This document shows, piece by piece, positions 1 to 64,000 of a DNA stretch of 64,000 bases. The DNA is taken from the NCBI GenBank assembly GCA_017645945.1, contig JAGCNL010000034.1, positions 1,503 through 65,502 on the forward strand. The letters are read 5' to 3'. Below the pieces are notes generated by a model that saw only the letters and a list, made by a program, of their open reading frames with translations, made no database searches and was not told the origin of the DNA. This stretch comes from Salinivirgaceae bacterium. GTDB taxonomy: Bacteria; Bacteroidota; Bacteroidia; Bacteroidales; SZUA-534. Every line of letters begins with the position of its first letter. The first letter of the stretch is position 1. Made by a program: the position numbers and the translations under genes.

Positions 1-5
1 CATTG

Positions 6-1379
6 TTAATTCTCATTGAAATACTCTGCCAGTTCACGGTTTTCGGTTGAGAGACGGCCATAGTGCTCGTCGTGCTGCGAAATGTCGAGTCCAACGGTTT
101 CGTCGGCCTGGCTTACGCGCATCGTAACCATCTTATTTGTAATGTAATAGAGCAGATAGGTCATTGCAAATGTGAAGACAAAGACAATGCAAATGGCAAT
201 CACGTGGTTGAAAATGAACCGTCCGTGCGTAACGCCTTCGGCCACAAGGCTTTCGGCCTCATACTGATAGACAAATATTCCCGAAAGGATTGTGCCGACA
301 ATACCGCCCACACCGTGAGTCGGGAACACATCCAAGGCATCGTCGACGCTGGTGTGGTTTTTCCAGTGGCACGCAAAGTTCGAGATTATGGTGGTGATAA
401 TGGCGATTACAATGCTGTCGCTCACCGACACCCATCCCGCCGACGGTGTAATAGCCACCAGACCAAGCACACCGCCCACAGCGGCACCCATTGCCGACGG
501 CTTGCGGCCTGTCAGACAATCGATAAAAATCCACATCATCATTGCCGTGGCGGCTGCAGTGTTGGTGTTCAGGAAGGCTTTAACGGCCATTCCGTCAGCG
601 TGAAGTGAACTGCCCGCGTTGAATCCGAACCAGCCCAACCACAGCAGCACAGCGCCCAAAACAACGTACGGCACGTTGGCTGGCTCCGATTTCTTATCGC
701 GACGGCGCCCCAAAAAGATTGCGCCAACCAAAGCGGCAATACCGCTCGAAGCGTGAACCACAATGCCACCCGCGAAATCCTTGACGTGCATTCGGCAGAA
801 AAGGCCGTCGGGGTGCCAGGTCATATGCGCAAGCGGACAATAGACGAAAAGGCAGAACAGCGCCATAAAAATCATATAGGCCGAAAAACGTACACGTTCG
901 GCAAACGAACCAGTTATCAATGAAGGGGTTATGATTGCGAATTTCATCTGGAAAAGCGCGTACAGGGCCAGCGGAATGGTCAGTCCCAGACGGGTTGAGA
1001 GCGAGTCGGTGGCCGCACCGCCAACGTTGTGGAACATAAAATATGTGGCGGGGTTGCCAATGATTCCCAAACCGCCGACATCTTCGCCAAAGCAAAGCGA
1101 AAAGCCCACAAACACCCACAGCACGCTGATAATGCCCATTGCGATAATGGACTGAAGGATAGTGGAAATGACGTTTTTCTTGCGAACCATACCACCGTAG
1201 AAGAATGACAGTCCAGGGGTCATCATCAGCACAAAAATGGTGGCGGTAATCATCCACGCAATGTCGGCTGCGCTAATGTTGTCGCTCAATTCCCAGATTC
1301 CCGCCTGTTCGGGAACCAACAGCCCGCAAATGGCAATTATGCCGATAATGGCTGTAAAAATTACGTAACGTTTTTTCAT
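6..1379 (-). CDS. amtB: ammonium transporter, Amt/MEP family (copy 1)
   Basis: 457-aa polytopic membrane protein with Amt-type motifs (DFAGGIVVHASSGIAALVGAIFLGRR, GWFGFNAGS, HGVGGIVGTIL). ATG start confirmed at 1377-1379. Confidence 0.9.
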   Translation of the reverse strand: MKKRYVIFTAIIGIIAICGLLVPEQAGIWELSDNISAADIAWMITATIFVLMMTPGLSFFYGGMVRKKNVISTILQSIIAMGIISVLWVFVGFSLCFGEDVGGLGIIGNPATYFMFHNVGGAATDSLSTRLGLTIPLALYALFQMKFAIITPSLITGSFAERVRFSAYMIFMALFCLFVYCPLAHMTWHPDGLFCRMHVKDFAGGIVVHASSGIAALVGAIFLGRRRDKKSEPANVPYVVLGAVLLWLGWFGFNAGSSLHADGMAVKAFLNTNTAAATAMMMWIFIDCLTGRKPSAMGAAVGGVLGLVAITPSAGWVSVSDSIVIAIITTIISNFACHWKNHTSVDDALDVFPTHGVGGIVGTILSGIFVYQYEAESLVAEGVTHGRFIFNHVIAICIVFVFTFAMTYLLYYITNKMVTMRVSQADETVGLDISQHDEHYGRLSTENRELAEYFNEN

Positions 1380-1419
1380 CTTTTTATGTTTTTAATTAAT
1401 ACTCTCTGTTTTACTCATT

Positions 1420-1451
1420 AAAAAAGGCCGATTCCGTTTGAAACCAGCCTT
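1420..1451 (-). terminator. intrinsic terminator/attenuator hairpin in the amt leader
   Basis: Minus strand reads AAGGCTGGTTTC-AAAC-GGAATCGGCCTT followed by a T run. The stem is 12 bp (3 G-U) and lies 40 nt upstream of the amt ATG. Confidence 0.55.
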
Positions 1452-1473
1452 ATGAATTCATTTTGTCTTCAAC

Positions 1474-1599
1474 TCAAACCGCCCGACTGGTTAGGCCCGC
1501 ATATCGATTTCGATTATTATTATGACGATTTCGCCCCGAATTTCGATTCGGATTGAGATTCAAACCATTACCGTTGTTCAAATTCTTGTTCATCGTCAT
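1474..1599 (-). CDS. 41-codon Asn/Arg-rich small ORF (candidate leader peptide)
   Basis: Hand translation gives MTMNKNLNNGNGLNLNPNRNSGRNRHNNNRNRYAGLTSRAV* (14 Asn and 6 Arg of 41). It lies between a promoter-like box and the terminator. A paralogous small ORF sits at 6082-6228. Confidence 0.35.
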   Translation of the reverse strand: MTMNKNLNNGNGLNLNPNRNSGRNRHNNNRNRYAGLTSRAV

Positions 1600-1644
1600 T
1601 TTCTGTTTTAAAATCGAAATGCCCTTTTGTTGTCATTTTCGACG

Positions 1645-1680
1645 TGGCAAATATACAACTGATTTTTATTTTGCAAGTAA
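1645..1680 (-). promoter_or_regulatory. Bacteroidetes-type promoter (-33 TTG / -7 TATATTTG)
   Basis: Minus strand reads TTACTTGCAAAATAAAAATCAGTTGTATATTTGCCACGTC. TATATTTG fits the TAnnTTTG -7 consensus. The same boxes with the same 18-nt spacing recur at 6283-6320. Confidence 0.4.
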
Positions 1681-1843
1681 AAATTGTTATTTTCTTATGT
1701 TCTATCCGTAATTCTCGTATATATCTTACGATTTATAATTATATACAGCATTTTAGAATTATTTTATCAAAATGACAGTTCAGAAAAAGGGGTTTGGTTA
1801 CGGATTGAAATTGGGGGAAGACTGGGAAAATAGTTTAGGACGT

Positions 1844-1879
1844 TAAAAACAAGGGCAGGCACGATTTGTACCTACCCTT
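1844..1879 (-). terminator. probable terminator downstream of the ATPase gene
   Basis: Minus strand reads AAGGGTAGG-TACAAATCGTG-CCTGCCCTT followed by GTTTTTAA. The stem pairs 8 of 9 positions. Confidence 0.4.
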
Positions 1880-1955
1880 TTGACAACTTTTGAAAGACAT
1901 ATTTTATGTGGTCCGAAATTTCCTATGGTTTTCGCGTTCTGTTACAACTCGCCTT

Positions 1956-3107
1956 TCACCCCAACCAATTAACATAGTTATCGGGCGTGATAACTGACGT
2001 TTCTTTTACTGGATACGCTTTGAGAAACGCCGACGGCAAAGCGACATTGGCTTTGTTCGGATTGATTTTCATCTCATAAGCAGCCATTTTGCCATCACAC
2101 TCCTCAACATAGTCAATCTCCTGCTTTTCATTTGTTCGCCAGAAGTATTGATTTACAAACCGCCCGTTGTAATGGTTGTATTTAATTCTTTCGGAAATGC
2201 AGAAATTTTCCCATAGGGCACCTGCATCATCACGCAAATCGAGCGGATTGAAATTATGAATCAACGCGTTACGAATTCCGTTGTCGAAGAAAAATATTTT
2301 CTTACTCTTTTTAAGTTCGTTTCTCAAGTTTCGGCTCAAACCGTTCAAGCGAAAAACAACATAGCATTTTTCGAGCAAATCGACATACTTCTCCACCGTT
2401 TTCGCATCGCTGCCTATGGTTTGTGCCAACTCATTATACGACACTACGCCTCCAACCTGCAATGCCAGCGCCACAAGCAGTTTCTCAAGCAAAACGGGTT
2501 TCCGCACACCTTCCATCGACAGCAAATCCTGATACATATAACTGCTCGAAAGGTTCATCAGAATGTCGCGCACATTATCGGCACTGCTTACCACATCGGG
2601 GTATGAGCCGTAAATCAGCCGTGCATCCAACGACTGCCTGACGCGCAGCAAACCACCATTGTTGAGCAATTCCTGTGTCGAAATCGGGAACAAGTGGTAT
2701 TCGAACTTGCGCCCCGTAAGTGGCTCATTTAGTTCGCCTTGCAGCGCAAGTGACGACGAGCCTGTAACCAAAAGTTGGATATCTTTAAAATGGTCGGTTA
2801 TCAGTTTAAGTATCAAGCCGATACCTTGAATGCGCTGCGCCTCATCAATCAGCACAATGCGGTGGTTGGCCAGCAGCATCCGCATATTATTCAGATTGTC
2901 AGACTGTTCCAGTATCGCACGCGTTTGGGCATCATCACAATACAGCCGCAGGATTTGGTCTTGCGGAACTTGAATGTCGGGGGCACTCAAAATCTGCTCA
3001 AAAAGCGTTGTTTTACCCACCTGCCGTGCACCAATAAGCACAATGGCCTTTCCTTTGAACATCCGCTCTTTGATTACATTGTGTAATTGTCGTTTAATCA
3101 GCGCCAT
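1956..3107 (-). CDS. AAA+ ATPase with DUF4143-type C-terminal PD-(D/E)xK-like domain
   Basis: Walker A GARQVGKTTL, Walker B VLIDEAQ, and C-terminal EIDYVEE...AAYEMK (D...ExK-like). It is a solitary gene wedged between the two amt units. Confidence 0.8.
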   Translation of the reverse strand: MALIKRQLHNVIKERMFKGKAIVLIGARQVGKTTLFEQILSAPDIQVPQDQILRLYCDDAQTRAILEQSDNLNNMRMLLANHRIVLIDEAQRIQGIGLILKLITDHFKDIQLLVTGSSSLALQGELNEPLTGRKFEYHLFPISTQELLNNGGLLRVRQSLDARLIYGSYPDVVSSADNVRDILMNLSSSYMYQDLLSMEGVRKPVLLEKLLVALALQVGGVVSYNELAQTIGSDAKTVEKYVDLLEKCYVVFRLNGLSRNLRNELKKSKKIFFFDNGIRNALIHNFNPLDLRDDAGALWENFCISERIKYNHYNGRFVNQYFWRTNEKQEIDYVEECDGKMAAYEMKINPNKANVALPSAFLKAYPVKETSVITPDNYVNWLG

Positions 3108-3146
3108 AACCCATCATTTTACTCTGCAAGGATACATAAATTTTAA

Positions 3147-3217
3147 TCCTAATCCAAAAAATCGGCATTTTTTTTGGATTATAATCCGAATTTTCAGTAT
3201 GATTTTTGGGATTAGGA
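3147..3217. repeat. nested inverted repeat upstream of the ATPase gene
   Basis: Outer arms are TCCTAATCCAAAAAATC (3147-3163) and GATTTTTGGGATTAGGA (3201-3217), matching 16 of 17. The inner hairpin is CCAAAAAA-TCGGCA-TTTTTTTTGG (3154-3177). Confidence 0.6.
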
Positions 3218-3258
3218 CATATTCTGCCACTCTTTTTCGTTTGTGTTAACATCATATT

Positions 3259-3294
3259 TTTCCGTGATTTCCGTGATTTCCGTGATTTCCGTGG
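3259..3294. repeat. 9-bp tandem repeat (TTTCCGTGA, about 4 copies)
   Basis: The sequence tttccgtga tttccgtga tttccgtga tttccgtgg was read directly. It is intergenic. Confidence 0.9.
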
Positions 3295-3303
3295 CAAACG
3301 CAC

Positions 3304-3336
3304 AAAAAAAAGCAAGGGAACTCGCGTCCCCTTGCC
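3304..3336 (-). terminator. intrinsic terminator of the porin-PII-amt operon
   Basis: Minus strand reads GGCAAGGGGACGCGAGTTCCCTTGC followed by TTTTTTTT. It lies about 60 nt after the amt copy 2 stop codon. Confidence 0.65.
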
Positions 3337-3363
3337 TTCAAATCACAAACTTTAAAATTCTGA

Positions 3364-3381
3364 TCCCGATAGCTATCGGGA
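3364..3381. repeat. perfect 18-bp palindrome
   Basis: TCCCGATAGCTATCGGGA, located 12 nt after the amt copy 2 stop codon. Confidence 0.8.
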
Positions 3382-3392
3382 CTAACTATCCA

Positions 3393-4706
3393 TTAGTTGT
3401 AAGCTGCTTCGCCGTGCTCGTAAACGTCGAGACCTTCCTCTTCAATTCTCGGCAGCACGCGCAGACCGTGTATCTTCTTGATAATGGTGAACATAATCAA
3501 ACCGCAGACAAACGACCAGCCAGCTATTGTAACCTCGCCAATCAGCTGTGTCAGAACTGAATAGCCGCACTCCGAGTAGGCGAACACGCCTGTCAGAACG
3601 GTGCCAGTGAAGCCTGCCATACCGTGAACCGAAATGGCACCAACAGGGTCATCAATGTGCAGTTTGGTATCAAGGAAGTTAACGCAGAAGCACATAACAA
3701 CCGAAGCAACCAGACCGATAATTGCGGCAGAACCGATTGAAACGCAGTCGCAACCAGCGGTGATACCAACCAGACCAGCCAGAATGCCGTTGCAAACCAT
3801 TGACAGCGACGGTTTTCCGAATACCAGCCAAGTGTAAATCAGGGCTGCGATACCGCCCACAGCGGCTGCAATGTTGGTTGTTACAAAGATGTGCGATGCA
3901 GCAGACATATTGTTCAGGATGCCGCCACCGTAGCAGTCGGCGTCAACAATACCCTCAACAGCCACCGTTGAACCAGGGTTGAATCCGAACCAGCCCATCC
4001 ACAGAATCCACACGCCAAGAGCTGCAAGCGCCAGGTTGTGACCAGGAATGGCGTGAGTGCGGGTTGAGCCGTCGGGCAGTTTGGTGTATTTGCCCAAGCG
4101 CGGACCAAGAACAATGGCACCAGCCAAGGCGATGAAACCGCCGCAAGAGTGAACCACAGCTGAGCCAGCGAAATCGTGGAAACCGAGTTCGCTCAACCAG
4201 CCACCGCCCCACGACCAGTGGCCTTGAATGGGGTAAATCAGCGCTGAAATCACCAGCGAGTAAACCAGATACATTGAGAATTTAGTGCGCTCTGCCATAG
4301 CACCCGACACAATGGTTGCGGCTGTGGCGCAGAACACTGTTTGGAAGATGAAATAGCACTCTTTCGGCAGGTTTCCGCAAGGGTTCTCAACCCCGCCGAT
4401 TCCGAAACCGCCCCAGCCCAGGAACGAGCCAGCGCCGAACATTACAGAGAATCCCAGAATCCAGTACAAAACCGAACCCACCGAGAAGTCCATAAAGTTC
4501 TTCATAAGGATGTTGGCTGTGTTTTTGGCGCGTGTCAGGCCAGCCTCGACCAACGCGAAGCCTGGCTGCATAAAGAACACCAGCATTGCCGCAAGCAACA
4601 CCCAAATTGTATCAACCGCGCTGATGCCACTCTCGGCAGCAGCCTCGGCAGCCGGCGCCACCGCCCCGGCTATTACTGATATGCTATCTGTAACTATTGT
4701 TTCCAT
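3393..4706 (-). CDS. amtB: ammonium transporter, Amt/MEP family (copy 2)
   Basis: 437-aa protein with Amt motifs (FHDFAGSAVVHSCGGFIALAGAIVLGPR, GWFGFNPGS, HGMAGFTGTVL). It follows a P-II gene. Confidence 0.9.
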   Translation of the reverse strand: METIVTDSISVIAGAVAPAAEAAAESGISAVDTIWVLLAAMLVFFMQPGFALVEAGLTRAKNTANILMKNFMDFSVGSVLYWILGFSVMFGAGSFLGWGGFGIGGVENPCGNLPKECYFIFQTVFCATAATIVSGAMAERTKFSMYLVYSLVISALIYPIQGHWSWGGGWLSELGFHDFAGSAVVHSCGGFIALAGAIVLGPRLGKYTKLPDGSTRTHAIPGHNLALAALGVWILWMGWFGFNPGSTVAVEGIVDADCYGGGILNNMSAASHIFVTTNIAAAVGGIAALIYTWLVFGKPSLSMVCNGILAGLVGITAGCDCVSIGSAAIIGLVASVVMCFCVNFLDTKLHIDDPVGAISVHGMAGFTGTVLTGVFAYSECGYSVLTQLIGEVTIAGWSFVCGLIMFTIIKKIHGLRVLPRIEEEGLDVYEHGEAAYN

Positions 4707-4829
4707 TTTCTTAATTTTTTGACTTCAGACTTCCGACAACGGACAACCGACTCCTTACTTATGCCTTTTGCCCTATGTCTTTAGGCCTAAATTGTTAATT
4801 ATTAATTGTTAACTGTTATTTACTGTCAA

Positions 4830-5177
4830 TTACTTCTTGTCCGCCAGAACTGTATCGCCGTGCTCGCCGGTGCGGATTGACCAGGTGTCGTCGACGGGGC
4901 TGACGAATATGCGGCCGTCACCAATCTCGCCTGTGCGCGCCACGCTCATAATGGCGTCGATGGCGGGCTGAACAAACTGGTCGCGGCAGATAATGGTTAT
5001 CTCGATTCGTGAGATGATGTCGGTGCTGTACATCACACCACGGTAGATACGGTCCTCACGGTCCTGCCCAATGGCTTTCACCTCCGTGTAAGAGAACCAG
5101 TTGATGTCGGCGGCAAACAGAGCCTCCTTCACATCGTCGAATTTCGTTTTGCGAATAATCGCTTCAATCTTTTTCAT
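4830..5177 (-). CDS. glnK: P-II family nitrogen regulatory protein (GlnK/GlnB-like)
   Basis: 115 aa starting MKKIEAIIR..FDDVKEAL, ending TGEIGDGRIFVSPV. It lies immediately upstream of amt, the canonical glnK-amtB pairing. Confidence 0.85.
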   Translation of the reverse strand: MKKIEAIIRKTKFDDVKEALFAADINWFSYTEVKAIGQDREDRIYRGVMYSTDIISRIEITIICRDQFVQPAIDAIMSVARTGEIGDGRIFVSPVDDTWSIRTGEHGDTVLADKK

Positions 5178-5296
5178 CGTCTTACATTGTTAAATTATGA
5201 TTTTCGATTTTTGATTTTTCGGACGCCATAATATGACGTCCCTACATATAGCTTGATTTTGAATTCTTTACATCACTAATGCCTAGTGCCTAATGC

Positions 5297-5992
5297 CTAA
5301 AAAGAAATACCCACTGTCATATACATCTTCTTGCTTGTGGGGTTGGCTGCGAGTTGCGCGAACACCGGCAGAGTGAACTTCTCGAATTCGAGTTCTTTTG
5401 TCGCCGTAAGGCTCAAGTTGACTAGTGCGAAACCTTCAGCCCCATAGAAATCGTTCTCCCAAGGCGTTATGCCCAGAGCGGCTTCCCAATCCAAACCGCC
5501 AAGTTTGAACGGCGCAATAACCTCGAAGTACGATGAGTAGGCATCGTCGCCATTCTCTTTGGCTCCCATGGCGCCCCAGAAGTTGGTGTACCAGCCAATC
5601 GAAAGGAATTCGAAATCGTAAGTTAGGCCGGCCTCGAGGGTGTGTGGCGTGCTGTCAGAATAGTCGAAATAATCAACATCGTCCGATGCGCACCAGTAGT
5701 CGGTTACCATGGCCGAGAATCCGCCAACGGCATACGACAGCGTGAAGTCGATTTCCTTGTAGTCGCTGCCCACGATGCTGGCCGAGCCCCACGCTCCGAG
5801 CGAAAGTCCTTTGTAGCCAACCGAGATTGACGGTTGAATGGCCGCGCCGTCGAGTTTGCCGCCACGCCAGATATAAGAACTTACAACATCAGCACCCACC
5901 GATGCTTCAACGCCGTCTTCACCCTCGGCGTAAAGGGTTCCTGTCATAGCCACCAGGCCAATTACAAGCATTGTTTTCTCAATTGTTTTCAT
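5297..5992 (-). CDS. putative outer-membrane beta-barrel porin (TorF/Gcw_chp-like)
   Basis: Signal peptide plus alternating beta-strand pattern (SSYIWRGGKLDGAAIQPSISVGYKGLSLGAWGS, EIDFTLSY). It is the first gene of the porin-PII-amt operon. Confidence 0.55.
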   Translation of the reverse strand: MKTIEKTMLVIGLVAMTGTLYAEGEDGVEASVGADVVSSYIWRGGKLDGAAIQPSISVGYKGLSLGAWGSASIVGSDYKEIDFTLSYAVGGFSAMVTDYWCASDDVDYFDYSDSTPHTLEAGLTYDFEFLSIGWYTNFWGAMGAKENGDDAYSSYFEVIAPFKLGGLDWEAALGITPWENDFYGAEGFALVNLSLTATKELEFEKFTLPVFAQLAANPTSKKMYMTVGISF

Positions 5993-6051
5993 TTTCTTTG
6001 TTTTGTTTATAAGGTTTATAAATGTTGATGTTTGCGTTGCAGCGCGACATC

Positions 6052-6083
6052 AAAAAAGGCTGGTTTCACCGAAGCCAGCCTTT
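6052..6083 (-). terminator. intrinsic terminator/attenuator hairpin in the operon leader
   Basis: Minus strand reads AAAGGCTGG-CTTCGGTGAAA-CCAGCCTTT followed by a T run. It lies 60 nt upstream of the porin ATG and is paralogous to 1420-1451. Confidence 0.55.
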
Positions 6084-6228
6084 AATTTTTCAATTCACTA
6101 TCTGTTTTGCCTCCGGCCCGGCTGGTTGGGCCCGTGCAATATTCATTCTGATTCTGTTTTGAGTTCCAGTAGGAACCCTTCTGCAAATACTGATTCAGAT
6201 TGAAGCCGTTTTCCATTGACTTTTTCAT
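6082..6228 (-). CDS. 48-codon Asn/Gln-rich small ORF (candidate leader peptide, paralog of 1474-1599)
   Basis: Hand translation gives MKKSMENGFNLNQYLQKGSYWNSKQNQNEYCTGPTSRAGGKTDSELKN*. It shares G(L/F)NLN and G(L/P)TSRA with the 41-aa ORF. Its stop codon abuts the terminator stem. Confidence 0.35.
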   Translation of the reverse strand: MKKSMENGFNLNQYLQKGSYWNSKQNQNEYCTGPTSRAGGKTDSELKN

Positions 6229-6282
6229 CTCAATTGTTTTTTAATCGTTCATAAACTGTTTCATTTTTTCTTGTCTTTCGAC

Positions 6283-6320
6283 ATGGCAAATATACGGCCA
6301 ATTTTAATTCTGCAAGCATT
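6283..6320 (-). promoter_or_regulatory. Bacteroidetes-type promoter (-33 TTG / -7 TATATTTG)
   Basis: Minus strand reads AATGCTTGCAGAATTAAAATTGGCCGTATATTTGCCATGT. The boxes and 18-nt spacing are identical to 1645-1680, and GTATATTTGCCAYGTCGAAA is conserved between the two. Confidence 0.4.
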
Positions 6321-6755
6321 TTTTGATATTTATTTTCGATTTATTTTATTTTTATCTATTTTGCTTACGCATTATAATTTTTAATCGCCATAATTTGATT
6401 TTTATTAAAACCGACCGCTTTCGAAAACGTTTTCAATAACAAATCGAAATCGCACTTTTTTCGAAAAATTGGCGTTTTTGAGAATTTTTGAAGAATATTT
6501 GGGTATAAATGGTGAGTTTTATGGCAGATTTTGGCGAGAAAAGCAAATTTTCAAATCGATACCCGTATTTTTATGGGGGTACAACTATAAAAAGGCTGTT
6601 TTTAAAAGAAAGACCTAGAAACCATGTAAAAACGTTCGGCCGACAATAAAAAACGCGCCTATATATAATAATCAAACAAAATATCATTGAATATGCTTTT
6701 GAATTAAAACTAAACAGACTAATTTTGTCGCGATTTATAATTAAAGAATAAAGAA

Positions 6756-8300
6756 ATGTTAAAAACTAAAAACTACACATATATATATGTAAAACGACTG
6801 CAAACGGCACTTGCCATTGCATCAATTTTGGCTACGGTCGCAACCGCCGTGCTAGCGATTTTCCATTTCCGTCTTCTTTTTGTGACAGCCACGGCCGCAC
6901 TAGCGGTGTTCCTCATTCTGGCAAACCTGCTAATCGATAAGTTTGTCGGCGGAAGGATTCTGAAACAGATTGACAATAGTCTGAAACAACTTGCTGCTGG
7001 CGGAAGCGTCACCGTGACGCCCAAGCAGATACGACGGCACCAGATGTTCAGGCGCATTGGCGGTGTGGCGAGACACTACAACGAGTTGGAACGCTACGCT
7101 GAAATCACCGCTTCGGGGCAGAAGTACGAGCCGCTCAACACGCTTGCCGACGACAGTTTTATGCAGGCAATCAGCAAGTTGAAACAGCACCTCGACAAAC
7201 TTGCGAGCGAAGAAAACGACTGGAAGGAACAGGAACTCAAGCGCAACTGGATGAACCAGGGTGTGGCCAAGTTTTCGGACATTATGCGGCAGTCGAACCG
7301 TTCGATGGGCGAGATTGCAAACGAACTGCTGCGCCAGCTCATCAAATACACCGACTGCAACCAGGGTGGCATATTTGTGCGCGAAAACACCGACGATGAG
7401 TTCCTTACAATGATTGCCTCGTATGCCTACGACCGTCAGAAGTTTCCCGACAAGAAATGCAGCCTCGAAGACGGACTGATTGCCGCCGTCTATCACGAGA
7501 AAGCGTCTCTTTTTATGACCGATATCCCCGAGGAGTATCTTGCAATACGTTCGGGTATGGGCGAAGCGTCGCCGCGGTGCTTGTTCCTTGTGCCGCTCAT
7601 CTGCGATGAGAACGTGTTAGGAATAATTGAGTTGGCATCGTTCAGCGTTCTCGACGAGCACAAGCAGAAATTCATTGAGAAGATTGCTGAGAGTTTTGCG
7701 TCAACCTTGTCGGCATCGCACTTGAACAACACAACTGTGAAACTGCTCGAAAAGGCGCAAAAACAGGCGGAACAACTTAAAACTCAAGAAGAAGAACTGC
7801 GCCAAAGCATTGAAGAGATGCAGACGCAACAGGAAGAGATGGAAACCAAGCAACACGAACTGGAAGAGAGCGAGAATCTGATGCGCCGCATCATCGACCT
7901 TGTGCCTTACCCGATTTTTGTGAAAAATATCCACCGCCAGTATATTGTTGCAAACCAGGAAGAAGGCAAGCTCTACAATATGCCCGTTGACAGTCTGCTC
8001 GGACACTCCGATGACGAACTTGTCAACGATATTGACGAGCTGAACGCCATTCACGAAAGTGATACCAAAGTGCTGGAACAAAGGCAAATGATAAAACTGC
8101 CCGAGCAGACCATATCGCTACCCGACGGCACACGGCGCGTGCTGCAAACCATCAAAGTGCCGTTCATCAACAACATTACGCACAACCCGAACATCCTTGG
8201 CGTCTCGTTCGACCTCACATCGGTGCGCGAAATGGAACAACAGCTGCGCAAGAGCGAAGCGAAGGTTAAGGATTTGGAAAATAAGTTGGCGGGGAAATAG
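6756..8300 (+). CDS. membrane-anchored GAF + coiled-coil + PAS sensor protein with no recognisable output domain
   Basis: Two N-terminal TM helices. A GAF-like core (GGIFVRENTDDEFLTMIASYAYDR...LVPLICDENVLGIIELASF), a Q/E-rich coiled coil, and a PAS-like C-terminus (RIIDLVPYPIFVKN...). Confidence 0.6.
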   Translation: MLKTKNYTYIYVKRLQTALAIASILATVATAVLAIFHFRLLFVTATAALAVFLILANLLIDKFVGGRILKQIDNSLKQLAAGGSVTVTPKQIRRHQMFRRIGGVARHYNELERYAEITASGQKYEPLNTLADDSFMQAISKLKQHLDKLASEENDWKEQELKRNWMNQGVAKFSDIMRQSNRSMGEIANELLRQLIKYTDCNQGGIFVRENTDDEFLTMIASYAYDRQKFPDKKCSLEDGLIAAVYHEKASLFMTDIPEEYLAIRSGMGEASPRCLFLVPLICDENVLGIIELASFSVLDEHKQKFIEKIAESFASTLSASHLNNTTVKLLEKAQKQAEQLKTQEEELRQSIEEMQTQQEEMETKQHELEESENLMRRIIDLVPYPIFVKNIHRQYIVANQEEGKLYNMPVDSLLGHSDDELVNDIDELNAIHESDTKVLEQRQMIKLPEQTISLPDGTRRVLQTIKVPFINNITHNPNILGVSFDLTSVREMEQQLRKSEAKVKDLENKLAGK

Positions 8301-8549
8301 CCTTATTCCAACACAAATTTTGGCTTTTTTTTCGAGGAAAACGGGAAGCTCGAACCAATTAAATCCGAAACCCAAAACTTCCTCAAAATCACCTTTGCTG
8401 CATTCCCAAAAAGAACGTATTTTCGCGGCAATTTTCGGGTACGGAAACAAAGAATTAATAATTTATATAAACAACAGAGTGTCAGTTGGTTATTTGTTTT
8501 TCAAAAAAATCTAAACTTCTAACCTCTGCCTCTCAACTTTCAGAAAGTT

Positions 8550-11500
8550 ATGTCGAAGAATTTTGTAACAATTGACGGCAACGAGGCTGCATCGCACGTT
8601 GCGTATGAGTTTACGGAGATTGCCGCCATCTATCCTATCACGCCATCATCGCCAATGGCGGAGCACACCGACGCCTGGTCGGCAAAAGGACGCAAGAACA
8701 TTTTCGGCCAACAGGTTACGTTGATTGAAATGCAGTCGGAGGCTGGTGCAATTGGTGCCGTTCACGGAGCGGCGCAGACTGGCTCGCTTGCCACAAGTTT
8801 CACATCGAGCCAGGGCCTTATGCTTATGATTCCGGTGCTTCACCGCATTGCGGGCGAGCGTCTGCCAGTGGTTCTGCACGTGGCCGCACGCACCGTGGGC
8901 ACACACGCAATGAGCATCTTCGGCGACCATTCCGACGTAATGGGCTGCCGCAACACTGGCTTTGCAATGCTCTGCACGGGCAGCGTTCAGGAGGTTATGG
9001 ATTTGGCCGGCGTGGCTCACTTGGCCGCCGTCAAAGGTCAGACACCAGTAATGCACTTCTTCGATGGTTTCCGTACATCGCACGAGATTAACACCGTTGA
9101 GGCCATCGACACGGAGAAACTTGCCGCACTGCTCGACCGCGACGCTCTGCAGGCTTTCCGCGCCCACGCGCTCAATCCGGAGCATCCGCTTATGCGCGGA
9201 ACGGTGCAGAACCCCGACGTGTTCTTCCAGGTTCGTGAGGCGTGCAACCCTTACTACGACGCGCTTCCGGCCATCTTCGAGGATTATTTCGAAAAAATCG
9301 GCCAACTGACAGGCCGCAAATATCACCTGTTCGACTACTACGGCGCACCCGACGCAACCCGCGTGGTTATTGCTATGGGCAGCGTGTCGGGGGCTGTGAA
9401 GGAGGCTGTTGACAGCCTGAACGCCAAAGGCGAGAAGACCGGCTTTGTGCAGGTTCATCTCTACCGCCCGTTCAGCGCCGAACATCTGCTCAAGGCTCTG
9501 CCGAAGAGCGTTGAGCAGATTGCCGTTCTCGACCGCTGCAAAGAGCCCGGAAGCGCCGGCGAGCCGCTGTTTGAGGACGTTTGCTCAGTGATTCTCAATT
9601 CTGATAGAAAGATAAAAGTTGTAGGCGGCCGTTACGGCTTGTCGTCGAAAGACACCGACCCGGGACAGATTCTGGCCGTGTTTGCCAATCTGGCCACAGC
9701 CGAACCTAAAAACGGCTTCACCATCGGCATAACCGACGACGTTACGCGCTTGTCGCTGCCTACTCTGCCGTTCGACAATCCGGGCGGCGACACCTTCAGT
9801 TGCAAGTTCTGGGGCCTTGGCGGCGACGGAACAGTGGGCGCCAACAAAAACACCGTGCAGATTGTGAGCCAATGCGCCGGAATGTACGGTCAGGCTTATT
9901 TTGAGTACGACGCCAAAAAGTCGTTCGGCGTGACGAAATCGCACCTGCGCTTCGGCAAAAATCCCGTCGAGAGCTCGTACTACGTGAAAAGCGCCGATTT
10001 TGTAGCCTGCCACAATCAGAGTTATATCGACAAATACGATATTGTTTCGGAAGTGAAACAGGGCGGCACATTCCTACTCAACTGCACCAAAACCGACGCC
10101 GAACTTGAGTCGTGGCTTCCGGCCAACGTCAAACGCGCGCTGGCGCTGAAAAAAATCCGCTTCTGCGTGATTGACGCCACCGACATTGCAATGAACATCG
10201 GCCTTGGAAGCCATACCAACACGGTGCTTCAGGCTGCATTCTTCGCCTGCACGGGCATCATCAAACCCGACGTTGCGCTCGAGGCAATGAAAGCCGCCGC
10301 ACGCAAGACCTATTTTGCCAAAGGCGAAGAGGTTGTGAACAAGAACGTTGCGGCCATCGACAAGGGTGCCGCCGGAGTACGCGAGATTGCCGTTCCGGCT
10401 GCGTGGGCCAATGCCAAAGACGAGGTTGAGGCTGTTGCCGACAACCGTCCGGCTGTGGTGCGCAACCTGCTCGAGCCCATCAATGCTCAAAAGGGCGACG
10501 ACCTGCCTGTGAGCGCTTTCGCCGACTGCATCGACGGAACTCTCGAAATGGGCCTGACAGCCTACGAGAAGCGCGGAATTGCCGTGAAGGTGCCCGTCTG
10601 GAATGCCGACAAGTGCATCCAGTGCAACCGCTGCTCGCTTGTCTGCCCGCACGCCGTCATCCGTCCATATCTGCTCGACGAGGCTGAAAAAGCCGCCGCA
10701 CCCGAAGGTTTCAAAACTATCGTGGCCAACGGCAAAGCCAAAGCAATGGAACTTCATTTCGCGTTGAGCATATCGGCTCTCGACTGCACAAGCTGCGGAA
10801 GCTGCGTTCAGTGCTGCCCGGCCAACGCGCTCGAAATGCAACCGGCAGTGTTCAGCCAGCAGGATAAAGATTGCTTCAAATACGGCCTGAAACTTGCGCC
10901 CAAAGGCGATATTTTTGAACCATACTCGATAAAGGGCAGCCAGTTCCGTCAGCCGCTGCTCGAATTCTCGGCAGCCTGCGCCGGTTGCGGCGAGACACCA
11001 TACGCCAAACTGCTCACACAACTCTTCGGCGACCGCGCCTTCTGGGCCAACGCCACCGGTTGCTCGCAAGCGTGGGGCTCGGCAATGCCCGGCATCCCCT
11101 ACACGGTGAACCACCGCGGTTTCGGTCCTGCTTGGACAAACAGCCTTTTCGAGAACAACGCCGAATTGTGCTTGGGAATGTATCTGTCGGTCAAACAGCG
11201 CCGCGCACTACTGAAGGAGAAAGTTGAGGCTCTGGCGCAAACGGGTTCCGACAGTCTGAAATCGGCTTGCCAGCAATGGCTCGACACGTTCGACGACATC
11301 GACAAATCGCGCCAATCGACCGACCTGCTGATTGACGAACTTCAAAAGGCTGGCGGCGAGAAATCGACTGATATTCTGGCATCGAAAGACATCTTGTCGA
11401 AAAAGACCTTCTGGATGTTCGGTGGCGACGGCTGGGCATACGATATTGGCTTCGGCGGTCTGGACCACGTGGTAGCCGGCGGTGAGAATATCAACGTATT

Positions 11501-12029
11501 TATCATCGACACAGAGATTTACTCAAATACAGGCGGCCAGAGTAGCAAGGCAACGCCAATGGGTGCGGTGGCAAAATTCGCCGCATCGGGCAAGAAGAGC
11601 CGCAAGAAGGACCTTGGCGCCATAATGATGACCTACGGCAACGTGTATGTGGCACAAGTGGCAATGGGCGCCGACCCCGCACAGTTGATTAAGGCTGTGA
11701 AGGAGGCCGAAGAATATGACGGTCCGTCGGTGGTGATTGCCTACACGCCTTGCGCATCGCACGGAATCTGCATTGGTATGCACCGCGTTCAAGAGGAGAT
11801 GAAACGTGCCGTTGAGAGCGGTTACTGGTTGCTCTACCGCTACGACCCGCGTCTTGAGCATCCGTTCCAGCTCGACTCGAAGGCCCCAACAATGCCTTAC
11901 AAGGAGTTCCTGGCCGGCGAGGTGCGCTACAACTCACTCACCCGCAGCTTCCCCGAAAATGCCGAAAAACTCTTCGAGCAAGGCAGCGCCGATGCTGAGG
12001 AGAGGTATAAGAGGTATTCGGAGATGTAG
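8550..12029 (+). CDS. nifJ: pyruvate:ferredoxin (flavodoxin) oxidoreductase
   Basis: 1159 aa with two 4Fe-4S ferredoxin motifs (CIQCNRCSLVCPH, CTSCGSCVQCCP) and a TPP-binding region (GGDGWAYDIGFGGLDHV). The length and order are typical of PFOR. Confidence 0.93.
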   Translation: MSKNFVTIDGNEAASHVAYEFTEIAAIYPITPSSPMAEHTDAWSAKGRKNIFGQQVTLIEMQSEAGAIGAVHGAAQTGSLATSFTSSQGLMLMIPVLHRIAGERLPVVLHVAARTVGTHAMSIFGDHSDVMGCRNTGFAMLCTGSVQEVMDLAGVAHLAAVKGQTPVMHFFDGFRTSHEINTVEAIDTEKLAALLDRDALQAFRAHALNPEHPLMRGTVQNPDVFFQVREACNPYYDALPAIFEDYFEKIGQLTGRKYHLFDYYGAPDATRVVIAMGSVSGAVKEAVDSLNAKGEKTGFVQVHLYRPFSAEHLLKALPKSVEQIAVLDRCKEPGSAGEPLFEDVCSVILNSDRKIKVVGGRYGLSSKDTDPGQILAVFANLATAEPKNGFTIGITDDVTRLSLPTLPFDNPGGDTFSCKFWGLGGDGTVGANKNTVQIVSQCAGMYGQAYFEYDAKKSFGVTKSHLRFGKNPVESSYYVKSADFVACHNQSYIDKYDIVSEVKQGGTFLLNCTKTDAELESWLPANVKRALALKKIRFCVIDATDIAMNIGLGSHTNTVLQAAFFACTGIIKPDVALEAMKAAARKTYFAKGEEVVNKNVAAIDKGAAGVREIAVPAAWANAKDEVEAVADNRPAVVRNLLEPINAQKGDDLPVSAFADCIDGTLEMGLTAYEKRGIAVKVPVWNADKCIQCNRCSLVCPHAVIRPYLLDEAEKAAAPEGFKTIVANGKAKAMELHFALSISALDCTSCGSCVQCCPANALEMQPAVFSQQDKDCFKYGLKLAPKGDIFEPYSIKGSQFRQPLLEFSAACAGCGETPYAKLLTQLFGDRAFWANATGCSQAWGSAMPGIPYTVNHRGFGPAWTNSLFENNAELCLGMYLSVKQRRALLKEKVEALAQTGSDSLKSACQQWLDTFDDIDKSRQSTDLLIDELQKAGGEKSTDILASKDILSKKTFWMFGGDGWAYDIGFGGLDHVVAGGENINVFIIDTEIYSNTGGQSSKATPMGAVAKFAASGKKSRKKDLGAIMMTYGNVYVAQVAMGADPAQLIKAVKEAEEYDGPSVVIAYTPCASHGICIGMHRVQEEMKRAVESGYWLLYRYDPRLEHPFQLDSKAPTMPYKEFLAGEVRYNSLTRSFPENAEKLFEQGSADAEERYKRYSEM

Positions 12030-12150
12030 TGAAAGGTAAGAGGGGAAGAGTTTAGAAATTGAGAAGTTGAGAGGTTTAGAGGGGTTAAAGTTTAACGGGT
12101 TTAACAGGTTTAAACGCTGCGCTGTTGAACGGGTTTAATGGGTTAAAATG

Positions 12151-12176
12151 TATGGACGCGATTCATCGCGTCCATA
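12151..12176. repeat. perfect 12-bp-arm palindrome (possible bidirectional terminator)
   Basis: TATGGACGCGAT-TC-ATCGCGTCCATA between the convergent nifJ and lipoprotein genes. T runs are weak. Confidence 0.5.
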
Positions 12177-12269
12177 TGACATAACAATTCAATAAGTTCG
12201 AATTTGAGCCAGCGGTGCACAAAGTAACGCTCTGAAAGAGTGAATCTTACAAAGATTCTACCTTTCAAG

Positions 12270-12986
12270 TTAAGGCGTCACGGGGCGAATATTATAGCCG
12301 AGTTCACGATAGTGATAGTTGTTGGCGCCAACCCAGCCCGCACTAAAATCGGTGTTGCAGGCACCGGGGGAATTGGTTTGATAAAGCGACGACGACCAAT
12401 AATATCCATGTTCATTAACATCGTACAACTGGTCTTCGGTCATGAAGCCCGCAGCGGGAAGGAATATCGAGTTGCCCGTTGCCTCGCTCGCCACAGTGTA
12501 ACCGCTCACTCCCGTGCTGTCGTAGTTGGCAACCCACGTCCAGACGCATTTTGCTTGCAGTTCTTTCCACTCGTCGGCCGAAGGGGTGCGCCATTTCCCA
12601 CCCCAATTGACTGATGCGGCATCGTCTTTTTTCTCCACTTCCAATTTGTAGTCTACGACGCCAAAATCGCTACAGGTGCTGTATTTCGTCAAGGCTTTCA
12701 CGTCATTACCCCATTTGTAGGTACTCCAACTGTAAGAATCTTTAGTGTACGGCTCGGCCCATGCAAAGAATCCGCCCGTCTCTTCCGGCTTGGTGGCTCC
12801 CACATTCCACTTAGCCCATTTTACTGAAGTGCCCATATCGACGGCATCAGCTACAGAACCGCCAGGCAAAGTGCCTTGTAACTCTTCTGAACCATTCTCT
12901 TTTAGAAATTCAAATTCTTCACAGGCCGAGAATGTAAACCCCATTGTCAAGCTCAAAACTGCGAGCCATAAGTTTTTTGTGCTCAT
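12270..12986 (-). CDS. lipoprotein with FISUMP/DUF1566-like domain
   Basis: Lipobox LTMGFTFSAC. Motifs WRTPSADEWKEL, IFLPAAGF, YYWSSS and GYNIRPV are typical of the Fibrobacter-type paralogous domain. Confidence 0.55.
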   Translation of the reverse strand: MSTKNLWLAVLSLTMGFTFSACEEFEFLKENGSEELQGTLPGGSVADAVDMGTSVKWAKWNVGATKPEETGGFFAWAEPYTKDSYSWSTYKWGNDVKALTKYSTCSDFGVVDYKLEVEKKDDAASVNWGGKWRTPSADEWKELQAKCVWTWVANYDSTGVSGYTVASEATGNSIFLPAAGFMTEDQLYDVNEHGYYWSSSLYQTNSPGACNTDFSAGWVGANNYHYRELGYNIRPVTP

Positions 12987-13099
12987 TTGGCATGTTTTTT
13001 ACGATGGTAAAAATATAAAAGTGCACACAAGTTTAATGTTGTCCGGTTATTGCTTTTTCAGTTTTTTTTCTCAAATTGCTGATTCAAAATTGAATTGTA

Positions 13100-14158
13100 A
13101 TGAAAGCATTTGTTCCGGCAATTGCCCTTGCGGCACTTTTCATGGTGGCCTGCCAACCCACCGGCACACCCGTCAGCGAAAAACAAGGCGGCACTCTGCG
13201 CGTCAATATCAGCGACATTCCGCACATTGTTTTCCCTGGACAAGTTGAGAAACGCAGCGAGCAAATACTTGTCAGCCAGGTCTATTCGGGTCTTGTGAAA
13301 TACAATCCGCGCACTCTCGAAATAATTCCGTCGGTTGCTAAATCTTACAATATCTCTCCCGACGGACTGACTTATTCTTTTGTGCTCAACAAACGCGCCA
13401 AGTTCCAAGACGACCGCTGCTTCCCGCAAGGCAAAGGCCGCCACATAACCGCCGCCGACTTCAAATACTCGATTGAACAGGTTTGCCGCAACAGACATGC
13501 CCAAGAACGCGATGTTCCTCGTCAGGTCAGGAACATTGAGGGTGCCGACGCCTTTCTGCCAACTGCAAAAGACAACGACTTGCTGGATATCAGCGGCATA
13601 GAAGCACCAAACGACAGTGTGCTTGTCATCAAGTTGAAAAAGCCCGACGACCTTTTCCTTCACTTTCTGGCGGGCCCCAATGCACTTGTCTTTGCCCGCG
13701 AGGCTTTCAATGCCTACGGCGTAAACGGCACAGCAGGCTCTGGTCCGTTCCGGATGAAATACCCGAACATCATCGGGCAGCAGATTGTTTTGAGCCGCAT
13801 TCCCGACTTTTGGGAAACATCGGCAGACAACGAGCCTCTGCCTTATCTCGACTCTGTGATCTTCTCGTTCATCACATCACCAAAAAAAGAGATTTATCTG
13901 TTTGAAATCGGGAAAGCCAATGTGGTGTTTGATGTGGCGACTGCCCAAATCACTCCGTTCCTCGAATCGAACATCGAAAAGTTTGAGTCCAACCCTCCGG
14001 TTTACATCATGTCGAGCACAATCTACCAGGACAACGACAAACGATTCAACCTGCTGACAGCCAATGTGAAAGAGCTGTATATCAACTCGCAGAACTATTT
14101 CGATTTCACGGAAGTTTACTTGCAGAAACCCGATCCGCAAAACGCTGACAAGCAATAA
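13100..14158 (+). CDS. solute-binding protein family 5-like lipoprotein (short)
   Basis: Lipobox FMVAC. The N-terminal region (SQVYSGLVKYNPRTLEIIPSVAKSYNISPDGLTYSFVLNKRAKFQDD) resembles peptide/nickel SBP_bac_5. At 352 aa it is shorter than typical members. Confidence 0.5.
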   Translation: MKAFVPAIALAALFMVACQPTGTPVSEKQGGTLRVNISDIPHIVFPGQVEKRSEQILVSQVYSGLVKYNPRTLEIIPSVAKSYNISPDGLTYSFVLNKRAKFQDDRCFPQGKGRHITAADFKYSIEQVCRNRHAQERDVPRQVRNIEGADAFLPTAKDNDLLDISGIEAPNDSVLVIKLKKPDDLFLHFLAGPNALVFAREAFNAYGVNGTAGSGPFRMKYPNIIGQQIVLSRIPDFWETSADNEPLPYLDSVIFSFITSPKKEIYLFEIGKANVVFDVATAQITPFLESNIEKFESNPPVYIMSSTIYQDNDKRFNLLTANVKELYINSQNYFDFTEVYLQKPDPQNADKQ

Positions 14159-14182
14159 CTGAACACCGCTTACCATAAAAAT

Positions 14183-14215
14183 AAAAAAGAAGCCCCGAAT
14201 GAGGCTTCTTTTATT
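14183..14215. terminator. bidirectional intrinsic terminator
   Basis: AAGAAGCC-CCGAATGA-GGCTTCTT flanked by an A run and a T run, between convergent genes. Confidence 0.65.
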
Positions 14216-14243
14216 GTATAATCAAGTTTGCGCTGTCTGATTA

Positions 14244-15293
14244 TCAAAGAATTAACATTGCATCGCCGTAAGGACCGAAGCGGTAGCCTTCCTTCATGGC
14301 CACGTTGTACGACTCCATCAGAAGGTCGTAACCTGCAAAGGCTGCAACCATCATCATCAGAGTTGATTGAGGCAGCTGGAAATTCGACACCATCGAGCTT
14401 GCAACGCTGAACTCGTAAGGCGGGAAGATGAACTTATTGGTCCAGCCGTCGAACGGTTTCAGGAATCCGTAAGTCGATACCGAGCTTTCGAGAGTACGCA
14501 TCACAGTTGTGCCGATTGCGCAGACATGGTGACGTCCCTCCTTCGCCTTGTTGACGATGTTGGCGGCCTCCTCGGTGATAAGAATCTGCTCCGAGTCCAT
14601 CTTGTGCTTTGTGAGGTCTTCAACATCAACCGAACGGAAGTTGCCAAGTCCTACATGCAGAGTGATTTCTGCAAAATTGATGCCTTTAATCTCGCAGCGT
14701 TTGAGCAGCTCGCGGCTGAAATGCAGACCTGCTGTCGGGGCAGCCACAGCACCCTCATATTTGGCAAAGATTGTCTGGTAGCGCTCTGCGTCTTCGGGCT
14801 CAACCGGGCGCTTAATCGAACGCGGGATAGGAGTCTCGCCAAGCGAGTAAAGAGTCTTTTTGAATTCTTCGTACGGACCGTCGAAAAGGAAACGGAGCGT
14901 GCGGCCGCGCGATGTGGTGTTGTCGATAACCTCTGCCACAAGCGAGTCGTCCTCGCCAAAGTAAAGCTTGTTGCCGATGCGGATTTTGCGAGCCGGGTCA
15001 ACCAACACGTCCCACAAACGCTGGTCGTGGTTCAGCTCACGGAGCAGGAACACCTCGATTTTCGCACCTGTTTTCTCCTTATTGCCATAAAGACGCGCCG
15101 GGAACACCTTCGTGTTGTTGAACACAAACACATCCTTGTCGTCGAAATAGTTGATTATCTCCTTGAAGATCTTGTGTTCGAACTGTCCTGTCTTGCGATT
15201 GACAATCAATAAGCGAGCCTCATCCCGATTCTCTGTCGGATAAAGTGCAATACGGTCTTCTGGCAGATCGTAGTTAAATTGTGAAAGTTTCAT
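14244..15293 (-). CDS. queA: S-adenosylmethionine:tRNA ribosyltransferase-isomerase
   Basis: 349 aa with the hallmark N-terminus [19 protein letters not shown] and conserved QueA blocks (TAGLHF, VCAIGTT). Confidence 0.92.
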
Positions 15294-15316
15294 TCAAAAA
15301 AAGTGCTTTTAAAAAG

Positions 15317-16087
15317 TTATTCTACGCTGTTTTCCTCAATCGGTTTCAAATTTCTTATGATTTTTTCGAATTCTGCGATGTCGATGGCGCTGTCCAAACT
15401 AAAATCGCCGCTGGCTGTCCGGCACAAATCGTGGAGATAAGCGCCTGAGCCAAGCCGCTGTCCGAAGTCGCGGGCTAAAGCTCTGATATATGTGCCTTTG
15501 CTGCATTTAATTCTGACCACCACCTGCGGCAGACTGCAATCAATAAGTTCAAGTTCGTCAATGGTTATGCGCGACGGCTTCAACTCGATATCATGACCTT
15601 TGCGTGCCGCCACGTACGCCCGCTGGCCGTCGATCTGCTTGGCCGAGAACAATGGCGGAATCTGATCCTGCTCGCCGACGAATGTTTTCAGCACATTCTC
15701 CACTTTCTCGCGGGTGATGCCTTCGGTGCTATAGGTGCAGTCAATTTCAGTCTCACGGTCGAAAGATGGCGTGGTGGCGCCCAGCATGAACGTGGCCACA
15801 TATTCCTTGCTGCTGGCCTGCAAAGCCTCAATTTGCTTGGTCATCCGCCCAGTGCAAATCACCAGAAGGCCCGTTGCCAAAGGGTCGAGCGTGCCAGCAT
15901 GACCAACTTTTATCTTTTTCAGATGAAACTGATTCCTAAGCAGATAGCGCACCTTGTTCACAACATCGAACGAGGTCCAGCGCAATGGTTTGTTAATCAG
16001 AACAATCTGGCCGTCCTCAAAATCCTGTTGTGTCAAATTCTGCAATTGAGCCGCTACCTGGAGCTTGTTTTCCGAACTCGCACACAC
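15317..16087 (-). CDS. truB: tRNA pseudouridine(55) synthase
   Basis: Motifs KPLRWTSFDVV and GHAGTLDPLATGLL. The start codon in the track is GTG, 2 nt after the upstream stop, so the exact start is uncertain. Confidence 0.88.
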   Translation of the reverse strand: MCASSENKLQVAAQLQNLTQQDFEDGQIVLINKPLRWTSFDVVNKVRYLLRNQFHLKKIKVGHAGTLDPLATGLLVICTGRMTKQIEALQASSKEYVATFMLGATTPSFDRETEIDCTYSTEGITREKVENVLKTFVGEQDQIPPLFSAKQIDGQRAYVAARKGHDIELKPSRITIDELELIDCSLPQVVVRIKCSKGTYIRALARDFGQRLGSGAYLHDLCRTASGDFSLDSAIDIAEFEKIIRNLKPIEENSVE

Positions 16088-16089
16088 AA

Positions 16090-16335
16090 TTATTCTTCGC
16101 TTTTAGGTTTGCGCATAATAGCGTAAATCTCAAAGATGAATCCGATCAGAACAATCATTGGCGCAATCACAATCCGACGGACACTGAACATTGCCTCGTT
16201 GAACACCTGAGGGTCATCGGAACGGCCGCCGGCCATGAGAATGAAGCCGAAGACAATGATGGCGATTCCTATCCAAATGAACTTGTAATTGTCTGATGGC
16301 AAGGCAAATCCTGTCTTTTCTGTCTCGTTACTCAT
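16090..16335 (-). CDS. small two-TM membrane protein (DUF3098-like)
   Basis: 81 aa with two hydrophobic helices. The position between ftsX and truB matches the usual Bacteroidetes DUF3098 context. Confidence 0.5.
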   Translation of the reverse strand: MSNETEKTGFALPSDNYKFIWIGIAIIVFGFILMAGGRSDDPQVFNEAMFSVRRIVIAPMIVLIGFIFEIYAIMRKPKSEE

Positions 16336-16398
16336 AAATCTTCCATTTGTGGGGACATTGTGAAATCCCCGATTGATTATCAGTTAATTTCAATTTTC

Positions 16399-17304
16399 TC
16401 AAGCATACAAATCGTTGCCTTTCATCCGCAGATAACGGTTTACGGCAAGCGTTGTCGAGCACCAGACGATTGCAAAACCAATCACCATGATGCAAGCGTA
16501 AAGAATGGCTATTGTGTCAAGTTCATACAATATCGAAAGCTCCGGAATGTGCTTGTCGATCATATAAATGACCCCGCCGAGTAATATAAACGCAATAAGG
16601 ATGCTAATTAGTGAGTGCCACAAACTTTTTATTACAAACGGCGCCCTGACAAACGCTCTGGTTGCCCCCACAAGCTCCATTGTCTTGATCAGGAAGCGGC
16701 GGGCATAAACTGACAAGCGTATAGTGTTGTTGATCAGCGACAACGAAATGATAAACAGGAGCCCGCAGAAAATGAGCAGCACAATGCTGATTTTCTTAAT
16801 GTTTTGATTGACAGCCTCGATAAGTGACTTCTGGTACGAAACCTCTTTCACTGGTCGTTTTTCTTTGACCTTTTCTTTTTCGTTGTCTTCGATTATTTCT
16901 TTTTCGATTTTTGCAATGCTGTCTGTATTAGCGTATTCAGCCTTCAGCTTGACCTCGATTGAAGGCAGCAACGGATTATAACCTAAGAAGTTGACAAAAT
17001 CCTCGCCTAACTCGTCCTTAAGCTCCATTGCAGCCTGCTCTTTCGAGATAAACTCGGTTGAGCGCACGAATCTCTTTGTTTTGAGGATGTCAGTATATTG
17101 TTTCATCTCAATATCTTTCAAGTTGTTGTTTAAGAATACTGTAATACAGATGTTCTCTTTCACGTGACGCGAGATTTTGTGCGCATTCAGAATCAGCAGC
17201 CCAACCAAGCCTATCACAAACAAAACCAATGATATACTGATGATGGTGGTCAGATAGGAGCTCCTCAACTGACGCGATGTGATATGTGATTCTTTTTTGC
17301 TCAT
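16399..17304 (-). CDS. ftsX: cell division permease FtsX-like
   Basis: One N-terminal TM, a periplasmic domain and 3 C-terminal TM helices, with a LVGAT-type motif (MELVGATRAFVRAPF). The track start at 17310 is TTG; the first ATG is at 17304. Confidence 0.8.
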   Translation of the reverse strand: MSKKESHITSRQLRSSYLTTIISISLVLFVIGLVGLLILNAHKISRHVKENICITVFLNNNLKDIEMKQYTDILKTKRFVRSTEFISKEQAAMELKDELGEDFVNFLGYNPLLPSIEVKLKAEYANTDSIAKIEKEIIEDNEKEKVKEKRPVKEVSYQKSLIEAVNQNIKKISIVLLIFCGLLFIISLSLINNTIRLSVYARRFLIKTMELVGATRAFVRAPFVIKSLWHSLISILIAFILLGGVIYMIDKHIPELSILYELDTIAILYACIMVIGFAIVWCSTTLAVNRYLRMKGNDLYA

Positions 17305-17414
17305 TTTCAATATTTATTGGTTGACAAATATAGGTGAGTTCTGCAAAATCGCCAATTATGTTTTTAGTGAAAAATCATCATTCACAAACGGCTTTGGTAT
17401 TTTAAGACAATTGC

Positions 17415-17612
17415 CTATCTGTCAGCGTTTTTCCTCTGGTTGCGTCTCAATAGAAAAAAGAGCGTGGCCAAAACCGCCAGCGCCGCAAACATCAACGCCT
17501 CCGAATAGTTGTGCCGCAAGCACTCTTTGACCGTGATAAACACACACACAAGAGCTGCGGCGAACCAAATACTCTCGACAATCGCTCTCGATACTTGCGT
17601 TATCTTATTCAT
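17415..17612 (-). CDS. small hypothetical membrane protein
   Basis: About 65 aa with two hydrophobic segments. The ATG at 17612 overlaps the upstream stop by 8 nt. No family recognised. Confidence 0.3.
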   Translation of the reverse strand: MNKITQVSRAIVESIWFAAALVCVFITVKECLRHNYSEALMFAALAVLATLFFLLRRNQRKNADR

Positions 17613-18165
17613 CTTCAATGTCGAAAATGCCTCGGCCGTTCTTCACTTCCCAATTGTTGAAATTCTCGTCCGATATCATGCCGTCGCCATATATCACGCC
17701 ATCGGCAGTGGTGATTTTCACAAACTGGTTGGTCTCGATTGTGCCCTTGTCGCGGCTCCAGACAAGATATTCAGTGTTCAGGCAGTCGCCCTTGCTATTG
17801 TTCACCACAACGTTGTTTTTAGCCTCCCATGAACCTTCCTTGTCGTTATAGATGGAATAATCGGCCGACATGTGCGATGTCACCGCGCCCGAAGTGTCGT
17901 AGGAGAACATCTCAATGCCTTTAGGGAATTCAAACGTGTTATTGGTAACCGACAACTGACGAACAACTTTGCCCTTCATGGTAATAGCCCGCTTTCCTTT
18001 AAGCGAGCGGGTTATCTCAACATCAACACCGCTTATCTGAGCCGAATCGTTAAGGTCGCCCAAGGCGTTGACCTGCCGCATATCGTTCTGACAGTCAGTT
18101 AAAATAAAAATTAAGGCTCCCGCAAAAAGAGCCTTAATCAATATCATATGTGGTTTCTTAAACAT
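17605..18165 (-). CDS. LptC/OstA-like periplasmic lipoprotein
   Basis: Lipobox-like ILTDC after a signal peptide, and a beta-rich sequence. Size and context resemble Bacteroidetes LptC. The track start (18219) is TTG; the ATG at 18165 avoids overlap with the upstream gene. Confidence 0.45.
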   Translation of the reverse strand: MFKKPHMILIKALFAGALIFILTDCQNDMRQVNALGDLNDSAQISGVDVEITRSLKGKRAITMKGKVVRQLSVTNNTFEFPKGIEMFSYDTSGAVTSHMSADYSIYNDKEGSWEAKNNVVVNNSKGDCLNTEYLVWSRDKGTIETNQFVKITTADGVIYGDGMISDENFNNWEVKNGRGIFDIEDE

Positions 18166-18178
18166 CAAGAAAGATGAA

Positions 18179-19570
18179 TTAGAAACGTGCGGTTGTCTTC
18201 TCATTGATCCAGCCGCCAACTGTTACCGATGCACCTTCCTGAATGCCGTACATAAAGGCCTCCTCCTTGTTGGGGAAGTACTTTTTGTAGGTGCTGATGT
18301 GACGGTTGGCCTCCTCCTCGCACGACGAGTCAACTTGTTTGGCTTTCGTAAACTTATCGACAGCGGCCCAGTATGCCGCATCATGTTCAACCTTCTCACT
18401 GCCAATGTTTTGCGCGTCGGAAGCATAAGCCAGACCAATAACTATGTAAGCCTTGCCCATTGACGGATTGGCTTTTAATGCGTTGTTGGCCAGCTCGCGA
18501 ACTTTAGGATAGTTCTTCACCTCGCCAAGCACAATGTATGCCGATTCAACATAATACTGTGACTTAAGCTCCGGATCATCCTGCAATTCACATGCTTTCG
18601 AGTAGTATTCCAAACTTTTTGATATTTCCTTTTTGTTGTAGAACAGTCTGGCAAGGTTGCGGGCTGCAACTGCCGATGGCTCCAAAGCGTAGAGCGCCTC
18701 CGACGATTTGGCGAACAGAGCCGACGAGTTGCATTCAGCCTTGTCGAGCAGTTTGGTAACCTTCTTCAGCCATTCAACATCGTCTTTGTTGGCATCGTAT
18801 TTTGCATCGAAAATAGCAATCAAAGCATCGCAAGTGGCGGCACCGCTTTCAGAGAACAAAGCCTCAACGTTTTTAATGTCAACATCAAGATTCTCAAGTT
18901 CTTTTTGTGCGGCAGGAACCTTCTTGGCATCACCGCCAGCCACAATCTGCTTGTTGCTTGCAATGGCCAAATCAATAGTTGCCATGGCCAACTCATAAGC
19001 CGAAATCACCTCGGCGCCATCAACCTCCTCGGCACGGTATTGGTCAACTGCACTCTGCATCATCACTGTTGTAACGCCTGCGCCAGTCTCGCCCTTCTCA
19101 AGCTCGCACGATTTCTTCAGCATCTCGTAAACATCAGCGGCTGCTTCTTTGCCACGGTAAGAGTACAAATCAACACCCTTTGAAGCCAACACTGCGCCTT
19201 CCTGTTTGAAGTAAACAATGCGCTGGTCGTAAATCATCATCAGTGTATCGATGAGAGCCTCTTTTTTGGCATTGTCAGTTTCGGCCTTGATAAGGTTTTT
19301 GTAGATGGTGGCGCCGCGGATGAATGTGTTCTTGCTGGCTGCCGGGCAGTTCTGGTAAACCTTGCGCCAGTCGTTGACGGCATCTTTGTAGTTTTTCTGT
19401 TTGTAGAACTCGTTGTAGAGCGACATACGCATTGCGCATTCCTCGCGAGCCGCACTATCAGGCCCGTATTTCGGGTCTCCAAGGTACTTTTTTTGTTGTG
19501 CATCAGTCTGGCCAGCCGCCATCATGAGCGACACTGCCAGTATTCCAAATTTGAAAGCAAACGTTTTCAT
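18179..19570 (-). CDS. secreted TPR-repeat protein
   Basis: Signal peptide followed by all-helical repeats with TPR-like A/Y/L spacing (e.g. KSLEYYSKACEL, GKAYIVIGLAYA). Confidence 0.5.
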   Translation of the reverse strand: MKTFAFKFGILAVSLMMAAGQTDAQQKKYLGDPKYGPDSAAREECAMRMSLYNEFYKQKNYKDAVNDWRKVYQNCPAASKNTFIRGATIYKNLIKAETDNAKKEALIDTLMMIYDQRIVYFKQEGAVLASKGVDLYSYRGKEAAADVYEMLKKSCELEKGETGAGVTTVMMQSAVDQYRAEEVDGAEVISAYELAMATIDLAIASNKQIVAGGDAKKVPAAQKELENLDVDIKNVEALFSESGAATCDALIAIFDAKYDANKDDVEWLKKVTKLLDKAECNSSALFAKSSEALYALEPSAVAARNLARLFYNKKEISKSLEYYSKACELQDDPELKSQYYVESAYIVLGEVKNYPKVRELANNALKANPSMGKAYIVIGLAYASDAQNIGSEKVEHDAAYWAAVDKFTKAKQVDSSCEEEANRHISTYKKYFPNKEEAFMYGIQEGASVTVGGWINEKTTARF

Positions 19571-19815
19571 TTTTTATGTTTTAAAATTCTGCGCCAAAAG
19601 TAATAAATCTTTGTTAGGTACGCCCAATCTTGAAAAAGTTTCTGTTTTTTCAAAGATTGTGAATTTTTACAAATATCTGATTAGCAATGGTTTGTGTTTT
19701 GGGTGAAAACAAGGCTATTTTCTTCAATTATACCACGTTCACCAATGAAATATCACTGCCGATGGGTAATTATAGCTCATCTGTCCAAACTTTGTTTACA
19801 TTTGCGCCCGAATCA

Positions 19816-19887
19816 GGTCTCATAGTTCAATGGATAGAATTTCAGATTCCGGTTCTGACGATTAGGGTTCGACTCCCTATGAGATCA
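19816..19887 (+). tRNA. tRNA-Arg (anticodon CCG)
   Basis: Folded by hand. Acceptor GGTCTCA/TGAGATC (one G-U), D arm GTTC-AATGGATA-GAAT, anticodon arm TCAGA-TTCCGGT-TCTGA, T arm TAGGG-TTCGACT-CCCTA, discriminator A. No encoded CCA. Confidence 0.9.
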
Positions 19888-19897
19888 CTCAAATGAA

Positions 19898-19932
19898 AAA
19901 TCCTCGAAAACCATGGCAGTTTTCGAGGATTT
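19898..19932. terminator. strong bidirectional terminator
   Basis: Perfect 14-bp stem AAATCCTCGAAAAC-CATGGCA-GTTTTCGAGGATTT with T runs on both strands. It lies between the tRNA and the end of the polysaccharide locus. Confidence 0.75.
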
Positions 19933-19953
19933 CTTTGTTGGTGAACAACGCTT

Positions 19954-20799
19954 TCACAACTTCACTACCGGTGCTTGCGACCAATCAATCTGCTGCTCGG
20001 CGGTGGCTACATCGGTGAATGGAAAATCGGTAAGCCAGCGGCGCAACTTGGCCTCGGCGCCCTTCAACCCAACATACGACTTAAACTTGCGCTTGAGCGG
20101 CAGACCGCTGAGAAATGGCTGCCCGGCATCTAAATCGCGCGGATGAATGTAGGACATCAGATAATCCTGACCGCTGCTCCACCGCTTGATGAGCGAATAA
20201 GGAAACAGCCGGAAATAACCGCCGCCGGTGAAGATAATATGGCGGCCGGCAATGATTTTTGTTGTGATAGGAAACTCTTTGATTGTGATGCCGTTACGAC
20301 TGATAATGCTCGGCACAGGGCGGCTGTAAGTTGGCATTCCGCCGTGGCCGTGATGGGCGGGGAAAACAGAGCAATCGGTGGTGATGCCCAACTCCGCCAA
20401 AGTCTCGAACGCCCATCCCTCGCTCTCGCGGATTGAGAAGCCAGGCACCCGGAACGATGTTACCTTCTTGCCCGTCAAATCTTCGAGAAACTTCACGCTC
20501 GACTCCACATCCTCGCGGAACTCGGCCGGTGTCTGCTCCCAAATTAGTTGGTGGTTCATTGTGTGGCTGCCAATCTGATATTTTTCGGCTATCCGGCGAA
20601 CTAAATCGGGGTAATTCTTTGCTATCCAGCCCACCACAAAAAAAGTGGCGCGCGAGTTTGTGTCTTCAAGTATGCGGAAAAGCCGCTCCACATTCTCGTA
20701 AATGCGAACTTCGTATGTCCGCCACTGCTCCTCGTTGCGAGTCTCCTCAAAATCAAGGATATGGAACCACTCTTCGATATCAAAGGTTAGGATGTTCAT
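19954..20799 (-). CDS. polysaccharide deacetylase family protein (DUF3473-type)
   Basis: The N-terminus [15 protein letters not shown] and motifs FFVVGW and HTMNH are typical of this deacetylase subfamily. Confidence 0.8.
   Translation of the reverse strand: MNILTFDIEEWFHILDFEETRNEEQWRTYEVRIYENVERLFRILEDTNSRATFFVVGWIAKNYPDLVRRIAEKYQIGSHTMNHQLIWEQTPAEFREDVESSVKFLEDLTGKKVTSFRVPGFSIRESEGWAFETLAELGITTDCSVFPAHHGHGGMPTYSRPVPSIISRNGITIKEFPITTKIIAGRHIIFTGGGYFRLFPYSLIKRWSSGQDYLMSYIHPRDLDAGQPFLSGLPLKRKFKSYVGLKGAEAKLRRWLTDFPFTDVATAEQQIDWSQAPVVKL
20720..20799. repeat. 80-bp direct repeat, copy A (functional 5' end of the deacetylase gene)
   Basis: Matches 22261-22340 at 76 of 80 positions, aligned by hand. 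Confidence 0.9.
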
Positions 20800-20811
20800 A
20801 ATATTAGTTTC

Positions 20812-22170
20812 TTACATATCTTCCATTGACAATCCTATCATCTTTACTTCTTGATTACGAAAAAGATGCCGTTGCATTATCTCAACTTTTTCTTTTAATC
20901 TCGACGGATTATATTTTTGTGGATTTCGTTTCACTTCATACGCTTCCGCCTCACCATCAATAGTTTCTGCCACAATGTCAATTTCAAAATCGTCTTTGTT
21001 TCCTTTTGCGTTTACTTCGCCACCGCACCACCAACTGCCAATTGTTTTATAACGATGCGATTCAATCATTTTTTGCTTAAACCAACGCTCGAGACTAATA
21101 CCAGAAAATGTCGGATAGTCGCTTAATATAATTTGTTCCAATGCGGGGAAATTTCCTATTTCAATCAACTGCGCGTAACGATTTATATAACGGAACCAAA
21201 ATCGGAAAAAATTATCTTGTATTTCGTATCTCACCGTCTGGCTTCCGCTTTTTGCCCCTATTGGCCGTTTTTTGCGTATGATACCATATTTTTCTTCAAG
21301 CATTTTTAAATGCCCTCCCAAAACATTAACACCAAGCGACACTTCAATTTCCTTCTGTGTCACCTCGCCGCTTGCTATCTGGTCCAAGATGCTAAAATAA
21401 GTTCCGTAATGCTTCCCAAACTCTTGAATGTGAACAGAACGGCCCTCGTCGATAAAAAAGCTATTCCCTGCTGAACATACGTAATGAACCATCGCTTCGA
21501 CATTTGTACAATTGTTGTTCATCAGTTGTTCTATGTAACGGGCAACCCCGCCTGTTATAGTCCATAGCGCCAACAAATCGTCGTTTGTATAATCGGGCTT
21601 GTAATCGCTTAATATTTCCCGCATTGTAGAAGTTGTGAATGGCTGCAAACGCAAGGTGCAATCGTCGCGGCCAAAAAGCGGTTGTCCCTCGTCTTTAAAA
21701 ATCTTTTCCATCAGGCGGAAAATACTACCCGACACAATCAGGCATACGTTTGTCTCATTCTTATATTTATCCCAAAGTTCCTGTATGTCGCTGAATACGC
21801 CCGCGTTTACATTATCAAACTCTTGAAATTCATCGATAAACAATGTGAATTTTCGCCGTTTTCCTATCTCCAATAAAAGCTGCATCAATTCTCTGAAGGT
21901 CACAATGCTTTCGGGTACAAATTCTTGTAATTTGTTTCTGACTTCATCGCAGAATGTTCTTACTAACGCTGTTTCTGTTTTCCGCCCGACAAAAAAATAC
22001 AACCCTGGCGCATTATCTTTTGTTTCCTCCATCAAGCGATAAACCAAGCTTGTTTTGCCCACACGTCTTCTTCCTGTGAGAACCACAAATCGGGAATAAT
22101 CTTCATACGATTGTTGCTGCATGTCGCGCAACTGACGAATTTCAGCATCCCTGTTGTAAAATCTCTTCAT
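20812..22170 (-). CDS. AAA ATPase (Arch_ATPase-like) with DUF234-type C-terminal PD-(D/E)xK-like domain
   Basis: Walker A GRRRVGKTSL, Walker B LFIDEFQ, and C-terminal FEIDIVAE...AYEVKR. It is the sole gene of a 1.46 kb insert flanked by the 80-bp repeat. Confidence 0.8.
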   Translation of the reverse strand: MKRFYNRDAEIRQLRDMQQQSYEDYSRFVVLTGRRRVGKTSLVYRLMEETKDNAPGLYFFVGRKTETALVRTFCDEVRNKLQEFVPESIVTFRELMQLLLEIGKRRKFTLFIDEFQEFDNVNAGVFSDIQELWDKYKNETNVCLIVSGSIFRLMEKIFKDEGQPLFGRDDCTLRLQPFTTSTMREILSDYKPDYTNDDLLALWTITGGVARYIEQLMNNNCTNVEAMVHYVCSAGNSFFIDEGRSVHIQEFGKHYGTYFSILDQIASGEVTQKEIEVSLGVNVLGGHLKMLEEKYGIIRKKRPIGAKSGSQTVRYEIQDNFFRFWFRYINRYAQLIEIGNFPALEQIILSDYPTFSGISLERWFKQKMIESHRYKTIGSWWCGGEVNAKGNKDDFEIDIVAETIDGEAEAYEVKRNPQKYNPSRLKEKVEIMQRHLFRNQEVKMIGLSMEDM

Positions 22171-22247
22171 ATATATCGAAATTTTATAACCATGAATTTT
22201 ACCGCCATAAAATTATAAAAAAATTATTTTCAATATTTTGAAACTTT

Positions 22248-22340
22248 TTATGGAATACCGCGCCACTGCTCCTCGCTGCGTGTCTCCTCAAAATCAAGGA
22301 TATGGAACCACTCTTCAATGTCAAAGGTTAGGATGTTCAT
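22248..22340 (-). pseudogene. orphan 5' fragment of the deacetylase gene (repeat copy B)
   Basis: Translates to [30 protein letters not shown], a duplicate of the first 27 codons of 19954-20799. Its ATG directly abuts the formyltransferase stop. Confidence 0.8.
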
Positions 22341-23126
22341 TTACACAAGACGCTTCCCTTTTTTGCGGAACATTTTTGCCTGTTCTATTGTTGGCCAATT
22401 AAAATACGACCCTTCTTCCGTATTGTTAGGAATAGCCGACACATCGCCTGTCGAGATCTTTTTAATGGCCTCAACCATCAGTTCGCCACCTTTTTCTTTC
22501 GTACGATTAATGACATCATACATTGCTTTGCAATCGGAAATATCTACAGGACCTTGAACTATAATGTCTCCATCATCAATAGCCGCACTCATATAATGCA
22601 CGGTGGCTCCAGCCGTTTTTTCATTATTAAACAAGTGCCAGAAAGATGGTAGTGCACCTCGGTAATTAGGAAGCATTGCCCCATGGACATTAATTATTCC
22701 GTACTTTGGTACGTTTAATAATTCTGGTTTAATAATCTGTGGCGCAGAAAAAGATATAATCAAATCAGGGTTTATTGTTTTAATATACTCCACAAAATCA
22801 GGGGCATTCACATTATTTATAACTTGATAACTAGCGCCAATTTTAATCGCGGCACGTTTTATAGATTTTGTTCCTCCAAAAAGACGATAGCCAGAGATAA
22901 TATCCAAAACATCCTCAACAACACTAAATCCTTGAACTATTCCCATTTTTGCGCATTGCCAAAAACCGAACATCTTTACCATCTCGCTTTTTTTACTGGC
23001 AAATGAATATTTGCTCTCAATATTTACCACTTCTACAATGTTGCAGACTTTTGACGCTTTAATAATATTCGTAGGAATGAAAAATCTGTCTTGCTGCGTG
23101 AAAACGACAACTTTTAAATGTTCCAT
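22341..23126 (-). CDS. formyltransferase family protein (sugar N-formyltransferase-like)
   Basis: Formyl_trans_N-like core (IISFSAPQIIKPELL, INVHGAMLPNYRGALP). Confidence 0.7.
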   Translation of the reverse strand: MEHLKVVVFTQQDRFFIPTNIIKASKVCNIVEVVNIESKYSFASKKSEMVKMFGFWQCAKMGIVQGFSVVEDVLDIISGYRLFGGTKSIKRAAIKIGASYQVINNVNAPDFVEYIKTINPDLIISFSAPQIIKPELLNVPKYGIINVHGAMLPNYRGALPSFWHLFNNEKTAGATVHYMSAAIDDGDIIVQGPVDISDCKAMYDVINRTKEKGGELMVEAIKKISTGDVSAIPNNTEEGSYFNWPTIEQAKMFRKKGKRLV

Positions 23127-23130
23127 AAGT

Positions 23131-23877
23131 CTATTTCTGTTTCTTTTTTAATTTCCTCTTTTTACGAAGTTCTTCCATAAACAATATTGGATATGCCTTC
23201 ATTGCCAGTCGAATCCGTCCGAACTGTTTCTTTGGCTCATGAATAATTCTGTCTACCCAAATGAATCGCAATGCTCCAATATGAAATTTAGGCTGACGGA
23301 TTTCTCCCACGTAGAAATTAAATGCCGCACCAATACCAAACATCAACCCTTTATCCAAGTATGGCAAGAGTCTGCTCATGAATCTTTCTTGTTTAGGCGC
23401 CCCAAGAGACACCCAGATAACATTAGGATTCATTTCTTTAATTTGCTCTGCGATAGTCGGATAATCAAATTCATCCACACTTGCAAATGGTACAGGCATA
23501 TACATCAAATGCGAAGAATCTATGCCTCTGTTTTTAAGTTCATTCTTTATCTTATTGTATGTTTCTTCAGTATTGCCGAGAAGTAATTGTTTAATGTCCT
23601 TTTTTTCTACCAGGCTCTCAAATATTTGCGGACCCGTATATACCCTATAATTTGTTCTATATATAATATTCGCCATTGCAGCAATAGTACTGCCGTCACA
23701 AACATTCAAATATGAATTGTAAACAATTTTCCGGTATTCCGGGTCTTGCTGTGTCATGGTTAACACGTTGAAATCTACCACGCAAACATATCCTTTCCCA
23801 TTTTCCTCAATGCATTTGTCAATGTTTGCTCGACACGCATCACTGTCAAACTCTATTTTAATGTTAAATATATCCAT
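23131..23877 (-). CDS. WecB/TagA/CpsF-family glycosyltransferase (WecG-like)
   Basis: Family blocks CDGSTI, LLGNTEE, IWVSLGAPKQERF and GIGAAFNF. Confidence 0.8.
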   Translation of the reverse strand: MDIFNIKIEFDSDACRANIDKCIEENGKGYVCVVDFNVLTMTQQDPEYRKIVYNSYLNVCDGSTIAAMANIIYRTNYRVYTGPQIFESLVEKKDIKQLLLGNTEETYNKIKNELKNRGIDSSHLMYMPVPFASVDEFDYPTIAEQIKEMNPNVIWVSLGAPKQERFMSRLLPYLDKGLMFGIGAAFNFYVGEIRQPKFHIGALRFIWVDRIIHEPKKQFGRIRLAMKAYPILFMEELRKKRKLKKKQK

Positions 23878-23938
23878 AATTGTTGTTTACTCTCTGATAG
23901 TGATGTGAACCTTGGTTCGTTTTCTCTCATAAAGACAC

Positions 23939-25171
23939 TTATTTCACACGCTCATATATTCCAATCATATCCTGCACTTTTCTTTCCCATGACAATTCTT
24001 TTTTCCGTTTCTCACACCCTGCAGATAGTTTGGAAAGCAAATCCCTATCTTCATAAAGATTTCTAATAACAGAAACGAACTGTTTTATTGAATCGTCTGG
24101 GGTGCTTAATGGTATTTTTATTCCCACCGACTCATTTACGGCTTCTGCCTGTCCGCACTCATTAAAACAGACTACAGGTAATCCATTAGCTATAGCTTCC
24201 AACACGACATGGGGCGTACCTTCCACCACACTAGGGAAGAAAAATATGTCTGATTGCCGCATCAAATCTTGCACATCTTCGTGTGTCACCCAACCATGCC
24301 ATTGACAAATGCCATCCAACCCCATCTTATGAGCTATCTGGTGATACTTTTCTGTTTCTTTTTCATCAAAAGCTTGTCCCACGATGTGAAATGTCAAGCC
24401 TCGCAACTCCCTTAATTTGCCGACTACATCCAAGGATAGTTTCAATAATTTAGTTGGAATAAACCGTCCAACCCATAATATATTAAACTCCTCTCCATTA
24501 TTAACTTTCTTTTGCACCATGCCTTCATCATTACTTCCCGTCTCATTAATCAAAATCACATTTTTGTTGGGGTGTAATTTTGATAACACTTTGAATGACG
24601 CTTTGTTTGCTGCAATAAGAACATTTGCTCGTTTTATTGCTTTTAGCACCCGTGGTTGGAAATGATATTGTAGCTTATTTATTAGATTTTTCAAATAATA
24701 TTTAATCCTAATTATTTTAGAAGCATTTCTCAAATATTGCATAGGAACCATATTCATTCCTCCGATTGGTCCCCATACATATGGAATATTTTTAATTTTC
24801 CACAAATAACCTGGTTCTCGAAAACCAATCATATTCAACTGGTGAATCAAATCAATATGGTGCTCTTGGACAATTGTTTGGGCAATTTTCAAGGTTTTCT
24901 TCTGCCATTTTGCATAATAAAAATAAAAACGATAATCACCTTGATTCCAACACATCCTCCTTATTTTTGTGGATACTGGATTATAATAAAAATGGATTTT
25001 AAATCCATTAGCAAGTCCTTTTAGATTCTTTTCTATTTCATCTTCCCATTCACCTTCGGTAATCACATATAATTCGTGGTACCTTGCAAGTCCCGTAATC
25101 CACTGCCATGCGGCACCACCCTCGCTGCCGCTATTAGGTCTAACTGCATATGCGTTTATTAGAATATTCAT
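23939..25171 (-). CDS. glycosyltransferase family 4 (GT-B)
   Basis: C-terminal GT1/GT4 signature (FFFPSVVEGTPHVVLEAIANGLPVV). Confidence 0.7.
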   Translation of the reverse strand: MNILINAYAVRPNSGSEGGAAWQWITGLARYHELYVITEGEWEDEIEKNLKGLANGFKIHFYYNPVSTKIRRMCWNQGDYRFYFYYAKWQKKTLKIAQTIVQEHHIDLIHQLNMIGFREPGYLWKIKNIPYVWGPIGGMNMVPMQYLRNASKIIRIKYYLKNLINKLQYHFQPRVLKAIKRANVLIAANKASFKVLSKLHPNKNVILINETGSNDEGMVQKKVNNGEEFNILWVGRFIPTKLLKLSLDVVGKLRELRGLTFHIVGQAFDEKETEKYHQIAHKMGLDGICQWHGWVTHEDVQDLMRQSDIFFFPSVVEGTPHVVLEAIANGLPVVCFNECGQAEAVNESVGIKIPLSTPDDSIKQFVSVIRNLYEDRDLLSKLSAGCEKRKKELSWERKVQDMIGIYERVK

Positions 25172-25188
25172 TGTTATTACATCTTATT

Positions 25189-26175
25189 CTATAAAACCTT
25201 TGCCATCATTTTACTTAACAATTGCGCCACATAATGTAGAATAAAAGCAAACAATACTGATATTATCACCATTGCCGCAAAATTAATAATATGGCAGTAT
25301 GACCAAGATGTAACCCTAATAATAGGACCGGCACAAAGTGTGTGGTGTATTAAATATATTTCCAAACTAATGCTGCTTAAAAATGCTACCCAATTATTGT
25401 GCTGTTTAGGCAAATAACGTAGTAAAAGTGCCAAAAGTGACAACCCACATATATCAGTCAACAAGAAATGCCATGCTCTGGATTGTTCAAATAATCCATT
25501 CAATTCAAACAATATGCATGCGGCATTAAAAACTATAATCGCCAAAGATTGCCACCATACTATTTCTTGAGTTTTTTTATAGAACCAATGGCTTTTTAAA
25601 AACATAAAACCAAAGAATCCCAAATGAATAAACGCTCCTCCTGGTACATGTAATCTCTCCCCTAAAAACATAAGAAACACCATTGTCGCAAGGAAAGTCC
25701 AAGCAAAGGACGATTTGTTGGGTCTAATCTTAATCAGAACAGCCATCTCCAAGTAACATGCCATAAGAACTGTTATAAACCATAAATGTCCATTCCCTGG
25801 TAACTTGCCGAAATAACCTAAAAATGCGAAGTTCAATCCAACATCTATCCATGAGAAATTCACCCCAAAGACAACAAACAATAGACATAAAAGGAACAAA
25901 AACGGATATAATGATGAACCAATTTTGATAATGCGCCTTTTGACAAACTTCACGAATTCAAATTGCGGTTCATTTGCAACAAGATAATTATCTGAATTAT
26001 ATTTATTCCCATACAACAAGGCTGATATTAGAAAAAATATCATAGTACCTGTGCCGCCAAGATAGCGCCCCAACCCACTATTAGCACCACTAAATAACAG
26101 ATAATGGCAAGTCAAAATCATTCCTATTGCAATTATTCTGACATAATCCAATGTGTACATTCTGCCTTCTGTCAT
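25189..26175 (-). CDS. membrane acyltransferase family 3 (O-acetyltransferase)
   Basis: About 10 TM helices. The N-terminal [14 protein letters not shown] motif is typical of Acyl_transf_3. Confidence 0.75.
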
Positions 26176-26753
26176 ATTGTATGCTTTTCCAAATATTGTA
26201 AATGTTGCGCCTTTTCTTCTTCTGACGCAAAACGTTGTTTGATTAATCGTGCAGGGTTCCCCCCCCAGATTTCACATGGCGGAATATCTTTTGTCACAAC
26301 AGAACCAGCAGCCACTATACTTCCTTTCCCTATAGTGACGCCAGACATAATAACACTATGAGTGCCTATCCAAACATCGTCATCGATAATAGTAAGTTCA
26401 TTATTTCCTCTCGGCCCATCCCAAATAGTTTTCATAGGATTGTTATATGTATGGTCTTGACGCCCAACAATGCTTACACTACCAGCAAGTAGAACATTGT
26501 TACCAAAATGGGTGGGTGTAGTTATATCACAATTTAACCCAAACTGCACGTTATTACCAATTTGGATATCTATACCTTTGGCAAAAGACACGCCGTGCAT
26601 CACCCTGACAAAACCTTTATACTTTACCCAAGGAAACTTTATGTGGAACTTATACCATGTCCGTAAATTGTTGACTATATGACGCATATTGGTCACACGT
26701 TTGCTATCTCCTATTCGAACGTTTGATTCTCCCATTATTATTTGATTATTCAT
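26172..26753 (-). CDS. hexapeptide-repeat (LbH) acetyltransferase
   Basis: LbH repeats (IGNNV.., [27 protein letters not shown]). The start at 26753 (ATGAATAA overlap with the upstream stop) is preferred over the track start 26840. Contains a G8 tract at 26259-26266. Confidence 0.7.
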
Positions 26754-27828
26754 TGCTTGACATCGCATAATTAATCGCCGCCAATGCTCCATTTGACATA
26801 AACTCGGGGGAACATTGCTCAATATAATATTCCCTTGCATTTATTGACATTACAGAATACTTTCTTTTATTCTCAGTTACATCGATTAAGATTTCTGTCA
26901 ATTCCTCTAAAGAATTATAAAATAGTCCATTATAGCCATGTTTAACATTGTCTCTCTCTCCTCCTGTAATGGCATCCGGCCTAGTCACAAAAGGGCATCC
27001 ATATCCTAAACTTTTAGGAACAGACAACCCCGCCTGCTTTGGGGATATACATAGTACTGCTTCAAGGAAATAATCCTTCAATACAATTTCATCATATATC
27101 GGGCCGCATAAGATTATTTTATTTTCAAGCCCGCTTTTCTTTATTTGTGCAACTATTTTCTCCTTCTCCGGCCCTTTCCCCACTATCTTCAAAACAGGCA
27201 AGTTTGGACATCTCTTAATAGCCATCCGATATGCATCAATAAGTTCTCCAAGGCCTTTCTGCGCATATAAGGTACCTACAAATAAGAAAGTACTGCGACT
27301 TTTGAAATCAGGTAACTCTTTGAATTCAGCGACAGCTACCGTGTTATGTGCTTCAAAATATTTTTGTTTGTTAATTTTTTTGTACTTCGTCCAATAATCA
27401 ATAGTTTCTTTCATATAAAAGATACAAGCATCAGCTCCATCTTGAATTATTTCAAAAATCCAATCCGTGAATGTCGGGCGTTTTGTTAAGTCAAACGGCG
27501 CATTATACGATACATGTTTACCAATAGACCATGTAACTAGTTTGAATTTTCTGGGCAACCATTGTAACATACACAACCTCACACTGCTCAAATGGGGTTG
27601 AGAAACAACCACATCGTACTGATTGAGTATCTTATACAAGTTCTTGTGGATAATGAGTTTCCCTAATTTAAAGTAAGGTAGTTGAATAATATTAAAACTC
27701 GTATCTTCTATATCATTTCTTGTAGTATATGCCAATGTCAAATCCACCTTTTCACGCATCAAACTATAGATTGGTGCACGATAATTCTGTAATAGTTCTT
27801 GTATGAGTAATACTTTAGGCTTATTCAT
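26746..27828 (-). CDS. glycosyltransferase family 4 (GT-B)
   Basis: GT-B architecture with a C-terminal signature ([21 protein letters not shown]). Confidence 0.65.
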
Positions 27829-27869
27829 TAATTATATATTATGACGTCAGCAATTTGAAACCATGTCTT

Positions 27870-29093
27870 CTAAATATGATATGTGCCTTCTAACGGACAA
27901 ATATTATGGCAATCAAGAATGACTTTGCCTTTCAGTTTATCCCAATTCTGCTTAATATGGTTGTGTTTAACCATTATTACAACCATATCAACTTCGCTTA
28001 AAAATTGGTCAAAATCAAGTATCTGATTCGGCACAATCTCCTTATTTGTGAAGAAAGGGTCGAATGTCTTAAGCGGACGAGCTAAATGACGCTCTTGAAT
28101 ATCGAGCATTTGAAGTGTCGGACTCTCGCGAATGTCATCAACATTCTCCTTATAAGTTAATCCATATAGTCCAACCCGACGGTTATCTGTGATTCCGTGT
28201 TCTTTCATAATCTCATAAATTCGCTCCAACACAAACACTGGTTGCGAGTCGTTGGTTCTCATGCTCTCGTCAATTACTTTTGCTAATTGCGGATAGTCGC
28301 CAACTAGAAACCAAGGGTCAACACTAATACAGTGTCCGCCCACACCAGGTCCAGGTTGCAAAATGTTCACACGCGGATGCATATTGCAAATCTTTATGAT
28401 TTCATACACATCCATGTTATCATGTCGGCATATTCTTGCCAACTCGTTGGCAAAGGCAATATTCACAGCACGGAATGTATTTTCCACCACTTTGGTCATT
28501 TCGGCCGTACGGATATCAGTAACAACTATTTCTCCTTGGCAGAACGACGCGTATAATTTTTTAACTTTTTCTCCAATCTCCTTATCATCGGCACCGATTG
28601 TACGATTGTTATGCAACAGTTCGTAAACCATATTTCCCGGGATAATACGTTCAGGTGCATGCACCAGATTAATATCTTCGCCTATCTTGAAACCGTTGTT
28701 CTCAACAACCGGGCGCACAAACTTGTCAATAGTGCCAGGGCTAACTGTCGATTCAATCACTACTATTGCTCCCTTCGGACAAACCTTCATTACTTCTTTA
28801 ACTGCTGCTACCACGTAGCAAGCGTCCACTTTCTTGCTGAATTTGTCATAAGGTGTTGGCACCGAAACAATGTATATGTCAGTTTTTTGGTACTCCGTTG
28901 TGAACTTAATGCCTTTGGCTATAGCTGATTGAAAAAGTTCATCCAACCCATCCTCTTTGAATGTGGTTTTGCCAGCATTCAGCGTTGCAACCAAATCTTT
29001 GTTGTAATCTGTTCCAATAACTTCGACACCATGCGAAGCCATCATCAATGCTGTGGGCAATCCTATGTAGCCCAGTCCAATTACGTTTATCAT
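27870..29093 (-). CDS. wecC: UDP-N-acetyl-D-mannosamine dehydrogenase-like nucleotide-sugar dehydrogenase
   Basis: N-terminus MINVIGLGYIGLPTALMMASHG, catalytic-region GPGVGGHCISVDP, and about 400 aa as in WecC/Cap5O. Confidence 0.8.
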   Translation of the reverse strand: MINVIGLGYIGLPTALMMASHGVEVIGTDYNKDLVATLNAGKTTFKEDGLDELFQSAIAKGIKFTTEYQKTDIYIVSVPTPYDKFSKKVDACYVVAAVKEVMKVCPKGAIVVIESTVSPGTIDKFVRPVVENNGFKIGEDINLVHAPERIIPGNMVYELLHNNRTIGADDKEIGEKVKKLYASFCQGEIVVTDIRTAEMTKVVENTFRAVNIAFANELARICRHDNMDVYEIIKICNMHPRVNILQPGPGVGGHCISVDPWFLVGDYPQLAKVIDESMRTNDSQPVFVLERIYEIMKEHGITDNRRVGLYGLTYKENVDDIRESPTLQMLDIQERHLARPLKTFDPFFTNKEIVPNQILDFDQFLSEVDMVVIMVKHNHIKQNWDKLKGKVILDCHNICPLEGTYHI

Positions 29094-29146
29094 ATTATTT
29101 CTCTATTATTTCAATACTTAACAACTATTGTCGTTCCCTATTTGTT

Positions 29147-29986
29147 TTAAAAAATACCGGCTTTATTATCATATGCATATTTCAAAAATTTTAGGAATGT
29201 TTTAAATCCAAATTCTTTCCACGCAATTCGCAAGCCGCCGAGTAATCTTATGTGATATTTGTATTTCCCTATCGATTTCAAATATTGGTTAACTCGTATC
29301 ATTACTTGAAATCGTATAAACCATATTTCCTCTGTTTTGGTATAAATCAAACTACTACCCATTTTACCTTCAGTCACCACATAAACTATAGCTTTATCAG
29401 CTGTAACTGTTTTTGCAGAATGTCCTGTGGTTACAGAAAACCAAATGTCATTGCTTGCTTTTATTTCATCGAACAAAAAGCCATTAGTTATTACAAAATT
29501 TCTATTAAACATTTTACTCCATGGGGTCACCCAATTATATCGAAGTTGACCTTCGGAACCTGTTTTTAAAAATTCATCAACCATTGAACTATATGGCACA
29601 TGTCGGTTTGATAACATTCCATCGCTCAATCTAATACTTGTTGGCTTAAAAAAAACAATGTCATAGTCTTTATCCAAATATTTATCAAATGCTGCAAAAG
29701 CTTCAGTTGTAAAGTAATCATCGGCATCAAGGAAAAGAATATAACGACCTTTTGCATATTGTAGCCCCACATTACGAGCACAACCAGCCCCTTTGGTTGG
29801 TGATGATGTTGTATATGTAACCATTGCCTGCACCTTTGTCGGAATTTGACCATGCGATAGGGGCTGTGGTGCATTGTCAATAATTATGATCTGTATGTCT
29901 TCACGGTCCGGTATGCTACCGATGGCCTTTACAAACAACTCATATTTATCACGATATGGAACAACAACTGAATAGTTATATGACAT
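29147..29986 (-). CDS. glycosyltransferase family 2
   Basis: N-terminal YSVVVPYRD..., with the DxD region ILFLDADDY. Confidence 0.75.
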   Translation of the reverse strand: MSYNYSVVVPYRDKYELFVKAIGSIPDREDIQIIIIDNAPQPLSHGQIPTKVQAMVTYTTSSPTKGAGCARNVGLQYAKGRYILFLDADDYFTTEAFAAFDKYLDKDYDIVFFKPTSIRLSDGMLSNRHVPYSSMVDEFLKTGSEGQLRYNWVTPWSKMFNRNFVITNGFLFDEIKASNDIWFSVTTGHSAKTVTADKAIVYVVTEGKMGSSLIYTKTEEIWFIRFQVMIRVNQYLKSIGKYKYHIRLLGGLRIAWKEFGFKTFLKFLKYAYDNKAGIF

Positions 29987-29988
29987 GA

Positions 29989-31308
29989 TTATTCTGTATT
30001 ATCATTGATACAAGTATTATTTACGGCCGTAATGGCAAATATGGCACTAAATAGTTCTATACTCTCGCGGAAATCGCAACTTACCATAATTCGAATGAAC
30101 AACGGAATAAACAAAAGAAAATAAAACATATTGGATTCGGTAAGGAAAAATAAACCCGTACGTTTCCGCACAAGTACTACTATTGCTATAGCAATAATGG
30201 TTATTGTCCCCACTAATCCCGTCTCACAAAGCGCCTCCAAAAAAAAATTGTGTGGCCAAGTATCACCCGTTATTGCTTGATATCCGCCAATACCTGCTCC
30301 ATATATAGGATGTTTAAGAAATATATTCCATGCGTCCAAATATTGTTCCTCTCTTCCAGCATCTCCTTCTTCCAAAGTATTAGTAATGGCATCACTCTGT
30401 ACATTCTCCAGTAGAATGTTTATAGCAAAAAATGCTACTATCAAACCTGTCGACATCCAAACAACACGAGCAATAGACATACGTTGTTGAAGATTCGATA
30501 CTGTAAATACAACCGCTCGAAGAGTAACAACTATTACAATTGCCAAAACAGCTTGACGACATCCTGACATCAACGTTGCATGTAACCCACAAATAATGAA
30601 TAAAATTGCCACCCCCTTTTTTATTTTTACTTGCGACAAAACGATTGCCACGGCATACGCCACCAACATACCTATATGTTGATATGTCACTACTGCGTTT
30701 GTTCCTCCATATTCCCTATATTCTCTATCTAATGCCGTTATTTGAGTGCGAAACCAGTTGTAATCATAAATCAGACCAGGCCTCAAATTTAAGACTGATA
30801 CCATATAAGCGAACATGCACACTGCTGCAACAAATAATAGTAGAAGTAATCCTTCCGCCTCTACTACAGAGCTTCGGCAATATGCATAGTAGCAAAATAC
30901 CATTATAAAACCATTATTGCACATGGCAGAATACTTATCAATAGCCCACTTATCTTGTGGACCTATAATATAAAATATGCCAAAAACTGATAGAAGCAAA
31001 GCCATTAATCCCAAAGCCCGTAAATTGTTGCGGAATAAATCCGTAATTAAATCCCAAATAAGTAGAAATCCGATTAACTGAAAAAGCAAACCATATACGG
31101 GCAGAAAAGGATACATCGTACGAATAACTCCTCCAAACGGGCCTCCATACATTATAAGGAATATGCCAATCGTATGTCTGTTTGTCATAAACAAAAGTGG
31201 CAATAATGTAGCAAAGGCAATATTGAAGTTGGTATAACCTAATGATATGCCAATTAACAACAACGGAATGAAAATGTAATATGCTTTAAACAAAGAACTT
31301 TTTGGCAT
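29989..31308 (-). CDS. wzy: O-antigen polymerase/ligase-like membrane protein (Wzy)
   Basis: Polytopic (about 11 TM) with one large loop (GAGIGGYQ...WPHNFFLEA), typical of the Wzy_C/O-antigen ligase family. Confidence 0.65.
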   Translation of the reverse strand: MPKSSLFKAYYIFIPLLLIGISLGYTNFNIAFATLLPLLFMTNRHTIGIFLIMYGGPFGGVIRTMYPFLPVYGLLFQLIGFLLIWDLITDLFRNNLRALGLMALLLSVFGIFYIIGPQDKWAIDKYSAMCNNGFIMVFCYYAYCRSSVVEAEGLLLLLFVAAVCMFAYMVSVLNLRPGLIYDYNWFRTQITALDREYREYGGTNAVVTYQHIGMLVAYAVAIVLSQVKIKKGVAILFIICGLHATLMSGCRQAVLAIVIVVTLRAVVFTVSNLQQRMSIARVVWMSTGLIVAFFAINILLENVQSDAITNTLEEGDAGREEQYLDAWNIFLKHPIYGAGIGGYQAITGDTWPHNFFLEALCETGLVGTITIIAIAIVVLVRKRTGLFFLTESNMFYFLLFIPLFIRIMVSCDFRESIELFSAIFAITAVNNTCINDNTE

Positions 31309-31315
31309 ATAACTC

Positions 31316-32569
31316 CTATCTAAAAAATGAAATACTAAAAACTCTTCTTTTTAGGTTGTGTAGTTCAGCGTAACCGTTAGGCCCGATAAGAAAAAGACCT
31401 AATTCAACTTTCTTCTCAAGTTTTGACTTCGGTTTTATAGTTTCCATATCATAATACTCTAATCGTTGACTTGCTTCTTTGAGAAAATCCAAATGAGATT
31501 TGAAATCCGGCAAATCTGCTTGATAATTGGAAGGTAATTTTGTATACTTTTTATCAATAAGAATTTGATTTAATATATCATCGAGTTTTTGTGGCGATTC
31601 ATCCTCACCTCTGAAAAGAAAATTTTGTGTAGTGCGGCCTAATATTCCAATGGGTTGAAAGTCCTTGCCATCATAAGTAATAGTTGGAACCCCCGAGCGT
31701 TTACTTACAATACTACTGCCAGATGAACTTATTATAACATGGCACATTTCCAACAAACGTGTAGGTACGGGATATAGATATCCTGTTATTATTAATTCCA
31801 CATTGTTGTTTTTTTGTACTCGCTCTTTAACCTTAGATATAATAGGTGCATCTTTGGGTGCATCACCAATCCATAAGAGCAAAAACTTTTTATTCTGATG
31901 TAAAGATGCAAAATTGCACACATCGTCCACAACGTAAGGTACATATGGTTTGTCCAAACGACTTAATGCCCCCACAATATGATCGTAACAGTTACTATCT
32001 ATTTGATGAAGAAATAAACAATCCACATCCGCTTCCACATTGCTACAATGTGCAGATAAACAATAAGACTCACCGTCTGGTATAGGATGAAATGGTTTAA
32101 ACATATCAGATATGGTTCGAGTTGTTATACCAACTAGTTCATGTCGTGAATGTTTAAATAAAAAATATTCGCGCAGCCCCTGATTATCCACATCGTTTCT
32201 CTCTTGCAAAAGGTAAACGATGTGCCGTGCACCAACCTTTTGTGCAACGGTTTCCGCCCATGTACTTTGAACAATGCTTGTCGACTCTATAATTATTTCT
32301 TCATAATCTCTGTCCGCTACTATTTTACTTAGTTTCTCAGAAATACGTTTTTGTATACCTTTACGATAATAATACTTACAATATTGCAGTTCAGGAATTA
32401 TGTGATTAATCTCTTTCAATTCGGGTATAATGATATTTTTTGCTTTCGCCGCAGTAATTGTCACACTCCATCCCTGATTACGCAGATAAAGCATTTTGTT
32501 GCGTATATACATTTGTGCTCCACCCATATTTGATAAGGAATCTGCTATAATCACATATCTTTTCCCCAT
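31316..32569 (-). CDS. hypothetical protein, possibly a divergent GT-B glycosyltransferase
   Basis: The only hint is the N-terminus (IADSLSNMGGAQMYIRNKMLYLRNQGWSV), which resembles GT4 N-domains. No firm motif. Confidence 0.3.
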   Translation of the reverse strand: MGKRYVIIADSLSNMGGAQMYIRNKMLYLRNQGWSVTITAAKAKNIIIPELKEINHIIPELQYCKYYYRKGIQKRISEKLSKIVADRDYEEIIIESTSIVQSTWAETVAQKVGARHIVYLLQERNDVDNQGLREYFLFKHSRHELVGITTRTISDMFKPFHPIPDGESYCLSAHCSNVEADVDCLFLHQIDSNCYDHIVGALSRLDKPYVPYVVDDVCNFASLHQNKKFLLLWIGDAPKDAPIISKVKERVQKNNNVELIITGYLYPVPTRLLEMCHVIISSSGSSIVSKRSGVPTITYDGKDFQPIGILGRTTQNFLFRGEDESPQKLDDILNQILIDKKYTKLPSNYQADLPDFKSHLDFLKEASQRLEYYDMETIKPKSKLEKKVELGLFLIGPNGYAELHNLKRRVFSISFFR

Positions 32570-32581
32570 AAATATAATTGT

Positions 32582-34036
32582 TTAGTTACGTTTGAATTTC
32601 GCAAATATTGGCATAAGTAATGCCTTGGTATCCCGATACTCATCTAAATTGGTGACAATGCATATTGAAAATAATATACCTGCACCCAATACGATTTGTA
32701 TGGGAAGAATAATCCAATTACTAATTGGTAAATATTTCAAGAAATAAACTGAAAGAGATGTAACAATGGCAATTCCATAACTACTAGAAATATCTTTCAA
32801 TTGCATTAGTGATGAATAACCGACACATTTCCCAGAGTAATAACTATTAAGGAAAAATGACATTATTCCTATTACAATGTTAATGTAAAGCATTGGAATA
32901 ACACCGACAAAAGCCCCTACAAAAAGTGGAATTAAACCGATTATTTTTTTGATTACTTCCAAACCAAGAAACAAATCGCTTCTGCCTTGTACTTGTAGCA
33001 TATTCAGATTAATTGCATGTAGTGGATAAAGTGAACCAGCAATACATATTAAAGGCAAATAAGTCGCAGCCTCACTCCATTTTGATCCAATTAAACAATA
33101 TAATAATGGCTCACTAATTGCCCCAAGAAAAAACATACTCGTTGCCGTAATAAACATTGTTGTTTTGATGATTCGACGATACGCACTTATCAAACGAAGG
33201 TTATCATCTTGAATATTACTTAAAACAGGGAATGTTACTCTTTGTATTACACCGGTTAAATTGCTTGAAAATAACGAAGAAAAGTGGGTTGCACGAGTGT
33301 ATTGCCCCAATATCGCCGGATTATAAAATTTCCCAATAACAACTTGATTTAATTCTCTCCAAATAGTGTCCAACAAACTACTTGTCATAAGTTTCCAACC
33401 AAAACCAAATAATTCTTTAAAACTACTTTTAGAAAAATAAATTTGGGGAATCCAATGGTTGTATTTCCAAAGAAGTATCGTACGCACAATTTGACCGACA
33501 AGGCTTTGTGTCACTAAAGCCCACACGCCATACCCCAAAAGAGCCATAATAATTCCAAATAGACCACTTATAATAGAAGCATAAATAGTTATTTTAGTTT
33601 GAGTTTTAAAATCAATCTGTTTGGTTAGACGTGTTTGCTGTATAATCGCAAGTGCACCTATTATCATTCCCAAAGATGATACTCGCGTCAAGGAAACCAA
33701 TTCTTTCCTCTCAAAAAAATCAGCTATGAACGGTGCACAACAAAATAATACAGCATAAAGCAGCAAACTCATTCCAAAGTTGATAATGAACACTGTATTG
33801 TAATCGTTGTTTGTTACATCTTTCTTTCGTATGAGTGCATTTGTAAACCCACCATTGATCAGCGTTGTACAAATTGCAGTAAAAACAGCAATAAGTCCCA
33901 ATAATCCATAATCATCAGGTGATAACAGTCTCGCAAGTACTATACTTACAACAAATGTTACGGCATATTGTGTTATATTATCTATGCCGCTCCATGCCAC
34001 ACCTTTTATGGTTTTATCCTTTAAACTCTCTGCCAT
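32582..34036 (-). CDS. wzx: polysaccharide flippase (MOP/Wzx family)
   Basis: 484 aa with about 12-14 TM helices. The N-terminus (KGVAWSGIDNITQYAVTFVVSIVLARLLSPDDYG) is typical of Wzx. Confidence 0.8.
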   Translation of the reverse strand: MAESLKDKTIKGVAWSGIDNITQYAVTFVVSIVLARLLSPDDYGLLGLIAVFTAICTTLINGGFTNALIRKKDVTNNDYNTVFIINFGMSLLLYAVLFCCAPFIADFFERKELVSLTRVSSLGMIIGALAIIQQTRLTKQIDFKTQTKITIYASIISGLFGIIMALLGYGVWALVTQSLVGQIVRTILLWKYNHWIPQIYFSKSSFKELFGFGWKLMTSSLLDTIWRELNQVVIGKFYNPAILGQYTRATHFSSLFSSNLTGVIQRVTFPVLSNIQDDNLRLISAYRRIIKTTMFITATSMFFLGAISEPLLYCLIGSKWSEAATYLPLICIAGSLYPLHAINLNMLQVQGRSDLFLGLEVIKKIIGLIPLFVGAFVGVIPMLYINIVIGIMSFFLNSYYSGKCVGYSSLMQLKDISSSYGIAIVTSLSVYFLKYLPISNWIILPIQIVLGAGILFSICIVTNLDEYRDTKALLMPIFAKFKRN

Positions 34037-34178
34037 ATTTATTTAAGCACTAAATATATAAGTGCTAAAAAATGTAAAATGTCTATTGTTTTTTCTTATT
34101 TCTTTTTATGGTATCCGCGGATACAATGTTCTATTAAGCGTTGCAGATTTTCCATAAGTATGAATCTCTAGCAAGTAC

Positions 34179-34727
34179 TTATTTATTGCAAGTCAGTTTG
34201 TTCAACAAACCATTCTTTCGCATTTTGATTTTACGAGCAGGTATTCCTACGTTTATCGACCATGGCTCAAGATTACTATTAACTAATGTCAAAGAACCAG
34301 TTACTGCTCCTTCTTCAATGGTAATTGCCGGGAAAACAATGGTGTTAGCACCTAATTGTGAGTATTTTTTCATTGTTACCACCCCGCCAGTAACATTTGT
34401 TAATTGTCGTGGATGCACAGGTCCAATTAAATAGTCGCCACCAAAATCGTCCATAGCAGAAAAAATGGTACATCTTGGTGATATTCCAGTGTAGTCTTCC
34501 AAAACTATTCCATTCGCACCATAAAGTGCACTATACGCGGAAATATGCACATTCGAGCCAATCGTAATATTTCCTGACAAAATACAGAAATCGTCGATAC
34601 GCACATTATTGCCTATCGATATACTATCAGGGGAATATATGGAACATTTTCGGCTAATCAGAACATTGTCTCCCACATGTTTTAACCCGACATTTCTAAG
34701 TTCACTATCTGAATAAAAACTGCCCAT
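34179..34727 (-). CDS. hexapeptide-repeat sugar N-acetyltransferase
   Basis: LbH repeats (IGNNVRIDDFCILSGNITIGSNVHI). It lies directly downstream of, and abuts, a DegT-type aminotransferase. Confidence 0.7.
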   Translation of the reverse strand: MGSFYSDSELRNVGLKHVGDNVLISRKCSIYSPDSISIGNNVRIDDFCILSGNITIGSNVHISAYSALYGANGIVLEDYTGISPRCTIFSAMDDFGGDYLIGPVHPRQLTNVTGGVVTMKKYSQLGANTIVFPAITIEEGAVTGSLTLVNSNLEPWSINVGIPARKIKMRKNGLLNKLTCNK

Positions 34728-35840
34728 CTATTTTCTAATACAAGTTATTACTCGTTCCACATCATCATTTTTCAACCCTGCATACATTGGCAAACAAATC
34801 ACCTCATTAGCCATACGAGTGGCTACTGGAAGATTTGCAGGATTTGCCGATTCCAACCCTTTGTAGGCGCTAAACGTGCTTATTAGCGGATAAAAATAAC
34901 GCCGTCCGAATATGTTTTGTTCTTTAAGTTTTTCATAGAGTGCGTCACGGCTTATGCCATATTGCGTTTCATCAACGAATATAGGGAAATAGGCATAATT
35001 GTGTCGTACACCATCAATGTCATACATCATGCGAATGCCTGGAACGTCCTTTAACGCTACGCGATACCTTTCGGCAACAATTTTGCGTTTTGCTATGGCA
35101 GCATCAACTTGTTTCAAATTTAAAAGCCCGTATGCAGCACGAATTTCATCCATCTTGCTGTTAATACCCGGTGCAACCACAGTGGTCTCACCTGCAAACC
35201 CAAAATTCTTTAGGTAATCGATTCGTTTTTTAGTTGCGGCATCATGGCATACAAGGGCTCCGCCCTCAACAGTGTTATAAACTTTGGTGGCATGAAAACT
35301 GAGTGTACTCATATCGCCAGCATTAAGCACTGATTCTCCATTAATCTTAACGCCGAAGGCATGAGCGGCGTCGTAGATTACCTTTAGCCCGTATATGTCG
35401 GCTATTTCTTGAATGCGTTTCATATTGCATGGCGTTCCATAGACATGAACAGGCATAATGGCTGTTGTATGGGGCGTAATGGCAGCTTCAATTTTTTCAG
35501 GATCAATATTTCCCGTCTCTTCTTCAACATCAACAAATACAGGCCTTAACCCATTCCACCAAATAGAATGAGTTGTTGCCACAAAACTATATGGGGTGGT
35601 GATGACTTCGCCCGTTATGCGTAACGCTTGAAGAGCCGTGATAAGTGGTAACGTACCATTAGTAAACAGACTAAGATATTCCACGCCTAAATATTTTGCC
35701 AACGCTGTCTCTAATTCCATATGATAGTGGCCATTGTTGGTGAGCCACTTGCGTTGCCAAATATCCTCAAGAAGCTTCTCAAATTCTTGTAAGTCTGGCA
35801 ACAACGGCGAAGTAACGGTTATTGTTTTGTTCTCGCTCAT
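34728..35840 (-). CDS. DegT/DnrJ/EryC1/StrS-family sugar aminotransferase
   Basis: 370 aa with conserved blocks (DAAHAFG, STLSFHATKVYNTVEGG including the PLP lysine). Confidence 0.85.
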   Translation of the reverse strand: MSENKTITVTSPLLPDLQEFEKLLEDIWQRKWLTNNGHYHMELETALAKYLGVEYLSLFTNGTLPLITALQALRITGEVITTPYSFVATTHSIWWNGLRPVFVDVEEETGNIDPEKIEAAITPHTTAIMPVHVYGTPCNMKRIQEIADIYGLKVIYDAAHAFGVKINGESVLNAGDMSTLSFHATKVYNTVEGGALVCHDAATKKRIDYLKNFGFAGETTVVAPGINSKMDEIRAAYGLLNLKQVDAAIAKRKIVAERYRVALKDVPGIRMMYDIDGVRHNYAYFPIFVDETQYGISRDALYEKLKEQNIFGRRYFYPLISTFSAYKGLESANPANLPVATRMANEVICLPMYAGLKNDDVERVITCIRK

Positions 35841-36004
35841 GTTTTAATATGATCAAAATTGTTAATATTCAAATTATTACAAATACGGCATTATGTCCAT
35901 AATATGGGAAAAATTACAAAAGAAACCTATTAAGAACTAAATCTCTTAAGTAATTTCCATAACATCGGGTTAATAACGGTTTTGCTACTTATAGCCATTA
36001 AAAA

Positions 36005-37153
36005 CTATATCAATGCGTCAACAATTCTACCACACGCCTTACCATCACCATAAGGATTCACGGCTTTGCTCATTTTATCATAATAAGCGGAATCATCCAA
36101 TAGTCGGCTAACCTCACTCACAATCAAGTCATGATTGGTGCCAACAAGTTTCACTGTTCCCGCATCAAGAGCTTCGGGCCGCTCGGTGGTATTACGCATA
36201 ACAAGCACCGGCTTGCCCAAACCAGGTGCTTCCTCTTGTATGCCGCCGCTGTCGGTAAGCACTACGGTGCTTTTCTCCATCAGATATACAAATTCAAGGT
36301 ACTGCAGCGGCTCAATGAAAAAGAAGTTATGGTATACGGTCAAATCATCGCCAAACACTTCGTGAATGGGTTTTCTGACATTGGGGTTTAAGTGCATCGG
36401 ATACACAAAATCAACATCAGGGTATTTTTCACTTAAATCTTTCATGGCGGTCACCATGCTAATGAACCCATCGCCGAAATTCTCTCTGCGGTGCCCTGTT
36501 ATCAATACTAGTTTTCGGCCATTGGCAAGTCGAGTTACATCGTAGCCTGCATTGGCAAGCACCTTCACCTGTTCGTCGGCAAGAGCCTTATCGCTTTTCA
36601 GTTTGTTCACCACCATGTGTAAGGCGTCGATAACCGTGTTGCCTGTCACATATACACTGCCTTGCGCTTTTTCCTCTTCAAGATTTCTTTTTGAAAGCGG
36701 TGTGGGTGCAAAGTTGTAAGTGGCTATGCGCCCTGTAATCTGTCGGTTCATCTCTTCGGGCCATGGACTGTAAATGTTCCGTGTCCGCAAACCCGCCTCA
36801 ACGTGCCCTACATGAATCTGCTGGTAAAAGGCCGCCAAGGCTGCGGCTGTGCTTGTTGTGGTATCACCATGCACAAGCACCACATCGGGTTGGACTTTTG
36901 AAAGCACATCGCGCATTCCTGTGAGCACTCGTGCTGTAACATCGTACAAGTCTTGGCCTTGCTTCATAATGTTCAAGTCGTAGTCGGGCACAACATCAAA
37001 AATGCGCAATACCTGGTCGAGCATTTCTCGGTGCTGACCTGTCACGCATACTATGGTTTCAAATTCTTTCGGATATTTTTGGAACTCTTTCACCAATGGG
37101 CACATCTTTATCGCCTCTGGCCGCGTTCCAAAAACTAGCATTATTTTTTTCAT
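36005..37153 (-). CDS. wecB: UDP-N-acetylglucosamine 2-epimerase (non-hydrolysing)
   Basis: MKKIMLVFGTRPEAIKM..., HVEAGLRT, DSGGIQEEAP. The start at 37153 is preferred over 37195, which would overlap the upstream gene. Confidence 0.9.
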   Translation of the reverse strand: MKKIMLVFGTRPEAIKMCPLVKEFQKYPKEFETIVCVTGQHREMLDQVLRIFDVVPDYDLNIMKQGQDLYDVTARVLTGMRDVLSKVQPDVVLVHGDTTTSTAAALAAFYQQIHVGHVEAGLRTRNIYSPWPEEMNRQITGRIATYNFAPTPLSKRNLEEEKAQGSVYVTGNTVIDALHMVVNKLKSDKALADEQVKVLANAGYDVTRLANGRKLVLITGHRRENFGDGFISMVTAMKDLSEKYPDVDFVYPMHLNPNVRKPIHEVFGDDLTVYHNFFFIEPLQYLEFVYLMEKSTVVLTDSGGIQEEAPGLGKPVLVMRNTTERPEALDAGTVKLVGTNHDLIVSEVSRLLDDSAYYDKMSKAVNPYGDGKACGRIVDALI

Positions 37154-37163
37154 ATTCAATTCG

Positions 37164-38348
37164 TTATATTCTAAACTCTTGGGGTTGCCTTCCATTCCAA
37201 ATAATAAGACATTGTGCTAGAGCCTTCATAAAGTCATTCATCTCTTCCATGTCATCACCTGAACATGCTTTATCTGAACCGCCCCAATTAGATTTTGCAT
37301 GAACAATGCGATTACGAGTTTCATAAATCACTTCTCCCAATTCATCTTTAATCTTGGCAATAATTGAATCGGCACAATTTCCTATTTCGTCAATTTTAAA
37401 AGAGCATTTACGACTAATGTTTATTTGTACCTCTTCTGGTAATAAATCGAAAATTGGAATAATATCCACACATTCTTGCAACACTGTCTTGCACAACTCC
37501 TTATCCTTCAAAGACGTTTGATAATGCTTTGCCAATTCAAGCAAAGAATCAAGATATTGACAATCCCTATTCACTATTGAAAGAGTATCCAGCCGTTGAT
37601 TTAACATTTCATAAGCCATCTTCTTGGATACTCTTGGCGAAAAGTGTTCTACGATTTTATATAAATGATGAAATTGAATATCAGGATCATTAATTCGTAG
37701 GGCATTAGCATAATACCTCATGGCTTCAGAATATGGTATAAGGGAATCTTTTTGCAATTGATACGGTTCAGACGGTTCCTCGCCCGTAATATCTTCCCAA
37801 GAATCAAACGTGCCGACCTCAATAGATATATCGTATTTGGCAGCAATCTGGTAAAGAAATCTCTCTATAATTTTATCTTCTTCATCTTTGGTGTATCGCT
37901 GTTCTGTTTTATAACGTAGTTCTAAAGCGGTATACATCGAACATGGGGAAACTCCAAATTCTTCGTTATAGATACCTTCTTTTGAAGCTACCAAACCAAT
38001 CAAGACAGGATTATAAATAATCTCCATGTCTATCAAGTCATCACTATATCTTACATTGGGCGCAAGATGGTCCAAATAGTAACAGTCAACGTTTAGTATT
38101 GTCTGACGGATATGGTTCATCCGAACAGTAGAGTCATCTTCTTTATTTAAACCATCCAAGTTGCTTGTGTAAAGCATAAAGTCGTCAACAGATATGGGTT
38201 CTTCTAAATTATCATCGGGATAATCAATGAAGATATACTCATCCCCTATCTTGATTTCATCTTCATCAAGGGGGTTGACGTTGAATTCATCATATAGCCT
38301 TTCTAATCGGCTCTTGATAGTTTTTATATTTCTAGTTGAGACTTTCAT
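37164..38348 (-). CDS. 394-aa protein: acidic N-terminal domain of unknown type plus C-terminal HEPN-like domain
   Basis: C-terminal Rx4H motif in IYETRNRIVHAK, preceded by helical segments (AMRYYANALRINDPDIQFHHLYKIVEHF), as in Apea/MAE_28990/Abi-type HEPN families. The N-terminal 200 aa are unrecognised. Confidence 0.5.
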   Translation of the reverse strand: MKVSTRNIKTIKSRLERLYDEFNVNPLDEDEIKIGDEYIFIDYPDDNLEEPISVDDFMLYTSNLDGLNKEDDSTVRMNHIRQTILNVDCYYLDHLAPNVRYSDDLIDMEIIYNPVLIGLVASKEGIYNEEFGVSPCSMYTALELRYKTEQRYTKDEEDKIIERFLYQIAAKYDISIEVGTFDSWEDITGEEPSEPYQLQKDSLIPYSEAMRYYANALRINDPDIQFHHLYKIVEHFSPRVSKKMAYEMLNQRLDTLSIVNRDCQYLDSLLELAKHYQTSLKDKELCKTVLQECVDIIPIFDLLPEEVQINISRKCSFKIDEIGNCADSIIAKIKDELGEVIYETRNRIVHAKSNWGGSDKACSGDDMEEMNDFMKALAQCLIIWNGRQPQEFRI

Positions 38349-38391
38349 ACTTTTTATCTCTTTTGCATTATCAAATTGTTATTTTCAACTA

Positions 38392-39159
38392 TCATTCTTC
38401 AACAATTCCATATTCATCAAATGGCACAATATCGTTTTCCCAAAATTCTATTGGCGACAAGCCGATTGAATGAGTTTTATAGTATAGTGTGAGAGCTATT
38501 GGGCTAGGGGTAATATTGGCATCTAAATTCGCGTCAGTGCACATAAAACCTCCACTGCCAGAAATTGCATCTCCAACTACAAGCAACACAATTGAGCGCA
38601 TATGATCCAACTCGCTATCTAGCCTATAAATATCATCTGTTTCTGCTATTGTAACCAATTCATCAAAAGATATTATCAATGTCTGTGCGGAAAGCAGGTT
38701 ATTTTTGTATTGTATTTTCTTACAATTACGGCAGGCGTAATCTAAGATTCTTGCTTCAACACTACTCATGCGTTTCAGCAAATCCACAAAATTCATGTTG
38801 CTATCATCGCGACCATCTGTCGTGCATGAAGAAGCGAACAGTCCCGCCCATAAGTTTTGTAGTTCGTCATCTTCTATTTGAGAACACTCATCTATTATGG
38901 TGAGCCCAACACGAGCATTTGCTGTAAGTTGAAGAGTCTGCCCATCGAAACACATACGGCCTTTCGCCTTTTCCAGTGTGCGAATAATATTATTCAGGCG
39001 CCATTGTCGAACCTTGTCCTGGATAAGGTATCCTAATTCCTGTAGACAAGGTTTACATACTATCTCCAAAAATGAAGATACTCCTTCTATCGTTGCTTTT
39101 GTAACCTCAAGTCCTGTCTCGGCGACTGGCTTTAAACCTAAAACATCCTTTATCTCCAT
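38392..39159 (-). CDS. Abi-alpha (DUF4393) family protein
   Basis: The N-terminal block CLQELGYLIQDKVRQWRLNNIIRTLEKAK and the later LQNLWAGLFASS match my recollection of the Abi_alpha signature. Confidence 0.65.
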   Translation of the reverse strand: MEIKDVLGLKPVAETGLEVTKATIEGVSSFLEIVCKPCLQELGYLIQDKVRQWRLNNIIRTLEKAKGRMCFDGQTLQLTANARVGLTIIDECSQIEDDELQNLWAGLFASSCTTDGRDDSNMNFVDLLKRMSSVEARILDYACRNCKKIQYKNNLLSAQTLIISFDELVTIAETDDIYRLDSELDHMRSIVLLVVGDAISGSGGFMCTDANLDANITPSPIALTLYYKTHSIGLSPIEFWENDIVPFDEYGIVEE

Positions 39160-39236
39160 ATTTTATGTTCTAATCAGTTTCAAACGGCGAACCGTATTCA
39201 CTTGGTGTTGTATTGGTTTATTCATGTTTATCCAAT

Positions 39237-39608
39237 TTACATTTTTATTCCTTCTAATCTCACCAAAGCATCCTTTTTCCTTGTTTCTATATTGGAATAA
39301 CACATTTGTTTTACAAACATCTTCCAAATCTCACTTTCATGAATATGTTCAAGTCCGAAATCTGTCAAATCTTTATACAGTTTTTCAATCTTGTCCAAAG
39401 TGCTACGGCTAAAGATTCCATCAGACAATTCCTTTTCAATTGACTTGGAATCGTTGCCTTTTAGCATCAATTTAACTTTGTCAAATTCTCGTCTATCGTA
39501 ATCTGTGGCTTGCGGCAACATTATCAATTCGGTAGCCAAAGTGAGCATATAATTGATAAAGTTTACGAAACTATCGTGCAAGTTTGATATGTATTGCTGT
39601 TGAGTCAT
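39237..39608 (-). CDS. 123-aa all-helical hypothetical protein
   Basis: The first ATG is at 39608 (the track start 39653 is TTG). No motif recognised. It is the first gene of the 3-gene module. Confidence 0.4.
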   Translation of the reverse strand: MTQQQYISNLHDSFVNFINYMLTLATELIMLPQATDYDRREFDKVKLMLKGNDSKSIEKELSDGIFSRSTLDKIEKLYKDLTDFGLEHIHESEIWKMFVKQMCYSNIETRKKDALVRLEGIKM

Positions 39609-39682
39609 ATATAAGTTTTTGTGTTCGCTTATTCTGCAATTAAACTGGCACAAATCTCATCAGTTTATTTATGCCGTGCAAA

Positions 39683-39713
39683 GAAAAAGCTCTGCCAATT
39701 TTGTGCAGTAAAT
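39683..39713. repeat. 31-bp direct repeat, copy 1 (flanks the SatD/DUF3307 cassette)
   Basis: GAAAAAGCTCTGCCAATTTTGTGCAGTAAAT matches 41297-41327 at 30 of 31 positions. Confidence 0.9.
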
Positions 39714-39749
39714 AAAAACTAACTGTGCGTCGTATCGATTATACTGGCG

Positions 39750-40448
39750 CTATGCTATCATACAAACCAACAATCCAACCAGAACTGCAATTGCAATACT
39801 GAGCAATGTTCCCACCAGAAAATATTCGGTTTCACTCTTATTGCCAAATCGGATAATTGATTTAGCCGCTATCAGGAAACCTATAACCTCATACTTGCCT
39901 AAAATTATAAAAGCCAATATTAGCCATCGTTCTAATGTCCCTATCAGTTTTCCTGCATGAAAGGCATCCATTTTCTCATCAGGCAATTTCACATTGTTAT
40001 AAACCAAAATGTTTTTGACAAATATGTTTGCTGGTTTCCAACACAAAATAGCGGCAAGCGCTATGGCTTCCACTTTCAAAACTGACACTGTGAACCAACG
40101 GGGACTCGTCCAATCAAAGAATTTCACACTTGCGTATGTTACAATAATTAAAATGGCAATATGTAAAATTTGGTCTATGGCAAACGTCCAAATGTTGTCT
40201 TCCTTTGTAAGTGCCGCCTTCGCCAAATCTATCAACAAATGGCTTGCTCCTATTATCAGGGCAAAACACCAAAACTTAATATTCCAAAACGCAATAAGCG
40301 ATGTGCCAGCTACAATAAGCGCATGGACATACATAAACCAACTGGCGCATTTCTTCTCTTTCTTCTGGACACATAGAGTTTCCGTTTGCAATACAAAATC
40401 GGCAATAAAATGAACCAACAGCAGACTCACGAGCAAATTAATCAACAT
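39750..40448 (-). CDS. DUF3307-family polytopic membrane protein
   Basis: The N-terminus LLLVHFIADFVLQT is the DUF3307 hallmark. Further intramembrane His/Asp pairs (SHLLIDLAK, IDQILHIAIL). It overlaps satD by 11 nt. Confidence 0.7.
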   Translation of the reverse strand: MLINLLVSLLLVHFIADFVLQTETLCVQKKEKKCASWFMYVHALIVAGTSLIAFWNIKFWCFALIIGASHLLIDLAKAALTKEDNIWTFAIDQILHIAILIIVTYASVKFFDWTSPRWFTVSVLKVEAIALAAILCWKPANIFVKNILVYNNVKLPDEKMDAFHAGKLIGTLERWLILAFIILGKYEVIGFLIAAKSIIRFGNKSETEYFLVGTLLSIAIAVLVGLLVCMIA

Positions 40449-41112
40449 AATCTTCGAATTTTATTTTTTCTAAAACACCTATCGCATTTCTTATAAGTTG
40501 CCATCCTGCACTTTTTGCCCTCAAGTTAACCGCCGCCTGGCTTGCCGACAACTCTTTGGCTATTTCAACTTCTCTCCATCCCAACAATTTATAGTATATC
40601 ACAAGGCATTGACGTTCTGTGAAACTGTCAATCATATTGTCAATCAATCTCAAATTGGTGGTTATAAGCGATTCTATATCTGCGTTCTCAGAACTAATTC
40701 CAAACATTGACGAATATCCGTTGGTATAAATGTAGTCCAAATTTCGACCCGCTATATATATGGCTTCCCCGTCCAGGAAATCTTCTCTCTTGTTAACAAT
40801 TCGCATGGTTCCTATTCCTATTGAATATCGGATTCCGCATTCCTTCATAAAATGTGATGCGTCATGGCCAAACGCCCATTTTTTGAACCAACACTTCATC
40901 AATATTGCTATTCTGAAAGCATACCACGGTTCGTCTATGCAACTTTCAATTGTATCACCCCTTACAACCCTTCCCCAAAAATCGGAACTTATCAAGGCAA
41001 GGTCCGAAAACAAATCTGCATATATTGCCCTACGCAATTGCAATAATTCATTTTCCTGCAATGATGTGGAATCCACCACATCACATGATACTATAGCATA
41101 TAACCTTCTCAT
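40438..41112 (-). CDS. SatD-family protein (cyclase-like N-domain plus C-terminal sigma-70 region-4-like HTH)
   Basis: The N-terminus YAIVSCDVVDSTSL...RGDTIES resembles the SatD/nucleotide-cyclase fold. The C-terminus ERQCLVIYYKLLGWREVEIAKELSASQAAVNLRAKSA is HTH-like. Paired with DUF3307, as is usual for SatD. Confidence 0.7.
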   Translation of the reverse strand: MRRLYAIVSCDVVDSTSLQENELLQLRRAIYADLFSDLALISSDFWGRVVRGDTIESCIDEPWYAFRIAILMKCWFKKWAFGHDASHFMKECGIRYSIGIGTMRIVNKREDFLDGEAIYIAGRNLDYIYTNGYSSMFGISSENADIESLITTNLRLIDNMIDSFTERQCLVIYYKLLGWREVEIAKELSASQAAVNLRAKSAGWQLIRNAIGVLEKIKFEDYVD

Positions 41113-41131
41113 TACACAAATATATTAGGTT

Positions 41132-41200
41132 TTTCCCTAATAAACAATATTTATTAAGTTTTTCCCTAATATTTTATGATTATTAGACATTTCCCTAATA
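41132..41200. promoter_or_regulatory. three 11-bp iterons (TTTCCCTAATA) at exact 29-bp spacing upstream of satD
   Basis: Copies at 41132-41142, 41161-41171 and 41190-41200. The intervening sequence is not conserved. The array starts 20 bp upstream of the satD ATG. Confidence 0.55.
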
Positions 41201-41296
41201 ACCATCACCTGCTTATGTCAACTTCTGCATAATCTCAATTTACAATTTCAGCAAGAAAACCAACACAAGTTTTCATTTGTCAATATACGATTCCGC

Positions 41297-41327
41297 GAAA
41301 AAGCACTGCCAATTTTGTGCAGTAAAT
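41297..41327. repeat. 31-bp direct repeat, copy 2
   Basis: GAAAAAGCACTGCCAATTTTGTGCAGTAAAT, located 1614 bp from copy 1. Confidence 0.9.
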
Positions 41328-41380
41328 TTTGTTTGAAGTTGTGTGAGTTACGAGCAATCTTAAACTGTATTCTAAACGAA

Positions 41381-41683
41381 CTATTCCTCGTGCATATTCT
41401 GTGCATGACAAGCGTCAACTATGGTAACCGTGCTACCGTCGAAAGTATAGGCGAAATACCATTTGTCGGTGTTGGCCATGTAATAGCCGTTCCAACGGGT
41501 TATGGTTGGATTTCGGCGTAAAAGAGTTTGTTCAATTTGGTAAATGGAAAAGACTGCATCATGGACATTTCGTTTCAAATCGGCTTTATCATAAGTGTGG
41601 CGGTACTTCTTTGCCACATTCTGATAAAAAGAGAATTTTTTTTGTGCTGCGCGTGGCTTGATAATATAATTCAAATTAGCCAT
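41381..41683 (-). CDS. RelE/ParE-superfamily toxin-like protein
   Basis: About 100 aa. The C-terminus WYFAYTFDGSTVTIVDACHAQNM resembles the ParE terminal strand-helix. The ATG at 41683 overlaps the upstream stop by 8 nt (the track start is TTG). Confidence 0.45.
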   Translation of the reverse strand: MANLNYIIKPRAAQKKFSFYQNVAKKYRHTYDKADLKRNVHDAVFSIYQIEQTLLRRNPTITRWNGYYMANTDKWYFAYTFDGSTVTIVDACHAQNMHEE

Positions 41684-41891
41684 TGGCGTATATTGAATCA
41701 ATCTCCTCCGAAATCACACCATATAAACCATCTACCGTTATGTCACGTTGCAGCGCAGACATGCGGCTTTCGGATTTCACATGAGCATCCAACACATCTT
41801 GAGCCCAACGGCGTATGGCTTCCTTACTATCAAGGTCAGGGCGGGCAGCCTTGATTGCATTCTCATCTATTTCTAAAGTTAATGTACACAT
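41676..41891 (-). CDS. 71-aa putative antitoxin
   Basis: A small acidic protein directly upstream of and overlapping the toxin-like ORF. No family recognised. Confidence 0.35.
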   Translation of the reverse strand: MCTLTLEIDENAIKAARPDLDSKEAIRRWAQDVLDAHVKSESRMSALQRDITVDGLYGVISEEIDSIYANG

Positions 41892-41954
41892 GGTCTTATA
41901 TGTTTTTTACAAATGTAACCGAATTTAATAAATGTATAAGTTTGCATTAAATCC

Positions 41955-42953
41955 TTATAACAGGCTTGCGACACGTATAGAGAAAGCCTCATTAAAAGGA
42001 ATTTTCTCGTGATTGTTACAATACTCTTTCCATGCCTTCTCTTCATGACTTATGCGAGATAACTCACGAGACGATTTTTTACCAAGTAATGAACAAACCT
42101 TATCCATTACTTGAAGTTCAAAATCGGTAAACAGAGAAACATCGGCGTTTTGAGTTGCAATCAGAACGCTCCCTTCAAAATCGCCTGCCTGGCGGAACTC
42201 TTGATGTACTTCAGGAAACTCGCTGTACACCTTCTCCCATCGTTCCGGCACCGGCCCAAAATCTACAGCCCGATACGAAAGTCCCGTAATAGCCATTCCA
42301 CTGTCGCGATACGAGAGAAAATCGACATAAAACAACAGCTTGTTCATTTTGGTGCACCACACATCATCACATCTCTCTAATATGTACAGCATAACGTTCT
42401 TCAACCTATCCAACGATAGTTGTGCATAGCCATTCTCCTTGTTTCGCAATGTTGAGAAAATTCGTTTGATTTCGTATTGTTCCAATTTATAAGAGTCGCT
42501 GTCGGCAATAATGGATTTCACCTTGCTGCTGATTTTTTCGTAATCAGACTGCGACATCTCATTCTTCGAACTTTCAACCATCTCCAACATCACCTTGGGG
42601 TTGCTTATTGAGCGTATCATTCTACCGTTCGAGACACTGGGCACTTCGCCTTGTTCATATTTACGGTACTGATTAACACCTATGCCTAGTATCAACGACA
42701 TTTTTGCCGCACTGACATCATATTTGTTCCTTATCGATATTATTTCATCGGTATATGGAATGCCGTATTTATCTCTATATTGGTTGGTTACCTGTACAAA
42801 CCCCGCAGTATCGCTCAAATCATCGGTAAAACTCTCACCAGAATCACTGCAGAACCAAGATGAATGTTCATACTCATACTGTTCGCCACGAAAATTCCAG
42901 ATGCGTTTCTCGTATACGCGTTGCATTTCTTTACCTGTAAACGGGCTTTTCAT
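41955..42953 (-). CDS. MqsA-like (degenerate Zn ribbon plus XRE HTH) antitoxin fused to a Panacea/DUF4065 (SocA-like) domain
   Basis: The N-terminus aligns by eye with E. coli MqsA (FRG..., GIGVNQYRKYEQGEVPSVSNGRMIRSI versus GGGVNAFSRYEKGNAQPHPSTIKLLRVL), but the Cys ligands are lost. The C-terminal KLLFYVDFLSYRDSGMAITGLSYRAVDFGPVP is the DUF4065 signature. Confidence 0.65.
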   Translation of the reverse strand: MKSPFTGKEMQRVYEKRIWNFRGEQYEYEHSSWFCSDSGESFTDDLSDTAGFVQVTNQYRDKYGIPYTDEIISIRNKYDVSAAKMSLILGIGVNQYRKYEQGEVPSVSNGRMIRSISNPKVMLEMVESSKNEMSQSDYEKISSKVKSIIADSDSYKLEQYEIKRIFSTLRNKENGYAQLSLDRLKNVMLYILERCDDVWCTKMNKLLFYVDFLSYRDSGMAITGLSYRAVDFGPVPERWEKVYSEFPEVHQEFRQAGDFEGSVLIATQNADVSLFTDFELQVMDKVCSLLGKKSSRELSRISHEEKAWKEYCNNHEKIPFNEAFSIRVASLL

Positions 42954-42955
42954 AA

Positions 42956-43312
42956 CTACTCCTCCATTTTAAACGGATACAACAAAGGCTGTTCGGCTAT
43001 ATGAAAAGAGATACAAATTGTTTGACAACCAACTCCGCCTAACATAATCTTGATATATATTTCACGGCCTTTTACATCTTTTCCGAAAACCCACATTTCA
43101 CCAAGTTTGTTCAACTCGTCCACTACCGGGCCTTGCACGTAATCCTCAACCATAAGGTTTTCGATAACAACTCTTCTGTACGAAGGAACAATCTCCAATT
43201 CTTCAAGTGTTTTCTGGTTTTTCCCTCTATCATCGCGATAGATTATGCCAAAAACCTTCAACTTTTGATGAAACTGCACCAAGAATTTTTGTACTTCGTC
43301 TTTTGTTACCAT
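42956..43312 (-). CDS. MqsR-like toxin
   Basis: 118 aa, with the toxin-first gene order of mqsRA. The C-terminus EIYIKIMLGG...ICISFHIAE resembles MqsR QVYLKITVIHDVLIVSFKEK. Confidence 0.5.
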   Translation of the reverse strand: MVTKDEVQKFLVQFHQKLKVFGIIYRDDRGKNQKTLEELEIVPSYRRVVIENLMVEDYVQGPVVDELNKLGEMWVFGKDVKGREIYIKIMLGGVGCQTICISFHIAEQPLLYPFKMEE

Positions 43313-43373
43313 AATTCACTTTTGAGTTGCAAAAGTATTTGATTTAACGCAAAAATACAACTTTAAGGTTGAT

Positions 43374-43392
43374 TATAATTTGGCAAATTATA
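43374..43392. promoter_or_regulatory. 19-bp palindrome upstream of the mqsR-like gene (candidate operator)
   Basis: TATAATTTG-G-CAAATTATA, 62-80 bp upstream of the ATG at 43312. Confidence 0.35.
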
Positions 43393-43437
43393 AATGTTTG
43401 AATGTGGAATGTGAAATTGTGTGGTATTCGAAGACGG

Positions 43438-43788
43438 TCAATTTTCTTTAATGCCATTCAACAATTCTTGTATCTGAAATGTGAGCGAAGGAATGATATT
43501 CTTTGCAACATCCCAAACTATATGATAATTAACACCCATGTAATCATGCACCAATCTGTCGCGCATACCCGCCATCTGTTTCCATTCTATACTTCTCCAT
43601 TCATATTTAACATCGGCGAGTATTTTCTTTGTTGCCTCACCAATTATTGAAAGGCTTCTTGTCACAGCACGTTTCAATGTCTCATCAGCAAGGAATTGGT
43701 CAATGACCATTTCTTTGGTTATTACCGAGTTAATGTAATTGCACTCATCAAGAATGTGCTGAAGATATGGGATAAACGATTTACACAT
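43438..43788 (-). CDS. hepT: HepT-like HEPN (DUF86) toxin
   Basis: 116 aa with Rx4H in MRDRLVHDY. It overlaps the upstream nucleotidyltransferase gene by 8 nt. Confidence 0.8.
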   Translation of the reverse strand: MCKSFIPYLQHILDECNYINSVITKEMVIDQFLADETLKRAVTRSLSIIGEATKKILADVKYEWRSIEWKQMAGMRDRLVHDYMGVNYHIVWDVAKNIIPSLTFQIQELLNGIKEN

Positions 43789-44074
43789 ATTCCACTTCGT
43801 TTAATATGATTTTACCAATATAAGGGCTCATTCCGTTACGGGTAACAACATCGAGTTTGTGCCGTTTGAAATTTTGTTCAAGAATTTGACACGCATCAAT
43901 AAAATTCACATACGTTTCCTGCCCTTCTTTAAAATCGAGCAAAATATCGATGTCACTATGGGCGGTATTATCACCACGGACAGTTGACCCAAAAAGCCCC
44001 AATTGTGACACGCCAACATTGCTCAACTGCTCTTTTAGGCTATTCAGCCTATGCAATACAGAACTTTTCTTCAT
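43781..44074 (-). CDS. mntA: MntA-like minimal nucleotidyltransferase antitoxin
   Basis: 97 aa with the NTase motif LFGSTVRGDNTAHSDIDILLDF. Confidence 0.85.
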   Translation of the reverse strand: MKKSSVLHRLNSLKEQLSNVGVSQLGLFGSTVRGDNTAHSDIDILLDFKEGQETYVNFIDACQILEQNFKRHKLDVVTRNGMSPYIGKIILNEVEYV

Positions 44075-44118
44075 AGCTAATGTAACTCAAAATATTATTA
44101 CAGAAAACCTCTCCACAA

Positions 44119-44137
44119 ATGAATGAACATCATTCAT
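44119..44137. promoter_or_regulatory. inverted repeat upstream of mntA (candidate operator)
   Basis: ATGAATGA-ACA-TCATTCAT with perfect 8-bp arms, 45-63 bp upstream of the mntA ATG. Confidence 0.35.
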
Positions 44138-44273
44138 GTCGCTTTCTCCCACAGCTTCGCCACTGTCGGGTGCGGGTTTCGCACGACAATGACTTATCAA
44201 ACAAATGTAGAAAAAAAGCAGAATGGATTTAAAAGATTTATTGTTTTGCCGAAGGCCGTGCAACCTTACACTT

Positions 44274-44321
44274 ACAACTCAAAACTTTGAACTTAAAACT
44301 TATAACTCAAAACTTAACTCA
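44274..44321. repeat. 14-bp tandem repeat (about 3.4 copies) at the wecA stop / island boundary
   Basis: ACAACTCAAAACTT TGAACTTAAAACTT ATAACTCAAAACTT AACTCA, read directly. Confidence 0.8.
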
Positions 44322-45488
44322 TCGTTCCATCTTGCGGTCCATCAGGCGGCGCATCAGGTCCCAGAAGCCTTTGCGCTCAACATGCGATGCCTCGCCAACA
44401 CGCAGCAGCCAATTGTAAATGGCCGAATTGCGGCGCTGTTGGACTCTGACAAACTGATAGAACCCGAAGGTAACGAGTAGTGCCAGCAGCAGAACAATAT
44501 AGAGTTGAAGATTGATTGACGCGCCCAACTTGTACGACAGGAACCAGACAACCACCACCGCAAAGTCGGTGAGAATCAGGCAGACGGTGGTGCCCACATG
44601 CGAGAATCCCATCTCAATGAACAGATGGTGAAGGTGCAGTTTGTCGGGGCGGAAAGGCGGCAAGCCGTTGATTATGCGGGCAAGCATCACCCTTAACGTG
44701 TCGAACACAGGCACAGCCAGAACGGCCAGTGTGAACGGAATCAGACCCACACCTTTCAGCATCAGAGCGGTGCTGGCGGGGTTGGTTGTCAGAATCGTCA
44801 TCACAAACAGTGCCATGATGGTACCCATAAGCAGTGTGCCGCCGTCGCCGATGAACATTTTCGACTTGCGGCCGAACACATTATGCAGGAAGAAAGGAAT
44901 GAGTGCGCCAGCAGCACCCACGGCGATTATCATCATTGTTTGATTTCCAAGAGCATAGAACATGATGGCGAACACCGAGCAGGCCATTGCGCCAAAGCCC
45001 GACGAGTAGCCGTCGACACCGTCGATAAGGTTGATGGCGTTCATGATGCCCACCGAAGCAAACACCGTGAGCGGAACGCAAAAATAATCGGGAACGCTGC
45101 GAACGCCCCAGAGTCGGTAAAAATCACCTAACTTAATGTCGCCCAAATAGATGACATACAACACAACACCTATCTCGAAGATGAATCTCACTGCGGGTGA
45201 CAAGCCTTTGGCATCGTCGATGGTGCCGATAATCAGCATCACCGTCATGGCAATGACTGTGATTGTGAGCATTTTGGTGTCTAAAAAGAAAACGCCAAGG
45301 ATTGTAACAATCAGAATACCAACAAAAACGGTTATGCCGCCAAGCACGGGCACAGGCACGCGCTGCAGTTTGCGGGCGTCGGGGTTGTCAACAATGCCAT
45401 ACTTGATGGCGAAGTTCAACACCCAACCGTAGATGAACCACGTTGACACGAATGCTGTTACAAATGATATGGCTACCTTCCAAAACAT
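44319..45488 (-). CDS. wecA: undecaprenyl-phosphate HexNAc-1-phosphate transferase (WecA/MraY family)
   Basis: Polytopic protein with DNPDARKLQRVPVPVLGGI and NAINLIDGVDG motifs. Confidence 0.85.
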   Translation of the reverse strand: MFWKVAISFVTAFVSTWFIYGWVLNFAIKYGIVDNPDARKLQRVPVPVLGGITVFVGILIVTILGVFFLDTKMLTITVIAMTVMLIIGTIDDAKGLSPAVRFIFEIGVVLYVIYLGDIKLGDFYRLWGVRSVPDYFCVPLTVFASVGIMNAINLIDGVDGYSSGFGAMACSVFAIMFYALGNQTMMIIAVGAAGALIPFFLHNVFGRKSKMFIGDGGTLLMGTIMALFVMTILTTNPASTALMLKGVGLIPFTLAVLAVPVFDTLRVMLARIINGLPPFRPDKLHLHHLFIEMGFSHVGTTVCLILTDFAVVVVWFLSYKLGASINLQLYIVLLLALLVTFGFYQFVRVQQRRNSAIYNWLLRVGEASHVERKGFWDLMRRLMDRKMER

Positions 45489-45563
45489 TGCGCTACATCA
45501 GTTTTTTCCACTGCAAAAATATACTTTTTTGTTTTTGGTTGTCATCTTTCTACAAAAATCGTA

Positions 45564-46832
45564 CTAAAGTCGACCGTCAACTTTATCTTTTGGCAGCACA
45601 CCCTTCACATCGAAAATTATGTGGTTCTTTTTCAGGAACGATTCAATGTCGAGCGCTTTAAACTCGTCGTGGGCCACGGCCAGAACGGCGGCGTCAAATT
45701 GTTGACTATCAATTTTACTAGCAATATCTATGCCATACTCGCGTTTTGCAGCGGCGGCATTTGCCCAAGGGTCGTAAATTGTGATGTTCAGATTGTACTC
45801 ACGCAGCGACTGCACAATGTCGAAAACCTTGGTGTTGCGCACGTCGGGGCAGTTTTCCTTGAAGGTGAAGCCCAGAATCAGGATGTTCGAGCCCAGAACC
45901 TGAATGCCCTTCTTGAGCATCAGTTTAATCACCTGATTTGCAACATAATCGCCCATTCCGTCGTTCATTCGGCGGCCAGCCAGAATAATCTCGGGGTTGT
46001 AGCCGTAGCGTTGAGCGCACTGCGCCAGATAGTACGGGTCGACGCCGATGCAGTGACCGCCCACCAGTCCAGGCTTGAACGGCAGGAAGTTCCACTTGGT
46101 GGATGCGGCTTCAAGCACGTCGTTGGTGTCGATGCCCATCCGCGTGAAAATCTTCGACAACTCGTTTACGAAGGCGATGTTGATGTCGCGCTGCGAGTTC
46201 TCAATCACCTTTGCCGCCTCTGCCACCTTGATAGTCGGAGCCAAATGCGTGCCCGCGCTGATTACCGATGAGTAAACCTCGTTGATTTTCTGTCCTATTT
46301 CTGGAGTTGAGCCCGATGTCACCTTCTTGATTTTCTCAACAGTGTGCAGTTTGTCGCCAGGATTGATGCGCTCTGGCGAGTATCCCGCAAAGAAATCGAC
46401 GTTGAATTTCAGTCCTGAAACCTCTTCGATAACGGGGATACACTCTTCTTCGGTCACACCAGGATAAACAGTTGATTCATAAACAACGATGTCACCTTTT
46501 GCAATTACTCTTCCAATGGTAGTGCTGGCGCCGTAGAGCGGTGTCAGGTCGGGGTTGTTATCCTTGTCAACGGGGGTCGGCACGGCCACAACGTAGAAGT
46601 TGCAGTCGCGAATCTGTTCAATGTCGGCCGTGCAGCGGAATCCGCTTTTGATAGCCGATTGCAGCAACTCGTCGCTCACCTCGAGCGTGGCGTCGTGCCC
46701 CTGCATCAAAGCATCAACACGGGCCTTGTTCATATCAAATCCGACGGTCGGGTATTTTGTCGAGAAAAGTCGGGCAAGTGGAAGTCCAACATATCCTAGA
46801 CCAACTACACATATTTTCGTTTCCTTCATCAT
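45564..46832 (-). CDS. UDP-HexNAc 6-dehydrogenase (TviB/WbpO-like)
   Basis: N-terminus [18 protein letters not shown], catalytic [14 protein letters not shown], and about 420 aa. Confidence 0.8.
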
Positions 46833-46885
46833 CTTTCTTTTTTGTGGCGGGCAGTGAGCTTTGAGCCGTGAGCCCGCGAGAATTA

Positions 46886-47239
46886 CTATTTATCTGTTTT
46901 ATCAATCAATTTTGCAATCATTCTCCTTATTTCAATCACTTCTTTTGCTAATTCATCGTATTCTGTTTCTGTAAGATAGTCTAATTCATGAGCCAGTTGT
47001 AATTCATAATCGACTTCACTCGCAGAACCAACAGAAATCTGCAAAAAACGACAAAAATCAGCATCACTTTTTCTGCCGCAACCTTCTGCTATGTTTGTCG
47101 GAATCGACATAGCCGCGCGCCTAATTTGCGATGTAAGCCCGTATATTTCTTCTTTGGGGAATTTGCGAGTTATTTGATACACATTTATCACAAAGGTATG
47201 GCTACGAGACCAAACTGTCAGATTTCTAAAATCTCTCAT
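46886..47239 (-). CDS. four-helix-bundle protein (23S rRNA intervening-sequence protein family)
   Basis: Hallmarks [26 protein letters not shown] and [10 protein letters not shown]. The ATG at 47239 lies 2 nt after the upstream stop (the track start is TTG). Confidence 0.85.
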
Positions 47240-47241
47240 AA

Positions 47242-48267
47242 TCAAACATTTTTATTATGATTAACAGACTCACATCCGCTCATGGCTGACTGCTCATTGC
47301 TCAAAGCTGAAAAATACCATTTACAAGCCTCCCTCAACCCCTCTTTAAAGAAATATTTCGGTGCGTAACCCAACAGATTTTTCGCTTTTTCGATTGATGC
47401 AAGCGAGTGCGGAATGTCGCCAGCACGATTTGGGCCGTGAACTGGTTCAATTTTTGCAATCTCAGCATCGTATTCTGACAAGTTTTCTTTCAGATAATCA
47501 AACAGTTGATTCAATGTTGTGCGCTCGCCGCAAGCCGTATTGTAAATCTGATTGACGGCTTGTTGATTGTCGGTCAGCATTGCCAAAAGGTTCATTTCCA
47601 CCACGTTGTCGATGTATGTAAAATCGCGGCTGTAATCGCCTGTGCCGTTGATAGTCGGTTGCTCGTGAGCGATTAACTTCTTAACAAACAACGGAATGAC
47701 TGCTGCATATGCTCCATTTGGGTCCTGTCGGCGGCCAAAAACGTTGAAATAACGCAGACCGATATATTCAATGCCGTATGTCCGTGCAAAAACATCGGCA
47801 TACAACTCGTTGACATACTTTGTAATAGCGTACGGCGACAAAGGGCGCCCAATCACATCCTCAACCTTTGGCAGAGTGGTCGAATCGCCGTAAGTGGATG
47901 AACTGGCGGCGAAAATGAAACGTTTCACTTTGGCGTCACGGGCTGCAATGAGCATATTCAAGAATCCGCCGATATTCACCGCATTGGTTGTGGCAGGGTC
48001 TTTAATCGAGCGGGGCACTGAACCCAAAGCGGCTTCGTGCAACACGTAGTCGGCACCGTTGACGGCCGTCTGGCAATCACTCAAATTGCGGATATCGCCC
48101 ACAATAAGGCTGAAACGGTCAGGGTATTTTTCGAGCAACGGATTGATATTTTCGATGTGACCAGTCGAAAAATTGTCAAGGCAGACCACCTCGTCGCCGC
48201 GCTCAAGAAGCGCCTCGCACAAATTCGAGCCTATAAATCCCGCTCCGCCTGTTACTAAAACCTTCAT
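47242..48267 (-). CDS. UDP-HexNAc(A) 4-epimerase (TviC/WbpP-like SDR)
   Basis: MKVLVTGGAGFIGSNL, catalytic YAITKY, and pairing with a TviB-like dehydrogenase. The ATG is at 48267. Confidence 0.8.
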   Translation of the reverse strand: MKVLVTGGAGFIGSNLCEALLERGDEVVCLDNFSTGHIENINPLLEKYPDRFSLIVGDIRNLSDCQTAVNGADYVLHEAALGSVPRSIKDPATTNAVNIGGFLNMLIAARDAKVKRFIFAASSSTYGDSTTLPKVEDVIGRPLSPYAITKYVNELYADVFARTYGIEYIGLRYFNVFGRRQDPNGAYAAVIPLFVKKLIAHEQPTINGTGDYSRDFTYIDNVVEMNLLAMLTDNQQAVNQIYNTACGERTTLNQLFDYLKENLSEYDAEIAKIEPVHGPNRAGDIPHSLASIEKAKNLLGYAPKYFFKEGLREACKWYFSALSNEQSAMSGCESVNHNKNV

Positions 48268-48392
48268 TTTCAAACTTTATAACGGTCACGCAACTAAAAT
48301 GCCAAACCAACCGCAAATATAATATTTGCCAGCCACCTTGATAATGAAAAGATTAACAATGAAGTTTGAAAGATGTCAGTTTGTCAAAAAAT

Positions 48393-49493
48393 TCACTCTC
48401 CACCAAGCCTCTCGTACTGTTCGCGCAACTTCGGCTCGATGACAGCCTGCGTGTAATTCGATTTAATGCGCTCGTAAACAATCTCGCTTAACTGACCGAA
48501 ACTGCCATCCGCCATAATCTCAAGCACACGGTCGGCATAACTTTGCGCTGTCAGGTGGTCCACAATCATACGGTTGTTGCCAATGACGGTGCGGCTGAAT
48601 CCTTGCGGACTCGAAATAGGCACAACACCGCAACTCATTGATTCTGTAATGGTATTCGATTGTCCTTCACGAGCTGACGGGAAAATCAGAAAATGCTTAT
48701 CGAGCAAAAGCGTTCGAATGCCAATGCGTGCATAGCCCGAAATGAATGAGTATGTGCCAGGTTTAAGTTTCTGCTCCATCAGCGACACCACCTCGCTAAC
48801 GTAGTTGTGATGACCTTTTCCGATGATTGTTAGCGAAATATCCATGTGCCTTTGCAGAATTGACGCAACCTCAACAATCATTTTCACATTCTTTTGCGCC
48901 TCAATGCGACCGAAATAGACAAGGTTAACAATTTCCTGCGGCTTTTGTGGCAAGACAGGCGGCAGATACCCTTCTTCAACATAATTCGGATAATGGAAAA
49001 TAGGCTTATTGGTCAGCGAGCGCAGAAACGCTTCGCTTTCAACACCTTGCGAAAAAATAATTTTCGATATGCGAAGAATTCGCGCAAAGCAAAATCTCGA
49101 AATAAAACATCCTGTATTACGATATGCTTCGACACACTCACCACGGATTTCGTATATAATGCTGTAACCCAAAAGTTTGGCGGCTTCAACCAATATGTAT
49201 TCGCCGATAATGGTAAGGCCATAGAATCCAGAAATATGAACTATCGCCTTGCGCGAGCCAAAGATTAGCAAAGTTAAAAATGCCGAAACGCCAACTAGAA
49301 ACCTGAACGGATAGGTCAGCAGTTTTACAAACATTGTTGTAGTCGCCTTGCAGCGTAACTTCTTAACAACCCGCACTTTATAGCCAAAGCCACGCAACAT
49401 ATTGACGGTTCGCTGGTTGCCAATCTCACCACCGCCGTAATACGGCTCAACGCCATTCGGCAGCGACCCAAAGAAATAAACCGTCAGAGCCAT
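48393..49493 (-). CDS. glycosyltransferase family 4
   Basis: The start was moved to the ATG at 49493 (MALTVYFFG...). The 98-aa upstream extension in the track overlaps the preceding gene and looks non-coding. GT4 C-domain FPSAREGQSNTITESMSCGVVPI. Confidence 0.7.
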   Translation of the reverse strand: MALTVYFFGSLPNGVEPYYGGGEIGNQRTVNMLRGFGYKVRVVKKLRCKATTTMFVKLLTYPFRFLVGVSAFLTLLIFGSRKAIVHISGFYGLTIIGEYILVEAAKLLGYSIIYEIRGECVEAYRNTGCFISRFCFARILRISKIIFSQGVESEAFLRSLTNKPIFHYPNYVEEGYLPPVLPQKPQEIVNLVYFGRIEAQKNVKMIVEVASILQRHMDISLTIIGKGHHNYVSEVVSLMEQKLKPGTYSFISGYARIGIRTLLLDKHFLIFPSAREGQSNTITESMSCGVVPISSPQGFSRTVIGNNRMIVDHLTAQSYADRVLEIMADGSFGQLSEIVYERIKSNYTQAVIEPKLREQYERLGGE

Positions 49494-49497
49494 AAAA

Positions 49498-50526
49498 TTA
49501 AACGGTTGGTTGGCTGTTATACCATTTGAACCACTCGGCAAACCGCTTAATGCCTTCAACAATAGGTGTTTGCGGGCGGTAGCCAAAGTCACGCTCAAAG
49601 GCCGACGAGTCGGCAAAGGTTTGATAAAGGTCGCCAGGTTGCATTGGAAGCATCTGCTTCTCGGCCTTGCGCCCCAAAGCGTCCTCGAGCAGCTCAATGA
49701 AATCGGACAAACGCACGGGTGACGAGCACCCCACATTATACACCTGATGCCGACGGCCATCGGGCTGCGGTTCAGGTTGTTTGGCAATTACGAGCATCAG
49801 GCTGTCGACAATATCGTCGATATAAGTGAAATCGCGGAACACATCACCACCATTGAACACGCTGATTGGCTCACCATTGGCAATGGCTTTCGCGAATAGC
49901 ATCGGGGCCATATCGGCGCGGCCCCACGGACCATAGACCGTGAAAAAACGCAGCCCTGTGGCGGGTATGCCGTAGAGCGACGAGTAGCAACTCGCCATCA
50001 ACTCGTTGGCGCGCTTGGTGGCGGCGTACAGGTTGACGGGGTTGTCGGTGCGGTCGGTTTCTGCAAACGGCACCTTGGTGTTGCTGCCGTAAACGCTGCT
50101 CGACGACGCGTAAATCAAATGCTTGATTTGGCTGTGGCGGCAGCATTCCAAAACGTTGGTAAAACCAGCTATATTGCTGTCAATGAACGAGAAAGGCTCG
50201 TCGATTGAGAATCGCATTCCAGCCTGCGCGGCCAGATTGACAACCACATCGAACCGCCCGCGCTCAAAAACTTGCGGCAGCCGCTCGCGGTCTTCAATAT
50301 TCAGTTTTATAAATTCAAATTGCTGATATACAGCGCTTTTAACGGGCCGTCCGCCATCGATTTTGCTGACATCGATACCTAACTCGGCCAACCGCGCATT
50401 TTTCAGATTGACAGTGTAATAACTATTCAGATTGTCGATACCCGTAACCGTGTGCCCAGCCTCGAGCAAACGGCGGGCAAGGTGAAACCCGATAAATCCT
50501 GCGGCGCCTGTTACGAGTACGTTCAT
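49498..50526 (-). CDS. UDP-glucuronate 4-epimerase-like SDR
   Basis: MNVLVTGAAGFIGFHLARRLL, YAATKRANE, and NLNSYY typical of the Cap1J/LpsL group. The ATG overlaps the ugd stop by 1 nt. Confidence 0.75.
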   Translation of the reverse strand: MNVLVTGAAGFIGFHLARRLLEAGHTVTGIDNLNSYYTVNLKNARLAELGIDVSKIDGGRPVKSAVYQQFEFIKLNIEDRERLPQVFERGRFDVVVNLAAQAGMRFSIDEPFSFIDSNIAGFTNVLECCRHSQIKHLIYASSSSVYGSNTKVPFAETDRTDNPVNLYAATKRANELMASCYSSLYGIPATGLRFFTVYGPWGRADMAPMLFAKAIANGEPISVFNGGDVFRDFTYIDDIVDSLMLVIAKQPEPQPDGRRHQVYNVGCSSPVRLSDFIELLEDALGRKAEKQMLPMQPGDLYQTFADSSAFERDFGYRPQTPIVEGIKRFAEWFKWYNSQPTV

Positions 50527-51836
50527 CAGCCTATCTTGCAATATTCAAATCCCGACTCGGCAAGTTCGGCGGCGTCGTAAATGTTGCGGCCGTCAATCAC
50601 AAGTTTGTTCCGCATCGATCGCGCCAGCACATCCCAACTCGGCATACGGAATGTCTTCCATTCCGTTACCAGAATGAGCGCGTCGGCATCGACGGTGGCG
50701 TCGTACATATCCTTGCCATAGCGCACTTTGTCGCCCACACGGCGGCGGCACTCGTCCATTGCCACAGGGTCGAAAACCTTGACGGTGCAGCCTGCAGCCA
50801 GAAGTTTTTCGATAAGCACCAGAGCGGGTGCCTCGCGCATATCGTCGGTTTCGGGTTTGAAGGCTAATCCCCACAGTGCCACGGTTTTACCTTTCAGATT
50901 TCCATCGAATCGCTTGTTGAGTTTATCGAAAAGAATGGCTTTCTGCCGCTCGTTCACTTCCTCAACGGCCTTGAGCACGCGCATCTGATAGCCGTTCTGT
51001 TCGGCGGTCTTTATCAATGCCTTGACATCCTTCGGGAAGCAACTGCCGCCGTAGCCGCAGCCAGGATAAAGGAATTTGCGGCCAATGCGGGTGTCGCTGC
51101 CAATGCCTTTGCGCACCATATTCACATCGGCACCAACCAACTCGCAAAGGTTGGCAATGTCGTTCATAAACGATATGCGGGTGGCTAGCATCGAGTTGGC
51201 GGCGTATTTTATCATTTCGGCCGACGGAATGTCGGTGAAAATCATTCGCTCGCTGTTGAGCATAAACGGCTTGTAGAGACGCGCCATAATCTTCTGCGCA
51301 CGCGGGCTGTCGGTGCCCACAACCACACGATCGGGACCCATAAAGTCTTTGATAGCCGCGCCCTCTTTCAGGAATTCAGGGTTCGAAGCCACATCGAATT
51401 CGACTTGCACACCGCGCTTGTCCAATTCCTGCTGAATGGCCGTTTTCACCTTCTGCGCCGTGCCCACAGGCACAGTCGATTTTGTTACCAGAATGGTGTA
51501 TTTGCTGATATTCTGTCCGAAGGTGCGTGCCACAGCCAAAACATATTGCAAATCAGCGCTTCCGTCCTCATCGGGCGGTGTGCCCACGGCCGAAAACACC
51601 ACCTCAACATTGTCGAGACAGGTGCGAAGGTCGGTTGTAAAGTGCAGACGACCAGCGGCCACATTACGTAACAGCATCTCGTCGAGACCAGGCTCGTAGA
51701 TTGGAATCTCGCCTTGTTTCAATCGCTCGATTTTTGCGCTATCAATATCGACGCAGGTTACATCAATGCCCATCTCGGCAAAACAAACGCCCGACACAAG
51801 TCCGACGTATCCTGTTCCAACAATTGCAATATTCAT
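50526..51836 (-). CDS. ugd: UDP-glucose 6-dehydrogenase
   Basis: MNIAIVGTGYVGLVSG, GYGGSCFPKD, 436 aa. Confidence 0.9.
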   Translation of the reverse strand: MNIAIVGTGYVGLVSGVCFAEMGIDVTCVDIDSAKIERLKQGEIPIYEPGLDEMLLRNVAAGRLHFTTDLRTCLDNVEVVFSAVGTPPDEDGSADLQYVLAVARTFGQNISKYTILVTKSTVPVGTAQKVKTAIQQELDKRGVQVEFDVASNPEFLKEGAAIKDFMGPDRVVVGTDSPRAQKIMARLYKPFMLNSERMIFTDIPSAEMIKYAANSMLATRISFMNDIANLCELVGADVNMVRKGIGSDTRIGRKFLYPGCGYGGSCFPKDVKALIKTAEQNGYQMRVLKAVEEVNERQKAILFDKLNKRFDGNLKGKTVALWGLAFKPETDDMREAPALVLIEKLLAAGCTVKVFDPVAMDECRRRVGDKVRYGKDMYDATVDADALILVTEWKTFRMPSWDVLARSMRNKLVIDGRNIYDAAELAESGFEYCKIG

Positions 51837-51856
51837 AATATCAAGATTTTACTTGT

Positions 51857-52798
51857 TTATCTTTCGGCACGCATCGGGTTTGTCAGAAAATCGTTGTACG
51901 ACAAACGAATGCCATCCTCGAGTTCAGTTTTGTAACGCCAGCCCAAACGCTCGGCTTTCGACACATCGAGCAACTTACGCGGCGTGCCGTTGGGGCGTGT
52001 GGTGTCCCATTTTATCTCGCCCTTGTAGCCCACAACTTTTGCCACAAGCTCGGTCAGCGCCCTGATTGTCAATTCTTTGCCCGTTCCCGCATTGACGGTT
52101 TCATTGCCGCTGTAGTTGTTCATTAGGAAGACGCACAAGTTGGCAAGGTCGTCAACGTAAAGGAATTCGCGCAGTGGACTGCCGTCGCCCCAGCAGGTTA
52201 CCGACGCCGCACCCGACACTTTTGCCTCGTGGAAGCGCCGAATCAGCGCGGGCAGCACGTGGCTGTGCTCGGGGTGATAGTTGTCGTTTGGTCCGTAAAG
52301 GTTGGTTGGCATAACGCTGATATAGTCGGTGCCGTATTGACGGTTAAGGAACTCGCAGTATTTCAAGCCTGAAATCTTTGCCAAAGCGTATGCCTCGTTG
52401 GTCTTCTCAAGTTCCGACGTCAGCAGGCACGACTCCTTCATTGGCTGCGGTGCCATTCGCGGATATATGCACGACGAACCTAAAAACTCCAGTTTTTTGC
52501 AACCGTTTTGCCAGGCGGCGTGTATCACATTCATTTCAAGTATCATATTCTGATACATAAAATCGGCCAATGCATTTTGATTGGCTACAATGCCACCCAC
52601 TTTTGCCGCCGCCAGAAAAACATATTCGGGCTTCTCGGCAGCAAAAAACGCCTCAACATCGGCTTGTCTGCAAAGGTCGAGTTCGCTATGGGTGCGGGTA
52701 ATGATATTGGTGTAGCCTTGCCGCTGTAATTCACGCACAATGGCTGAACCTACCATTCCTCGGTGTCCTGCAACGTATATTTTACTATTCAGATTCAT
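51857..52798 (-). CDS. fcl: GDP-L-fucose synthase
   Basis: KIYVAGHRGMVGSAI, SSCIYP, YALAK, 313 aa, adjacent to gmd. Confidence 0.9.
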   Translation of the reverse strand: MNLNSKIYVAGHRGMVGSAIVRELQRQGYTNIITRTHSELDLCRQADVEAFFAAEKPEYVFLAAAKVGGIVANQNALADFMYQNMILEMNVIHAAWQNGCKKLEFLGSSCIYPRMAPQPMKESCLLTSELEKTNEAYALAKISGLKYCEFLNRQYGTDYISVMPTNLYGPNDNYHPEHSHVLPALIRRFHEAKVSGAASVTCWGDGSPLREFLYVDDLANLCVFLMNNYSGNETVNAGTGKELTIRALTELVAKVVGYKGEIKWDTTRPNGTPRKLLDVSKAERLGWRYKTELEDGIRLSYNDFLTNPMRAER

Positions 52799-52815
52799 AG
52801 TTATAATTTTATTAT

Positions 52816-52845
52816 CTAACCGATTTTTGCCGATTTAATCCGATA
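52816..52845. repeat. 30-bp CCGATT-periodic element, left inverted repeat of the GxxExxY cassette
   Basis: CTAACCGATTtttgCCGATTtaatCCGATA. Its reverse complement recurs at 53289-53318 (24 of 30 matches), and a third copy is at 58690-58719. Confidence 0.8.
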
Positions 52846-52848
52846 TTC

Positions 52849-53289
52849 CTAATACAACCATTCAGGAATTTCTCCTTTATATTGATAGTTTTTGATTTTT
52901 TCAAACCCTATTCCAAGAACAAGTTCCTCAACATTAAAATTAATCAAATAACCTAACGGTTTATTGGCCAAATGAAGGTAATTGTTCAGTTGTTTATAAT
53001 GAATGCTTTCAAATGCGGCAATCGATTTAAGTTCAAGAATTAAAATGTTTTCCACTAAAATATCCATACGAAATCCCAAACCTAAATCCTCACCACAATA
53101 AGCAACATTTATGGGGACCTCGCTTTCGGCCGCTATTCCTTGATTTTTTAATTCAATTAATAAAGCCTTTTTATATACCGATTCTAAAAGTCCTGACCCT
53201 AATTTTGAATGAACTTTCATAGCGCAACCAATAACTTTATACGCTAAAGTATCTTTCTTGCACTTTGTATATTCCTCCAATAAATCCAT
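52849..53289 (-). CDS. GxxExxY protein (PD-(D/E)xK-like small protein family)
   Basis: GLLESVY motif and FRMDILVENILILELKS, 146 aa. Confidence 0.85.
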   Translation of the reverse strand: MDLLEEYTKCKKDTLAYKVIGCAMKVHSKLGSGLLESVYKKALLIELKNQGIAAESEVPINVAYCGEDLGLGFRMDILVENILILELKSIAAFESIHYKQLNNYLHLANKPLGYLINFNVEELVLGIGFEKIKNYQYKGEIPEWLY

Positions 53290-53318
53290 ATCGGCTAAAA
53301 TCGGATTGAATCGGTTAG
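53289..53318. repeat. 30-bp CCGATT-periodic element, right inverted repeat
   Basis: TATCGGctaaAATCGGattgAATCGGTTAG, starting at the ATG of the GxxExxY gene. Confidence 0.8.
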
Positions 53319-53335
53319 TGATGACTTTATTACGG

Positions 53336-54424
53336 TTATTCCATATTCGCCTTCAAATGAATCTTCTTCACGAATTTCATATCGTGCTCAACCATAATCT
53401 TCACCAACTCTTCAAAACTTGTCTTGCGCGGATTCCAGCCAAGTTGTGTTTTGGCCTTTGTGGGGTCGCCGAGCAATTGGTCAACTTCTGCAGGACGGAA
53501 ATATTTCGGATCAACCTCAACCAAAACATTGCCAGTGGCAGTGTCGATACCTTTTTCGTTCACACCCTCGCCTTCCCAGCGCAGATTGACACCCAAAGTC
53601 TTGAACGCCAGCGTACAGAAGTCGCGAACGGTATGGTATTCGCCAGTTGCAATCACAAAATCGTCAGGCTTCTCTTGTTGCAGAATCAGCCACATACACT
53701 CAACGTAATCTTTGGCGTAGCCCCAGTCACGCAATGAGTTCAGGTTGCCCAGATAGAGCTTGTCCTGATAGCCCTGCACAATTCGGGCGGCTGCCAGCGT
53801 TATCTTGCGGGTGACGAAAGTCTCGCCGCGGCGTTCGCTCTCGTGATTGAACAGAATGCCGTTGCAAGCGAACATCCCGTACGACTCACGATAATTCTTC
53901 GTAATCCAGAATCCGTATTGCTTGGCCACACCATACGGGCTGCGCGGATAGAACGGCGTTGTCTCCTTCTGCGGAACCTCCTGCACCAAACCGAACAACT
54001 CCGAAGTTGATGCCTGATAAAGTTTGCATTTCTTCTCCAAACCCAATATTCTGACAGCCTCAAGCAGTCGAAGAGTGCCAATAGCATCGGCCTCGGCGGT
54101 GTATTCAGGCACATCGAACGACACTTTCACGTGGCTCTGTGCGGCCAGATTGTAGATTTCATCGGGCTGCACAAGTTGGATGATGCGGATAAGCGAACTC
54201 GAGTCGGTCATATCGCCGTAATGCAGATTGATAAGGCGTTTCTGCTTCATATCGCGCACCCACTCGTCGAGATAAAGATGTTCGATACGACCTGTGTTGA
54301 ATGACGATGAACGGCGCATAATGCCGTGAACCTCATAGTCTTTCTCTAAAAGAAACTCTGCCAGGAACGAACCGTCCTGACCTGTTATGCCTGTGATTAA
54401 TGCTACTTTTTTGCTCATAATCAT
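53336..54424 (-). CDS. gmd: GDP-mannose 4,6-dehydratase
   Basis: [29 protein letters not shown], 360 aa. The start is at 54424 or 54418. Confidence 0.92.
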
Positions 54425-54546
54425 ACTGTTTTAGTCATTGCCTAAAAAACGCCACCAACCACTGCGCGGGGCGTTTGAAAACGAATTTTAAAGAAACAAA
54501 AAAGGTTGGACAATGCCCAACCTTTTATGGCGATTTTAATCATCTG

Positions 54547-56649
54547 CTAATAGAAGTTCGAACGGTTGTCCTCAATGTCGGCGGCAGCCTCAATTGCTGA
54601 CAGAACCTGATAACCAGCCTTCGACATATTGGTGCGCTGCAGCAACTCGCGCTCGCGATCCAAATCAATGTTTTCAGGTTTAACAACCTGCTTAACCTGA
54701 ATCAGGTAAACGCCGTTGTTGCCTTTCAGCGGAGCGCTGATTTTCTGCTCGGGCAGTGTTACCATTGCAGCTTGCAGACTTGGCTCAACGCCAACTGACG
54801 GAACTGAATATGAAGAGTAAGAAACGCTCTTGGCCTCTTTAACCTGCTCGCCCATCTTGTCGGCAACAGCCTGCAGTGTCGATGCGCCTGCGCTGGCATC
54901 GTTGAATTTCGAAATCAGATATTCAGCTTTCTTCTCAATCAGAACGCGGCGTGCAATGTCGTTGCGAACCTCGTCAAGCGATGCAACACCTTTCTTGTGA
55001 ATGCCTGAAACTATTGCAATCACAAATTGATTGTCGAGTTCGAAGATTTCAGAAATCTCACCAAAGCTTGCTTTGTAAGCCCAGCGGATGACTTGGCGCG
55101 GATTCTCGAAATTAGCCAAACGGCGGTCGTCGCGTTTCACATTTGCTGTGCGAAGTGAAAGACCTTCTTTGTCAGCATTGCTGCGGAAAGCTTCCAGACT
55201 ACGGTAGCTGCTGCCGTAACGGCTTGCGTTGCCATAGATTGCGTCAACTGTCTTGTTGCTTGCAGAAATCTCGCGGGCCAAAATTGCCACTTGAACTTTC
55301 TGCGAAGGAGCGGTCTGGTTCTGAATCTCAACAACATGGTAACCATACTGTGTCTGCACGAGCACCAAGTCACCCTTCTTGCCGAAGAAGCAAGCATCGT
55401 TGAACTCTTTCACCATCTGGCCCTCAGTGAACCAGCCAAGGTTGCCACCGTCCTGAGCCGAACCGTCAGCTGAGAATTTCTCAGCCATTTCAGCGAACGA
55501 TGCGCCTTTCTTGATGGCGTTCAGAATGCTGTCAGCTTTTGCCTTTGCATCCTCGTCAGACAGTGTAGCCGACGGACGGATGAGAATATGGCGAGCCTCA
55601 ACAGAATCAGCAACTCTTGCGCTGCCAAGCTTGCGGGCAATCTTCACGTAGTTGCCTTCCTCGTAAGGACCAACAACAGTGCCTTCAGCTGCATCGAACA
55701 ATTCAGCAATCGGTGCTGAAAGCTCATCTTTGGCAAGATACTTGCCGTTGAAAGGCTGCTCCGACTCAAGATTTACAAACTGCTCAATGGCGTCTTTATC
55801 TTTGCTTGCAAACTCACTCTTAATTTTCTCAACGCTCTCAATTGTGCTTTGACGGTCGTCTTCCGAAGCCACAATCGGGAAAGTCACATAATACAAGTCG
55901 CGTGACTCTTCCTGCTCAAAATCAGACTGGTGAGCGCTGTAATATTTCTTCAAATCGCTATCAGTAACCTTCACAGCTGAATCGGCAACCGAGCTGTAAC
56001 GCAACTGGATGTAGTCGAAATCATATTTTGTGTTCTTGTCGTCCGACTCTTTTTGTGCCTGAAGGTTAGTAGCGTACATTCCCATGCCTACAAGCGAGAG
56101 GAACTTCTGATCTTTCTTGTTCTGAACAAGGCTCTTCTCGAACGATGCCCAAGAAGCTGCTGCCTGGCCCGAAGGATCCAAATCTTTGTTTTTCAGGAAC
56201 TGGATTACCAGATTGCGGTCGAATTTGCCAGTCTCGCTGTCGCGGAAAATTGGAATTTGAGCCACCTGCGGATCAACGAAGTTGCCTTGAACCATGTCGT
56301 AAAGCTCATCGGCAGTCACATTGATACCAGCTTTTTCATATTCTTCCTCAATAACATACTGGCGCACAAGCTGCTCCCAAGTCTGGTCTTGAATCTGGTC
56401 GTAAACGGCTGATTCCAGCGAATTCTGCTGAGTGTTCTGCTTGTAGATTTCGGTGTTCTCGTCAACTTTTGCCTGATAGTACTGGATTGGAATGTCGGTT
56501 CCAGCAATTGTGCCGACGTTGTTTCTTGAACTACCAAAAGTTCCGTCGGCTTTGAAAAGGTCGCCAACGATGAATGCCAATAAGGCCAATGCCACGATGA
56601 TTGTTACCAGAGTGCCTGCGTGGTCACGTATTTTCTGTAATGTTGCCAT
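54547..56649 (-). CDS. ppiD: periplasmic chaperone/peptidyl-prolyl isomerase PpiD-like
   Basis: N-terminal anchor MATLQKIRDHAGTLVTIIV, a parvulin-like core (ARHILI...GGNLGWF...GYHVVEI), 700 aa. Confidence 0.75.
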   Translation of the reverse strand: MATLQKIRDHAGTLVTIIVALALLAFIVGDLFKADGTFGSSRNNVGTIAGTDIPIQYYQAKVDENTEIYKQNTQQNSLESAVYDQIQDQTWEQLVRQYVIEEEYEKAGINVTADELYDMVQGNFVDPQVAQIPIFRDSETGKFDRNLVIQFLKNKDLDPSGQAAASWASFEKSLVQNKKDQKFLSLVGMGMYATNLQAQKESDDKNTKYDFDYIQLRYSSVADSAVKVTDSDLKKYYSAHQSDFEQEESRDLYYVTFPIVASEDDRQSTIESVEKIKSEFASKDKDAIEQFVNLESEQPFNGKYLAKDELSAPIAELFDAAEGTVVGPYEEGNYVKIARKLGSARVADSVEARHILIRPSATLSDEDAKAKADSILNAIKKGASFAEMAEKFSADGSAQDGGNLGWFTEGQMVKEFNDACFFGKKGDLVLVQTQYGYHVVEIQNQTAPSQKVQVAILAREISASNKTVDAIYGNASRYGSSYRSLEAFRSNADKEGLSLRTANVKRDDRRLANFENPRQVIRWAYKASFGEISEIFELDNQFVIAIVSGIHKKGVASLDEVRNDIARRVLIEKKAEYLISKFNDASAGASTLQAVADKMGEQVKEAKSVSYSSYSVPSVGVEPSLQAAMVTLPEQKISAPLKGNNGVYLIQVKQVVKPENIDLDRERELLQRTNMSKAGYQVLSAIEAAADIEDNRSNFY

Positions 56650-56841
56650 TGTTTATTTATTAATATTTTGTTCAAAAATTTAGGCTACGAAGATAGTAAT
56701 TTTTGTTTTCCGCATAGAAAAAAGGATTTTTTGTGATTTGTTGGCCATTTTATTGATATACAACAATTTCTATTTTGCCGTTTTTGCCTTCAGCCCGCAA
56801 GCTTCCGCAATAGGGTGCGCCGTGCGCGGAATCTTTCGCAT

Positions 56842-58092
56842 TTAACTGACGATAAGGTCGACCAACTCAATTTTGGTGGCGGAGGCCCGCAAAATGGTAA
56901 AGCGGAACTTGCCGAACGACACCACATCCTGCACTTTAGGTATCGCGCCGTAGTGCGACAGAATCAATCCCGCCAAGGTCTCGTACTCCTCCGAAACAGG
57001 CAGGTCGAGGTCGTACTTGTCGTTGATATAGTCGATTTCGAGACGGGCCGAGAACTGGAAATGGCTGTTGTTGAAGCGGTGTTCGCGGTAACGCTTCTTG
57101 TCGTGCTCGTCCTGGATGTCGCCAACTATCTCCTCCAGAATATCCTCCATGGTGACAATGCCCGACGTTCCGCCAAACTCATCGACCACAAGGGCTATGC
57201 TGCGGTGGTTCTGAATGAAAAGCGTGAGCAGTTTGTTGGCCGGCATGGTTTCGGGCACAATGGGCAGATTGCGCGTGATGGCCGCAATGTTGGCAGGGTG
57301 CTGGAACATCGAAATTGACGGCGCAAACCCGACAACATTATCAATTGAGCCTTTGTAAACCATTATCTTGGAAAGTCCGCTGCTGATGAACAGTTTTTTG
57401 AGCTCATCAATTGACTCATCGATTGAAATGCCAACAATCTCAGGGCGCGGAACCATGCACTCGCGCAGCTTTACATCGGAAAAGTCGAGGGCGTTACGAA
57501 ACAGTTTCACATCGTGCGACTCGTCATCGTCACTTGTCTCAGCAATCTTCTCATCGGCAAGCGAATCCCAATCGACCGCCCCCCAATAGACCGCATCATC
57601 GCTACTTATCTTCTTGCTCGTCAGTCGGTTCGACACGAATCGCGAAATATGATAGGTGATTTTCGAAAGAAAATAGAACATGTAATAAAACAGCGCCACG
57701 GGTATTGATATGATTTTCAGCAGGTTGCCCGACTCGTGAAAAGTCAGCATCTTAGGCAGAATCTCATCGGCCAAAAGGTAGAGCAGGCACGCAACCGCCA
57801 TCTGAACCGCAACTATGACCATCGCGTTCAGCGGCAACATCTGCCACACATCGTTCTGACCAGCCACCGCCATCGCCAGCAAAACCACCACCAAAAGGTT
57901 GCCAATGGCCATTGTGGAATAATACTGGGCGGGCTTATCGATGTACAGTTCAATCATTTGCGAGAAATAACTATTCTGCTTCTTGTCAAGTTCAATTCGC
58001 AATTTGTTGGCCGAGACGAACGCCACCTCCATCATCGCAAAAAAGAATGCGAACAGAAGCAACACCAATATTAATATAGCCTGCACTATCAT
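56842..58092 (-). CDS. CNNM(DUF21)-CBS-CorC_HlyC family protein (hemolysin/GldE-like)
   Basis: 4 N-terminal TM helices, a CBS pair region, and the C-terminal CorC block (LAGLILSHYGAIPKVQDVVSFGKFRFTIL). Confidence 0.8.
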   Translation of the reverse strand: MIVQAILILVLLLFAFFFAMMEVAFVSANKLRIELDKKQNSYFSQMIELYIDKPAQYYSTMAIGNLLVVVLLAMAVAGQNDVWQMLPLNAMVIVAVQMAVACLLYLLADEILPKMLTFHESGNLLKIISIPVALFYYMFYFLSKITYHISRFVSNRLTSKKISSDDAVYWGAVDWDSLADEKIAETSDDDESHDVKLFRNALDFSDVKLRECMVPRPEIVGISIDESIDELKKLFISSGLSKIMVYKGSIDNVVGFAPSISMFQHPANIAAITRNLPIVPETMPANKLLTLFIQNHRSIALVVDEFGGTSGIVTMEDILEEIVGDIQDEHDKKRYREHRFNNSHFQFSARLEIDYINDKYDLDLPVSEEYETLAGLILSHYGAIPKVQDVVSFGKFRFTILRASATKIELVDLIVS

Positions 58093-58201
58093 TGTGACGA
58101 TATTTTCACAAATATAGGTGTGTTAGCATTATCCGCCACAATTCATTCGTTTTTTTTGTCGGCGATGCTGTTCGAAACCGCGATTGCATTTATTTTGCAC
58201 T

Positions 58202-58654
58202 ATGGACAAACTCAATCTACCCGACTACTCGCAGCAGATTCGCGTGAAACAGGCCGAGAATCAGATTTTCGACCCGCTGCGCCGCAAGTTTGTTGCTCTG
58301 ACGCCCGAGGAGTGGGTGCGGCAAAACATTATTCAGCACCTTCTGACGCTGGGTTTTCCGTTGGGACTGATGGCCTCCGAACACCCGATAACCTACAACG
58401 GTCTGCAGAAACGCTGCGATGTTGTGATTTTCAACCGCCAAGCCAAACCAAGCCTCATTGTCGAGTGCAAGGCTCCGCAAGTAGCTATCAACCAGAAAGT
58501 TTTTGACCAAATTGCCACCTACAATCTGCAACTCCGAGTGGGGCACCTGATTGTTACAAACGGCCTGAGCCATTTCTGCTGCAAAATGGCTGCTGACGGC
58601 AAAGTGGAGTTTCTGCACAATTTTCCGCTGCCTGCCGATGTGGTGGAGGTTTGA
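58202..58654 (+). CDS. type I restriction enzyme HsdR N-terminal domain-containing protein (stand-alone)
   Basis: MDKLNLPDYSQQIRV...IFDPLRRKFVALTPEEWVRQ...CDVVIF...LIVECK is PD-(D/E)xK-like. The ATG is at 58202 (the track start is TTG). Confidence 0.7.
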   Translation: MDKLNLPDYSQQIRVKQAENQIFDPLRRKFVALTPEEWVRQNIIQHLLTLGFPLGLMASEHPITYNGLQKRCDVVIFNRQAKPSLIVECKAPQVAINQKVFDQIATYNLQLRVGHLIVTNGLSHFCCKMAADGKVEFLHNFPLPADVVEV

Positions 58655-58689
58655 GGAATTACACGGGTTTCGCTTTGCGAGTATTATTT

Positions 58690-58719
58690 CTAACCGATTG
58701 AATCCGATTAAAACCGATT
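58690..58719. repeat. solo copy of the CCGATT-periodic element inside a hairpin loop
   Basis: CTAACCGATTgaatCCGATTaaaaCCGATT, enclosed by TCGCTTTGCGAG (58670-58681) and CTCGCAAGCGA (58724-58734). Confidence 0.75.
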
Positions 58720-58846
58720 TTTTCTCGCAAGCGAGAATTGGATGGGGGTGCGCCCTGACGGGCGGAAATTGATTGAAAATTTGAAAATAAAATTTTACAA
58801 AATTCACATTATCAGTTTTTTTATTAGGTGTTGGGTGTTAGGTGAT

Positions 58847-58874
58847 GGGGGTTGGGGGTTGGGGGTTGGTGGGG
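58847..58874 (+). other. canonical G-quadruplex-forming motif
   Basis: GGGGG TT GGGGG TT GGGGG TT GGTGGGG, in the intergenic region between convergent genes. Confidence 0.6.
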
Positions 58875-58894
58875 CCGAGGCATGCTGCGTCTTT

Positions 58895-58923
58895 CTTGTG
58901 AGCACAAAAAAAGCCCGGGGCTC
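58895..58923 (-). terminator. intrinsic terminator of the adhesin gene
   Basis: Minus strand reads CCGGGGC-GATGA-GCCCCGG followed by GCTTTTTTT. It lies about 100 nt after the stop at 59024. Confidence 0.6.
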
Positions 58924-59023
58924 ATCGCCCCGGACCGTCCATGAGAAAAATTACGCCAATTCTCTGTCAGCGTCTTTCTTTTAAAACGGAAGCACCATTG
59001 CTGATGCCCCCGTTTTCTATCTA

Positions 59024-62000
59024 TTAATAAACCATTACACGTTTGGCTGTGTTATTAACCTTCACAATGTAAAAGCCCTGGTTCTGCATTATTATCTCGG
59101 TGCGCGAACCTGCTGCCTGTTCCTTGGCAACCATGCGGCCGTTGACATCGAAGATGCTGATTTCGCCCTCAAGAGCGTCGGCTGACTCAACCACAATCAC
59201 ATTTTGGTATGCATAGATGTTCACGGCTGCAGCCTCGTCGTCGCTGATGGCGGTGTTGTCGTTGGCCTCAACAGTAACATCGAAGGTTGCGGTGAGCACC
59301 ACCTTGTCGATCTTGAGCGTTATGGTAAGTTGCTGTGCGCCAACCTTGTCGGCATCGAAACCGCTGACCATATCGGCCTTAAGCTCAATTTCGGCAGTGG
59401 TGTTGTCGCTGTAGGTGACGGTGATTTTGCCGCCAGTCACATCCAGAGCCTCGCCCTGCTTGTATTCAACCTTGGCAGGTTTTGCGCTCACTGCAATCGA
59501 CTTGGCCACAATCTCGATGACCTCAGCCTCTTTCACCTCAACATCGAATGTTGTTGTGTAAGGCACGCCGTCAATCTCGAACGAAACCGTAACAGTCTGA
59601 ACGCCAACGCTGTCTGGTTTGAATCCGCTGATCATTTCAGGAGTGATGACAACCTCAGCCGTTGTGCTGTCGCTGGTGGCGAAGATGAGTTTGCCGCCCT
59701 CAAGATTCAGGCTGTCGCCGACGGTATAGTTGATTTGGCTGATAACAACCTCAGCGTCAATTGGTTTGGCAATGTCTTTCACCTCAACATCGAATGTTGT
59801 TGTGTAAGCCACGCCGTCGATTTCGAATGAAACCATAACGGTCTGAACGCCAATGCTGTCGGGGTTGAAACCGCTGACCATTTCAGGAGTGATGACAACC
59901 TCAGCCGTTGTGCTGTCGCTGGTGGCGATGACGATTTTGCCGCCATCGAGTTTCAGGCTGTCGCCGACGGTGTAACTGATTTGGCTGACAACAACCTCAG
60001 CGTCAATCTTCGGAGCAACAAGTTGCGGAACCACAACCTTGGTGCGGCTCAACTCAACCTTGCAAACCGAGCAGTAAACCACTGAATCGTAAGAGCCTGC
60101 GGCCTTGTATGTTGCAGCCACAACATTCTCAATGACAATGCTGTCGGCCTTATGACCTTTGGCAGGAATAACCTCTTGTGCCTTTATAATTGTATTGCAA
60201 ACCGGGCAGTGAGAGCCTTCTGTCAAGCCTGATTCTGTGCAAGTTGCTGCAACGGCTACGTCAACTACCTCAGTGTGAGCAATAACAGGTAACTCAACTG
60301 TCTTGCGGCTGATTTCTGCTTTGCAAACAGTGCAATAAACTACTGAATCAACTGAGCCTGCAGCGGTGCAAGTTGCGGCCTTCAAGTTCTCGGCAACGGC
60401 AGCACCTGCAGTGTGGGATGCAACAGGAATCTCAACAGTCTTGCGGCTCAATTCTGCCTTGCAGACTGTGCAATAAACAACTGAGTCAACTGAGCCAGCA
60501 GCGGTGCAGGTTGCGGCTTTCAGGTTCTCGGCAACGGCTGCGCCTGCAGCGTGACCTGCGGCAGTAGTAGTTGTTTGTGCAACAAGCACTTCGTGGCAAA
60601 CATCGCAATGCGAGCCTTCAGTAAGGCCAGTGGCGGTGCAGGTGGCGGCAACTGCGGGATCAACCACAATATGGTGGCCAGCAGGAATGACAACCTTGAT
60701 GCGACTCAACTCAATCTGGCAAACTGAGCAGTAAACCACTGAGTCGCGTGAACCAGCGGTGGTGCAGGTTGCAGCCACAACATTCTCGAACACTACGCTG
60801 TCGGCCTTGTGACCTGTGGCGGCAACAGTGTCAGAATACTCAATGTGCTGGCAGCGCGAGCAAAGGTGCTCGGTGTAGCCATCGGCGGTGCAAGTCGGGG
60901 CAACCACGGTCTCAACAAAGTCGTGACCGAGAGCAGGAATGCTGTCGCCCATCTCGTAAATCTGGCCGCAGAGTTTGCAACTTGTGTTGCCTGTGTAGCC
61001 CTTGTGGGTGCAGGTAGGCTCGAGAGTGTAGAGGGTGGTGTTGCCCTCGTTGTGCAGGCACTCAAGGCGTGTGATTGTAATATCAACGCTCTCAACCTCG
61101 TAGTTGCCCTTGTCGGCACCAGTGTAGTTGGCAGTGGCGGTGTTGTCGCCCTCTTCGAGAGCCTGTTGCTCATCGGCCCATTTCCAATCATCGGGCAGTT
61201 CAACCAATTGAGTAACAATGAAGCGTGTCTCAATATTTGCCTCAGGCTTGTTGGGTGCCTCGGCAGCCCTGTTGATGGTGAGAGCACCATCGACAATATT
61301 GAATGTAACCTCGGCAAAGTTCTTATTGGTGTTGCTGAAATCGTCAGCCGACAGTTGCATCGGGTAAACGCCAGCGTTGATACCGCTTGCTGTGGCAGTG
61401 CCGCTGAACGCGAAATCGTCTTCGGTGTAAACGCCTGTGGCATCGCTGATGGCTACAGAGTAACCGCTAACGCTCTGCTCCTCACCATTATAAGTGAGTG
61501 TGCTGCTGTTCTCGGTTACGGTGACAACAACCTCAGTGTTAGGAGTGATGATGAGTTTGCCATCGGTAACATCGAAGCGGACATTGGTGAAGTTCGTGCT
61601 GGTGTTGCTGAACATTTCAGCATTCCAGCCGAAAGCGTACTCTGCAGCATTGGTGCCGCTCACGCTTGCAGCGTTGCCCGATGCCGAAACCCAACTGATA
61701 TTGTAAAGCGCGTTGTTGGCCTCGATGGTGAGTGCATCTTCAGAGTTGTAAGTCTGCGCCGCGCCGCTGAATACCACGCTCTTGTCGGCAAGTGTTATGG
61801 TCACAACCACCTCATCTTCAATAGGTTTGATGGTGAACTGGCTGCTGACAACATTCTCAGCATCGTTGTTGTTGGTGAGGCTGATGGTTGCCTGGCCAGC
61901 GTTGATGTTGTTGGCGTACGACACTGTGTAAGCATCGCCATAGGTGAACACTTTTCCGCAGATGGTGCGGCTGACAGTGAACTCAATGTCATCGTAGGCC

Positions 62001-64000
62001 GAACCTTTGTAGACATAGTTTGCATTGCTCAGCACTAAATCGGCTGTTGCGATTTGGCCGCCATAGATGAAGTTGCCACTGCCAGCCAAATCGTTGCCTG
62101 CAAGTGTGCCGTTGAGAACAATTGTGCCATTGTTGGTGATGACACCATCGCCTGTTGTGGTGAGCGATGCGCCAGCAGGAATATTCAGAGTTTTGCCATT
62201 GGCAACCTCATAGGCCGATTCCACAACCACGCTGCCGACAACTGTGACGACGCTGCCCTCCTCGGTGATGTAGCCTGTGGGGCTGTTGTGCTCTGCATCG
62301 AGCACTGGTGACGCATCGGCAAACAGTGTCTGATACCATACGCCGCTGCCCTGTTCGCTGTTGTTGAGCAGATAGGCTATGTGGCCGCCTGCAAACTCAC
62401 TGGCTGTGGCTGCTGTCACACCCTCGACATCGGTGGCTGGGTCTTCACCTTGCCAAACACCAACGCCGTTTTGAACTACTGCATTCTCGCCCTCGCCAAC
62501 TGTTGCGCAACCAGCAAGATAGAAGTTGTTAGATAATTCTAATTCATCGGTAAAAACACAGCAAACTCCACCAACAAAATACGGTCCCGTAACAGTTCCC
62601 GTGTTGAAGCAATTGGTTATAGTACATTCGCCTTCAAAATATCCGCAAATACCACCTGCGCATTCTTCTCCGCTGTTAATTGTTCCTGTATTATAGCAGT
62701 TGGTTATTGTAATATTTTCATAAGCATCTCCGCAAATGCCACCAGCATCATACACTTCGCATGAAACCGTTCCTTCGTTATGGCAGTTGGTTATAGCAGA
62801 GTTGTCAGAAACAACACCGCAAATGCCGCCTGCACCGTACTTGCTTGTGACTGAACCCGTGTTGTAGCAGTTGCTTATTGTGTTATTGCCATAAGCATAA
62901 CCGCAAATGCCTCCTGTGCATCCTTCTCCACTATTGATTGTTCCTGTGTTATGGCAGTTGGTTATTGTGCTGTTTTCAAGATAACCGCAAATGCCACCTA
63001 CTTCATACTCTTCGCAAGAAACCGTTCCTGTGTTGTAGCAGTTGGTAATTGTGCTATTGTCATAAGCGAAACCGCAAATGCTTCCAATGTCACCCACACC
63101 ACTAAAGTACGAATCAACAATACCCACGTTTTTAATTGTTGCTCCTTCGGCAAATCCAAACAAGCCTGCATTATTTCCCCAATCAGCCAAATACAAGCCG
63201 CTTATGGTATGGTTGTCACCATCGAAAGTGCCAGAGAAGAAATACTCTTCATCTTCATCGTAGATACCTATCGGTGTCCAAGTTCTGAAGTTGCTGCCGT
63301 CGCCGTTGAGCGTGCCGTCGGCTGCAAGCACGTTGCTGTTCACAACAATGTCGGCTATGAGCACTGCATTGGCAGTAGCGTTGTCTTGTTTCACCCAATC
63401 GGCAAACCAATAAAGATTTGCCGCGCTGGCAATCTGATAAACGCCGTCGATTTCTTCGGGCGCCACATACTCGCCGCAAATGGTGCACTGGCCGAAGTCG
63501 TCGAACTGGTGCTCGGTGCAGAGATTAATAACGTAGGTTGCCGTACCGCTGACGGTGTAGTTGCCGCCATCGATGTCTTCGATTTCGACAGTATAATCAC
63601 CAACGCTCACAGCATCGTCAGGCATCGTCACCGTGTATTCCGATGCTGGAATAACGGTTGAGCCGTCTTTCACCGATGTAACAGTCGGAGATTTTGCCGT
63701 GCCGTCGTAGATGAACGTAGTCTGGCTCAATGTGATTGTCGGGTTAGAAACGGTCTTCGGATTGATGGTGAAGGTTGTCTCGCCGCTGACGGTGTAGTTG
63801 CCGTTGGCCTTGTCGGTGATGGTCAGGTTGGCCGTTCCAGCATTGGTGTTATTGCTGTAGCCAACAGTGTATTCCGATGTTGGAATAACGGTTGAGCCGT
63901 CCTTTACAGTGATGGTCGGAGTCAGAGCCGAACCAGTGTAGGTAATCTCCGCATCGCTAAATTCGATAGTCGGGCTTGAAACCTCCTTCGGGCTGATGGT
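59024..64000 (-). CDS. giant T9SS-secreted surface protein (5' end outside the window)
   Basis: The reading frame stays open upstream of the annotated M to the window edge. Domain order: MBG-like repeats, GLUG-type repeats (GGICGY..NCYNTGT), more MBG-like repeats, Cys3-His modules, three Big_3-like Ig repeats, then a T9SS C-terminal sorting domain (ISIFDVNGRMV...GFYIVKVNNTAKRVMVY). Confidence 0.8.
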   Translation of the reverse strand, partial: TISPKEVSSPTIEFSDAEITYTGSALTPTITVKDGSTVIPTSEYTVGYSNNTNAGTANLTITDKANGNYTVSGETTFTINPKTVSNPTITLSQTTFIYDGTAKSPTVTSVKDGSTVIPASEYTVTMPDDAVSVGDYTVEIEDIDGGNYTVSGTATYVINLCTEHQFDDFGQCTICGEYVAPEEIDGVYQIASAANLYWFADWVKQDNATANAVLIADIVVNSNVLAADGTLNGDGSNFRTWTPIGIYDEDEEYFFSGTFDGDNHTISGLYLADWGNNAGLFGFAEGATIKNVGIVDSYFSGVGDIGSICGFAYDNSTITNCYNTGTVSCEEYEVGGICGYLENSTITNCHNTGTINSGEGCTGGICGYAYGNNTISNCYNTGSVTSKYGAGGICGVVSDNSAITNCHNEGTVSCEVYDAGGICGDAYENITITNCYNTGTINSGEECAGGICGYFEGECTITNCFNTGTVTGPYFVGGVCCVFTDELELSNNFYLAGCATVGEGENAVVQNGVGVWQGEDPATDVEGVTAATASEFAGGHIAYLLNNSEQGSGVWYQTLFADASPVLDAEHNSPTGYITEEGSVVTVVGSVVVESAYEVANGKTLNIPAGASLTTTGDGVITNNGTIVLNGTLAGNDLAGSGNFIYGGQIATADLVLSNANYVYKGSAYDDIEFTVSRTICGKVFTYGDAYTVSYANNINAGQATISLTNNNDAENVVSSQFTIKPIEDEVVVTITLADKSVVFSGAAQTYNSEDALTIEANNALYNISWVSASGNAASVSGTNAAEYAFGWNAEMFSNTSTNFTNVRFDVTDGKLIITPNTEVVVTVTENSSTLTYNGEEQSVSGYSVAISDATGVYTEDDFAFSGTATASGINAGVYPMQLSADDFSNTNKNFAEVTFNIVDGALTINRAAEAPNKPEANIETRFIVTQLVELPDDWKWADEQQALEEGDNTATANYTGADKGNYEVESVDITITRLECLHNEGNTTLYTLEPTCTHKGYTGNTSCKLCGQIYEMGDSIPALGHDFVETVVAPTCTADGYTEHLCSRCQHIEYSDTVAATGHKADSVVFENVVAATCTTAGSRDSVVYCSVCQIELSRIKVVIPAGHHIVVDPAVAATCTATGLTEGSHCDVCHEVLVAQTTTTAAGHAAGAAVAENLKAATCTAAGSVDSVVYCTVCKAELSRKTVEIPVASHTAGAAVAENLKAATCTAAGSVDSVVYCTVCKAEISRKTVELPVIAHTEVVDVAVAATCTESGLTEGSHCPVCNTIIKAQEVIPAKGHKADSIVIENVVAATYKAAGSYDSVVYCSVCKVELSRTKVVVPQLVAPKIDAEVVVSQISYTVGDSLKLDGGKIVIATSDSTTAEVVITPEMVSGFNPDSIGVQTVMVSFEIDGVAYTTTFDVEVKDIAKPIDAEVVISQINYTVGDSLNLEGGKLIFATSDSTTAEVVITPEMISGFKPDSVGVQTVTVSFEIDGVPYTTTFDVEVKEAEVIEIVAKSIAVSAKPAKVEYKQGEALDVTGGKITVTYSDNTTAEIELKADMVSGFDADKVGAQQLTITLKIDKVVLTATFDVTVEANDNTAISDDEAAAVNIYAYQNVIVVESADALEGEISIFDVNGRMVAKEQAAGSRTEIIMQNQGFYIVKVNNTAKRVMVY
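59516..60007. repeat. 2 x 246-bp tandem repeat (Ig-like domains), with a third diverged copy at about 59270-59515
   Basis: IDAEVVVSQISYTVGDSLKLDGGKIV... versus IDAEVVISQINYTVGDSLNLEGGKLI.... The period was confirmed from the recurrence of ACCTCAGCGTCAAT. Confidence 0.85.
60272..60547. repeat. 2 x 138-bp tandem repeat inside the Cys-rich region
   Basis: The 46-aa unit AGAAVAENLKAATCTAAGSVDSVVYCTVCKAE(L/I)SRKTVE(I/L)PV... is nearly identical at protein level, but differs at about 20 of 138 nucleotides, mostly synonymous (hand alignment). Confidence 0.85.
62530..63245. repeat. about 7 tandem 28-29-aa GLUG-like repeats (approximate bounds)
   Basis: Recurring ITNC(Y/H)NTGT(V/I)...GGICGY units read from the translation. 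Confidence 0.6.

What the first reader, a model, noticed from the sequence alone, without database searches (positions are those of the whole stretch)
1420..1680. Attenuator-like leader upstream of amt: promoter, 41-codon Asn/Arg-rich ORF, intrinsic terminator
**What the sequence shows**
- Upstream of amt copy 1 the minus strand carries, in order: a TTG/TATATTTG promoter, a small ORF and a terminator hairpin.
- The ORF (MTMNKNLNNGNGLNLNPNRNSGRNRHNNNRNRYAGLTSRAV) has 14 Asn and 6 Arg in 41 residues.
- The terminator is a 12-bp hairpin plus T run, 40 nt before the amt ATG.
- Near the ORF 3' end, the segment AACCAGTC can pair with the terminator 5' arm GGCTGGTT (8 bp, one G-U). It could therefore act as an antiterminator.

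**Interpretation**
- A leader peptide built from nitrogen-rich residues in front of an ammonium transporter suggests ribosome-mediated sensing of nitrogen status.
- I am not aware of this being described for Bacteroidota amt genes.

**Caveats**
- The alternative pairing is short.
- The ORF may not be translated.
- The region could instead be a protein- or ligand-binding RNA.
Basis: partly seen in the sequence, partly recalled or inferred. Interest (0 to 1): 0.62.

Follow-up and report, generated by a model that had tools for sequence, protein, structure and literature searches.

The report
Asparagine/glutamine-codon leader attenuator before nitrogen genes
The stretch upstream of the ammonium transporter gene looks like a real regulatory leader: a tiny reading frame packed with asparagine codons followed by a transcription stop signal. 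It belongs to an apparently undescribed family that sits in front of most nitrogen-assimilation genes in some rumen Bacteroidales, and probably lets the ribosome itself sense nitrogen supply.

Summary

It is not a one-off.
- A diverged paralogue lies in the same window (6315-6052) ahead of porin-P-II-amt2.
- A third copy precedes glnN (GSIII) just outside the window.
- More distant relatives in rumen Bacteroidales precede pyrG, P-II-amt, porin-P-II-amt and asnB.

All but one leader examined carry a 33-48-codon ORF with 21-42% Asn+Gln, against 8% in the window's proteins. A CCRG-containing box near the ORF end is complementary to the terminator's 5' arm. A stop codon usually follows 0-5 codons later.

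Indels inside the ORFs are all multiples of three, or compensated. Indels after the stop are not. The box keeps its RNA sequence in three different reading frames.

The best reading is a classical ribosome-mediated attenuator tuned to amide amino acids and spread across a nitrogen regulon.

Weak points:
- The antiterminator is only 6-8 bp, with almost no covariation.
- One GSIII leader lacks Asn/Gln codons.
- There is no experimental evidence of regulated termination.

I found no Rfam family or paper describing it.

The parts
1661..1676 (-). Leader 1 promoter, upstream element: TTGC plus a conserved A-rich spacer (TTGCAAAATAAAAATC).
   Evidence: Sequence. The block TTGCrAwwTwAAAA...TATATTTGCCryGTCrrAA is shared by leaders 1, 2 and 3. 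No metatranscriptome contig covers the region upstream of about 1653 in four RNA runs.
1648..1655 (-). Leader 1 promoter -7 box TATATTTG, matching the Bacteroidetes TAnnTTTG consensus. The transcription start is inferred at about 1645-1640.
   Evidence: The consensus is from established knowledge of Bacteroides promoters. The start site itself was not measured.
1474..1599 (-). Leader ORF of 41 codons plus TGA. The second in-frame ATG at 1593 is the one that aligns with the paralogues' start codon. The ORF holds 14 Asn and 6 Arg codons.
   Evidence: Asn codons are kept through synonymous AAT/AAC changes. The only within-ORF indel among orthologues is 12 nt.
1536..1551 (-). Hairpin inside the ORF, CCGAAU-cgaa-AUUCGG. 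Possibly a pause or timing element.
   Evidence: It is weak here (-5.7 kcal/mol; 100 of 300 shuffles do as well). Hairpins with different stems occupy the equivalent place in leaders 2 and 3 and in the distant groups. One natural variant (L024) has lost it.
1504..1530 (-). Last Asn/Arg codon cluster (codons 24-32, NRHNNNRNR). This is the proposed stalling zone, 16 nt upstream of the box.
   Evidence: The distance from the last Asn/Gln codon to the box is 12-29 nt in 16 of the 17 representatives (5 nt in F_L224).
1481..1496 (-). Box hairpin GCCU[AACCAGUC]GGGC. The loop and box AACCAGTC (1492-1485) form the proposed antiterminator strand.
   Evidence: RNAalifold consensus. When the 5' stem is masked, the box pairs with the terminator's 5' arm in 7 of 7 variants. 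CCAG is invariant in the alignment of 18 distinct leaders.
1420..1451 (-). Intrinsic terminator AAGGCUGGUUUC-AAAC-GGAAUCGGCCUU plus a T run. The 5' arm GGCUGGUU is the partner of the box.
   Evidence: -15.7 kcal/mol. Metatranscriptome contigs read through it into amt1.
6..1379 (-). amt1, the ammonium transporter gene controlled by leader 1.
   Evidence: Pfam Ammonium_transp, E = 9e-110.
6287..6315 (-). Leader 2 promoter: TTGC at 6315-6312 and TATATTTG at 6294-6287.
6082..6228 (-). Leader 2 ORF, MKKSMENGFNLNQYLQKGSYWNSKQNQNEYCTGPTSRAGGKTDSELKN: 48 codons, 7 Asn and 4 Gln. It contains the hairpin GGGUUCC-uacu-GGAACUC (6178-6161) and the box hairpin GGCCC[AACCAGCC]GGGCC (6132-6115).
   Evidence: Orthologues vary the hairpin loop but not its stem. 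In most orthologues the stop lies 5 codons after the box, whereas here the ORF runs up to the terminator.
6052..6083 (-). Leader 2 intrinsic terminator AAAGGCUGGCUUC-GGUG-AAACCAGCCUUU plus a T run.
   Evidence: RNA contigs span it into the porin gene.
3393..5992 (-). Operon controlled by leader 2: porin-like gene (5297-5992), P-II/GlnK (4830-5177) and amt2 (3393-4706).
   Evidence: Pfam P-II and Ammonium_transp. The porin has no Pfam hit here, but homologues give a weak Gcw_chp hit.

Best explanation
This is a ribosome-mediated (leader-peptide) transcription attenuator whose regulatory codons are asparagine codons. Arginine codons accompany them in this copy and glutamine codons in most relatives.

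**Proposed mechanism**
- Transcription starts just downstream of TATATTTG, and a ribosome begins translating the 39-41-codon leader ORF.
- With plentiful nitrogen, Asn-tRNA (and Gln- or Arg-tRNA) is charged. The ribosome runs on to the stop codon three codons past the box (Ser38-Arg39-Ala40-Val41-stop) and covers AACCAGUC.
- The terminator arm GGCUGGUU can then pair only with its own 3' arm. RNA polymerase stops at the T run (about 1420) and amt1 is not made.
- With scarce nitrogen, the ribosome lags in the Asn-rich stretch, whose last Asn codon is 16 nt before the box.
- The box is then free when the terminator's 5' arm emerges. The two pair, the terminator cannot form, and transcription continues into amt1.

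**Wider picture**
- The same device precedes porin-P-II-amt2 in this window. In related genomes it precedes glnN, asnB, pyrG and P-II-amt.
- It therefore acts as a cis-encoded nitrogen (amide amino acid) sensor for a whole regulon.

**Status of each step**
- Shown: the sequence elements, their conservation, ORF-preserving evolution, the gene association, and read-through transcripts.
- Inferred: translation of the ORF, stalling at Asn/Gln codons, the box-arm antiterminator, and the direction of regulation.
For: **Anatomy**
- The anatomy at the stated coordinates is confirmed.

**Paralogues and relatives**
- A second, about 55% identical, paralogous leader in the same window has the same promoter type, an ORF in the same frame, the same box and the same terminator.
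- A third leader precedes glnN.
- Distant members were found by a metagenome scan and a peptide-profile search. They precede pyrG, P-II-amt, porin-P-II-amt, P-II-amt-porin-asnB and asnB-GSIII. Pfam confirms the gene identities.

**Codon content**
- Asn+Gln is 21-42% of every representative ORF against 8.0% in window proteins.
- Chance matches to the same terminator pattern have 0-12%.
- In 1.54 Mb of fetched loci, every N/Q-rich short ORF followed by a terminator was one of these leaders.
- AAU makes up 76% of Asn codons and CAG 96% of Gln codons in leaders, against 46% and 50% in genes.
- Asn codons change synonymously while neighbouring codons change freely.
- AAY triplets fall 14:0:1 by frame.

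**Selection on translation**
- Within-ORF indels are 12, 6, 18, 3, 6, 18, 6, 21, 9, 3 and 6 nt, plus a compensated -1/+1 pair.
- Indels after the stop are mostly 1-5 nt, plus one of 16 nt.

**RNA-level conservation of the box**
- The box is read as T/S-S-R, as P-A-stop, or as D-R-S in different groups.
- The stop codon lies 0-5 codons after the box in nearly all members.

**Folding**
- With the box hairpin's 5' stem masked, the nascent RNA pairs box with arm in 7 of 7 variants.
- With a ribosome placed at the stop codon, the arm is free in most pyrG-group (4 of 5) and porin-group leaders.

**Transcripts and physiology**
- Metatranscriptome contigs run from the leaders through the terminators into amt1, the porin gene and P-II.
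- Nitrogen limitation is known to stall ribosomes at Gln codons in E. coli.
Against: - The proposed antiterminator is only 6-8 bp, and its core never varies. Only one pair shows a compensatory change (A-U to G-C). The covariation measures do not exceed shuffles, and single-sequence significance is modest.
- Equilibrium folding with simulated ribosomes is untidy. In several variants the arm finds other partners.
- In the window's own leader 2 and in L152, the ORF runs right up to the terminator. A tightly coupled ribosome would then mask the terminator rather than the box.
- One GSIII leader (L239 6050-6157) has the box and terminator but only 2 Asn/Gln among 35 codons.
- The in-ORF hairpin is weak in leader 1 and absent in variant L024.
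- AAU-rich hexamer repeats keep their own phase and close the other frames. Part of the frame bias is therefore built in.
- There are no raw reads, 3'-end data, ribosome profiling data or known cultured host. RNA evidence is from assembled contigs of mixed strains.
Confidence: 0.7

Rival explanations
1. Factor-dependent attenuation. A protein or small RNA recognises the conserved CCAG(Y)C box, the GGCUGG arm or the in-ORF hairpin, and decides between termination and read-through. This would be comparable to TRAP, PyrR, HutP or ANTAR systems. On this reading the short ORF is incidental or only modulates the decision.
For: - The box and arm are conserved in sequence well beyond what pairing alone requires, and covariation is nearly absent.
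- A module CAGAACCAGAAUAAUAAUCAGGUUC is shared almost unchanged by the pyrG, P-II, porin and asnB leaders.
- One GSIII leader keeps the box and terminator without Asn/Gln codons.
- A P-II protein and a divergently transcribed GAF-PAS protein are encoded next to leader 2.
Against: - This reading does not explain why ORFs stay open with indels in multiples of three and a compensated frameshift.
- It does not explain why Asn/Gln codons are in frame.
- It does not explain why the stop codon keeps a fixed distance from the box.
- No match to ANTAR, T-box, PyrR or any other Rfam family was found.
- The loops are not ANTAR-type hexaloops.
Confidence: 0.12
2. General translation-coupling attenuator. 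Termination depends on how closely any ribosome follows the polymerase, as in pyrBI-like control or global (p)ppGpp and elongation-rate effects. It would not depend specifically on Asn/Gln-tRNA charging.
For: - The ORF of leader 2 in this window extends to the foot of the terminator, as the leader ORF of E. coli pyrBI does (the pyrBI comparison is from established knowledge).
- A GSIII leader lacks Asn/Gln codons.
- pyrG, a nucleotide-synthesis gene, is among the targets.
Against: - The one property shared by all but one of the otherwise unrelated leader peptides examined is 21-42% Asn+Gln, with strong AAU and CAG preference.
- The regulated genes all acquire ammonium or consume glutamine.
Confidence: 0.1
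3. An independent small-protein gene. The Asn/Gln-rich peptide would itself be functional, for example as a modulator of Amt or P-II, with its own terminator. Downstream genes would be expressed by leaky read-through.
For: - Gene callers predict it as a hypothetical protein in many assemblies.
- A small protein that inhibits an ammonium transporter is known in Methanosarcina (title of PMC10714827, listed).
Against: - Peptide sequence is not conserved between groups apart from its composition.
- A frameshifted segment is tolerated.
- The C-terminal motif changes with reading frame while the RNA box stays the same.
- The element also precedes pyrG, asnB and glnN, not only transporters.
Confidence: 0.05

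Closest known systems
Classical leader-peptide attenuators of amino-acid biosynthetic operons (trp, his, leu, thr, ilv, pheA of Proteobacteria; Bacteroid-trp leader, Rfam RF01692)
   Same: - A promoter-proximal short ORF is enriched in codons for the sensed amino acid.
- An intrinsic terminator lies before the structural gene.
- An upstream segment can pair with the terminator's 5' arm.
- The stop codon is placed so that a completed ribosome covers that segment.
- For the asnB copy the logic is exactly the classical one: Asn codons control asparagine synthetase.
   Different: - The regulatory codons are Asn plus Gln (Asn plus Arg in this copy). I know of no described attenuator using these.
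- The targets are not one biosynthetic operon. They are a nitrogen-assimilation regulon: amt, glnK/P-II, porin, GSIII, asnB and pyrG.
- The codons are spread over the peptide and partly sit inside a hairpin loop.
- The antiterminator is short (6-8 bp).
- The Rfam Thr_leader model scores only 14.7 bits against a cut-off of 55.
Glutamine riboswitches (glnA RNA and Downstream-peptide motif; cyanobacteria and marine metagenomes)
   Same: These are cis-acting RNA elements that sense an amide amino acid. [quoted passage not shown]
   Different: - They bind glutamine directly and need no ORF.
- They have a different fold and occur in a different phylum.
- No Rfam match was found here at E up to 10 or at gathering score.
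pyrBI and pyrG leaders (E. coli UTP-sensitive coupling; Firmicutes CTP-sensitive reiterative transcription)
   Same: Both are attenuators ahead of pyrimidine genes. In pyrBI the leader ORF runs into the terminator, as the window's leader 2 ORF does.
   Different: - Those systems sense nucleotides through polymerase pausing or reiterative transcription.
- The leaders here are Asn/Gln-rich.
- The same design precedes amt, glnN and asnB.
ANTAR-type antitermination of nitrogen genes (NasR, AmiR, EutV)
   Same: Nitrogen-related genes are controlled by a choice between a terminator and an alternative structure that overlaps its 5' arm.
   Different: - ANTAR targets are two hexaloop hairpins bound by a protein, with no ORF.
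- Here the loops are 4, 8 or 13 nt, an ORF is conserved, and there is no Rfam hit.

Membership tests
Leader-peptide (ribosome-mediated) transcription attenuator | A short ORF with a start codon lies between the promoter and the structural gene and is kept open in relatives. | tested here: met
   ORF 1599..1474. ORFs of 33-48 codons are present in every member. Within-ORF indels are multiples of three or compensated, whereas indels after the stop are not.
Leader-peptide (ribosome-mediated) transcription attenuator | The ORF is enriched in codons of the sensed amino acid(s). | tested here: met
   14 Asn among 41 codons. Asn+Gln is 21-42% across the groups against an 8.0% background (P from 5e-3 to 3e-9). 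One GSIII leader is an exception.
Leader-peptide (ribosome-mediated) transcription attenuator | An intrinsic terminator lies between the ORF and the regulated gene. | tested here: met
   Hairpin 1451..1424 plus T run. Equivalent terminators are present in nearly all members; one (L242) lacks a clean T run.
Leader-peptide (ribosome-mediated) transcription attenuator | A mutually exclusive antiterminator exists whose formation depends on ribosome position. | tested here: inconclusive
   Box-arm complementarity of 6-8 bp is found at a fixed place in all groups. The core is invariant, only one pair is compensatory, and the result is no better than shuffles. Simulated ribosome positions give the expected outcome in many variants but not all.
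Leader-peptide (ribosome-mediated) transcription attenuator | The regulated genes are linked to the metabolism of the sensed amino acid. | tested here: met
   Targets are amt, P-II, GSIII, asparagine synthase and CTP synthase (a glutamine amidotransferase).
Leader-peptide (ribosome-mediated) transcription attenuator | Read-through that depends on starvation and translation is demonstrated. | not testable with these tools
   Only assembled metatranscriptome contigs were available. They show read-through transcripts but not regulation.
Glutamine riboswitch (glnA RNA / Downstream-peptide) | The sequence matches the family covariance model. | tested here: not met
   No hit at E up to 10 in 1300-2000. 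No hit at gathering score in the window or six related loci.
ANTAR target RNA | Two tandem hairpins with hexaloops are present, the second overlapping the terminator. | tested here: not met
   The loops are 4 nt (in-ORF hairpin) and 8 nt (box hairpin). There is no Rfam hit.
Thr/other Rfam leader families | The score reaches the family's gathering threshold. | tested here: not met
   Thr_leader scores 14.7 bits against a threshold of 55. This reflects the terminator only.

The most novel reading that the evidence does not exclude
In several lineages of rumen Bacteroidales, the nitrogen-assimilation regulon is switched mainly by ribosome stalling at Asn and Gln codons in leader peptides. The regulon comprises ammonium transporters, GlnK/P-II, an outer-membrane porin, GSIII glutamine synthetase, asparagine synthetase and CTP synthase. 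Translation itself would then be the cell's nitrogen sensor. It would take the role that NtrC, NtcA, GlnR or TnrA play elsewhere, in a phylum where no master nitrogen regulator is established.
Probability: 0.45. Interest if true: 0.88.

Novelty: new variant of a known kind. Interest (0 to 1): 0.78.

Why it matters
**Open question addressed**
- How Bacteroidota sense nitrogen is poorly understood. The classical regulators of Proteobacteria, Firmicutes, Actinobacteria and cyanobacteria are not known to operate there.
- Rumen nitrogen use has economic and environmental weight.

**What would be new**
- Attenuation would extend from single amino-acid pathways to global nitrogen control.
- Asn and Gln would join the list of amino acids read by leader peptides.
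- It would show a second, translation-based solution to the problem cyanobacteria solve with glutamine riboswitches.

**Practical value**
- The idea is directly testable with reporter fusions.
- The leader gives annotators a sequence signature for nitrogen-regulated genes in uncultured Bacteroidales. The short ORF is currently either called 'hypothetical protein' or missed.

Tried and rejected
**Database searches that found nothing**
- Rfam found no family, either at E up to 10 on the region or at gathering score on the window plus six loci.
- A promoter-motif scan of genome contigs returned only the loci already known, so it revealed no wider regulon.
- The first peptide-profile search, with the window's own leaders, found only 7 near-identical peptides.
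- Seven literature searches and four paper look-ups found no description of the element.

**Homologues without a leader**
- amt1 homologues at 84% identity or less (other Bacteroidales, Prevotella) have no such leader within 450 nt upstream.
- Porin homologues in Phocaeicola, Bacteroides and Rikenellaceae have none either.
- The element is therefore lineage-restricted, not a general Bacteroidota feature.

**Structures rejected or left weak**
- The long-range helix (GCAUUUCGAUUUU...AAUCGAAAUCGAUAUGC) and the AUGACGAU/AUCGUCAU helix appear in the minimum-energy fold.
  - I rejected them as conserved features.
  - Variants L056 and L058 replace the 5' partner entirely. The L002 group changes one strand without compensation.
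- The in-ORF hairpin is statistically convincing only in the pyrG group.
- The formal covariation count on the antiterminator is not significant.
- Ribosome-masking folds gave a mixed picture.

**RNA evidence that could not decide**
- Contig ends fall at 1596, at 6227 (one followed by adapter sequence) and at L191 5271-5276, all near the leader start codons.
- One contig (X33) spans only the start codon to the terminator.
- I considered leaderless transcripts, RNA processing and premature termination as explanations.
- I cannot separate these from assembly breaks at points where strains diverge.

**Technical failures**
- One hairpin script timed out.
Full report
**Observation**

- TTGC lies at 1676-1673 and TATATTTG at 1655-1648. 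Together these match the Bacteroidetes -33/-7 promoter pattern, which is established knowledge.
- The ORF at 1599..1474 encodes MTMNKNLNNGNGLNLNPNRNSGRNRHNNNRNRYAGLTSRAV, with 14 Asn and 6 Arg.
- A 12-pair hairpin lies at 1451..1424, with a T run to 1420.
- AACCAGTC at 1492-1485 is complementary to GGCTGGTT in the terminator's 5' arm.
- The upstream AAA-ATPase/DUF4143 gene (1956..3107) has its own terminator at 1879..1851. The leader is therefore a separate transcription unit.
- Rfam has nothing for this region. The best relevant score is Thr_leader at 14.7 bits against a cut-off of 55, and that reflects only the terminator.

**A second copy in the window**

A paralogous leader lies upstream of the porin-like gene, P-II and amt2 (5992..3393), at 6315-6052. 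Aligned with leader 1 it is only about 55% identical. It keeps these features:
- the promoter block cTTGCA..GTATATTTGCCAyGTCGAAA;
- an ATG that aligns with the second ATG of leader 1 (1593);
- an open frame in the same phase;
- the box GGGCCyAACCAGyCGGGC;
- a terminator with the same 5' arm, AAGGCUGG.

Its peptide, MKKSMENGFNLNQYLQKGSYWNSKQNQNEYCTGPTSRAGGKTDSELKN, is rich in Asn and Gln rather than Asn and Arg.

**Close relatives**

A pattern scan plus searches with the amt1 and porin proteins in genome contigs recovered 21 distinct variants of leaders 1 and 2. All come from rumen MAGs labelled Salinivirgaceae or uncultured Bacteroidales/Bacteroidetes.

Observations on leader 1 orthologues:
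- Asn codons are conserved. Three change synonymously and one is lost.
- Three other codons (Lys5, Gly12, Tyr33) become Asn in some variants, while the remaining non-Asn codons change freely.
- The only within-ORF indel is 12 nt.
- Two variants (L056, L058) have an unrelated 5' UTR but an intact ORF. This removes the long-range helices of the single-sequence fold as candidates.
- In variant L075 the flanks of the box are rewritten, but CCAGTCGG and the stop position are retained.

amt1 homologues at 84% identity or less, and porin homologues in Phocaeicola, Bacteroides and Rikenellaceae, have no such leader.

**A larger family**

A metagenome scan for box-N-arm-N-T-run returned the known leaders, GC-rich chance hits, and a new set of AT-rich rumen contigs. 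The short ORFs in the new set were not part of the search pattern, yet they are extremely rich in Asn and Gln. An example is MDIVLTHSSFHNQVDNNQNQNNNQVLNNQFCSSSRTIC.

I then scanned all 1.54 Mb of fetched DNA for N/Q-rich short ORFs followed by a terminator. The scan found only such leaders, and it revealed two further types:
- a third leader in the window's own lineage ahead of glnN (GSIII_N), about 3.9 kb beyond the window's left end;
- a leader ahead of P-II-amt.

A peptide-profile search then returned 134 short proteins. One of them, MFIGFKNITTVQLNNNQQQNNQNQNNNQVPMVIPFDRSGM, is indexed in 586 blocks of the collection and seen on 422 contigs.

Genomic contexts are as follows:

| Group | Downstream genes |
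|---|---|
| A | amt1 |
| B | porin-P-II-amt2 |
| C | glnN |
| D | pyrG (CTP synthase, a glutamine amidotransferase) |
| E | P-II-amt-porin(-asnB) |
| F | porin-P-II-amt or P-II-amt-porin-asnB |
| G | asnB(-GSIII) |

The Amt proteins of groups D-F are about 60% identical to the window's amt2. The family therefore spans well-separated Bacteroidales lineages.

**What is conserved**

(i) Codon content.
- Asn+Gln is 21-42% of each ORF against 8.0% in window proteins.
- Chance matches to the same terminator pattern have 0-12%.
- AAU makes up 76% of Asn codons and CAG 96% of Gln codons, against 46% and 50% in genes.

(ii) The reading frame.
- Within-ORF indels are 12, 6, 18, 3, 6, 18, 6, 21, 9, 3 and 6 nt.
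- L224 carries a -1/+1 pair that shifts about 27 nt of frame and then restores it before the box.
- After the stop codon, indels are mostly 1-5 nt, plus one of 16 nt.

(iii) The box.
- A CCRG-containing box near the ORF end is complementary to the terminator's 5' arm.
- It is read as [T/S]-S-R in groups A, B, D and F, as P-A-stop in C, and as D-R-S or D-Q in E and G.
- It is therefore conserved as RNA, not as peptide.

(iv) Spacing.
- The stop codon lies 0-5 codons after the box and 17-36 nt before the terminator in most members.

(v) An in-ORF hairpin.
- A hairpin sits inside the ORF with different stems in different groups: CCGAAU/AUUCGG, GGGUUCC/GGAACUC, UUUGAAUUC/GAAUUCGAA and CAGAACC/GGUUCUG.
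- In groups D-F it often holds AAUAAUAAU in its loop.
- It is strong in the pyrG group, modest elsewhere, and absent in one variant.

**Mechanism**

The layout matches classical attenuation.
- A ribosome that reaches the stop codon covers the box, and the terminator forms.
- A ribosome delayed in the Asn/Gln stretch, whose last such codon lies 12-29 nt before the box in 16 of the 17 representatives, leaves the box free. The box can then capture the terminator's 5' arm as it emerges.
- In groups A and B a small hairpin presents the box in its loop (RNAalifold). When its 5' stem is masked, as by a ribosome stalled at the last Asn codon, the box pairs with the arm in 7 of 7 variants.
- The physiological logic is sound. 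Nitrogen limitation depletes glutamine and stalls ribosomes at Gln codons in E. coli, and Asn is made from Gln or ammonium.
- The asnB copy is an ordinary amino-acid attenuator. The others extend the same sensor to ammonium uptake, its regulator P-II, GSIII and CTP synthase.

**Weak points**

- The antiterminator is short and its core is invariant. Only one position shows a compensatory change (A-U in groups A, B, C and part of D; G-C in groups E and G). Shuffles do as well as the observed pattern on the covariation measures.
- Ribosome-masking folds are not clean for every variant.
- The window's leader 2 and L152 have ORFs that end at the foot of the terminator, which fits the simple model less well.
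- One GSIII leader has the box and terminator but an ORF without Asn/Gln enrichment.
- AAU-based hexamer repeats partly enforce their own frame.

**RNA evidence**

- Rumen metatranscriptome assemblies contain the leaders joined to the downstream genes across the terminators, so read-through transcripts exist.
- Four RNA runs show nothing upstream of about 1653, and four show nothing upstream of 6227.
- Contig ends cluster at the leader start codons: 1596; 6227, followed by adapter sequence; and 5271-5276 in L191.
- One 192-nt contig spans just the start codon to the terminator of the P-II leader.
- These may reflect real RNA ends. They may equally be assembly breaks where strains diverge. No raw reads were available.

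**Comparison with known systems, and verdict**

- It works like trp/his/thr-type leader-peptide attenuators and meets their sequence-level criteria. The exceptions are a well-supported antiterminator and any functional test.
- It is not a glutamine riboswitch, an ANTAR target, a T-box or a known Rfam leader.
- I found no paper describing Asn/Gln-rich leaders before nitrogen genes.
- I rate it a new variant of a known kind.

Noticed in passing
window 6049-6320 (minus strand): A paralogous leader (promoter, 48-codon Asn/Gln-rich ORF, box, terminator) lies ahead of porin-P-II-amt2. Its ORF ends at the foot of the terminator, unlike most family members.
   Followed up: yes
L024 6595-6800 (about 3.9 kb beyond the window's left end, same strand as amt1): A third leader of the same genome lineage lies ahead of the GSIII glutamine synthetase gene, with an asparagine synthase gene upstream. 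Its box CCAGCC is in a different reading frame and is followed directly by the stop codon.
   Followed up: yes
window 1596 and 6227; L191 5271-5276: Metatranscriptome contigs end within a few bases of the leader ORF start codons in three different leaders. One end is followed by Illumina adapter sequence. This could reflect RNA processing, leaderless starts, or assembly breaks where strains diverge.
   Followed up: partly
window 6756-8297 (+): A GAF-PAS domain protein with no recognised output domain in Pfam is transcribed divergently from leader 2. It is a possible additional regulator of the locus.
   Followed up: no
window about 3257-3294 (minus strand): A tandem 9-nt repeat (CACGGAAAT, about four copies) lies just downstream of the amt2 terminator (3339-3308).
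   Followed up: no
L239 6050-6157: A leader ahead of GSIII in another lineage has the CCAGCC box and an AAAGGCUGG terminator. Its 35-codon ORF has only 2 Asn/Gln codons and its T run is interrupted.
   Followed up: partly
L198, L201 and L224, about 60-130 nt upstream of their leader ORFs: A near-palindrome TTGACAnnTGTCAA and a second GTTGACAAA lie upstream of the group F leaders. This may be a transcription-factor site acting on the same operons.
   Followed up: no
L024 5981-6026 (-) and 6122-6167 (+): Two matches above gathering score to the Rfam Acido-Lenti-1 RNA, on opposite strands, lie just upstream of leader 3 (6595-6697) and the glnN gene it precedes. They are outside the window.
   Followed up: no
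L238 5864-5977: A near-perfect long inverted repeat lies between amt and the porin gene. The fold of the ORF plus about 110 nt downstream gives about -90 kcal/mol. Gene callers annotate it as a 37-aa ORF.
   Followed up: no
window 19816-19888 (+): A tRNA-Arg(CCG) gene. CGG is one of the Arg codons used in leader 1.
   Followed up: no

Follow-up and report, generated by a model that had tools for sequence, protein, structure and literature searches.

Gene content of the island

The window analyzed here is a stretch of 64,000 nucleotides from a Salinivirgaceae bacterium, the host being an uncultured rumen lineage of the Bacteroidales known from MAGs. Within it, a block of 11 non-glycan genes of about 7 kb lies on the minus strand, co-directional with the surrounding surface-polysaccharide cluster, between the gene of a GT4/WecA-type transferase and wecB (variable DNA at approximately 37164-44149). 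The right flank is wecA (44319..45488, minus strand), encoding a 389-aa initiating transferase of the WecA/MraY type (Glycos_transf_4, Pfam PF00953, 101 bits), a conserved anchor whose identity is 98-99% in the related loci L005-L008 and 77-78% in L010-L012. The left flank, wecB (36005..37153, minus strand), encodes a UDP-GlcNAc 2-epimerase (PF02350, 383 bits), and its ATG, at 37153, is placed exactly 10 nt beyond the final stop codon of the island (37164-37166). The G+C content is 37.6% in the island versus 48% in the conserved flanks. Family searches gave no integrase or transposase match among the island proteins, nor among the flanking genes scanned likewise. The identical arrangement is found in at least five independent assemblies and is therefore not an assembly artefact. 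The sequence-only reading that preceded this analysis had described non-glycan genes in one direction between wecA and wecB, ending 10 nt from the wecB ATG and devoid of integrase or transposase genes; gene coordinates, strands, family searches and the exact spacing bear this out. Its figure of 13 genes has to be lowered to 11, which is the sum of its own list and the number of forward genes called on the identical contigs.

The first module encodes a MntA-type minimal nucleotidyltransferase (97 aa; 43781..44074, minus strand; PF01909, 46.7 bits; PADLOC PDC-S09, 4.5e-27), a putative type VII antitoxin with a GS...DID motif in its translation, and HepT (DUF86), a predicted HEPN RNase toxin with the Rx4H motif RDRLVH (116 aa; 43438..43788, minus strand; PF01934, 86.5 bits). 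Like the type VII toxin-antitoxin (TA) system MntA/HepT, this is an antitoxin-first bicistron with an 8-nt overlap, in which an NTP_transf_2 domain with GS...DxD accompanies a HepT/DUF86 domain with Rx4H; unlike it, the pair in the window, known here from sequence, falls under the NCBIfam equivalog cut-offs (38.6 bits, for MntA, and 42.5 versus 60 bits).

The second module begins with g3 (118 aa; 42956..43312, minus strand), the putative toxin (PanT) of a Panacea pair, which has no match in Pfam, NCBIfam or PADLOC and belongs to a family of 1219 representative clusters, its close relatives being named "toxin" by NCBI. Alignment to Escherichia coli MqsR by hhalign gave a probability of 0.6% with a shallow profile and of 53% (E 1.4e-4) with a diverse one, and faint PF15723 matches occur in 8 of 28 relatives. 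After a gap of 2 nt follows the gene of a 332-aa protein (41955..42953, minus strand), in which an MqsA-type Zn-ribbon/HTH N-terminus is fused to a Panacea (DUF4065) antitoxin domain (PF13274, 73.5 bits). The N-terminus remains just under the thresholds (PF15731, 28.2 bits for a gathering cut-off of 30; TIGR03830, 60.5 for 61.8), and its HTH region is 30% identical to E. coli MqsA. On the 5' side of g3, the perfect, operator-like palindrome ATAATTTGcCAAATTAT (43375..43391) overlaps a TTCACA-17-TATAAT match of the promoter scan, and the TAnnTTTG scan places -7 boxes at 43357 and 43337. Elsewhere, the modules of the island are mobile and tied to defence, relatives of this pair adjoining HipBA, type I R-M, AbiE and AAA_13 genes. 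In PanAT systems, Panacea antitoxins are combined with diverse upstream toxins, of which the MqsR-like ones are the commonest recognisable class (PMC8832971). The similarity resides in the above-threshold Panacea domain, the closely spaced small upstream gene, the weakly MqsR-like toxin and the relatives in defence islands, whereas the slightly sub-threshold MqsA-type N-terminus and a g3 family without an above-threshold Pfam model set the window pair apart.

The third module consists of g5, a putative antitoxin (71 aa; 41676..41891, minus strand), which overlaps by 8 nt g6, a putative toxin of the RelE/ParE fold (100 aa; 41381..41683, minus strand) according to its predicted structure. A -7 box, TACATTTG, is found 19 nt upstream of g5, which has no family match in Pfam, NCBIfam and further family searches and in relatives is invariably paired with g6. 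No Pfam domain was found among 847 homologs of g6, the AF2 model of which (pLDDT 60) has a beta-alpha-alpha-beta3 topology; in a Foldseek comparison with the PDB, the top 40 or so matches are all RelE, ParE, YoeB, YafQ or HigB (best E 9e-3, probability up to 0.99).

The fourth module encodes a SatD-like protein with a cyclase-like N-terminus and an HTH C-terminus (224 aa; 40438..41112, minus strand; PF16264, E 0.0055, 16.8 bits, under the cut-off of 29 bits) and a DUF3307 membrane protein (232 aa; 39750..40448, minus strand; PF11750, 82.1 bits; phrog_2470 membrane protein), whose genes overlap by 11 nt and are always found paired. Three operator-like palindromic units TATTAGG-N6-CCTAATA with a spacing of 29 bp (41116..41204), detected by TRF and repeat search, end 5-10 nt before the SatD ATG, with a -7 box, TATATTTG, at 41124-41117. 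No role in defence is known for SatD/DUF3307, which may serve another purpose.

The remaining genes are single. The helical protein g9 (123 aa; 39237..39608, minus strand), without family match in Pfam, NCBIfam and further family searches, is a separate cassette, occurring without Abi_alpha in L133, L135 and L152. Abi_alpha (DUF4393; 255 aa; 38392..39159, minus strand; PF14337, 56.8 bits; PADLOC PDC-S47, 5.5e-10) is a candidate abortive-infection effector, an 87% identical copy of which is present in L005 with other neighbours. It is similar to Abi-alpha of Enterococcus faecalis prophage 6 (PMC6356687) as a single-gene candidate abortive-infection protein with an above-threshold Pfam match, and different in being chromosomal, from a distant phylum, characterized through its sequence and covered in part by the profile (positions 26-145 of 196). 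The last gene (37164..38348, minus strand), whose stop codon bounds the variable DNA on the left, encodes a 394-aa HEPN-like protein with the C-terminal Rx4H motif RNRIVH (PF17419 MauJ, 29.0 bits, marginal for a cut-off of 28; HEPN_Apea, E 0.0019, sub-cut-off; PADLOC DzbB, 1e-5). Within its family of 52 homolog clusters, one homolog adjoins Gabija-like genes in an ICE-like region and another a RADAR-like pair, and polysaccharide genes are adjacent in four of the five contexts examined, which hints at something beyond random hitch-hiking.

As for the identities first proposed, the matches given above firmly support MntA/HepT, the MqsA-N::Panacea antitoxin, Abi-alpha and DUF3307, while SatD stays below threshold. 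The term "MqsR-like" fits g3 weakly. A "ParE-like" pair carries no sequence signature, although the low-confidence model of g6 matches members of the RelE/ParE superfamily throughout, and the terminal gene is HEPN-like by its motif, with marginal or sub-cut-off family matches. The small protein, Abi-alpha and HEPN genes, initially taken as one module, are found apart in relatives and do not form a fixed unit. The allele of the window is a stack of independent modules, namely MntA/HepT, g3/Panacea, g5/g6 and SatD-like/DUF3307, with g9, Abi_alpha and the 394-aa HEPN-like protein as singles.

Transcription signals and conserved elements

Promoters and terminators were called by simple motif scans, which place six TAnnTTTG boxes on the coding strand of the island, five of them in intergenic gaps, 5' of the first genes of modules. 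Each of the first four modules has its own predicted promoter box, and two of the four have operator-like palindromes as well; a sigma-70-type promoter scan does not exceed shuffles. The lack of room for a separate promoter, noted by the sequence-only reading, is thus true of wecB itself but not of the several modules with Bacteroidetes-type -7 boxes and operator-like palindromes. Strong terminators isolating the island were looked for; prediction gave no site resembling an intrinsic terminator in the intergenic gaps of its coding strand.

A 14-bp x3.4 tandem repeat (period 7/14; 44270..44316; TRF) begins 2 nt past the wecA stop. It had been taken as the right edge of the island; the repeat is indeed present, but in every close relative, whichever element lies beyond, the wecA stop is followed by repeats of period 7/14/28 that differ in copy number and in the sequence of the unit, and the repeat is a hypervariable feature of the locus rather than an edge. 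The island is bounded by E1, a conserved non-coding element, and by the start of wecB. E1 (44150..44252, minus strand; blastn and alignment) carries a Bacteroidetes-type -7 box, TACATTTG, at 44209-44202 (TAnnTTTG scan) and the invariant 24-mer GCACCCGACAGTGGCGAAGCTGTG at 44173-44150. The right breakpoint coincides with the 3' end of E1, past which variable DNA begins (about 44142-44150, from blastn and alignment with relatives). E1 is present as a single copy per locus, the island-less L010 included; a hairpin is predicted in it (z = -2.8), with no covariation support. Since an island-less relative likewise has this promoter-like element ahead of its variable region, the island may stand in the leader of a variable transcription unit rather than simply in the middle of an operon.

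A second element, E2 (39629..39713, minus strand), is a conserved junction of about 85 nt, 95-98% identical across at least 10 loci, which splits slot A (from E1 to E2) from slot B (from E2 to the glycan genes). The neighbours of E2 vary on both sides and its edges are sharp; the shared sharp breakpoints are 44142-44150, 39713/39629 and 37165, the last being the position at which homology to L005 picks up again. A diverged paralog, E2' (41247..41328, minus strand; repeat search; nhmmer, 32 bits), found 5' of SatD also in L152 and L153, matches E2 at 30 of its first 31 nt (41297-41327) and is the left direct repeat bracketing SatD/DUF3307. In relatives with an empty site, g6 is followed directly by E2. 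This near-perfect 31-bp repeat, the short inverted repeat ACTGC-N9-GCAGT within it, the empty sites, the sharp edges of E2 against many neighbours and the common orientation of all cassettes are what an integron-like array would show, where a site-specific recombinase encoded elsewhere inserts cassettes at E2-type sites. In this respect the island recalls the Vibrio superintegron (sedentary chromosomal integron), with its co-directional small cassettes and many TA pairs, one cassette here being bracketed by a repeated element. The island differs in having no integrase and no attC-like sites between most cassettes, and the host phylum is not known for integrons. Such an array is highly improbable here: a profile search recovered just E2 and E2' per locus, with no copies at the other cassette junctions; the island and the flanking genes scanned encode no integrase or transposase; a metagenome scan confines full-length E2 to this locus and lineage; and the remaining breakpoints, at E1 and at the start of wecB, are unrelated in sequence.

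Cassette turnover among relatives

In the rumen "Salinivirgaceae" MAG loci L005-L008, the ugd-wecA flank shows 90-94% DNA identity and the cassette set differs per locus. L005 contains MNT/HEPN, g5/g6, PDC-M41A/B (1e-108/1e-111), Abi_alpha and a HATPase_c_3 protein; L006 has the first three modules of the window, then a ThsA-like SIR2 and a DUF4209 protein; L008 encodes a PDC-S02 YhcG nuclease (5e-128), MqsA-Panacea, a 514-aa protein and the 394-aa HEPN-like protein; L007 has only two small ORFs. Further architectures are found in L011, L118, L125, L133, L135 and L152, while L010 and L012 lack the island and keep the full locus. These genes are therefore no constant core of the interval between wecA and the glycan genes, and the presence of different defence genes at the same site in sister lineages points to a variable defence/TA hotspot, not to sugar synthesis. 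An accessory TA and candidate abortive-infection island in operon orientation, as first described, is thus supported by family matches and by variable presence in relatives. Sister lineages at the species level are where turnover is observed; the lineage of the window itself shows a stable island in five assemblies, one of them with decayed toxins.

That the genes are conserved accessories of polysaccharide synthesis or regulation misread as TA or defence genes might be argued from their co-orientation, the tight spacing with wecB, the HTH of the SatD-like protein and the membrane location of DUF3307. The comparative data largely refute this, and we give it almost no credence: presence varies even among close relatives, the matches to the HepT, MntA, Panacea and Abi_alpha families are strong, and defence islands with no tie to glycan genes harbour relatives of g3/Panacea and of the 394-aa protein.

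In superintegrons and plasmids, TA modules are known to lend stability to neighbouring DNA, and three TA-type pairs stand directly upstream of the glycan-specific genes. Addiction, by which these modules would hold the linked genes through post-segregational killing of recombinants losing the locus, was suggested early on, but this proposal has been weakened and is now very unlikely. In fact, cassettes and downstream glycan genes assort independently: the three TA pairs go with wecB/DegT in the window but with SIR2/sulfatase/flippase genes in L006, and wecB/wecC accompany wholly different cassettes in L005 and L008. Moreover, in L153 g3 is frameshifted by a 1-nt deletion and codon 22 of g6 is changed from CAG to TAG, the antitoxins, g5 included, being intact, and in L008 g3 is deleted next to an intact Panacea antitoxin. 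Toxin decay with intact antitoxins fits TA modules and speaks against the glycan genes being locked in by addiction; the island-less loci speak against this as well.

Functional coupling, in which selection would keep cassettes in the leader of the variable unit, tying receptor-glycan synthesis to post-adsorption defence in expression and in inheritance, draws on E1, whose -7 box and invariant 24-mer lie 5' of the variable region with or without an island, on the short distance to wecB with no predicted terminators, on the fact that every cassette is co-directional in every relative, and on homologs of the 394-aa and SatD-like/DUF3307 proteins repeatedly adjoining polysaccharide genes in other lineages. 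We regard it as unlikely, given the independent assortment, the promoter-like boxes and palindromes belonging to the modules themselves, and the occurrence of the same modules in ordinary defence islands and ICE-like regions. Furthermore, TA-type genes right after wecA are rare in 72 more distant Bacteroidales loci (one PIN and one HTH among 33 small ORFs).

A probable lineage-specific hotspot

A close parallel is with the defence hotspots between core genes without mobility genes, such as those of the E. coli pan-genome (PMC10121019), which likewise have a fixed position, differing sets of TA, Abi and other defence or candidate defence genes among relatives, no integrase in the island and low G+C. 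The present locus differs in lying inside a long co-directional polysaccharide locus, between the initiating transferase and the glycan-specific genes, in the operon orientation of all its cassettes and in the two slots delimited by E1 and E2. No description of a defence hotspot in such a placement was found in the searchable literature.

By analogy with the families concerned (Panacea, PMC8832971; Abi-alpha, PMC6356687; HEPN, PMC3710099), an anti-phage function may be envisaged. The first four modules would each act independently, labile or titratable antitoxins restraining RNase or other toxins until infection or stress frees them, while Abi_alpha and the HEPN-like protein would abort infection as single-gene effectors. 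Recombination would gain, lose and swap cassettes, with breakpoints at a few conserved sites, namely the 3' boundary of E1, either edge of E2 and the point where wecB begins. Cassettes would be tolerated without cutting off the downstream glycan genes because they are co-directional and have no predicted terminators.

The position would be best explained by hitch-hiking in an often-exchanged region, together with insertion tolerance; a dedicated role in polysaccharide synthesis or an addiction of the locus explains it less well. With this mechanism included, the interval 3' of the initiating transferase gene is probably a lineage-specific hotspot for TA and candidate anti-phage cassettes, located where the conserved "common" genes of the polysaccharide locus (ugd, wecA) give way to its exchangeable, glycan-specific portion.

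Genetic setting of the island

Every long open reading frame from ~54.4 kb down to ~20 kb lies on the minus strand and belongs to one long polysaccharide locus, with genes for epimerases, two UDP-sugar dehydrogenases, glycosyltransferases, a flippase, an aminotransferase and a deacetylase, bordered by housekeeping genes (a SurA-type PPIase and CorC at one end, and LptC, FtsX, TruB and QueA at the other end). Within this locus the gene wecA, encoding a Glycos_transf_4 protein of the WecA/MraY type (44319-45488, minus strand), forms the right flank of the island, and wecB, encoding UDP-GlcNAc 2-epimerase (ATG at 37153, minus strand), forms the left one. The interval between them holds eleven co-directional genes, none of which has a glycan-synthesis domain. 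The sequence-only reading had counted thirteen, a figure that is corrected both by its own list and by the gene calls on identical contigs; the gap of 10 nt that it had given between the last island gene and the wecB ATG is right. The G+C content of the island (37.6%) matches that of the variable glycan genes downstream (37.7%), the conserved flanks being at ~48%.

An identical WecA is encoded on contigs from several independent rumen/gut metagenome assemblies, and the island is present in all four of those listed, as it is in a fifth assembly that is 94% identical. Since the same island recurs in independent assemblies, an assembly artefact is ruled out.

Three further co-directional minus-strand genes of selfish appearance were found inside the same polysaccharide locus, namely a 23S_rRNA_IVP four-helix-bundle gene (46886-47245), a PDDEXK_3 gene (about 52849-53289) and an ATPase_2+DUF234 gene (20812-22170), so that the 7-kb island is not the sole non-glycan insertion in the locus. 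Upstream of the locus, also on the minus strand, lies a gene (59024-63730) whose product, of 1568 aa, combines GLUG and Big_3 repeats with a Por_Secre_tail, a type IX secretion sorting domain.

Protein families encoded in the island

The genes of the island, all on the minus strand, begin on the wecA side with an MntA-type nucleotidyltransferase gene (43781-44074; PF01909, 46.7 bits; PADLOC PDC-S09) and a HepT/DUF86 gene (43438-43788; PF01934, 86.5 bits), whose translations carry the motifs GS...DID and RDRLVH, respectively. The two genes are adjacent, with the antitoxin first, and overlap by 8 nt. Both proteins fall below the NCBIfam equivalog cut-off of 60 bits (38.6 for MntA and 42.5 for HepT), and the pair is thus made of Pfam family members rather than of equivalogs of the characterized type VII toxin-antitoxin (TA) pair. 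They are followed by g3 (42956-43312, 118 aa), the putative toxin gene of a pair whose antitoxin (41955-42953) joins an MqsA-type Zn-ribbon/HTH region (TIGR03830, 60.5 bits against a cut-off of 61.8) to a Panacea domain (PF13274, 73.5 bits; cut-off 25.7), and by g5 (41676-41891, 71 aa) and g6 (41381-41683, 100 aa), a putative antitoxin and its putative toxin; g3, g5 and g6 match no family.

The next pair consists of a SatD-like gene (40438-41112, 224 aa), whose PF16264 score of 16.8 bits lies under the threshold of 29, and a DUF3307 gene (39750-40448; 82.1 bits). This pairing is kept in three other loci, and nothing relevant to SatD/DUF3307 was found in the literature searched. After g9 (39237-39608), which encodes a helical protein of 123 aa without a family match, come an Abi_alpha gene (38392-39159; PF14337, 56.8 bits against a gathering score of 29; PADLOC PDC-S47, 5.5e-10) and a gene for a HEPN-like protein of 394 aa (37164-38348). 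The latter carries a C-terminal RNRIVH motif of the Rx4H type; its match to MauJ is marginal (29.0 bits against 28), that to HEPN_Apea is below the cut-off (19.1 against 24.4 bits), and PADLOC reports DzbB at 1e-5. The 394-aa family is small, with 52 clusters.

A defence-type cluster is contained within 7 kb, comprising MntA/HepT, the Panacea pair, a pair of predicted RelE/ParE fold, Abi_alpha and the HEPN-like protein. The island is best read as a stack of autonomous modules. By analogy with characterized families, MntA would neutralize the HepT RNase, the Panacea and g5 proteins would neutralize g3 and g6, and Abi_alpha and the HEPN-like protein would each be a single-gene abortive-infection effector (PMC3710099, PMC6356687, PMC8832971). 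This mode of action is inferred, whereas domain content, variability between loci, breakpoints, decay of the toxins and occurrence of the modules in defence islands elsewhere are observed.

The candidate toxins g3 and g6

The g6 family has 847 matches, none of which carries a Pfam domain, and for g6 itself Pfam, NCBIfam, PHROGs, PADLOC and profile searches against PDB sequences give no signature. From a structural perspective, the AlphaFold model of g6 (pLDDT 60) has a beta-alpha-alpha-beta3 topology, and the top ~40 PDB matches retrieved with it by Foldseek are all RelE, ParE, YoeB, YafQ or HigB toxins (best E 9e-3, TM 0.43-0.52, probability up to 0.99). The model thus tentatively suggests a toxin of the RelE/ParE fold, and not ParE in particular, as the earlier label of a "ParE-like" pair would have it.

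The g3 family is also large (1213 matches and 1219 clusters at 50% identity), and close relatives of g3 are named "toxin" by NCBI. The AlphaFold model of g3 is unusable (pLDDT 45), g3 itself has no Pfam match, and a shallow profile compared with Escherichia coli MqsR by hhalign gave a probability of 0.6%. With a diverse profile, the probability for the same comparison was 53% (E 1.4e-4, 63 columns), in an alignment that takes in the stretches Y-[IL]-K-I and S-F-[HK], and faint matches to PF15723 were obtained for 8 of 28 g3 relatives (best E 0.048). MqsR-like toxins are the commonest recognizable partners of Panacea antitoxins (PMC8832971), which makes the earlier description of g3 as MqsR-like plausible, although unproven. 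For g3, g6 and the 394-aa protein, searches of PDB sequences with single sequences or profiles returned nothing meaningful, and among viral contigs neither the Panacea antitoxin nor the 394-aa protein had a close relative.

The locus L153 matches the window at 94% identity over the island; in it, g3 carries a 1-nt deletion and g6 a change from CAG to TAG at codon 22, and the partner antitoxin genes alongside are intact; in the sister locus L008, g3 is deleted and MqsA-Panacea is retained together with its upstream region. In a TA pair, the toxin is expected to be the first to decay. The L153 intervals 2783-3155 and 4395-4815 are natural loss-of-function alleles of the g3 and g6 putative toxins, and such natural knockouts of both may serve as controls.

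In another genome (L136-L143), a g6 homolog of 75% identity, a 91-aa gene upstream of it and a Y1_Tnp gene that follows at 1-nt spacing form a tight unit. Y1_Tnp is the IS200-like HUH family.

A variable site between conserved flanks

A scan of one genome per species retrieved Salinivirgaceae/Bacteroidales MAGs with WecA 77-99% identical, from the digestive tracts of water buffalo, sheep, yak and other ruminants. The flank from ugd to wecA is 90-94% identical at the DNA level in sister lineages, and the genes that follow at the same site differ. In L006, the first three modules of the window are followed by a ThsA-like SIR2 gene, a DUF4209 gene and then a sulfatase and a flippase, with no wecB. 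In L005, wecA is followed by an MNT/HEPN pair that differs from that of the window, then by g5/g6, a gene of 104 aa, the pair PDC-M41A/B (304 aa and DUF5131; 1e-108 and 1e-111), a gene of 122 aa, an Abi_alpha gene (87% identical), a HATPase_c_3 gene of 687 aa and finally wecB/wecC. In L008 the order is a YhcG/DUF1016 nuclease gene (PDC-S02, 5e-128), MqsA-Panacea lacking g3, a gene of 514 aa, the gene for the 394-aa HEPN-like protein (92%) and wecB/wecC. L007 has only two small, uncharacterized ORFs before FdtA/acetyltransferase/DegT, and the island is absent from L010 and L012, where sugar-pathway genes directly follow wecA. With the additional arrangements in L011, L118, L125, L133, L135 and L152, at least nine architectures occur 3' of wecA among the loci with WecA 77-99% identical, their content including PDC-M41, PDC-S02, ThsA-like SIR2 and empty sites; L009 (WecA 88%) is uninformative for the comparison because its downstream genes are convergent.

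Since relatives differ at the same site, carrying other genes or none where constant core genes might have been found, the site is a variable defence/TA hotspot, and the earlier reading of a TA/abortive-infection island is supported. It is a defence hotspot of a known kind, distinguished by its unusual address inside a polysaccharide locus and by two conserved non-coding elements. No report of a defence/TA island within a polysaccharide locus was found in the literature searched. As a general Bacteroidales feature, TA genes after wecA were ruled out by 72 more distant wecA loci, in which the island families are absent; among 33 small ORFs directly after wecA in distant loci, TA families are rare (one PIN and one HTH_3).

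The same comparison bears on the proposal that the TA genes act as an addiction device for the glycan cassette. The window and L006 have TA modules in common but different glycan gene sets next to them, and L005 and L008 have a glycan set in common but different cassettes; cassettes and glycan genes thus assort independently, which argues against TA genes locking in a particular glycan cassette and weakens the addiction reading.

Upstream of FdtA in L118 (1852-1939) and L135 (2019-2107) lies a remnant of ~90 nt of the wecB 5' end (86-87% identical), in loci without wecB a scar of the replacement of the variable glycan region.

Conserved elements and breakpoints

Homology between the loci stops at a few sharp positions. 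The first conserved non-coding element, E1 (44150-44252, minus strand), lies just 3' of the tandem repeat that follows wecA, and includes the -7 box TACATTTG, of Bacteroidetes type, and the invariant 24-mer GCACCCGACAGTGGCGAAGCTGTG (44150-44173, minus strand). The 24-mer is kept in L005-L008, L010 and L011, with one copy per locus, and does not change in the lineage whose WecA has no more than 77-78% identity or in the island-less L010. A hairpin predicted in E1 (z = -2.8) has no compensatory changes and its 5' arm varies; a structured RNA was therefore rejected, and the conservation of E1 is at the sequence level. An Rfam search of 36000-46000 gave no match.

The variable DNA starts at ~44142-44150, not at the tandem repeat, and in L005 an additional MNT/HEPN pair is placed between wecA and E1. 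The 14-bp x3.4 repeat described at the wecA stop is indeed present (44270-44316), but it does not mark the island edge: the wecA stop is followed by repeats of period 7/14/28 in all close relatives, with differing units and copy numbers, which makes them a feature of the locus and not an insertion scar. The repeat is hypervariable (L005 6790-6898, L007 11169-11203 and L008 11184-11252, beside the window's own), with units of AAGTTTT type or AGAGTAA type among relatives. At the left edge, the island ends with the stop codon of the 394-aa gene, and homology with L005 resumes at 37165.

The second element, E2 (39629-39713, minus strand), is ~85 nt long and 95-98% conserved, and its neighbours vary both upstream (DUF3307, g6, a 145-aa gene, MqsA-Panacea, an S24 peptidase) and downstream (g9, a 104-aa gene, SIR2, FdtA, a 514-aa gene, a 97-aa gene). 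It splits the island into slot A, from E1 to E2, and slot B, which runs from E2 up to the glycan genes. The SatD-like gene is preceded by E2' (41247-41328, minus strand), a diverged paralog of E2 in which 30 of the first 31 nt are identical to it, so that copies of a direct repeat lie on both sides of the 1.6-kb SatD/DUF3307 segment; the corresponding empty site is seen in L005, L006 and L011, where E2 directly follows g6.

This arrangement recalls an integron-like cassette array. In integrons and CALINs, repeated sites lie between successive cassettes; by contrast, an nhmmer profile of E2 found solely E2 and E2' per locus and no copies at other junctions, no other repeat family occurs at the cassette junctions, and no integron integrase or transposase domain is encoded by the island genes or the scanned flanking genes. 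A metagenome scan with the E2 core gave 41 matches, ten of which extend beyond the core (nine over most of E2 and one over the 31-nt part), and those with identifiable flanks are all in this polysaccharide locus. The remaining core matches are judged to be chance hits to 18 specified bases, and a widespread mobile element was rejected. Because there are no further copies of E2 and its full-length form in the scan is restricted to this locus, an integron-like system is unlikely, and recombination between homologous sequences at the conserved anchors offers a simpler explanation.

Expression signals

At the motif level, no terminator-like hairpin is predicted in the intergenic sequence of the coding strand, and the counts of sigma-70-type promoters, in a scan for a class of motif other than those used by Bacteroidetes, and of intrinsic terminators do not exceed those of shuffled sequences. 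The full TTTG-N-TAnnTTTG pattern has no match in the island, and of the promoter scans the -7 box alone is informative: five of the six TAnnTTTG boxes on the coding strand fall in the 13% of the island that is intergenic, with one box ahead of MntA (within E1), two ahead of g3 and one each ahead of g5 and SatD. Moreover, a perfect palindrome, ATAATTTGcCAAATTAT, which overlaps a TTCACA-17-TATAAT match, lies upstream of g3, and three TATTAGG-N6-CCTAATA units spaced by 29 bp lie upstream of the SatD-like gene. Such boxes and palindromes are the usual marks of autoregulated modules. No exact TAnnTTTG box of their own was found for g9, Abi_alpha, the 394-aa gene and wecB, and E2 holds a match to the box at 7 of 8 positions; these four genes probably depend on E2 or on read-through.

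Recurrence of the modules and significance of their placement

The g3-Panacea adjacency is kept in other contexts, where HipBA, type I R-M, AbiEi/AbiEii, AAA_13/SMC and DUF3800 genes share co-directional arrays with the pair and DNA homology is limited to the pair itself. A 51% homolog of the 394-aa protein is encoded between Gabija-like genes (an OLD-TOPRIM ATPase and a UvrD helicase) and topoisomerase genes of conjugative-element type, and a 72% homolog follows a RADAR-like pair. Furthermore, genes of the 394-aa family adjoin polysaccharide genes in four of the five contexts examined (either wecA or a Bac_transf gene, the latter accompanied by DegT or not); the SatD-like/DUF3307 pair shares an array with a 394-aa homolog in one other lineage, and in L152 a SatD/DUF3307 copy more than 90% identical lies between heptose-pathway and FdtA genes, in an array that also has a PIN_3 pair and an S24 peptidase. 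Outside this lineage, defence-type arrays with 394-aa homologs are appended to polysaccharide genes in L154 (660-5797), L145 (8217-11424) and L157 (7217-13107), one including a RADAR-like pair of 879 aa and 829 aa (A_deaminase) and another a 706-aa gene, DUF3791/DUF3990, DUF6016 and a KAP NTPase.

That the 394-aa family and SatD/DUF3307 recur beside polysaccharide genes is the chief argument for keeping a functional link with such loci in view. Against it, the island families are missing from the 72 distant wecA loci, and TA families are rare after wecA there. The observations of the sequence-only reading are largely right; the co-regulation that it offered as one possibility, a selected coupling of receptor and defence, may exist but is rather improbable. 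The best account of the island's placement is that co-directional insertions are tolerated there and that the island hitch-hikes in a frequently exchanged region. It is similarly doubtful that, in rumen Bacteroidales, the junction beside the initiating transferase is a recurrent preferred landing site for defence/TA genes at which E1 and E2 tie the cassettes to the glycan genes; if this were true, phage receptor and post-adsorption immunity would be transcribed, exchanged and selected as one unit. With hitch-hiking alone, the site would be an ordinary defence hotspot at an unusual address.

Several leads emerge from the locus: two widespread, un-annotated candidate toxin families, those of g3 (1219 representative clusters) and g6 (847 matches), the small HEPN-like family recurring beside polysaccharide genes, and the non-coding elements E1 and E2, both strongly conserved. 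The phages that can adsorb to a cell are determined by its surface polysaccharides, and the outcome once they have done so by its defence islands. With its interleaved polysaccharide and defence genes and the turnover of cassettes at fixed breakpoints, the locus offers a concrete place to ask, in gut and rumen Bacteroidales, if receptor variation and immunity are exchanged or expressed together.

What the first reader, a model, noticed from the sequence alone, without database searches (positions are those of the whole stretch)
37164..39608. Candidate undescribed 3-gene defence module: 123-aa helical protein, Abi-alpha protein, 394-aa NTD-HEPN protein
**Organisation**
- Three tightly spaced same-strand genes, with gaps of 77 and 43 bp.

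**Components**
- The middle protein carries the Abi-alpha/DUF4393 signature (LQELGYLIQDKVRQWRLNNIIRTLEKAK). This family is named after a lactococcal abortive-infection gene, and its mechanism is unknown.
- The last protein ends in a HEPN-type helical domain with the Rx4H catalytic motif (ETRNRIVHAK). This predicts an RNase effector.
- That HEPN domain is fused to an acidic 200-aa N-terminal domain I cannot assign.
- The first protein has no recognisable motif.

**Interpretation**
- I do not recognise this combination as a named system.
- The logic (sensor or adaptor plus HEPN RNase, inside a TA/Abi island) fits an abortive-infection system.
- The absence of an obvious antitoxin-like NTase or HTH partner for this HEPN is notable.
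Basis: partly seen in the sequence, partly recalled or inferred. Interest (0 to 1): 0.82.

Follow-up and report, generated by a model that had tools for sequence, protein, structure and literature searches.

The report
Three independent defence genes, not one system
The three genes are real and conserved, but they are three separately exchangeable cargo genes (a small unknown protein, an Abi-alpha abortive-infection protein and a stand-alone HEPN-type predicted RNase) in a variable defence/toxin-antitoxin slot of a Bacteroidales surface-polysaccharide locus, not a dedicated three-gene system.

Summary
**Observation: confirmed.** Three minus-strand ORFs lie as described: A 39237-39608 (123 aa), B 38392-39159 (255 aa) and C 37164-38348 (394 aa). 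The gaps are 77 and 43 nt. All three are under purifying selection (dN/dS 0.10-0.19).

**Protein assignments**
- B is a bona fide Pfam Abi_alpha member.
- C ends in RNRIVH. Its R and H are invariant across 72 relatives down to about 15% identity.

**Interpretation as a three-gene module: not supported**
- None of 80 metagenomic loci encoding C relatives has A or B within 5 kb.
- 12 of 14 genomic A loci lack B, and none has C.
- B mostly occurs without A, and never with C.
- Three near-identical haplotypes of this same locus swap the genes one at a time:
  - 514 aa + C + WecB
  - B + 687-aa HATPase + WecB
  - A + B + 687 aa

**What is there**
- A mosaic defence/TA island sits between a WecA-like gene and wecB.
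- B is probably a single-gene Abi, as shown for Enterococcus Abi-alpha.
- C belongs to a large, uncharacterised two-domain family (at least 500 clusters at 50% identity). Its C-terminal domain is MauJ/DzbB-type HEPN-like and its N-terminal domain is unassigned.
- C is most likely a self-contained sensor-RNase. Fold searches did not confirm HEPN.

**Interest:** moderate.

The parts
39237..39608 (-). Gene A: a 123-aa conserved small protein of unknown function. The family has the N-terminal motif MTQQQY[IL]SN[WL]HDSFVN. It is found in polysaccharide loci of rumen Bacteroidales next to varied cargo.
   Evidence: - ORF.
- 75 homologue clusters. Alignment A3.
- No Pfam, NCBIfam, PADLOC, PHROG or PDB-sequence hit.
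- dN/dS 0.10.
- Contexts.
38392..39159 (-). Gene B: a 255-aa Abi-alpha (DUF4393) family protein. It is a candidate single-gene abortive-infection protein.
   Evidence: - Pfam Abi_alpha, E = 4e-15 and above the cut-off.
- PADLOC PDC-S47, E = 5.5e-10.
- More than 255 homologue clusters.
- dN/dS 0.18.
- One gene is sufficient in E. faecalis: PMC6356687.
37749..38348 (-). Gene C, N-terminal domain (about residues 1-200). It is acidic, predicted alpha/beta, and unassigned. It is the candidate sensor or regulatory domain.
   Evidence: - AF2 model with pLDDT mostly 85-96 over residues 1-180.
- No family hit.
- No PDB fold or sequence hit.
- Conserved together with the C-terminal domain in full-length relatives down to about 30% identity.
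37164..37748 (-). Gene C, C-terminal all-helical domain (about residues 201-394). It is of the MauJ/DzbB type and HEPN-like.
   Evidence: - Pfam MauJ 2.1e-6 (29.0 against 28 bits) and HEPN_Apea 1.9e-3.
- PADLOC DzbB 1e-5, matching profile positions 201-331 only.
- Family-wide hits to MauJ 41/72, DzbB 30/72, HEPN_Apea 10/72, plus PD-T4-2_B, CARF_HEPN, Cas13a, Csx1 and Abi_2.
- AF2 model of this domain alone: pLDDT 83.9, pTM 0.79.
37299..37316 (-). RNRIVH (R345-H350), the Rx4H motif and predicted RNase active site.
   Evidence: - Translation.
- R345 and H350 are invariant, and T344, N346, A351, K352 and N354 nearly invariant, in 72 diverse relatives.
- The motif is predicted at the end of helix 327-349 and the start of the loop before the last helix. 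This is the position described for HEPN domains (PMC3710099).
36005..37195 (-). UDP-GlcNAc 2-epimerase (WecB). This is the conserved downstream flank of the variable slot.
   Evidence: - Pfam Epimerase_2, E = 1.4e-114.
- About 91-92% nucleotide identity to L001 and L125 directly after the variable gene.
39683..39713 (.). Copy 2 of a 31-nt direct repeat, lying in the conserved 142-nt block upstream of A.
   Evidence: - Repeat family D3, 97% identical copies.
- 2 matches against 0.02 expected by chance.
- The block is conserved in L001 and L125.
41297..41327 (.). Copy 1 of the 31-nt direct repeat. Together the two copies bracket the SatD-like + DUF3307 cassette (39750-41112), which is absent from L001 and L125.
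39750..44074 (-). The rest of the accessory island:
- DUF3307 and a SatD-like protein
- 106-aa and 71-aa ORFs
- an MqsA-HTH/SocA_Panacea antitoxin-like protein plus a 118-aa ORF
- a HepT(HEPN)/MNT toxin-antitoxin pair
   Evidence: Pfam and NCBIfam hits.

Best explanation
**Overall reading**
A, B and C are three separately inherited cargo genes. They lie side by side in a hypervariable accessory slot of a Bacteroidales surface-polysaccharide locus, between a GT4/WecA-like gene and wecB. This slot collects toxin-antitoxin and anti-phage genes and exchanges them gene by gene. They are not an obligate three-component system.

**Gene B**
- B is an Abi-alpha family protein and most likely acts alone.
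- The founding Enterococcus protein does so: it causes premature lysis or death of infected cells.
- Its molecular mechanism is unknown.

**Gene C**
- C is a member of a large, uncharacterised two-domain family.
- Its C-terminal helical domain carries an invariant R-N-x3-H motif plus an invariant upstream glutamate. It is most likely a metal-independent HEPN endoribonuclease.
- The conserved acidic N-terminal alpha/beta domain is inferred to keep the RNase off until it senses an infection cue.
- On activation, dimerised or oligomerised HEPN sites would cleave cellular or phage RNA (tRNA or mRNA) and abort infection. This is the logic shown for ApeA.

**Gene A**
A is a conserved small protein of unknown role. 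It recurs next to many different cargo genes.

**Shown and inferred**
- Shown: gene reality, family assignments, motif conservation, lack of co-occurrence, cassette swapping.
- Inferred: RNase activity, sensor role of the N-terminal domain, defence function.
For: **Independence of the three genes**
- 0 of 80 loci encoding C relatives carry A or B within 5 kb.
- C sits next to RADAR-like, Gabija-like, Eco57I-type RM, TIR_2 and other genes.
- 128 non-redundant neighbours of C fall into 112 Pfam families, and none recurs more than 4 times.
- A occurs without B in 12 of 14 genomes.
- B occurs without A or C in L027, L125, L127, L128 and L129.

**Same-locus haplotypes**
- L001: Panacea gene, a stub of A, a 514-aa gene, then C (92% aa identity) and WecB.
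- L125: B (87%), a 687-aa gene, then WecB (92%).
- L010: A, B, then the 687-aa gene.
- Sources.

**B acting alone**
- Pfam Abi_alpha above the cut-off.
- The single gene is sufficient in E. faecalis (PMC6356687).

**C as a HEPN-like RNase**
- E234, R345 and H350 are the only invariant columns in 72 relatives at 15-48% identity.
- Asparagine follows the R. The motif sits at the helix end and loop start, and the acidic residue lies in an earlier helix. All three match the HEPN description in PMC3710099.
- Hits converge on HEPN-type models: MauJ, DzbB, HEPN_Apea, PD-T4-2_B, CARF_HEPN, Cas13a, Csx1 and Abi_2.
- The family is large and keeps both domains together.
- ApeA is a precedent for a ligand-sensing domain fused to a HEPN tRNase in one protein (bioRxiv 10.64898/2026.01.26.701840).

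**Purifying selection** acts on all three genes.
Against: - Foldseek of the full-length and C-terminal models found no solved HEPN structure (best E = 0.35 and 0.83). The BFVD top hit, a 'MAE-28990/MAE-18760-like HEPN' phage protein, is not significant (E = 0.69).
- HEPN_Apea scores below its Pfam cut-off. I did not verify that Pfam MauJ is formally classed as HEPN.
- In two clades, C relatives are tightly coupled to a downstream gene with a 4-9 nt gap: TIR_2, a 198-aa TM protein or a 341-aa TM protein. Some family members may therefore work with partners.
- A and B keep an identical 77-nt spacing in two different locus backgrounds.
- No terminator-like site separates A, B and C, so they are probably co-transcribed.
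- No experiment bears on any function.
Confidence: 0.68

Rival explanations
1. C family proteins are a shared module that pairs with an interchangeable adjacent effector. In this window, Abi-alpha (B) would be C's partner, making B+C (with or without A) a lineage-specific functional system.
For: - In the ~48% identity clade, C relatives are followed at 4-6 nt by either a TIR_2 protein or a 198-aa TM protein.
- In the ~31% identity clade, they are preceded by a 76-aa HTH protein and followed at 9 nt by a 341-aa TM protein.
- B and C are 43 nt apart with no terminator-like site between them.
- DzbB, which shares the C-terminal domain, works with a partner. Its deletion could not be transformed.
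Against: - The partner genes in those clades lie downstream of C. Here the downstream gene is wecB.
- The closest C relatives (92%, 72% and 65% identity) have unrelated neighbours on both sides.
- B at 87% identity is followed by a 687-aa HATPase_c_3 protein instead of C in two backgrounds.
- No neighbour family recurs across the C family as a whole.
Confidence: 0.12
2. A and B form a two-gene unit, for example with A as a regulator or neutraliser of Abi-alpha. C would be unrelated to this unit.
For: - A then B with the same 77-nt spacer, about 87.6% nucleotide identity across the whole block, occurs in a different polysaccharide locus (L009-L011, L124).
- An A-like gene lies about 900 nt downstream of B in L023/L111.
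Against: - A occurs without B in 12 of 14 genome loci and in L012 and L015.
- B has no A within 3-6 kb in L027, L125, L127, L128 and L129.
- In L125 the homology to B starts 25 nt upstream of its ATG, behind unrelated genes.
- Enterococcal Abi-alpha works alone.
Confidence: 0.12
3. The genes are not anti-phage. They would be addiction or stabilisation modules, or accessory or regulatory factors of the polysaccharide locus. The HEPN-like domain would be a non-catalytic or housekeeping RNA-binding or RNA-processing domain.
For: - The island is embedded, in the same orientation, in a polysaccharide biosynthesis gene cluster.
- Many neighbours are TA-type genes.
- Pfam's name for the closest family (MauJ) comes from a methylamine-utilisation cluster.
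- No structural confirmation of HEPN was obtained.
Against: - C relatives also lie outside polysaccharide loci, beside RADAR-like, Gabija-like, RM, TIR, putAbiC and STAND genes and on a conjugative-element-like region.
- Strict invariance of R and H argues for catalysis.
- Abi-alpha has an experimentally shown Abi phenotype.
Confidence: 0.08

Closest known systems
Abi-alpha (E. faecalis V583 prophage-6 ef2833; Pfam PF14337 Abi_alpha/DUF4393; PADLOC candidate PDC-S47)
   Same: - B matches the Pfam model above its cut-off and the PDC-S47 models.
- Size is similar: 255 aa against 272 aa.
- It sits among other defence and TA genes.
   Different: - The host is a Gram-negative rumen Bacteroidales. 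The gene is chromosomal, in a polysaccharide locus rather than a prophage.
- Only residues 79-195 align to the model.
- The phenotype is untested.
DzbB of the Dazbog system (DzbA, a DUF262 protein, plus DzbB)
   Same: - The C-terminal domain of C, and of 30 of 72 family members, matches the C-terminal third of the DzbB profile (positions about 198-331).
- Overall layout is similar: about 200 aa, then about 140-190 aa of helical domain.
   Different: - The N-terminal two-thirds of DzbB is never matched.
- No DzbA/DUF262 partner is present. A, B and the other island genes scanned (39750-43312) gave no DzbA hit.
- E-values are weak (1e-5).
- C is therefore a relative by domain, not a Dazbog component.
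ApeA (single-protein HEPN defence: ApeA_NTD1 plus HEPN_Apea)
   Same: - It is a one-polypeptide design: a non-catalytic N-terminal domain plus a C-terminal Rx4H HEPN domain, with no antitoxin.
- C gives a weak HEPN_Apea hit, as do 10 of 72 relatives.
- ApeA is activated by ligand binding and cleaves tRNA anticodon loops. This is the working model proposed for C.
   Different: - The HEPN_Apea score is below the Pfam cut-off (19.1 against 24.4 bits).
- The N-terminal domain of C (about 200 aa, alpha/beta) has no ApeA_NTD1 hit.
- Oligomeric state, ligand and substrate are unknown.
Pfam PF17419 MauJ (methylamine utilisation protein MauJ family)
   Same: This is the best curated family hit: 29.0 bits against a 28-bit cut-off for C, and 41 of 72 relatives hit it.
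   Different: - The model is only 116 positions long. In most relatives only its first ~30 positions align.
- The family has no known function, and no link to methylamine genes exists here.
HepT/MNT (HEPN-nucleotidyltransferase) type II/VII toxin-antitoxin pairs
   Same: - Both use an Rx4H HEPN RNase toxin logic.
- A genuine HepT/MNT pair lies 5 kb upstream in the same island (43438-44074).
   Different: - C has no adjacent MNT gene.
- It is three times larger than HepT.
- It carries its own N-terminal domain.

Membership tests
Dedicated three-gene system (A+B+C) | The components co-occur and are co-inherited across genomes. | tested here: not met
   - 0 of 80 C loci have A or B.
- 0 of 14 A loci have C, and 12 of 14 lack B.
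- 0 of 6 B genome loci have C.
- The trio is seen only in contigs carrying the identical B protein, i.e. the same lineage.
Dedicated three-gene system (A+B+C) | The unit is exchanged as a block between related loci. | tested here: not met
   - L001 keeps C but has a 514-aa gene and a 14-codon stub of A.
- L125 keeps B but has a 687-aa gene in C's place.
- The junctions lie close to the gene boundaries of B and C.
Pfam Abi_alpha (gene B) | The HMM score is above the curated gathering threshold. | tested here: met
   56.8 bits against 29, E = 4e-15.
Pfam Abi_alpha (gene B) | Abortive-infection phenotype from the single gene. | not testable with these tools
   This is known only for E. faecalis ef2833 (PMC6356687).
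HEPN superfamily (C-terminal domain of C) | A conserved Rx4-6H motif with a polar residue after the R. | tested here: met
   - The motif is RNRIVH.
- R345 and H350 are invariant and N346 is conserved in at least 90% of 72 relatives.
- The criterion comes from PMC3710099.
HEPN superfamily (C-terminal domain of C) | [quoted passage not shown] | tested here: met
   - AF2 places the motif at the end of helix 327-349, followed by a loop and then helix 364-387.
- Invariant E234 lies in helix 222-236.
- This rests on a predicted structure only.
HEPN superfamily (C-terminal domain of C) | Fold similarity to solved HEPN structures. | tested here: inconclusive
   - Foldseek against PDB gave best E = 0.83 for the C-terminal domain and 0.35 for the full-length model, with no HEPN chains.
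- BFVD's top hit is a MAE_28990/18760-like HEPN protein, but E = 0.69.
- Profile-against-PDB sequence searches were empty.
HEPN superfamily (C-terminal domain of C) | A profile match to a curated HEPN family above its threshold. | tested here: inconclusive
   - HEPN_Apea scores 19.1 bits, below its 24.4-bit cut-off.
- MauJ scores 29.0 bits, above its 28-bit cut-off, but its clan membership was not verified here.
- Weak hits from relatives converge on DzbB, PD-T4-2_B, CARF_HEPN, Cas13a, Csx1 and Abi_2.
Dazbog (DzbA+DzbB) | An adjacent DzbA (DUF262) partner. | tested here: not met
   - No DzbA or DUF262 hit for A, B or the other island genes scanned (39750-43312).
- No such family appears among the 25 most frequent of the 112 Pfam families listed for neighbours of C relatives.
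Dazbog (DzbA+DzbB) | A full-length match to the DzbB profile. | tested here: not met
   Only profile positions about 198-331 of 341 are matched, at E = 1e-5.
ApeA | ApeA_NTD1 plus HEPN_Apea, both above threshold. | tested here: not met
   No N-terminal domain hit, and HEPN_Apea is below its cut-off.
HEPN-MNT toxin-antitoxin | An adjacent minimal nucleotidyltransferase antitoxin. | tested here: not met
   - The neighbours of C are B (Abi_alpha) and WecB.
- The island's MNT (43781-44074) is paired with its own HepT.

The most novel reading that the evidence does not exclude
C would found an unrecognised, widespread family (at least 500 clusters at 50% identity) of single-polypeptide abortive-infection RNases. 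A previously undescribed acidic alpha/beta domain would sense infection and gate a MauJ/DzbB-type HEPN nuclease. In addition, the surface-polysaccharide loci of rumen and gut Bacteroidales would act as a dedicated hotspot where defence and TA genes are swapped one gene at a time. These genes would probably be co-transcribed with capsule genes, coupling intracellular immunity to surface variation.
Probability: 0.3. Interest if true: 0.6.

Novelty: new variant of a known kind. Interest (0 to 1): 0.38.

Why it matters
**What this guards against**
Tight spacing and a plausible 'sensor plus effector' story are not enough to call a new multi-gene defence system. Here, comparison of sister haplotypes shows gene-by-gene cassette exchange.

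**Two useful leads remain**
1. A large, unnamed two-domain HEPN-like family sits in defence islands of gut and rumen Bacteroidales. Current defence catalogues catch it only as a weak DzbB hit. It is a cheap single-gene candidate for phage-defence testing in a phylum where few systems have been validated.
2. Polysaccharide loci may be hotspots that accumulate and shuffle immunity genes. This could link capsule variation and intracellular defence in Bacteroidales-phage ecology.

Tried and rejected
- **Fold searches.**
  - The full-length AF2 model against PDB gave nothing.
  - I re-predicted the C-terminal domain alone (pTM 0.79). Searches against PDB and BFVD found no significant match.
- **PDB sequence searches.** Profiles of the C family (A1, A4) and the A family (A3) returned only chance hits.
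- **Gene A identity.** Pfam, NCBIfam, PADLOC and PHROGs gave nothing for A.
- **A hidden analogue of A in L125.** hhalign of the 130-aa ORF upstream of B in L125 against the A family gave probability 1.9%. Rejected.
- **Dazbog.** Rejected: only the C-terminal part of DzbB matches, and there is no DUF262 partner.
- **A conserved partner for C.** I clustered immediate neighbours and ran Pfam on 128 non-redundant neighbours. Only clade-specific partners appeared.
- **The 31-nt repeat elsewhere.** An exact core was not found in the other loci. Near-identical copies exist in L001 and L125 by alignment.
- **Promoters and terminators.** The sigma-70 promoter scan is uninformative for Bacteroidales, and no terminator lies between the genes.
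- **Literature.** A search for defence genes embedded in Bacteroides capsule loci found no direct description. A search for MauJ plus HEPN found nothing relevant.
Full report
**1. Observation**

- A: 39237-39608, 123 aa.
- B: 38392-39159, 255 aa.
- C: 37164-38348, 394 aa.
- The gaps are 77 and 43 nt. C's last 32 nt overlap the next gene.

Both quoted peptides are present, and RNRIVH maps to 37299-37316. All three are real genes:
- Each has many homologues (52, 75 and more than 255 clusters).
- dN/dS against close relatives is 0.13, 0.10 and 0.18. The flanking housekeeping-type genes give about 0.05-0.06.
- Homologues support the 123-aa start of A, although a gene caller had used a later Met.

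**2. What each protein is**

B:
- It matches Pfam Abi_alpha well above threshold (E = 4e-15) and the PADLOC single-gene candidate PDC-S47.
- The family's founder is ef2833 of Enterococcus faecalis V583 prophage 6, not a lactococcal gene. Cloned alone, it gives an abortive-infection phenotype with premature lysis (PMC6356687).

C:
- It has two predicted domains (AF2, pLDDT 81.7).
- The N-terminal alpha/beta domain is acidic (44 D+E against 20 K+R) and matches nothing.
- The C-terminal all-helical domain hits Pfam MauJ (29.0 against 28 bits), HEPN_Apea (sub-threshold) and the C-terminal third of PADLOC DzbB.

A:
- It has no detectable relative of known function.

**3. Context**

The three genes end a roughly 7-kb island of accessory genes (37164-44074). 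The island also holds:
- a HepT/MNT pair;
- an MqsA-HTH/SocA_Panacea protein with a 118-aa partner;
- two small ORFs;
- a SatD-like/DUF3307 pair.

The island lies between a GT4 (WecA-like) gene and wecB. It is inside a surface-polysaccharide locus with UDP-glucose dehydrogenase, DegT, an acetyltransferase, Wzx and Wzy, all on the same strand. The closest genomes are rumen 'Salinivirgaceae'/Bacteroidales MAGs.

**4. Test of the module hypothesis**

Co-occurrence:
- Of 80 metagenomic loci encoding C relatives (28-63% identity), none has a tblastn hit to A or B within 5 kb.
- Closer C relatives (92, 72, 65, 51 and 49% identity) have different neighbours:
  - a 514-aa unknown protein;
  - a RADAR-like pair;
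  - DegT and a 706-aa unknown protein;
  - a 310-aa unknown protein beside Gabija-like genes;
  - an Eco57I-type methylase and a TIR protein.
- 128 non-redundant neighbours fall into 112 Pfam families. The commonest, putAbiC, occurs four times.
- The A family is found in rumen Prevotella, Segatella and other Bacteroidales. 12 of 14 loci lack B and none has C.
- B relatives stand without A in L027, L125, L127, L128 and L129, and never next to C.
- The trio reappears only on contigs carrying the identical B protein, i.e. the same lineage in other samples.

**5. Sister haplotypes show gene-by-gene exchange**

| Locus | Arrangement | Source |
|---|---|---|
| Window | A, B, C, wecB | |
| L001 | Flanks about 90% identical to the window. 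Between the Panacea gene and C there is only the conserved 142-nt block, a 14-codon stub of A ending in TGA, and an unrelated 514-aa gene. Homology resumes 5 nt before C's ATG. | |
| L125 | Same o106 gene and 31-nt element, then four unrelated ORFs, then B (87%, homology starting 25 nt before its ATG), then a 687-aa gene in place of C, then wecB (92%, homology starting at C's stop codon). | |
| L010 | In a different polysaccharide locus: A, B, then a 687-aa HATPase_c_3 protein. | |

B and C are therefore each replaced independently, at junctions close to their gene boundaries, and A is cut by a breakpoint inside it.

**6. Is C's C-terminal domain HEPN?**

For:
- An exhaustive profile search finds at least 500 clusters at 50% identity. 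Of these, 269 have E <= 1e-10, and most are 380-430 aa and match full length.
- In 72 diverse members (15-48% identity) the only invariant columns are E234, R345 and H350. T344, N346, A351, K352 and N354 are nearly invariant.
- The HEPN survey (PMC3710099) gives three defining features:
  - an Rx4-6H motif with a polar N, D or H after the R;
  - an upstream acidic residue.
- The AF2 models place RNRIVH at the end of helix 327-349, before a loop and the final helix. E234 lies in an earlier helix, with a helical insert between.
- Members of the family hit MauJ (41/72), DzbB (30/72) and HEPN_Apea (10/72). Sporadic hits go to PD-T4-2_B, CARF_HEPN, Cas13a, Csx1 and Abi_2.

Against:
- Foldseek found no solved HEPN structure for either model.
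- The top viral hit, annotated as a MAE_28990/18760-like HEPN, is not significant.

I rate the HEPN assignment probable (about 0.75), not proven.

**7. Mechanism**

- Shown: the points in sections 1-6.
- Inferred for C: it is a self-contained sensor-effector.
  - Strict R/H conservation implies a metal-independent RNase.
  - There is no antitoxin, and an N-terminal domain is always fused. Together these suggest autoinhibition that an infection cue relieves.
  - ApeA is the precedent. Its non-catalytic part binds deoxydinucleotides and switches on anticodon-loop cleavage.
- Inferred for B: it acts alone, like enterococcal Abi-alpha, by an unknown mechanism.
- Gene A: its function is unknown. 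It recurs beside many cargo genes, and 5' fragments of it occur at junctions (L001, L023). This suggests it often lies at recombination boundaries.
- Caveat: in two C clades a downstream gene is tightly coupled, so partner-dependent variants of the family may exist. The downstream genes are TIR_2, a 198-aa TM protein, or a 341-aa TM protein with an upstream HTH.

**8. Comparison with known systems and novelty**

- B is a new member of a known family.
- C is not Dazbog: there is no DUF262 partner and only the C-terminal third of DzbB matches.
- C is not ApeA: there is no ApeA_NTD1 and HEPN_Apea is sub-threshold.
- C is not a HEPN-MNT toxin-antitoxin.
- C works like the single-protein HEPN defences but has an undescribed N-terminal domain. 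That makes it a new variant of a known kind.
- The three-gene system as proposed is not a real unit.

**9. Verdict**

- The module interpretation is not supported.
- The residual interest is moderate. It rests on the untested HEPN-like family and on the polysaccharide-locus defence hotspot.

Noticed in passing
window 39683-39713 and 41297-41327: A 31-nt direct repeat (97% identical; 2 hits against 0.02 expected by chance) brackets the SatD-like + DUF3307 gene pair (39750-41112). Sister loci L001 and L125 have a single copy and lack the pair. This suggests cassette gain or loss by recombination at the element.
   Followed up: partly
window 41120-41204: Three tandem 29-nt units, each with the palindrome TTAGGnnnnnCCTAA, lie immediately upstream of the SatD-like gene (start at 41112). 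This looks like an operator array for an HTH regulator.
   Followed up: no
L001 6171-6215: A 14-codon stub of gene A (MTKEQYISNLHDGL, then a stop) is retained in the closest genome. It marks a recombination breakpoint inside A.
   Followed up: yes
window 36005-45488; loci L001, L002, L009-L012, L015, L018, L023, L027, L125: Surface-polysaccharide loci of rumen and gut Bacteroidales repeatedly carry different defence or TA cargo in the same region. Examples are RADAR-like genes, TIR_2, AbiTii, PIN, AAA_15/AAA_21, Panacea antitoxins, a Metallophos-STAND protein, HATPase_c_3 and DUF3791/DUF3990. This points to a defence hotspot inside capsule or O-antigen loci.
   Followed up: partly
L033-L047 (human-gut contigs) and L022: In the ~48% identity clade, the C-like gene overlaps the end of a 1100-1200-aa Eco57I-type methylase/restriction gene by 4-7 nt. 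It is followed at 4-6 nt by either a TIR_2 protein or a 198-aa membrane protein, an effector-swap pattern.
   Followed up: partly
L089-L108 (human-gut contigs): In the ~31% identity clade there is a conserved trio: a 76-aa HTH protein, the C-like protein, and a 341-aa protein with a transmembrane segment, with gaps of 18 and 9 nt.
   Followed up: no
L009-L011, L124 and L125: B at 87% identity is followed, at about 20-25 nt, by a 687-aa gene in two different locus backgrounds. In L009-L011 the product has a recorded HATPase_c_3 hit. This could be chance cassette adjacency or a real Abi-alpha + GHKL-ATPase pairing.
   Followed up: no
window 46886-47245 and 52849-53289: Two small ORFs are embedded among the sugar-nucleotide genes upstream. 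By eye they resemble 23S-rRNA-IVP four-helix-bundle and GxxExxY-type proteins, the kinds also seen in related loci. They were not tested against profiles.
   Followed up: no
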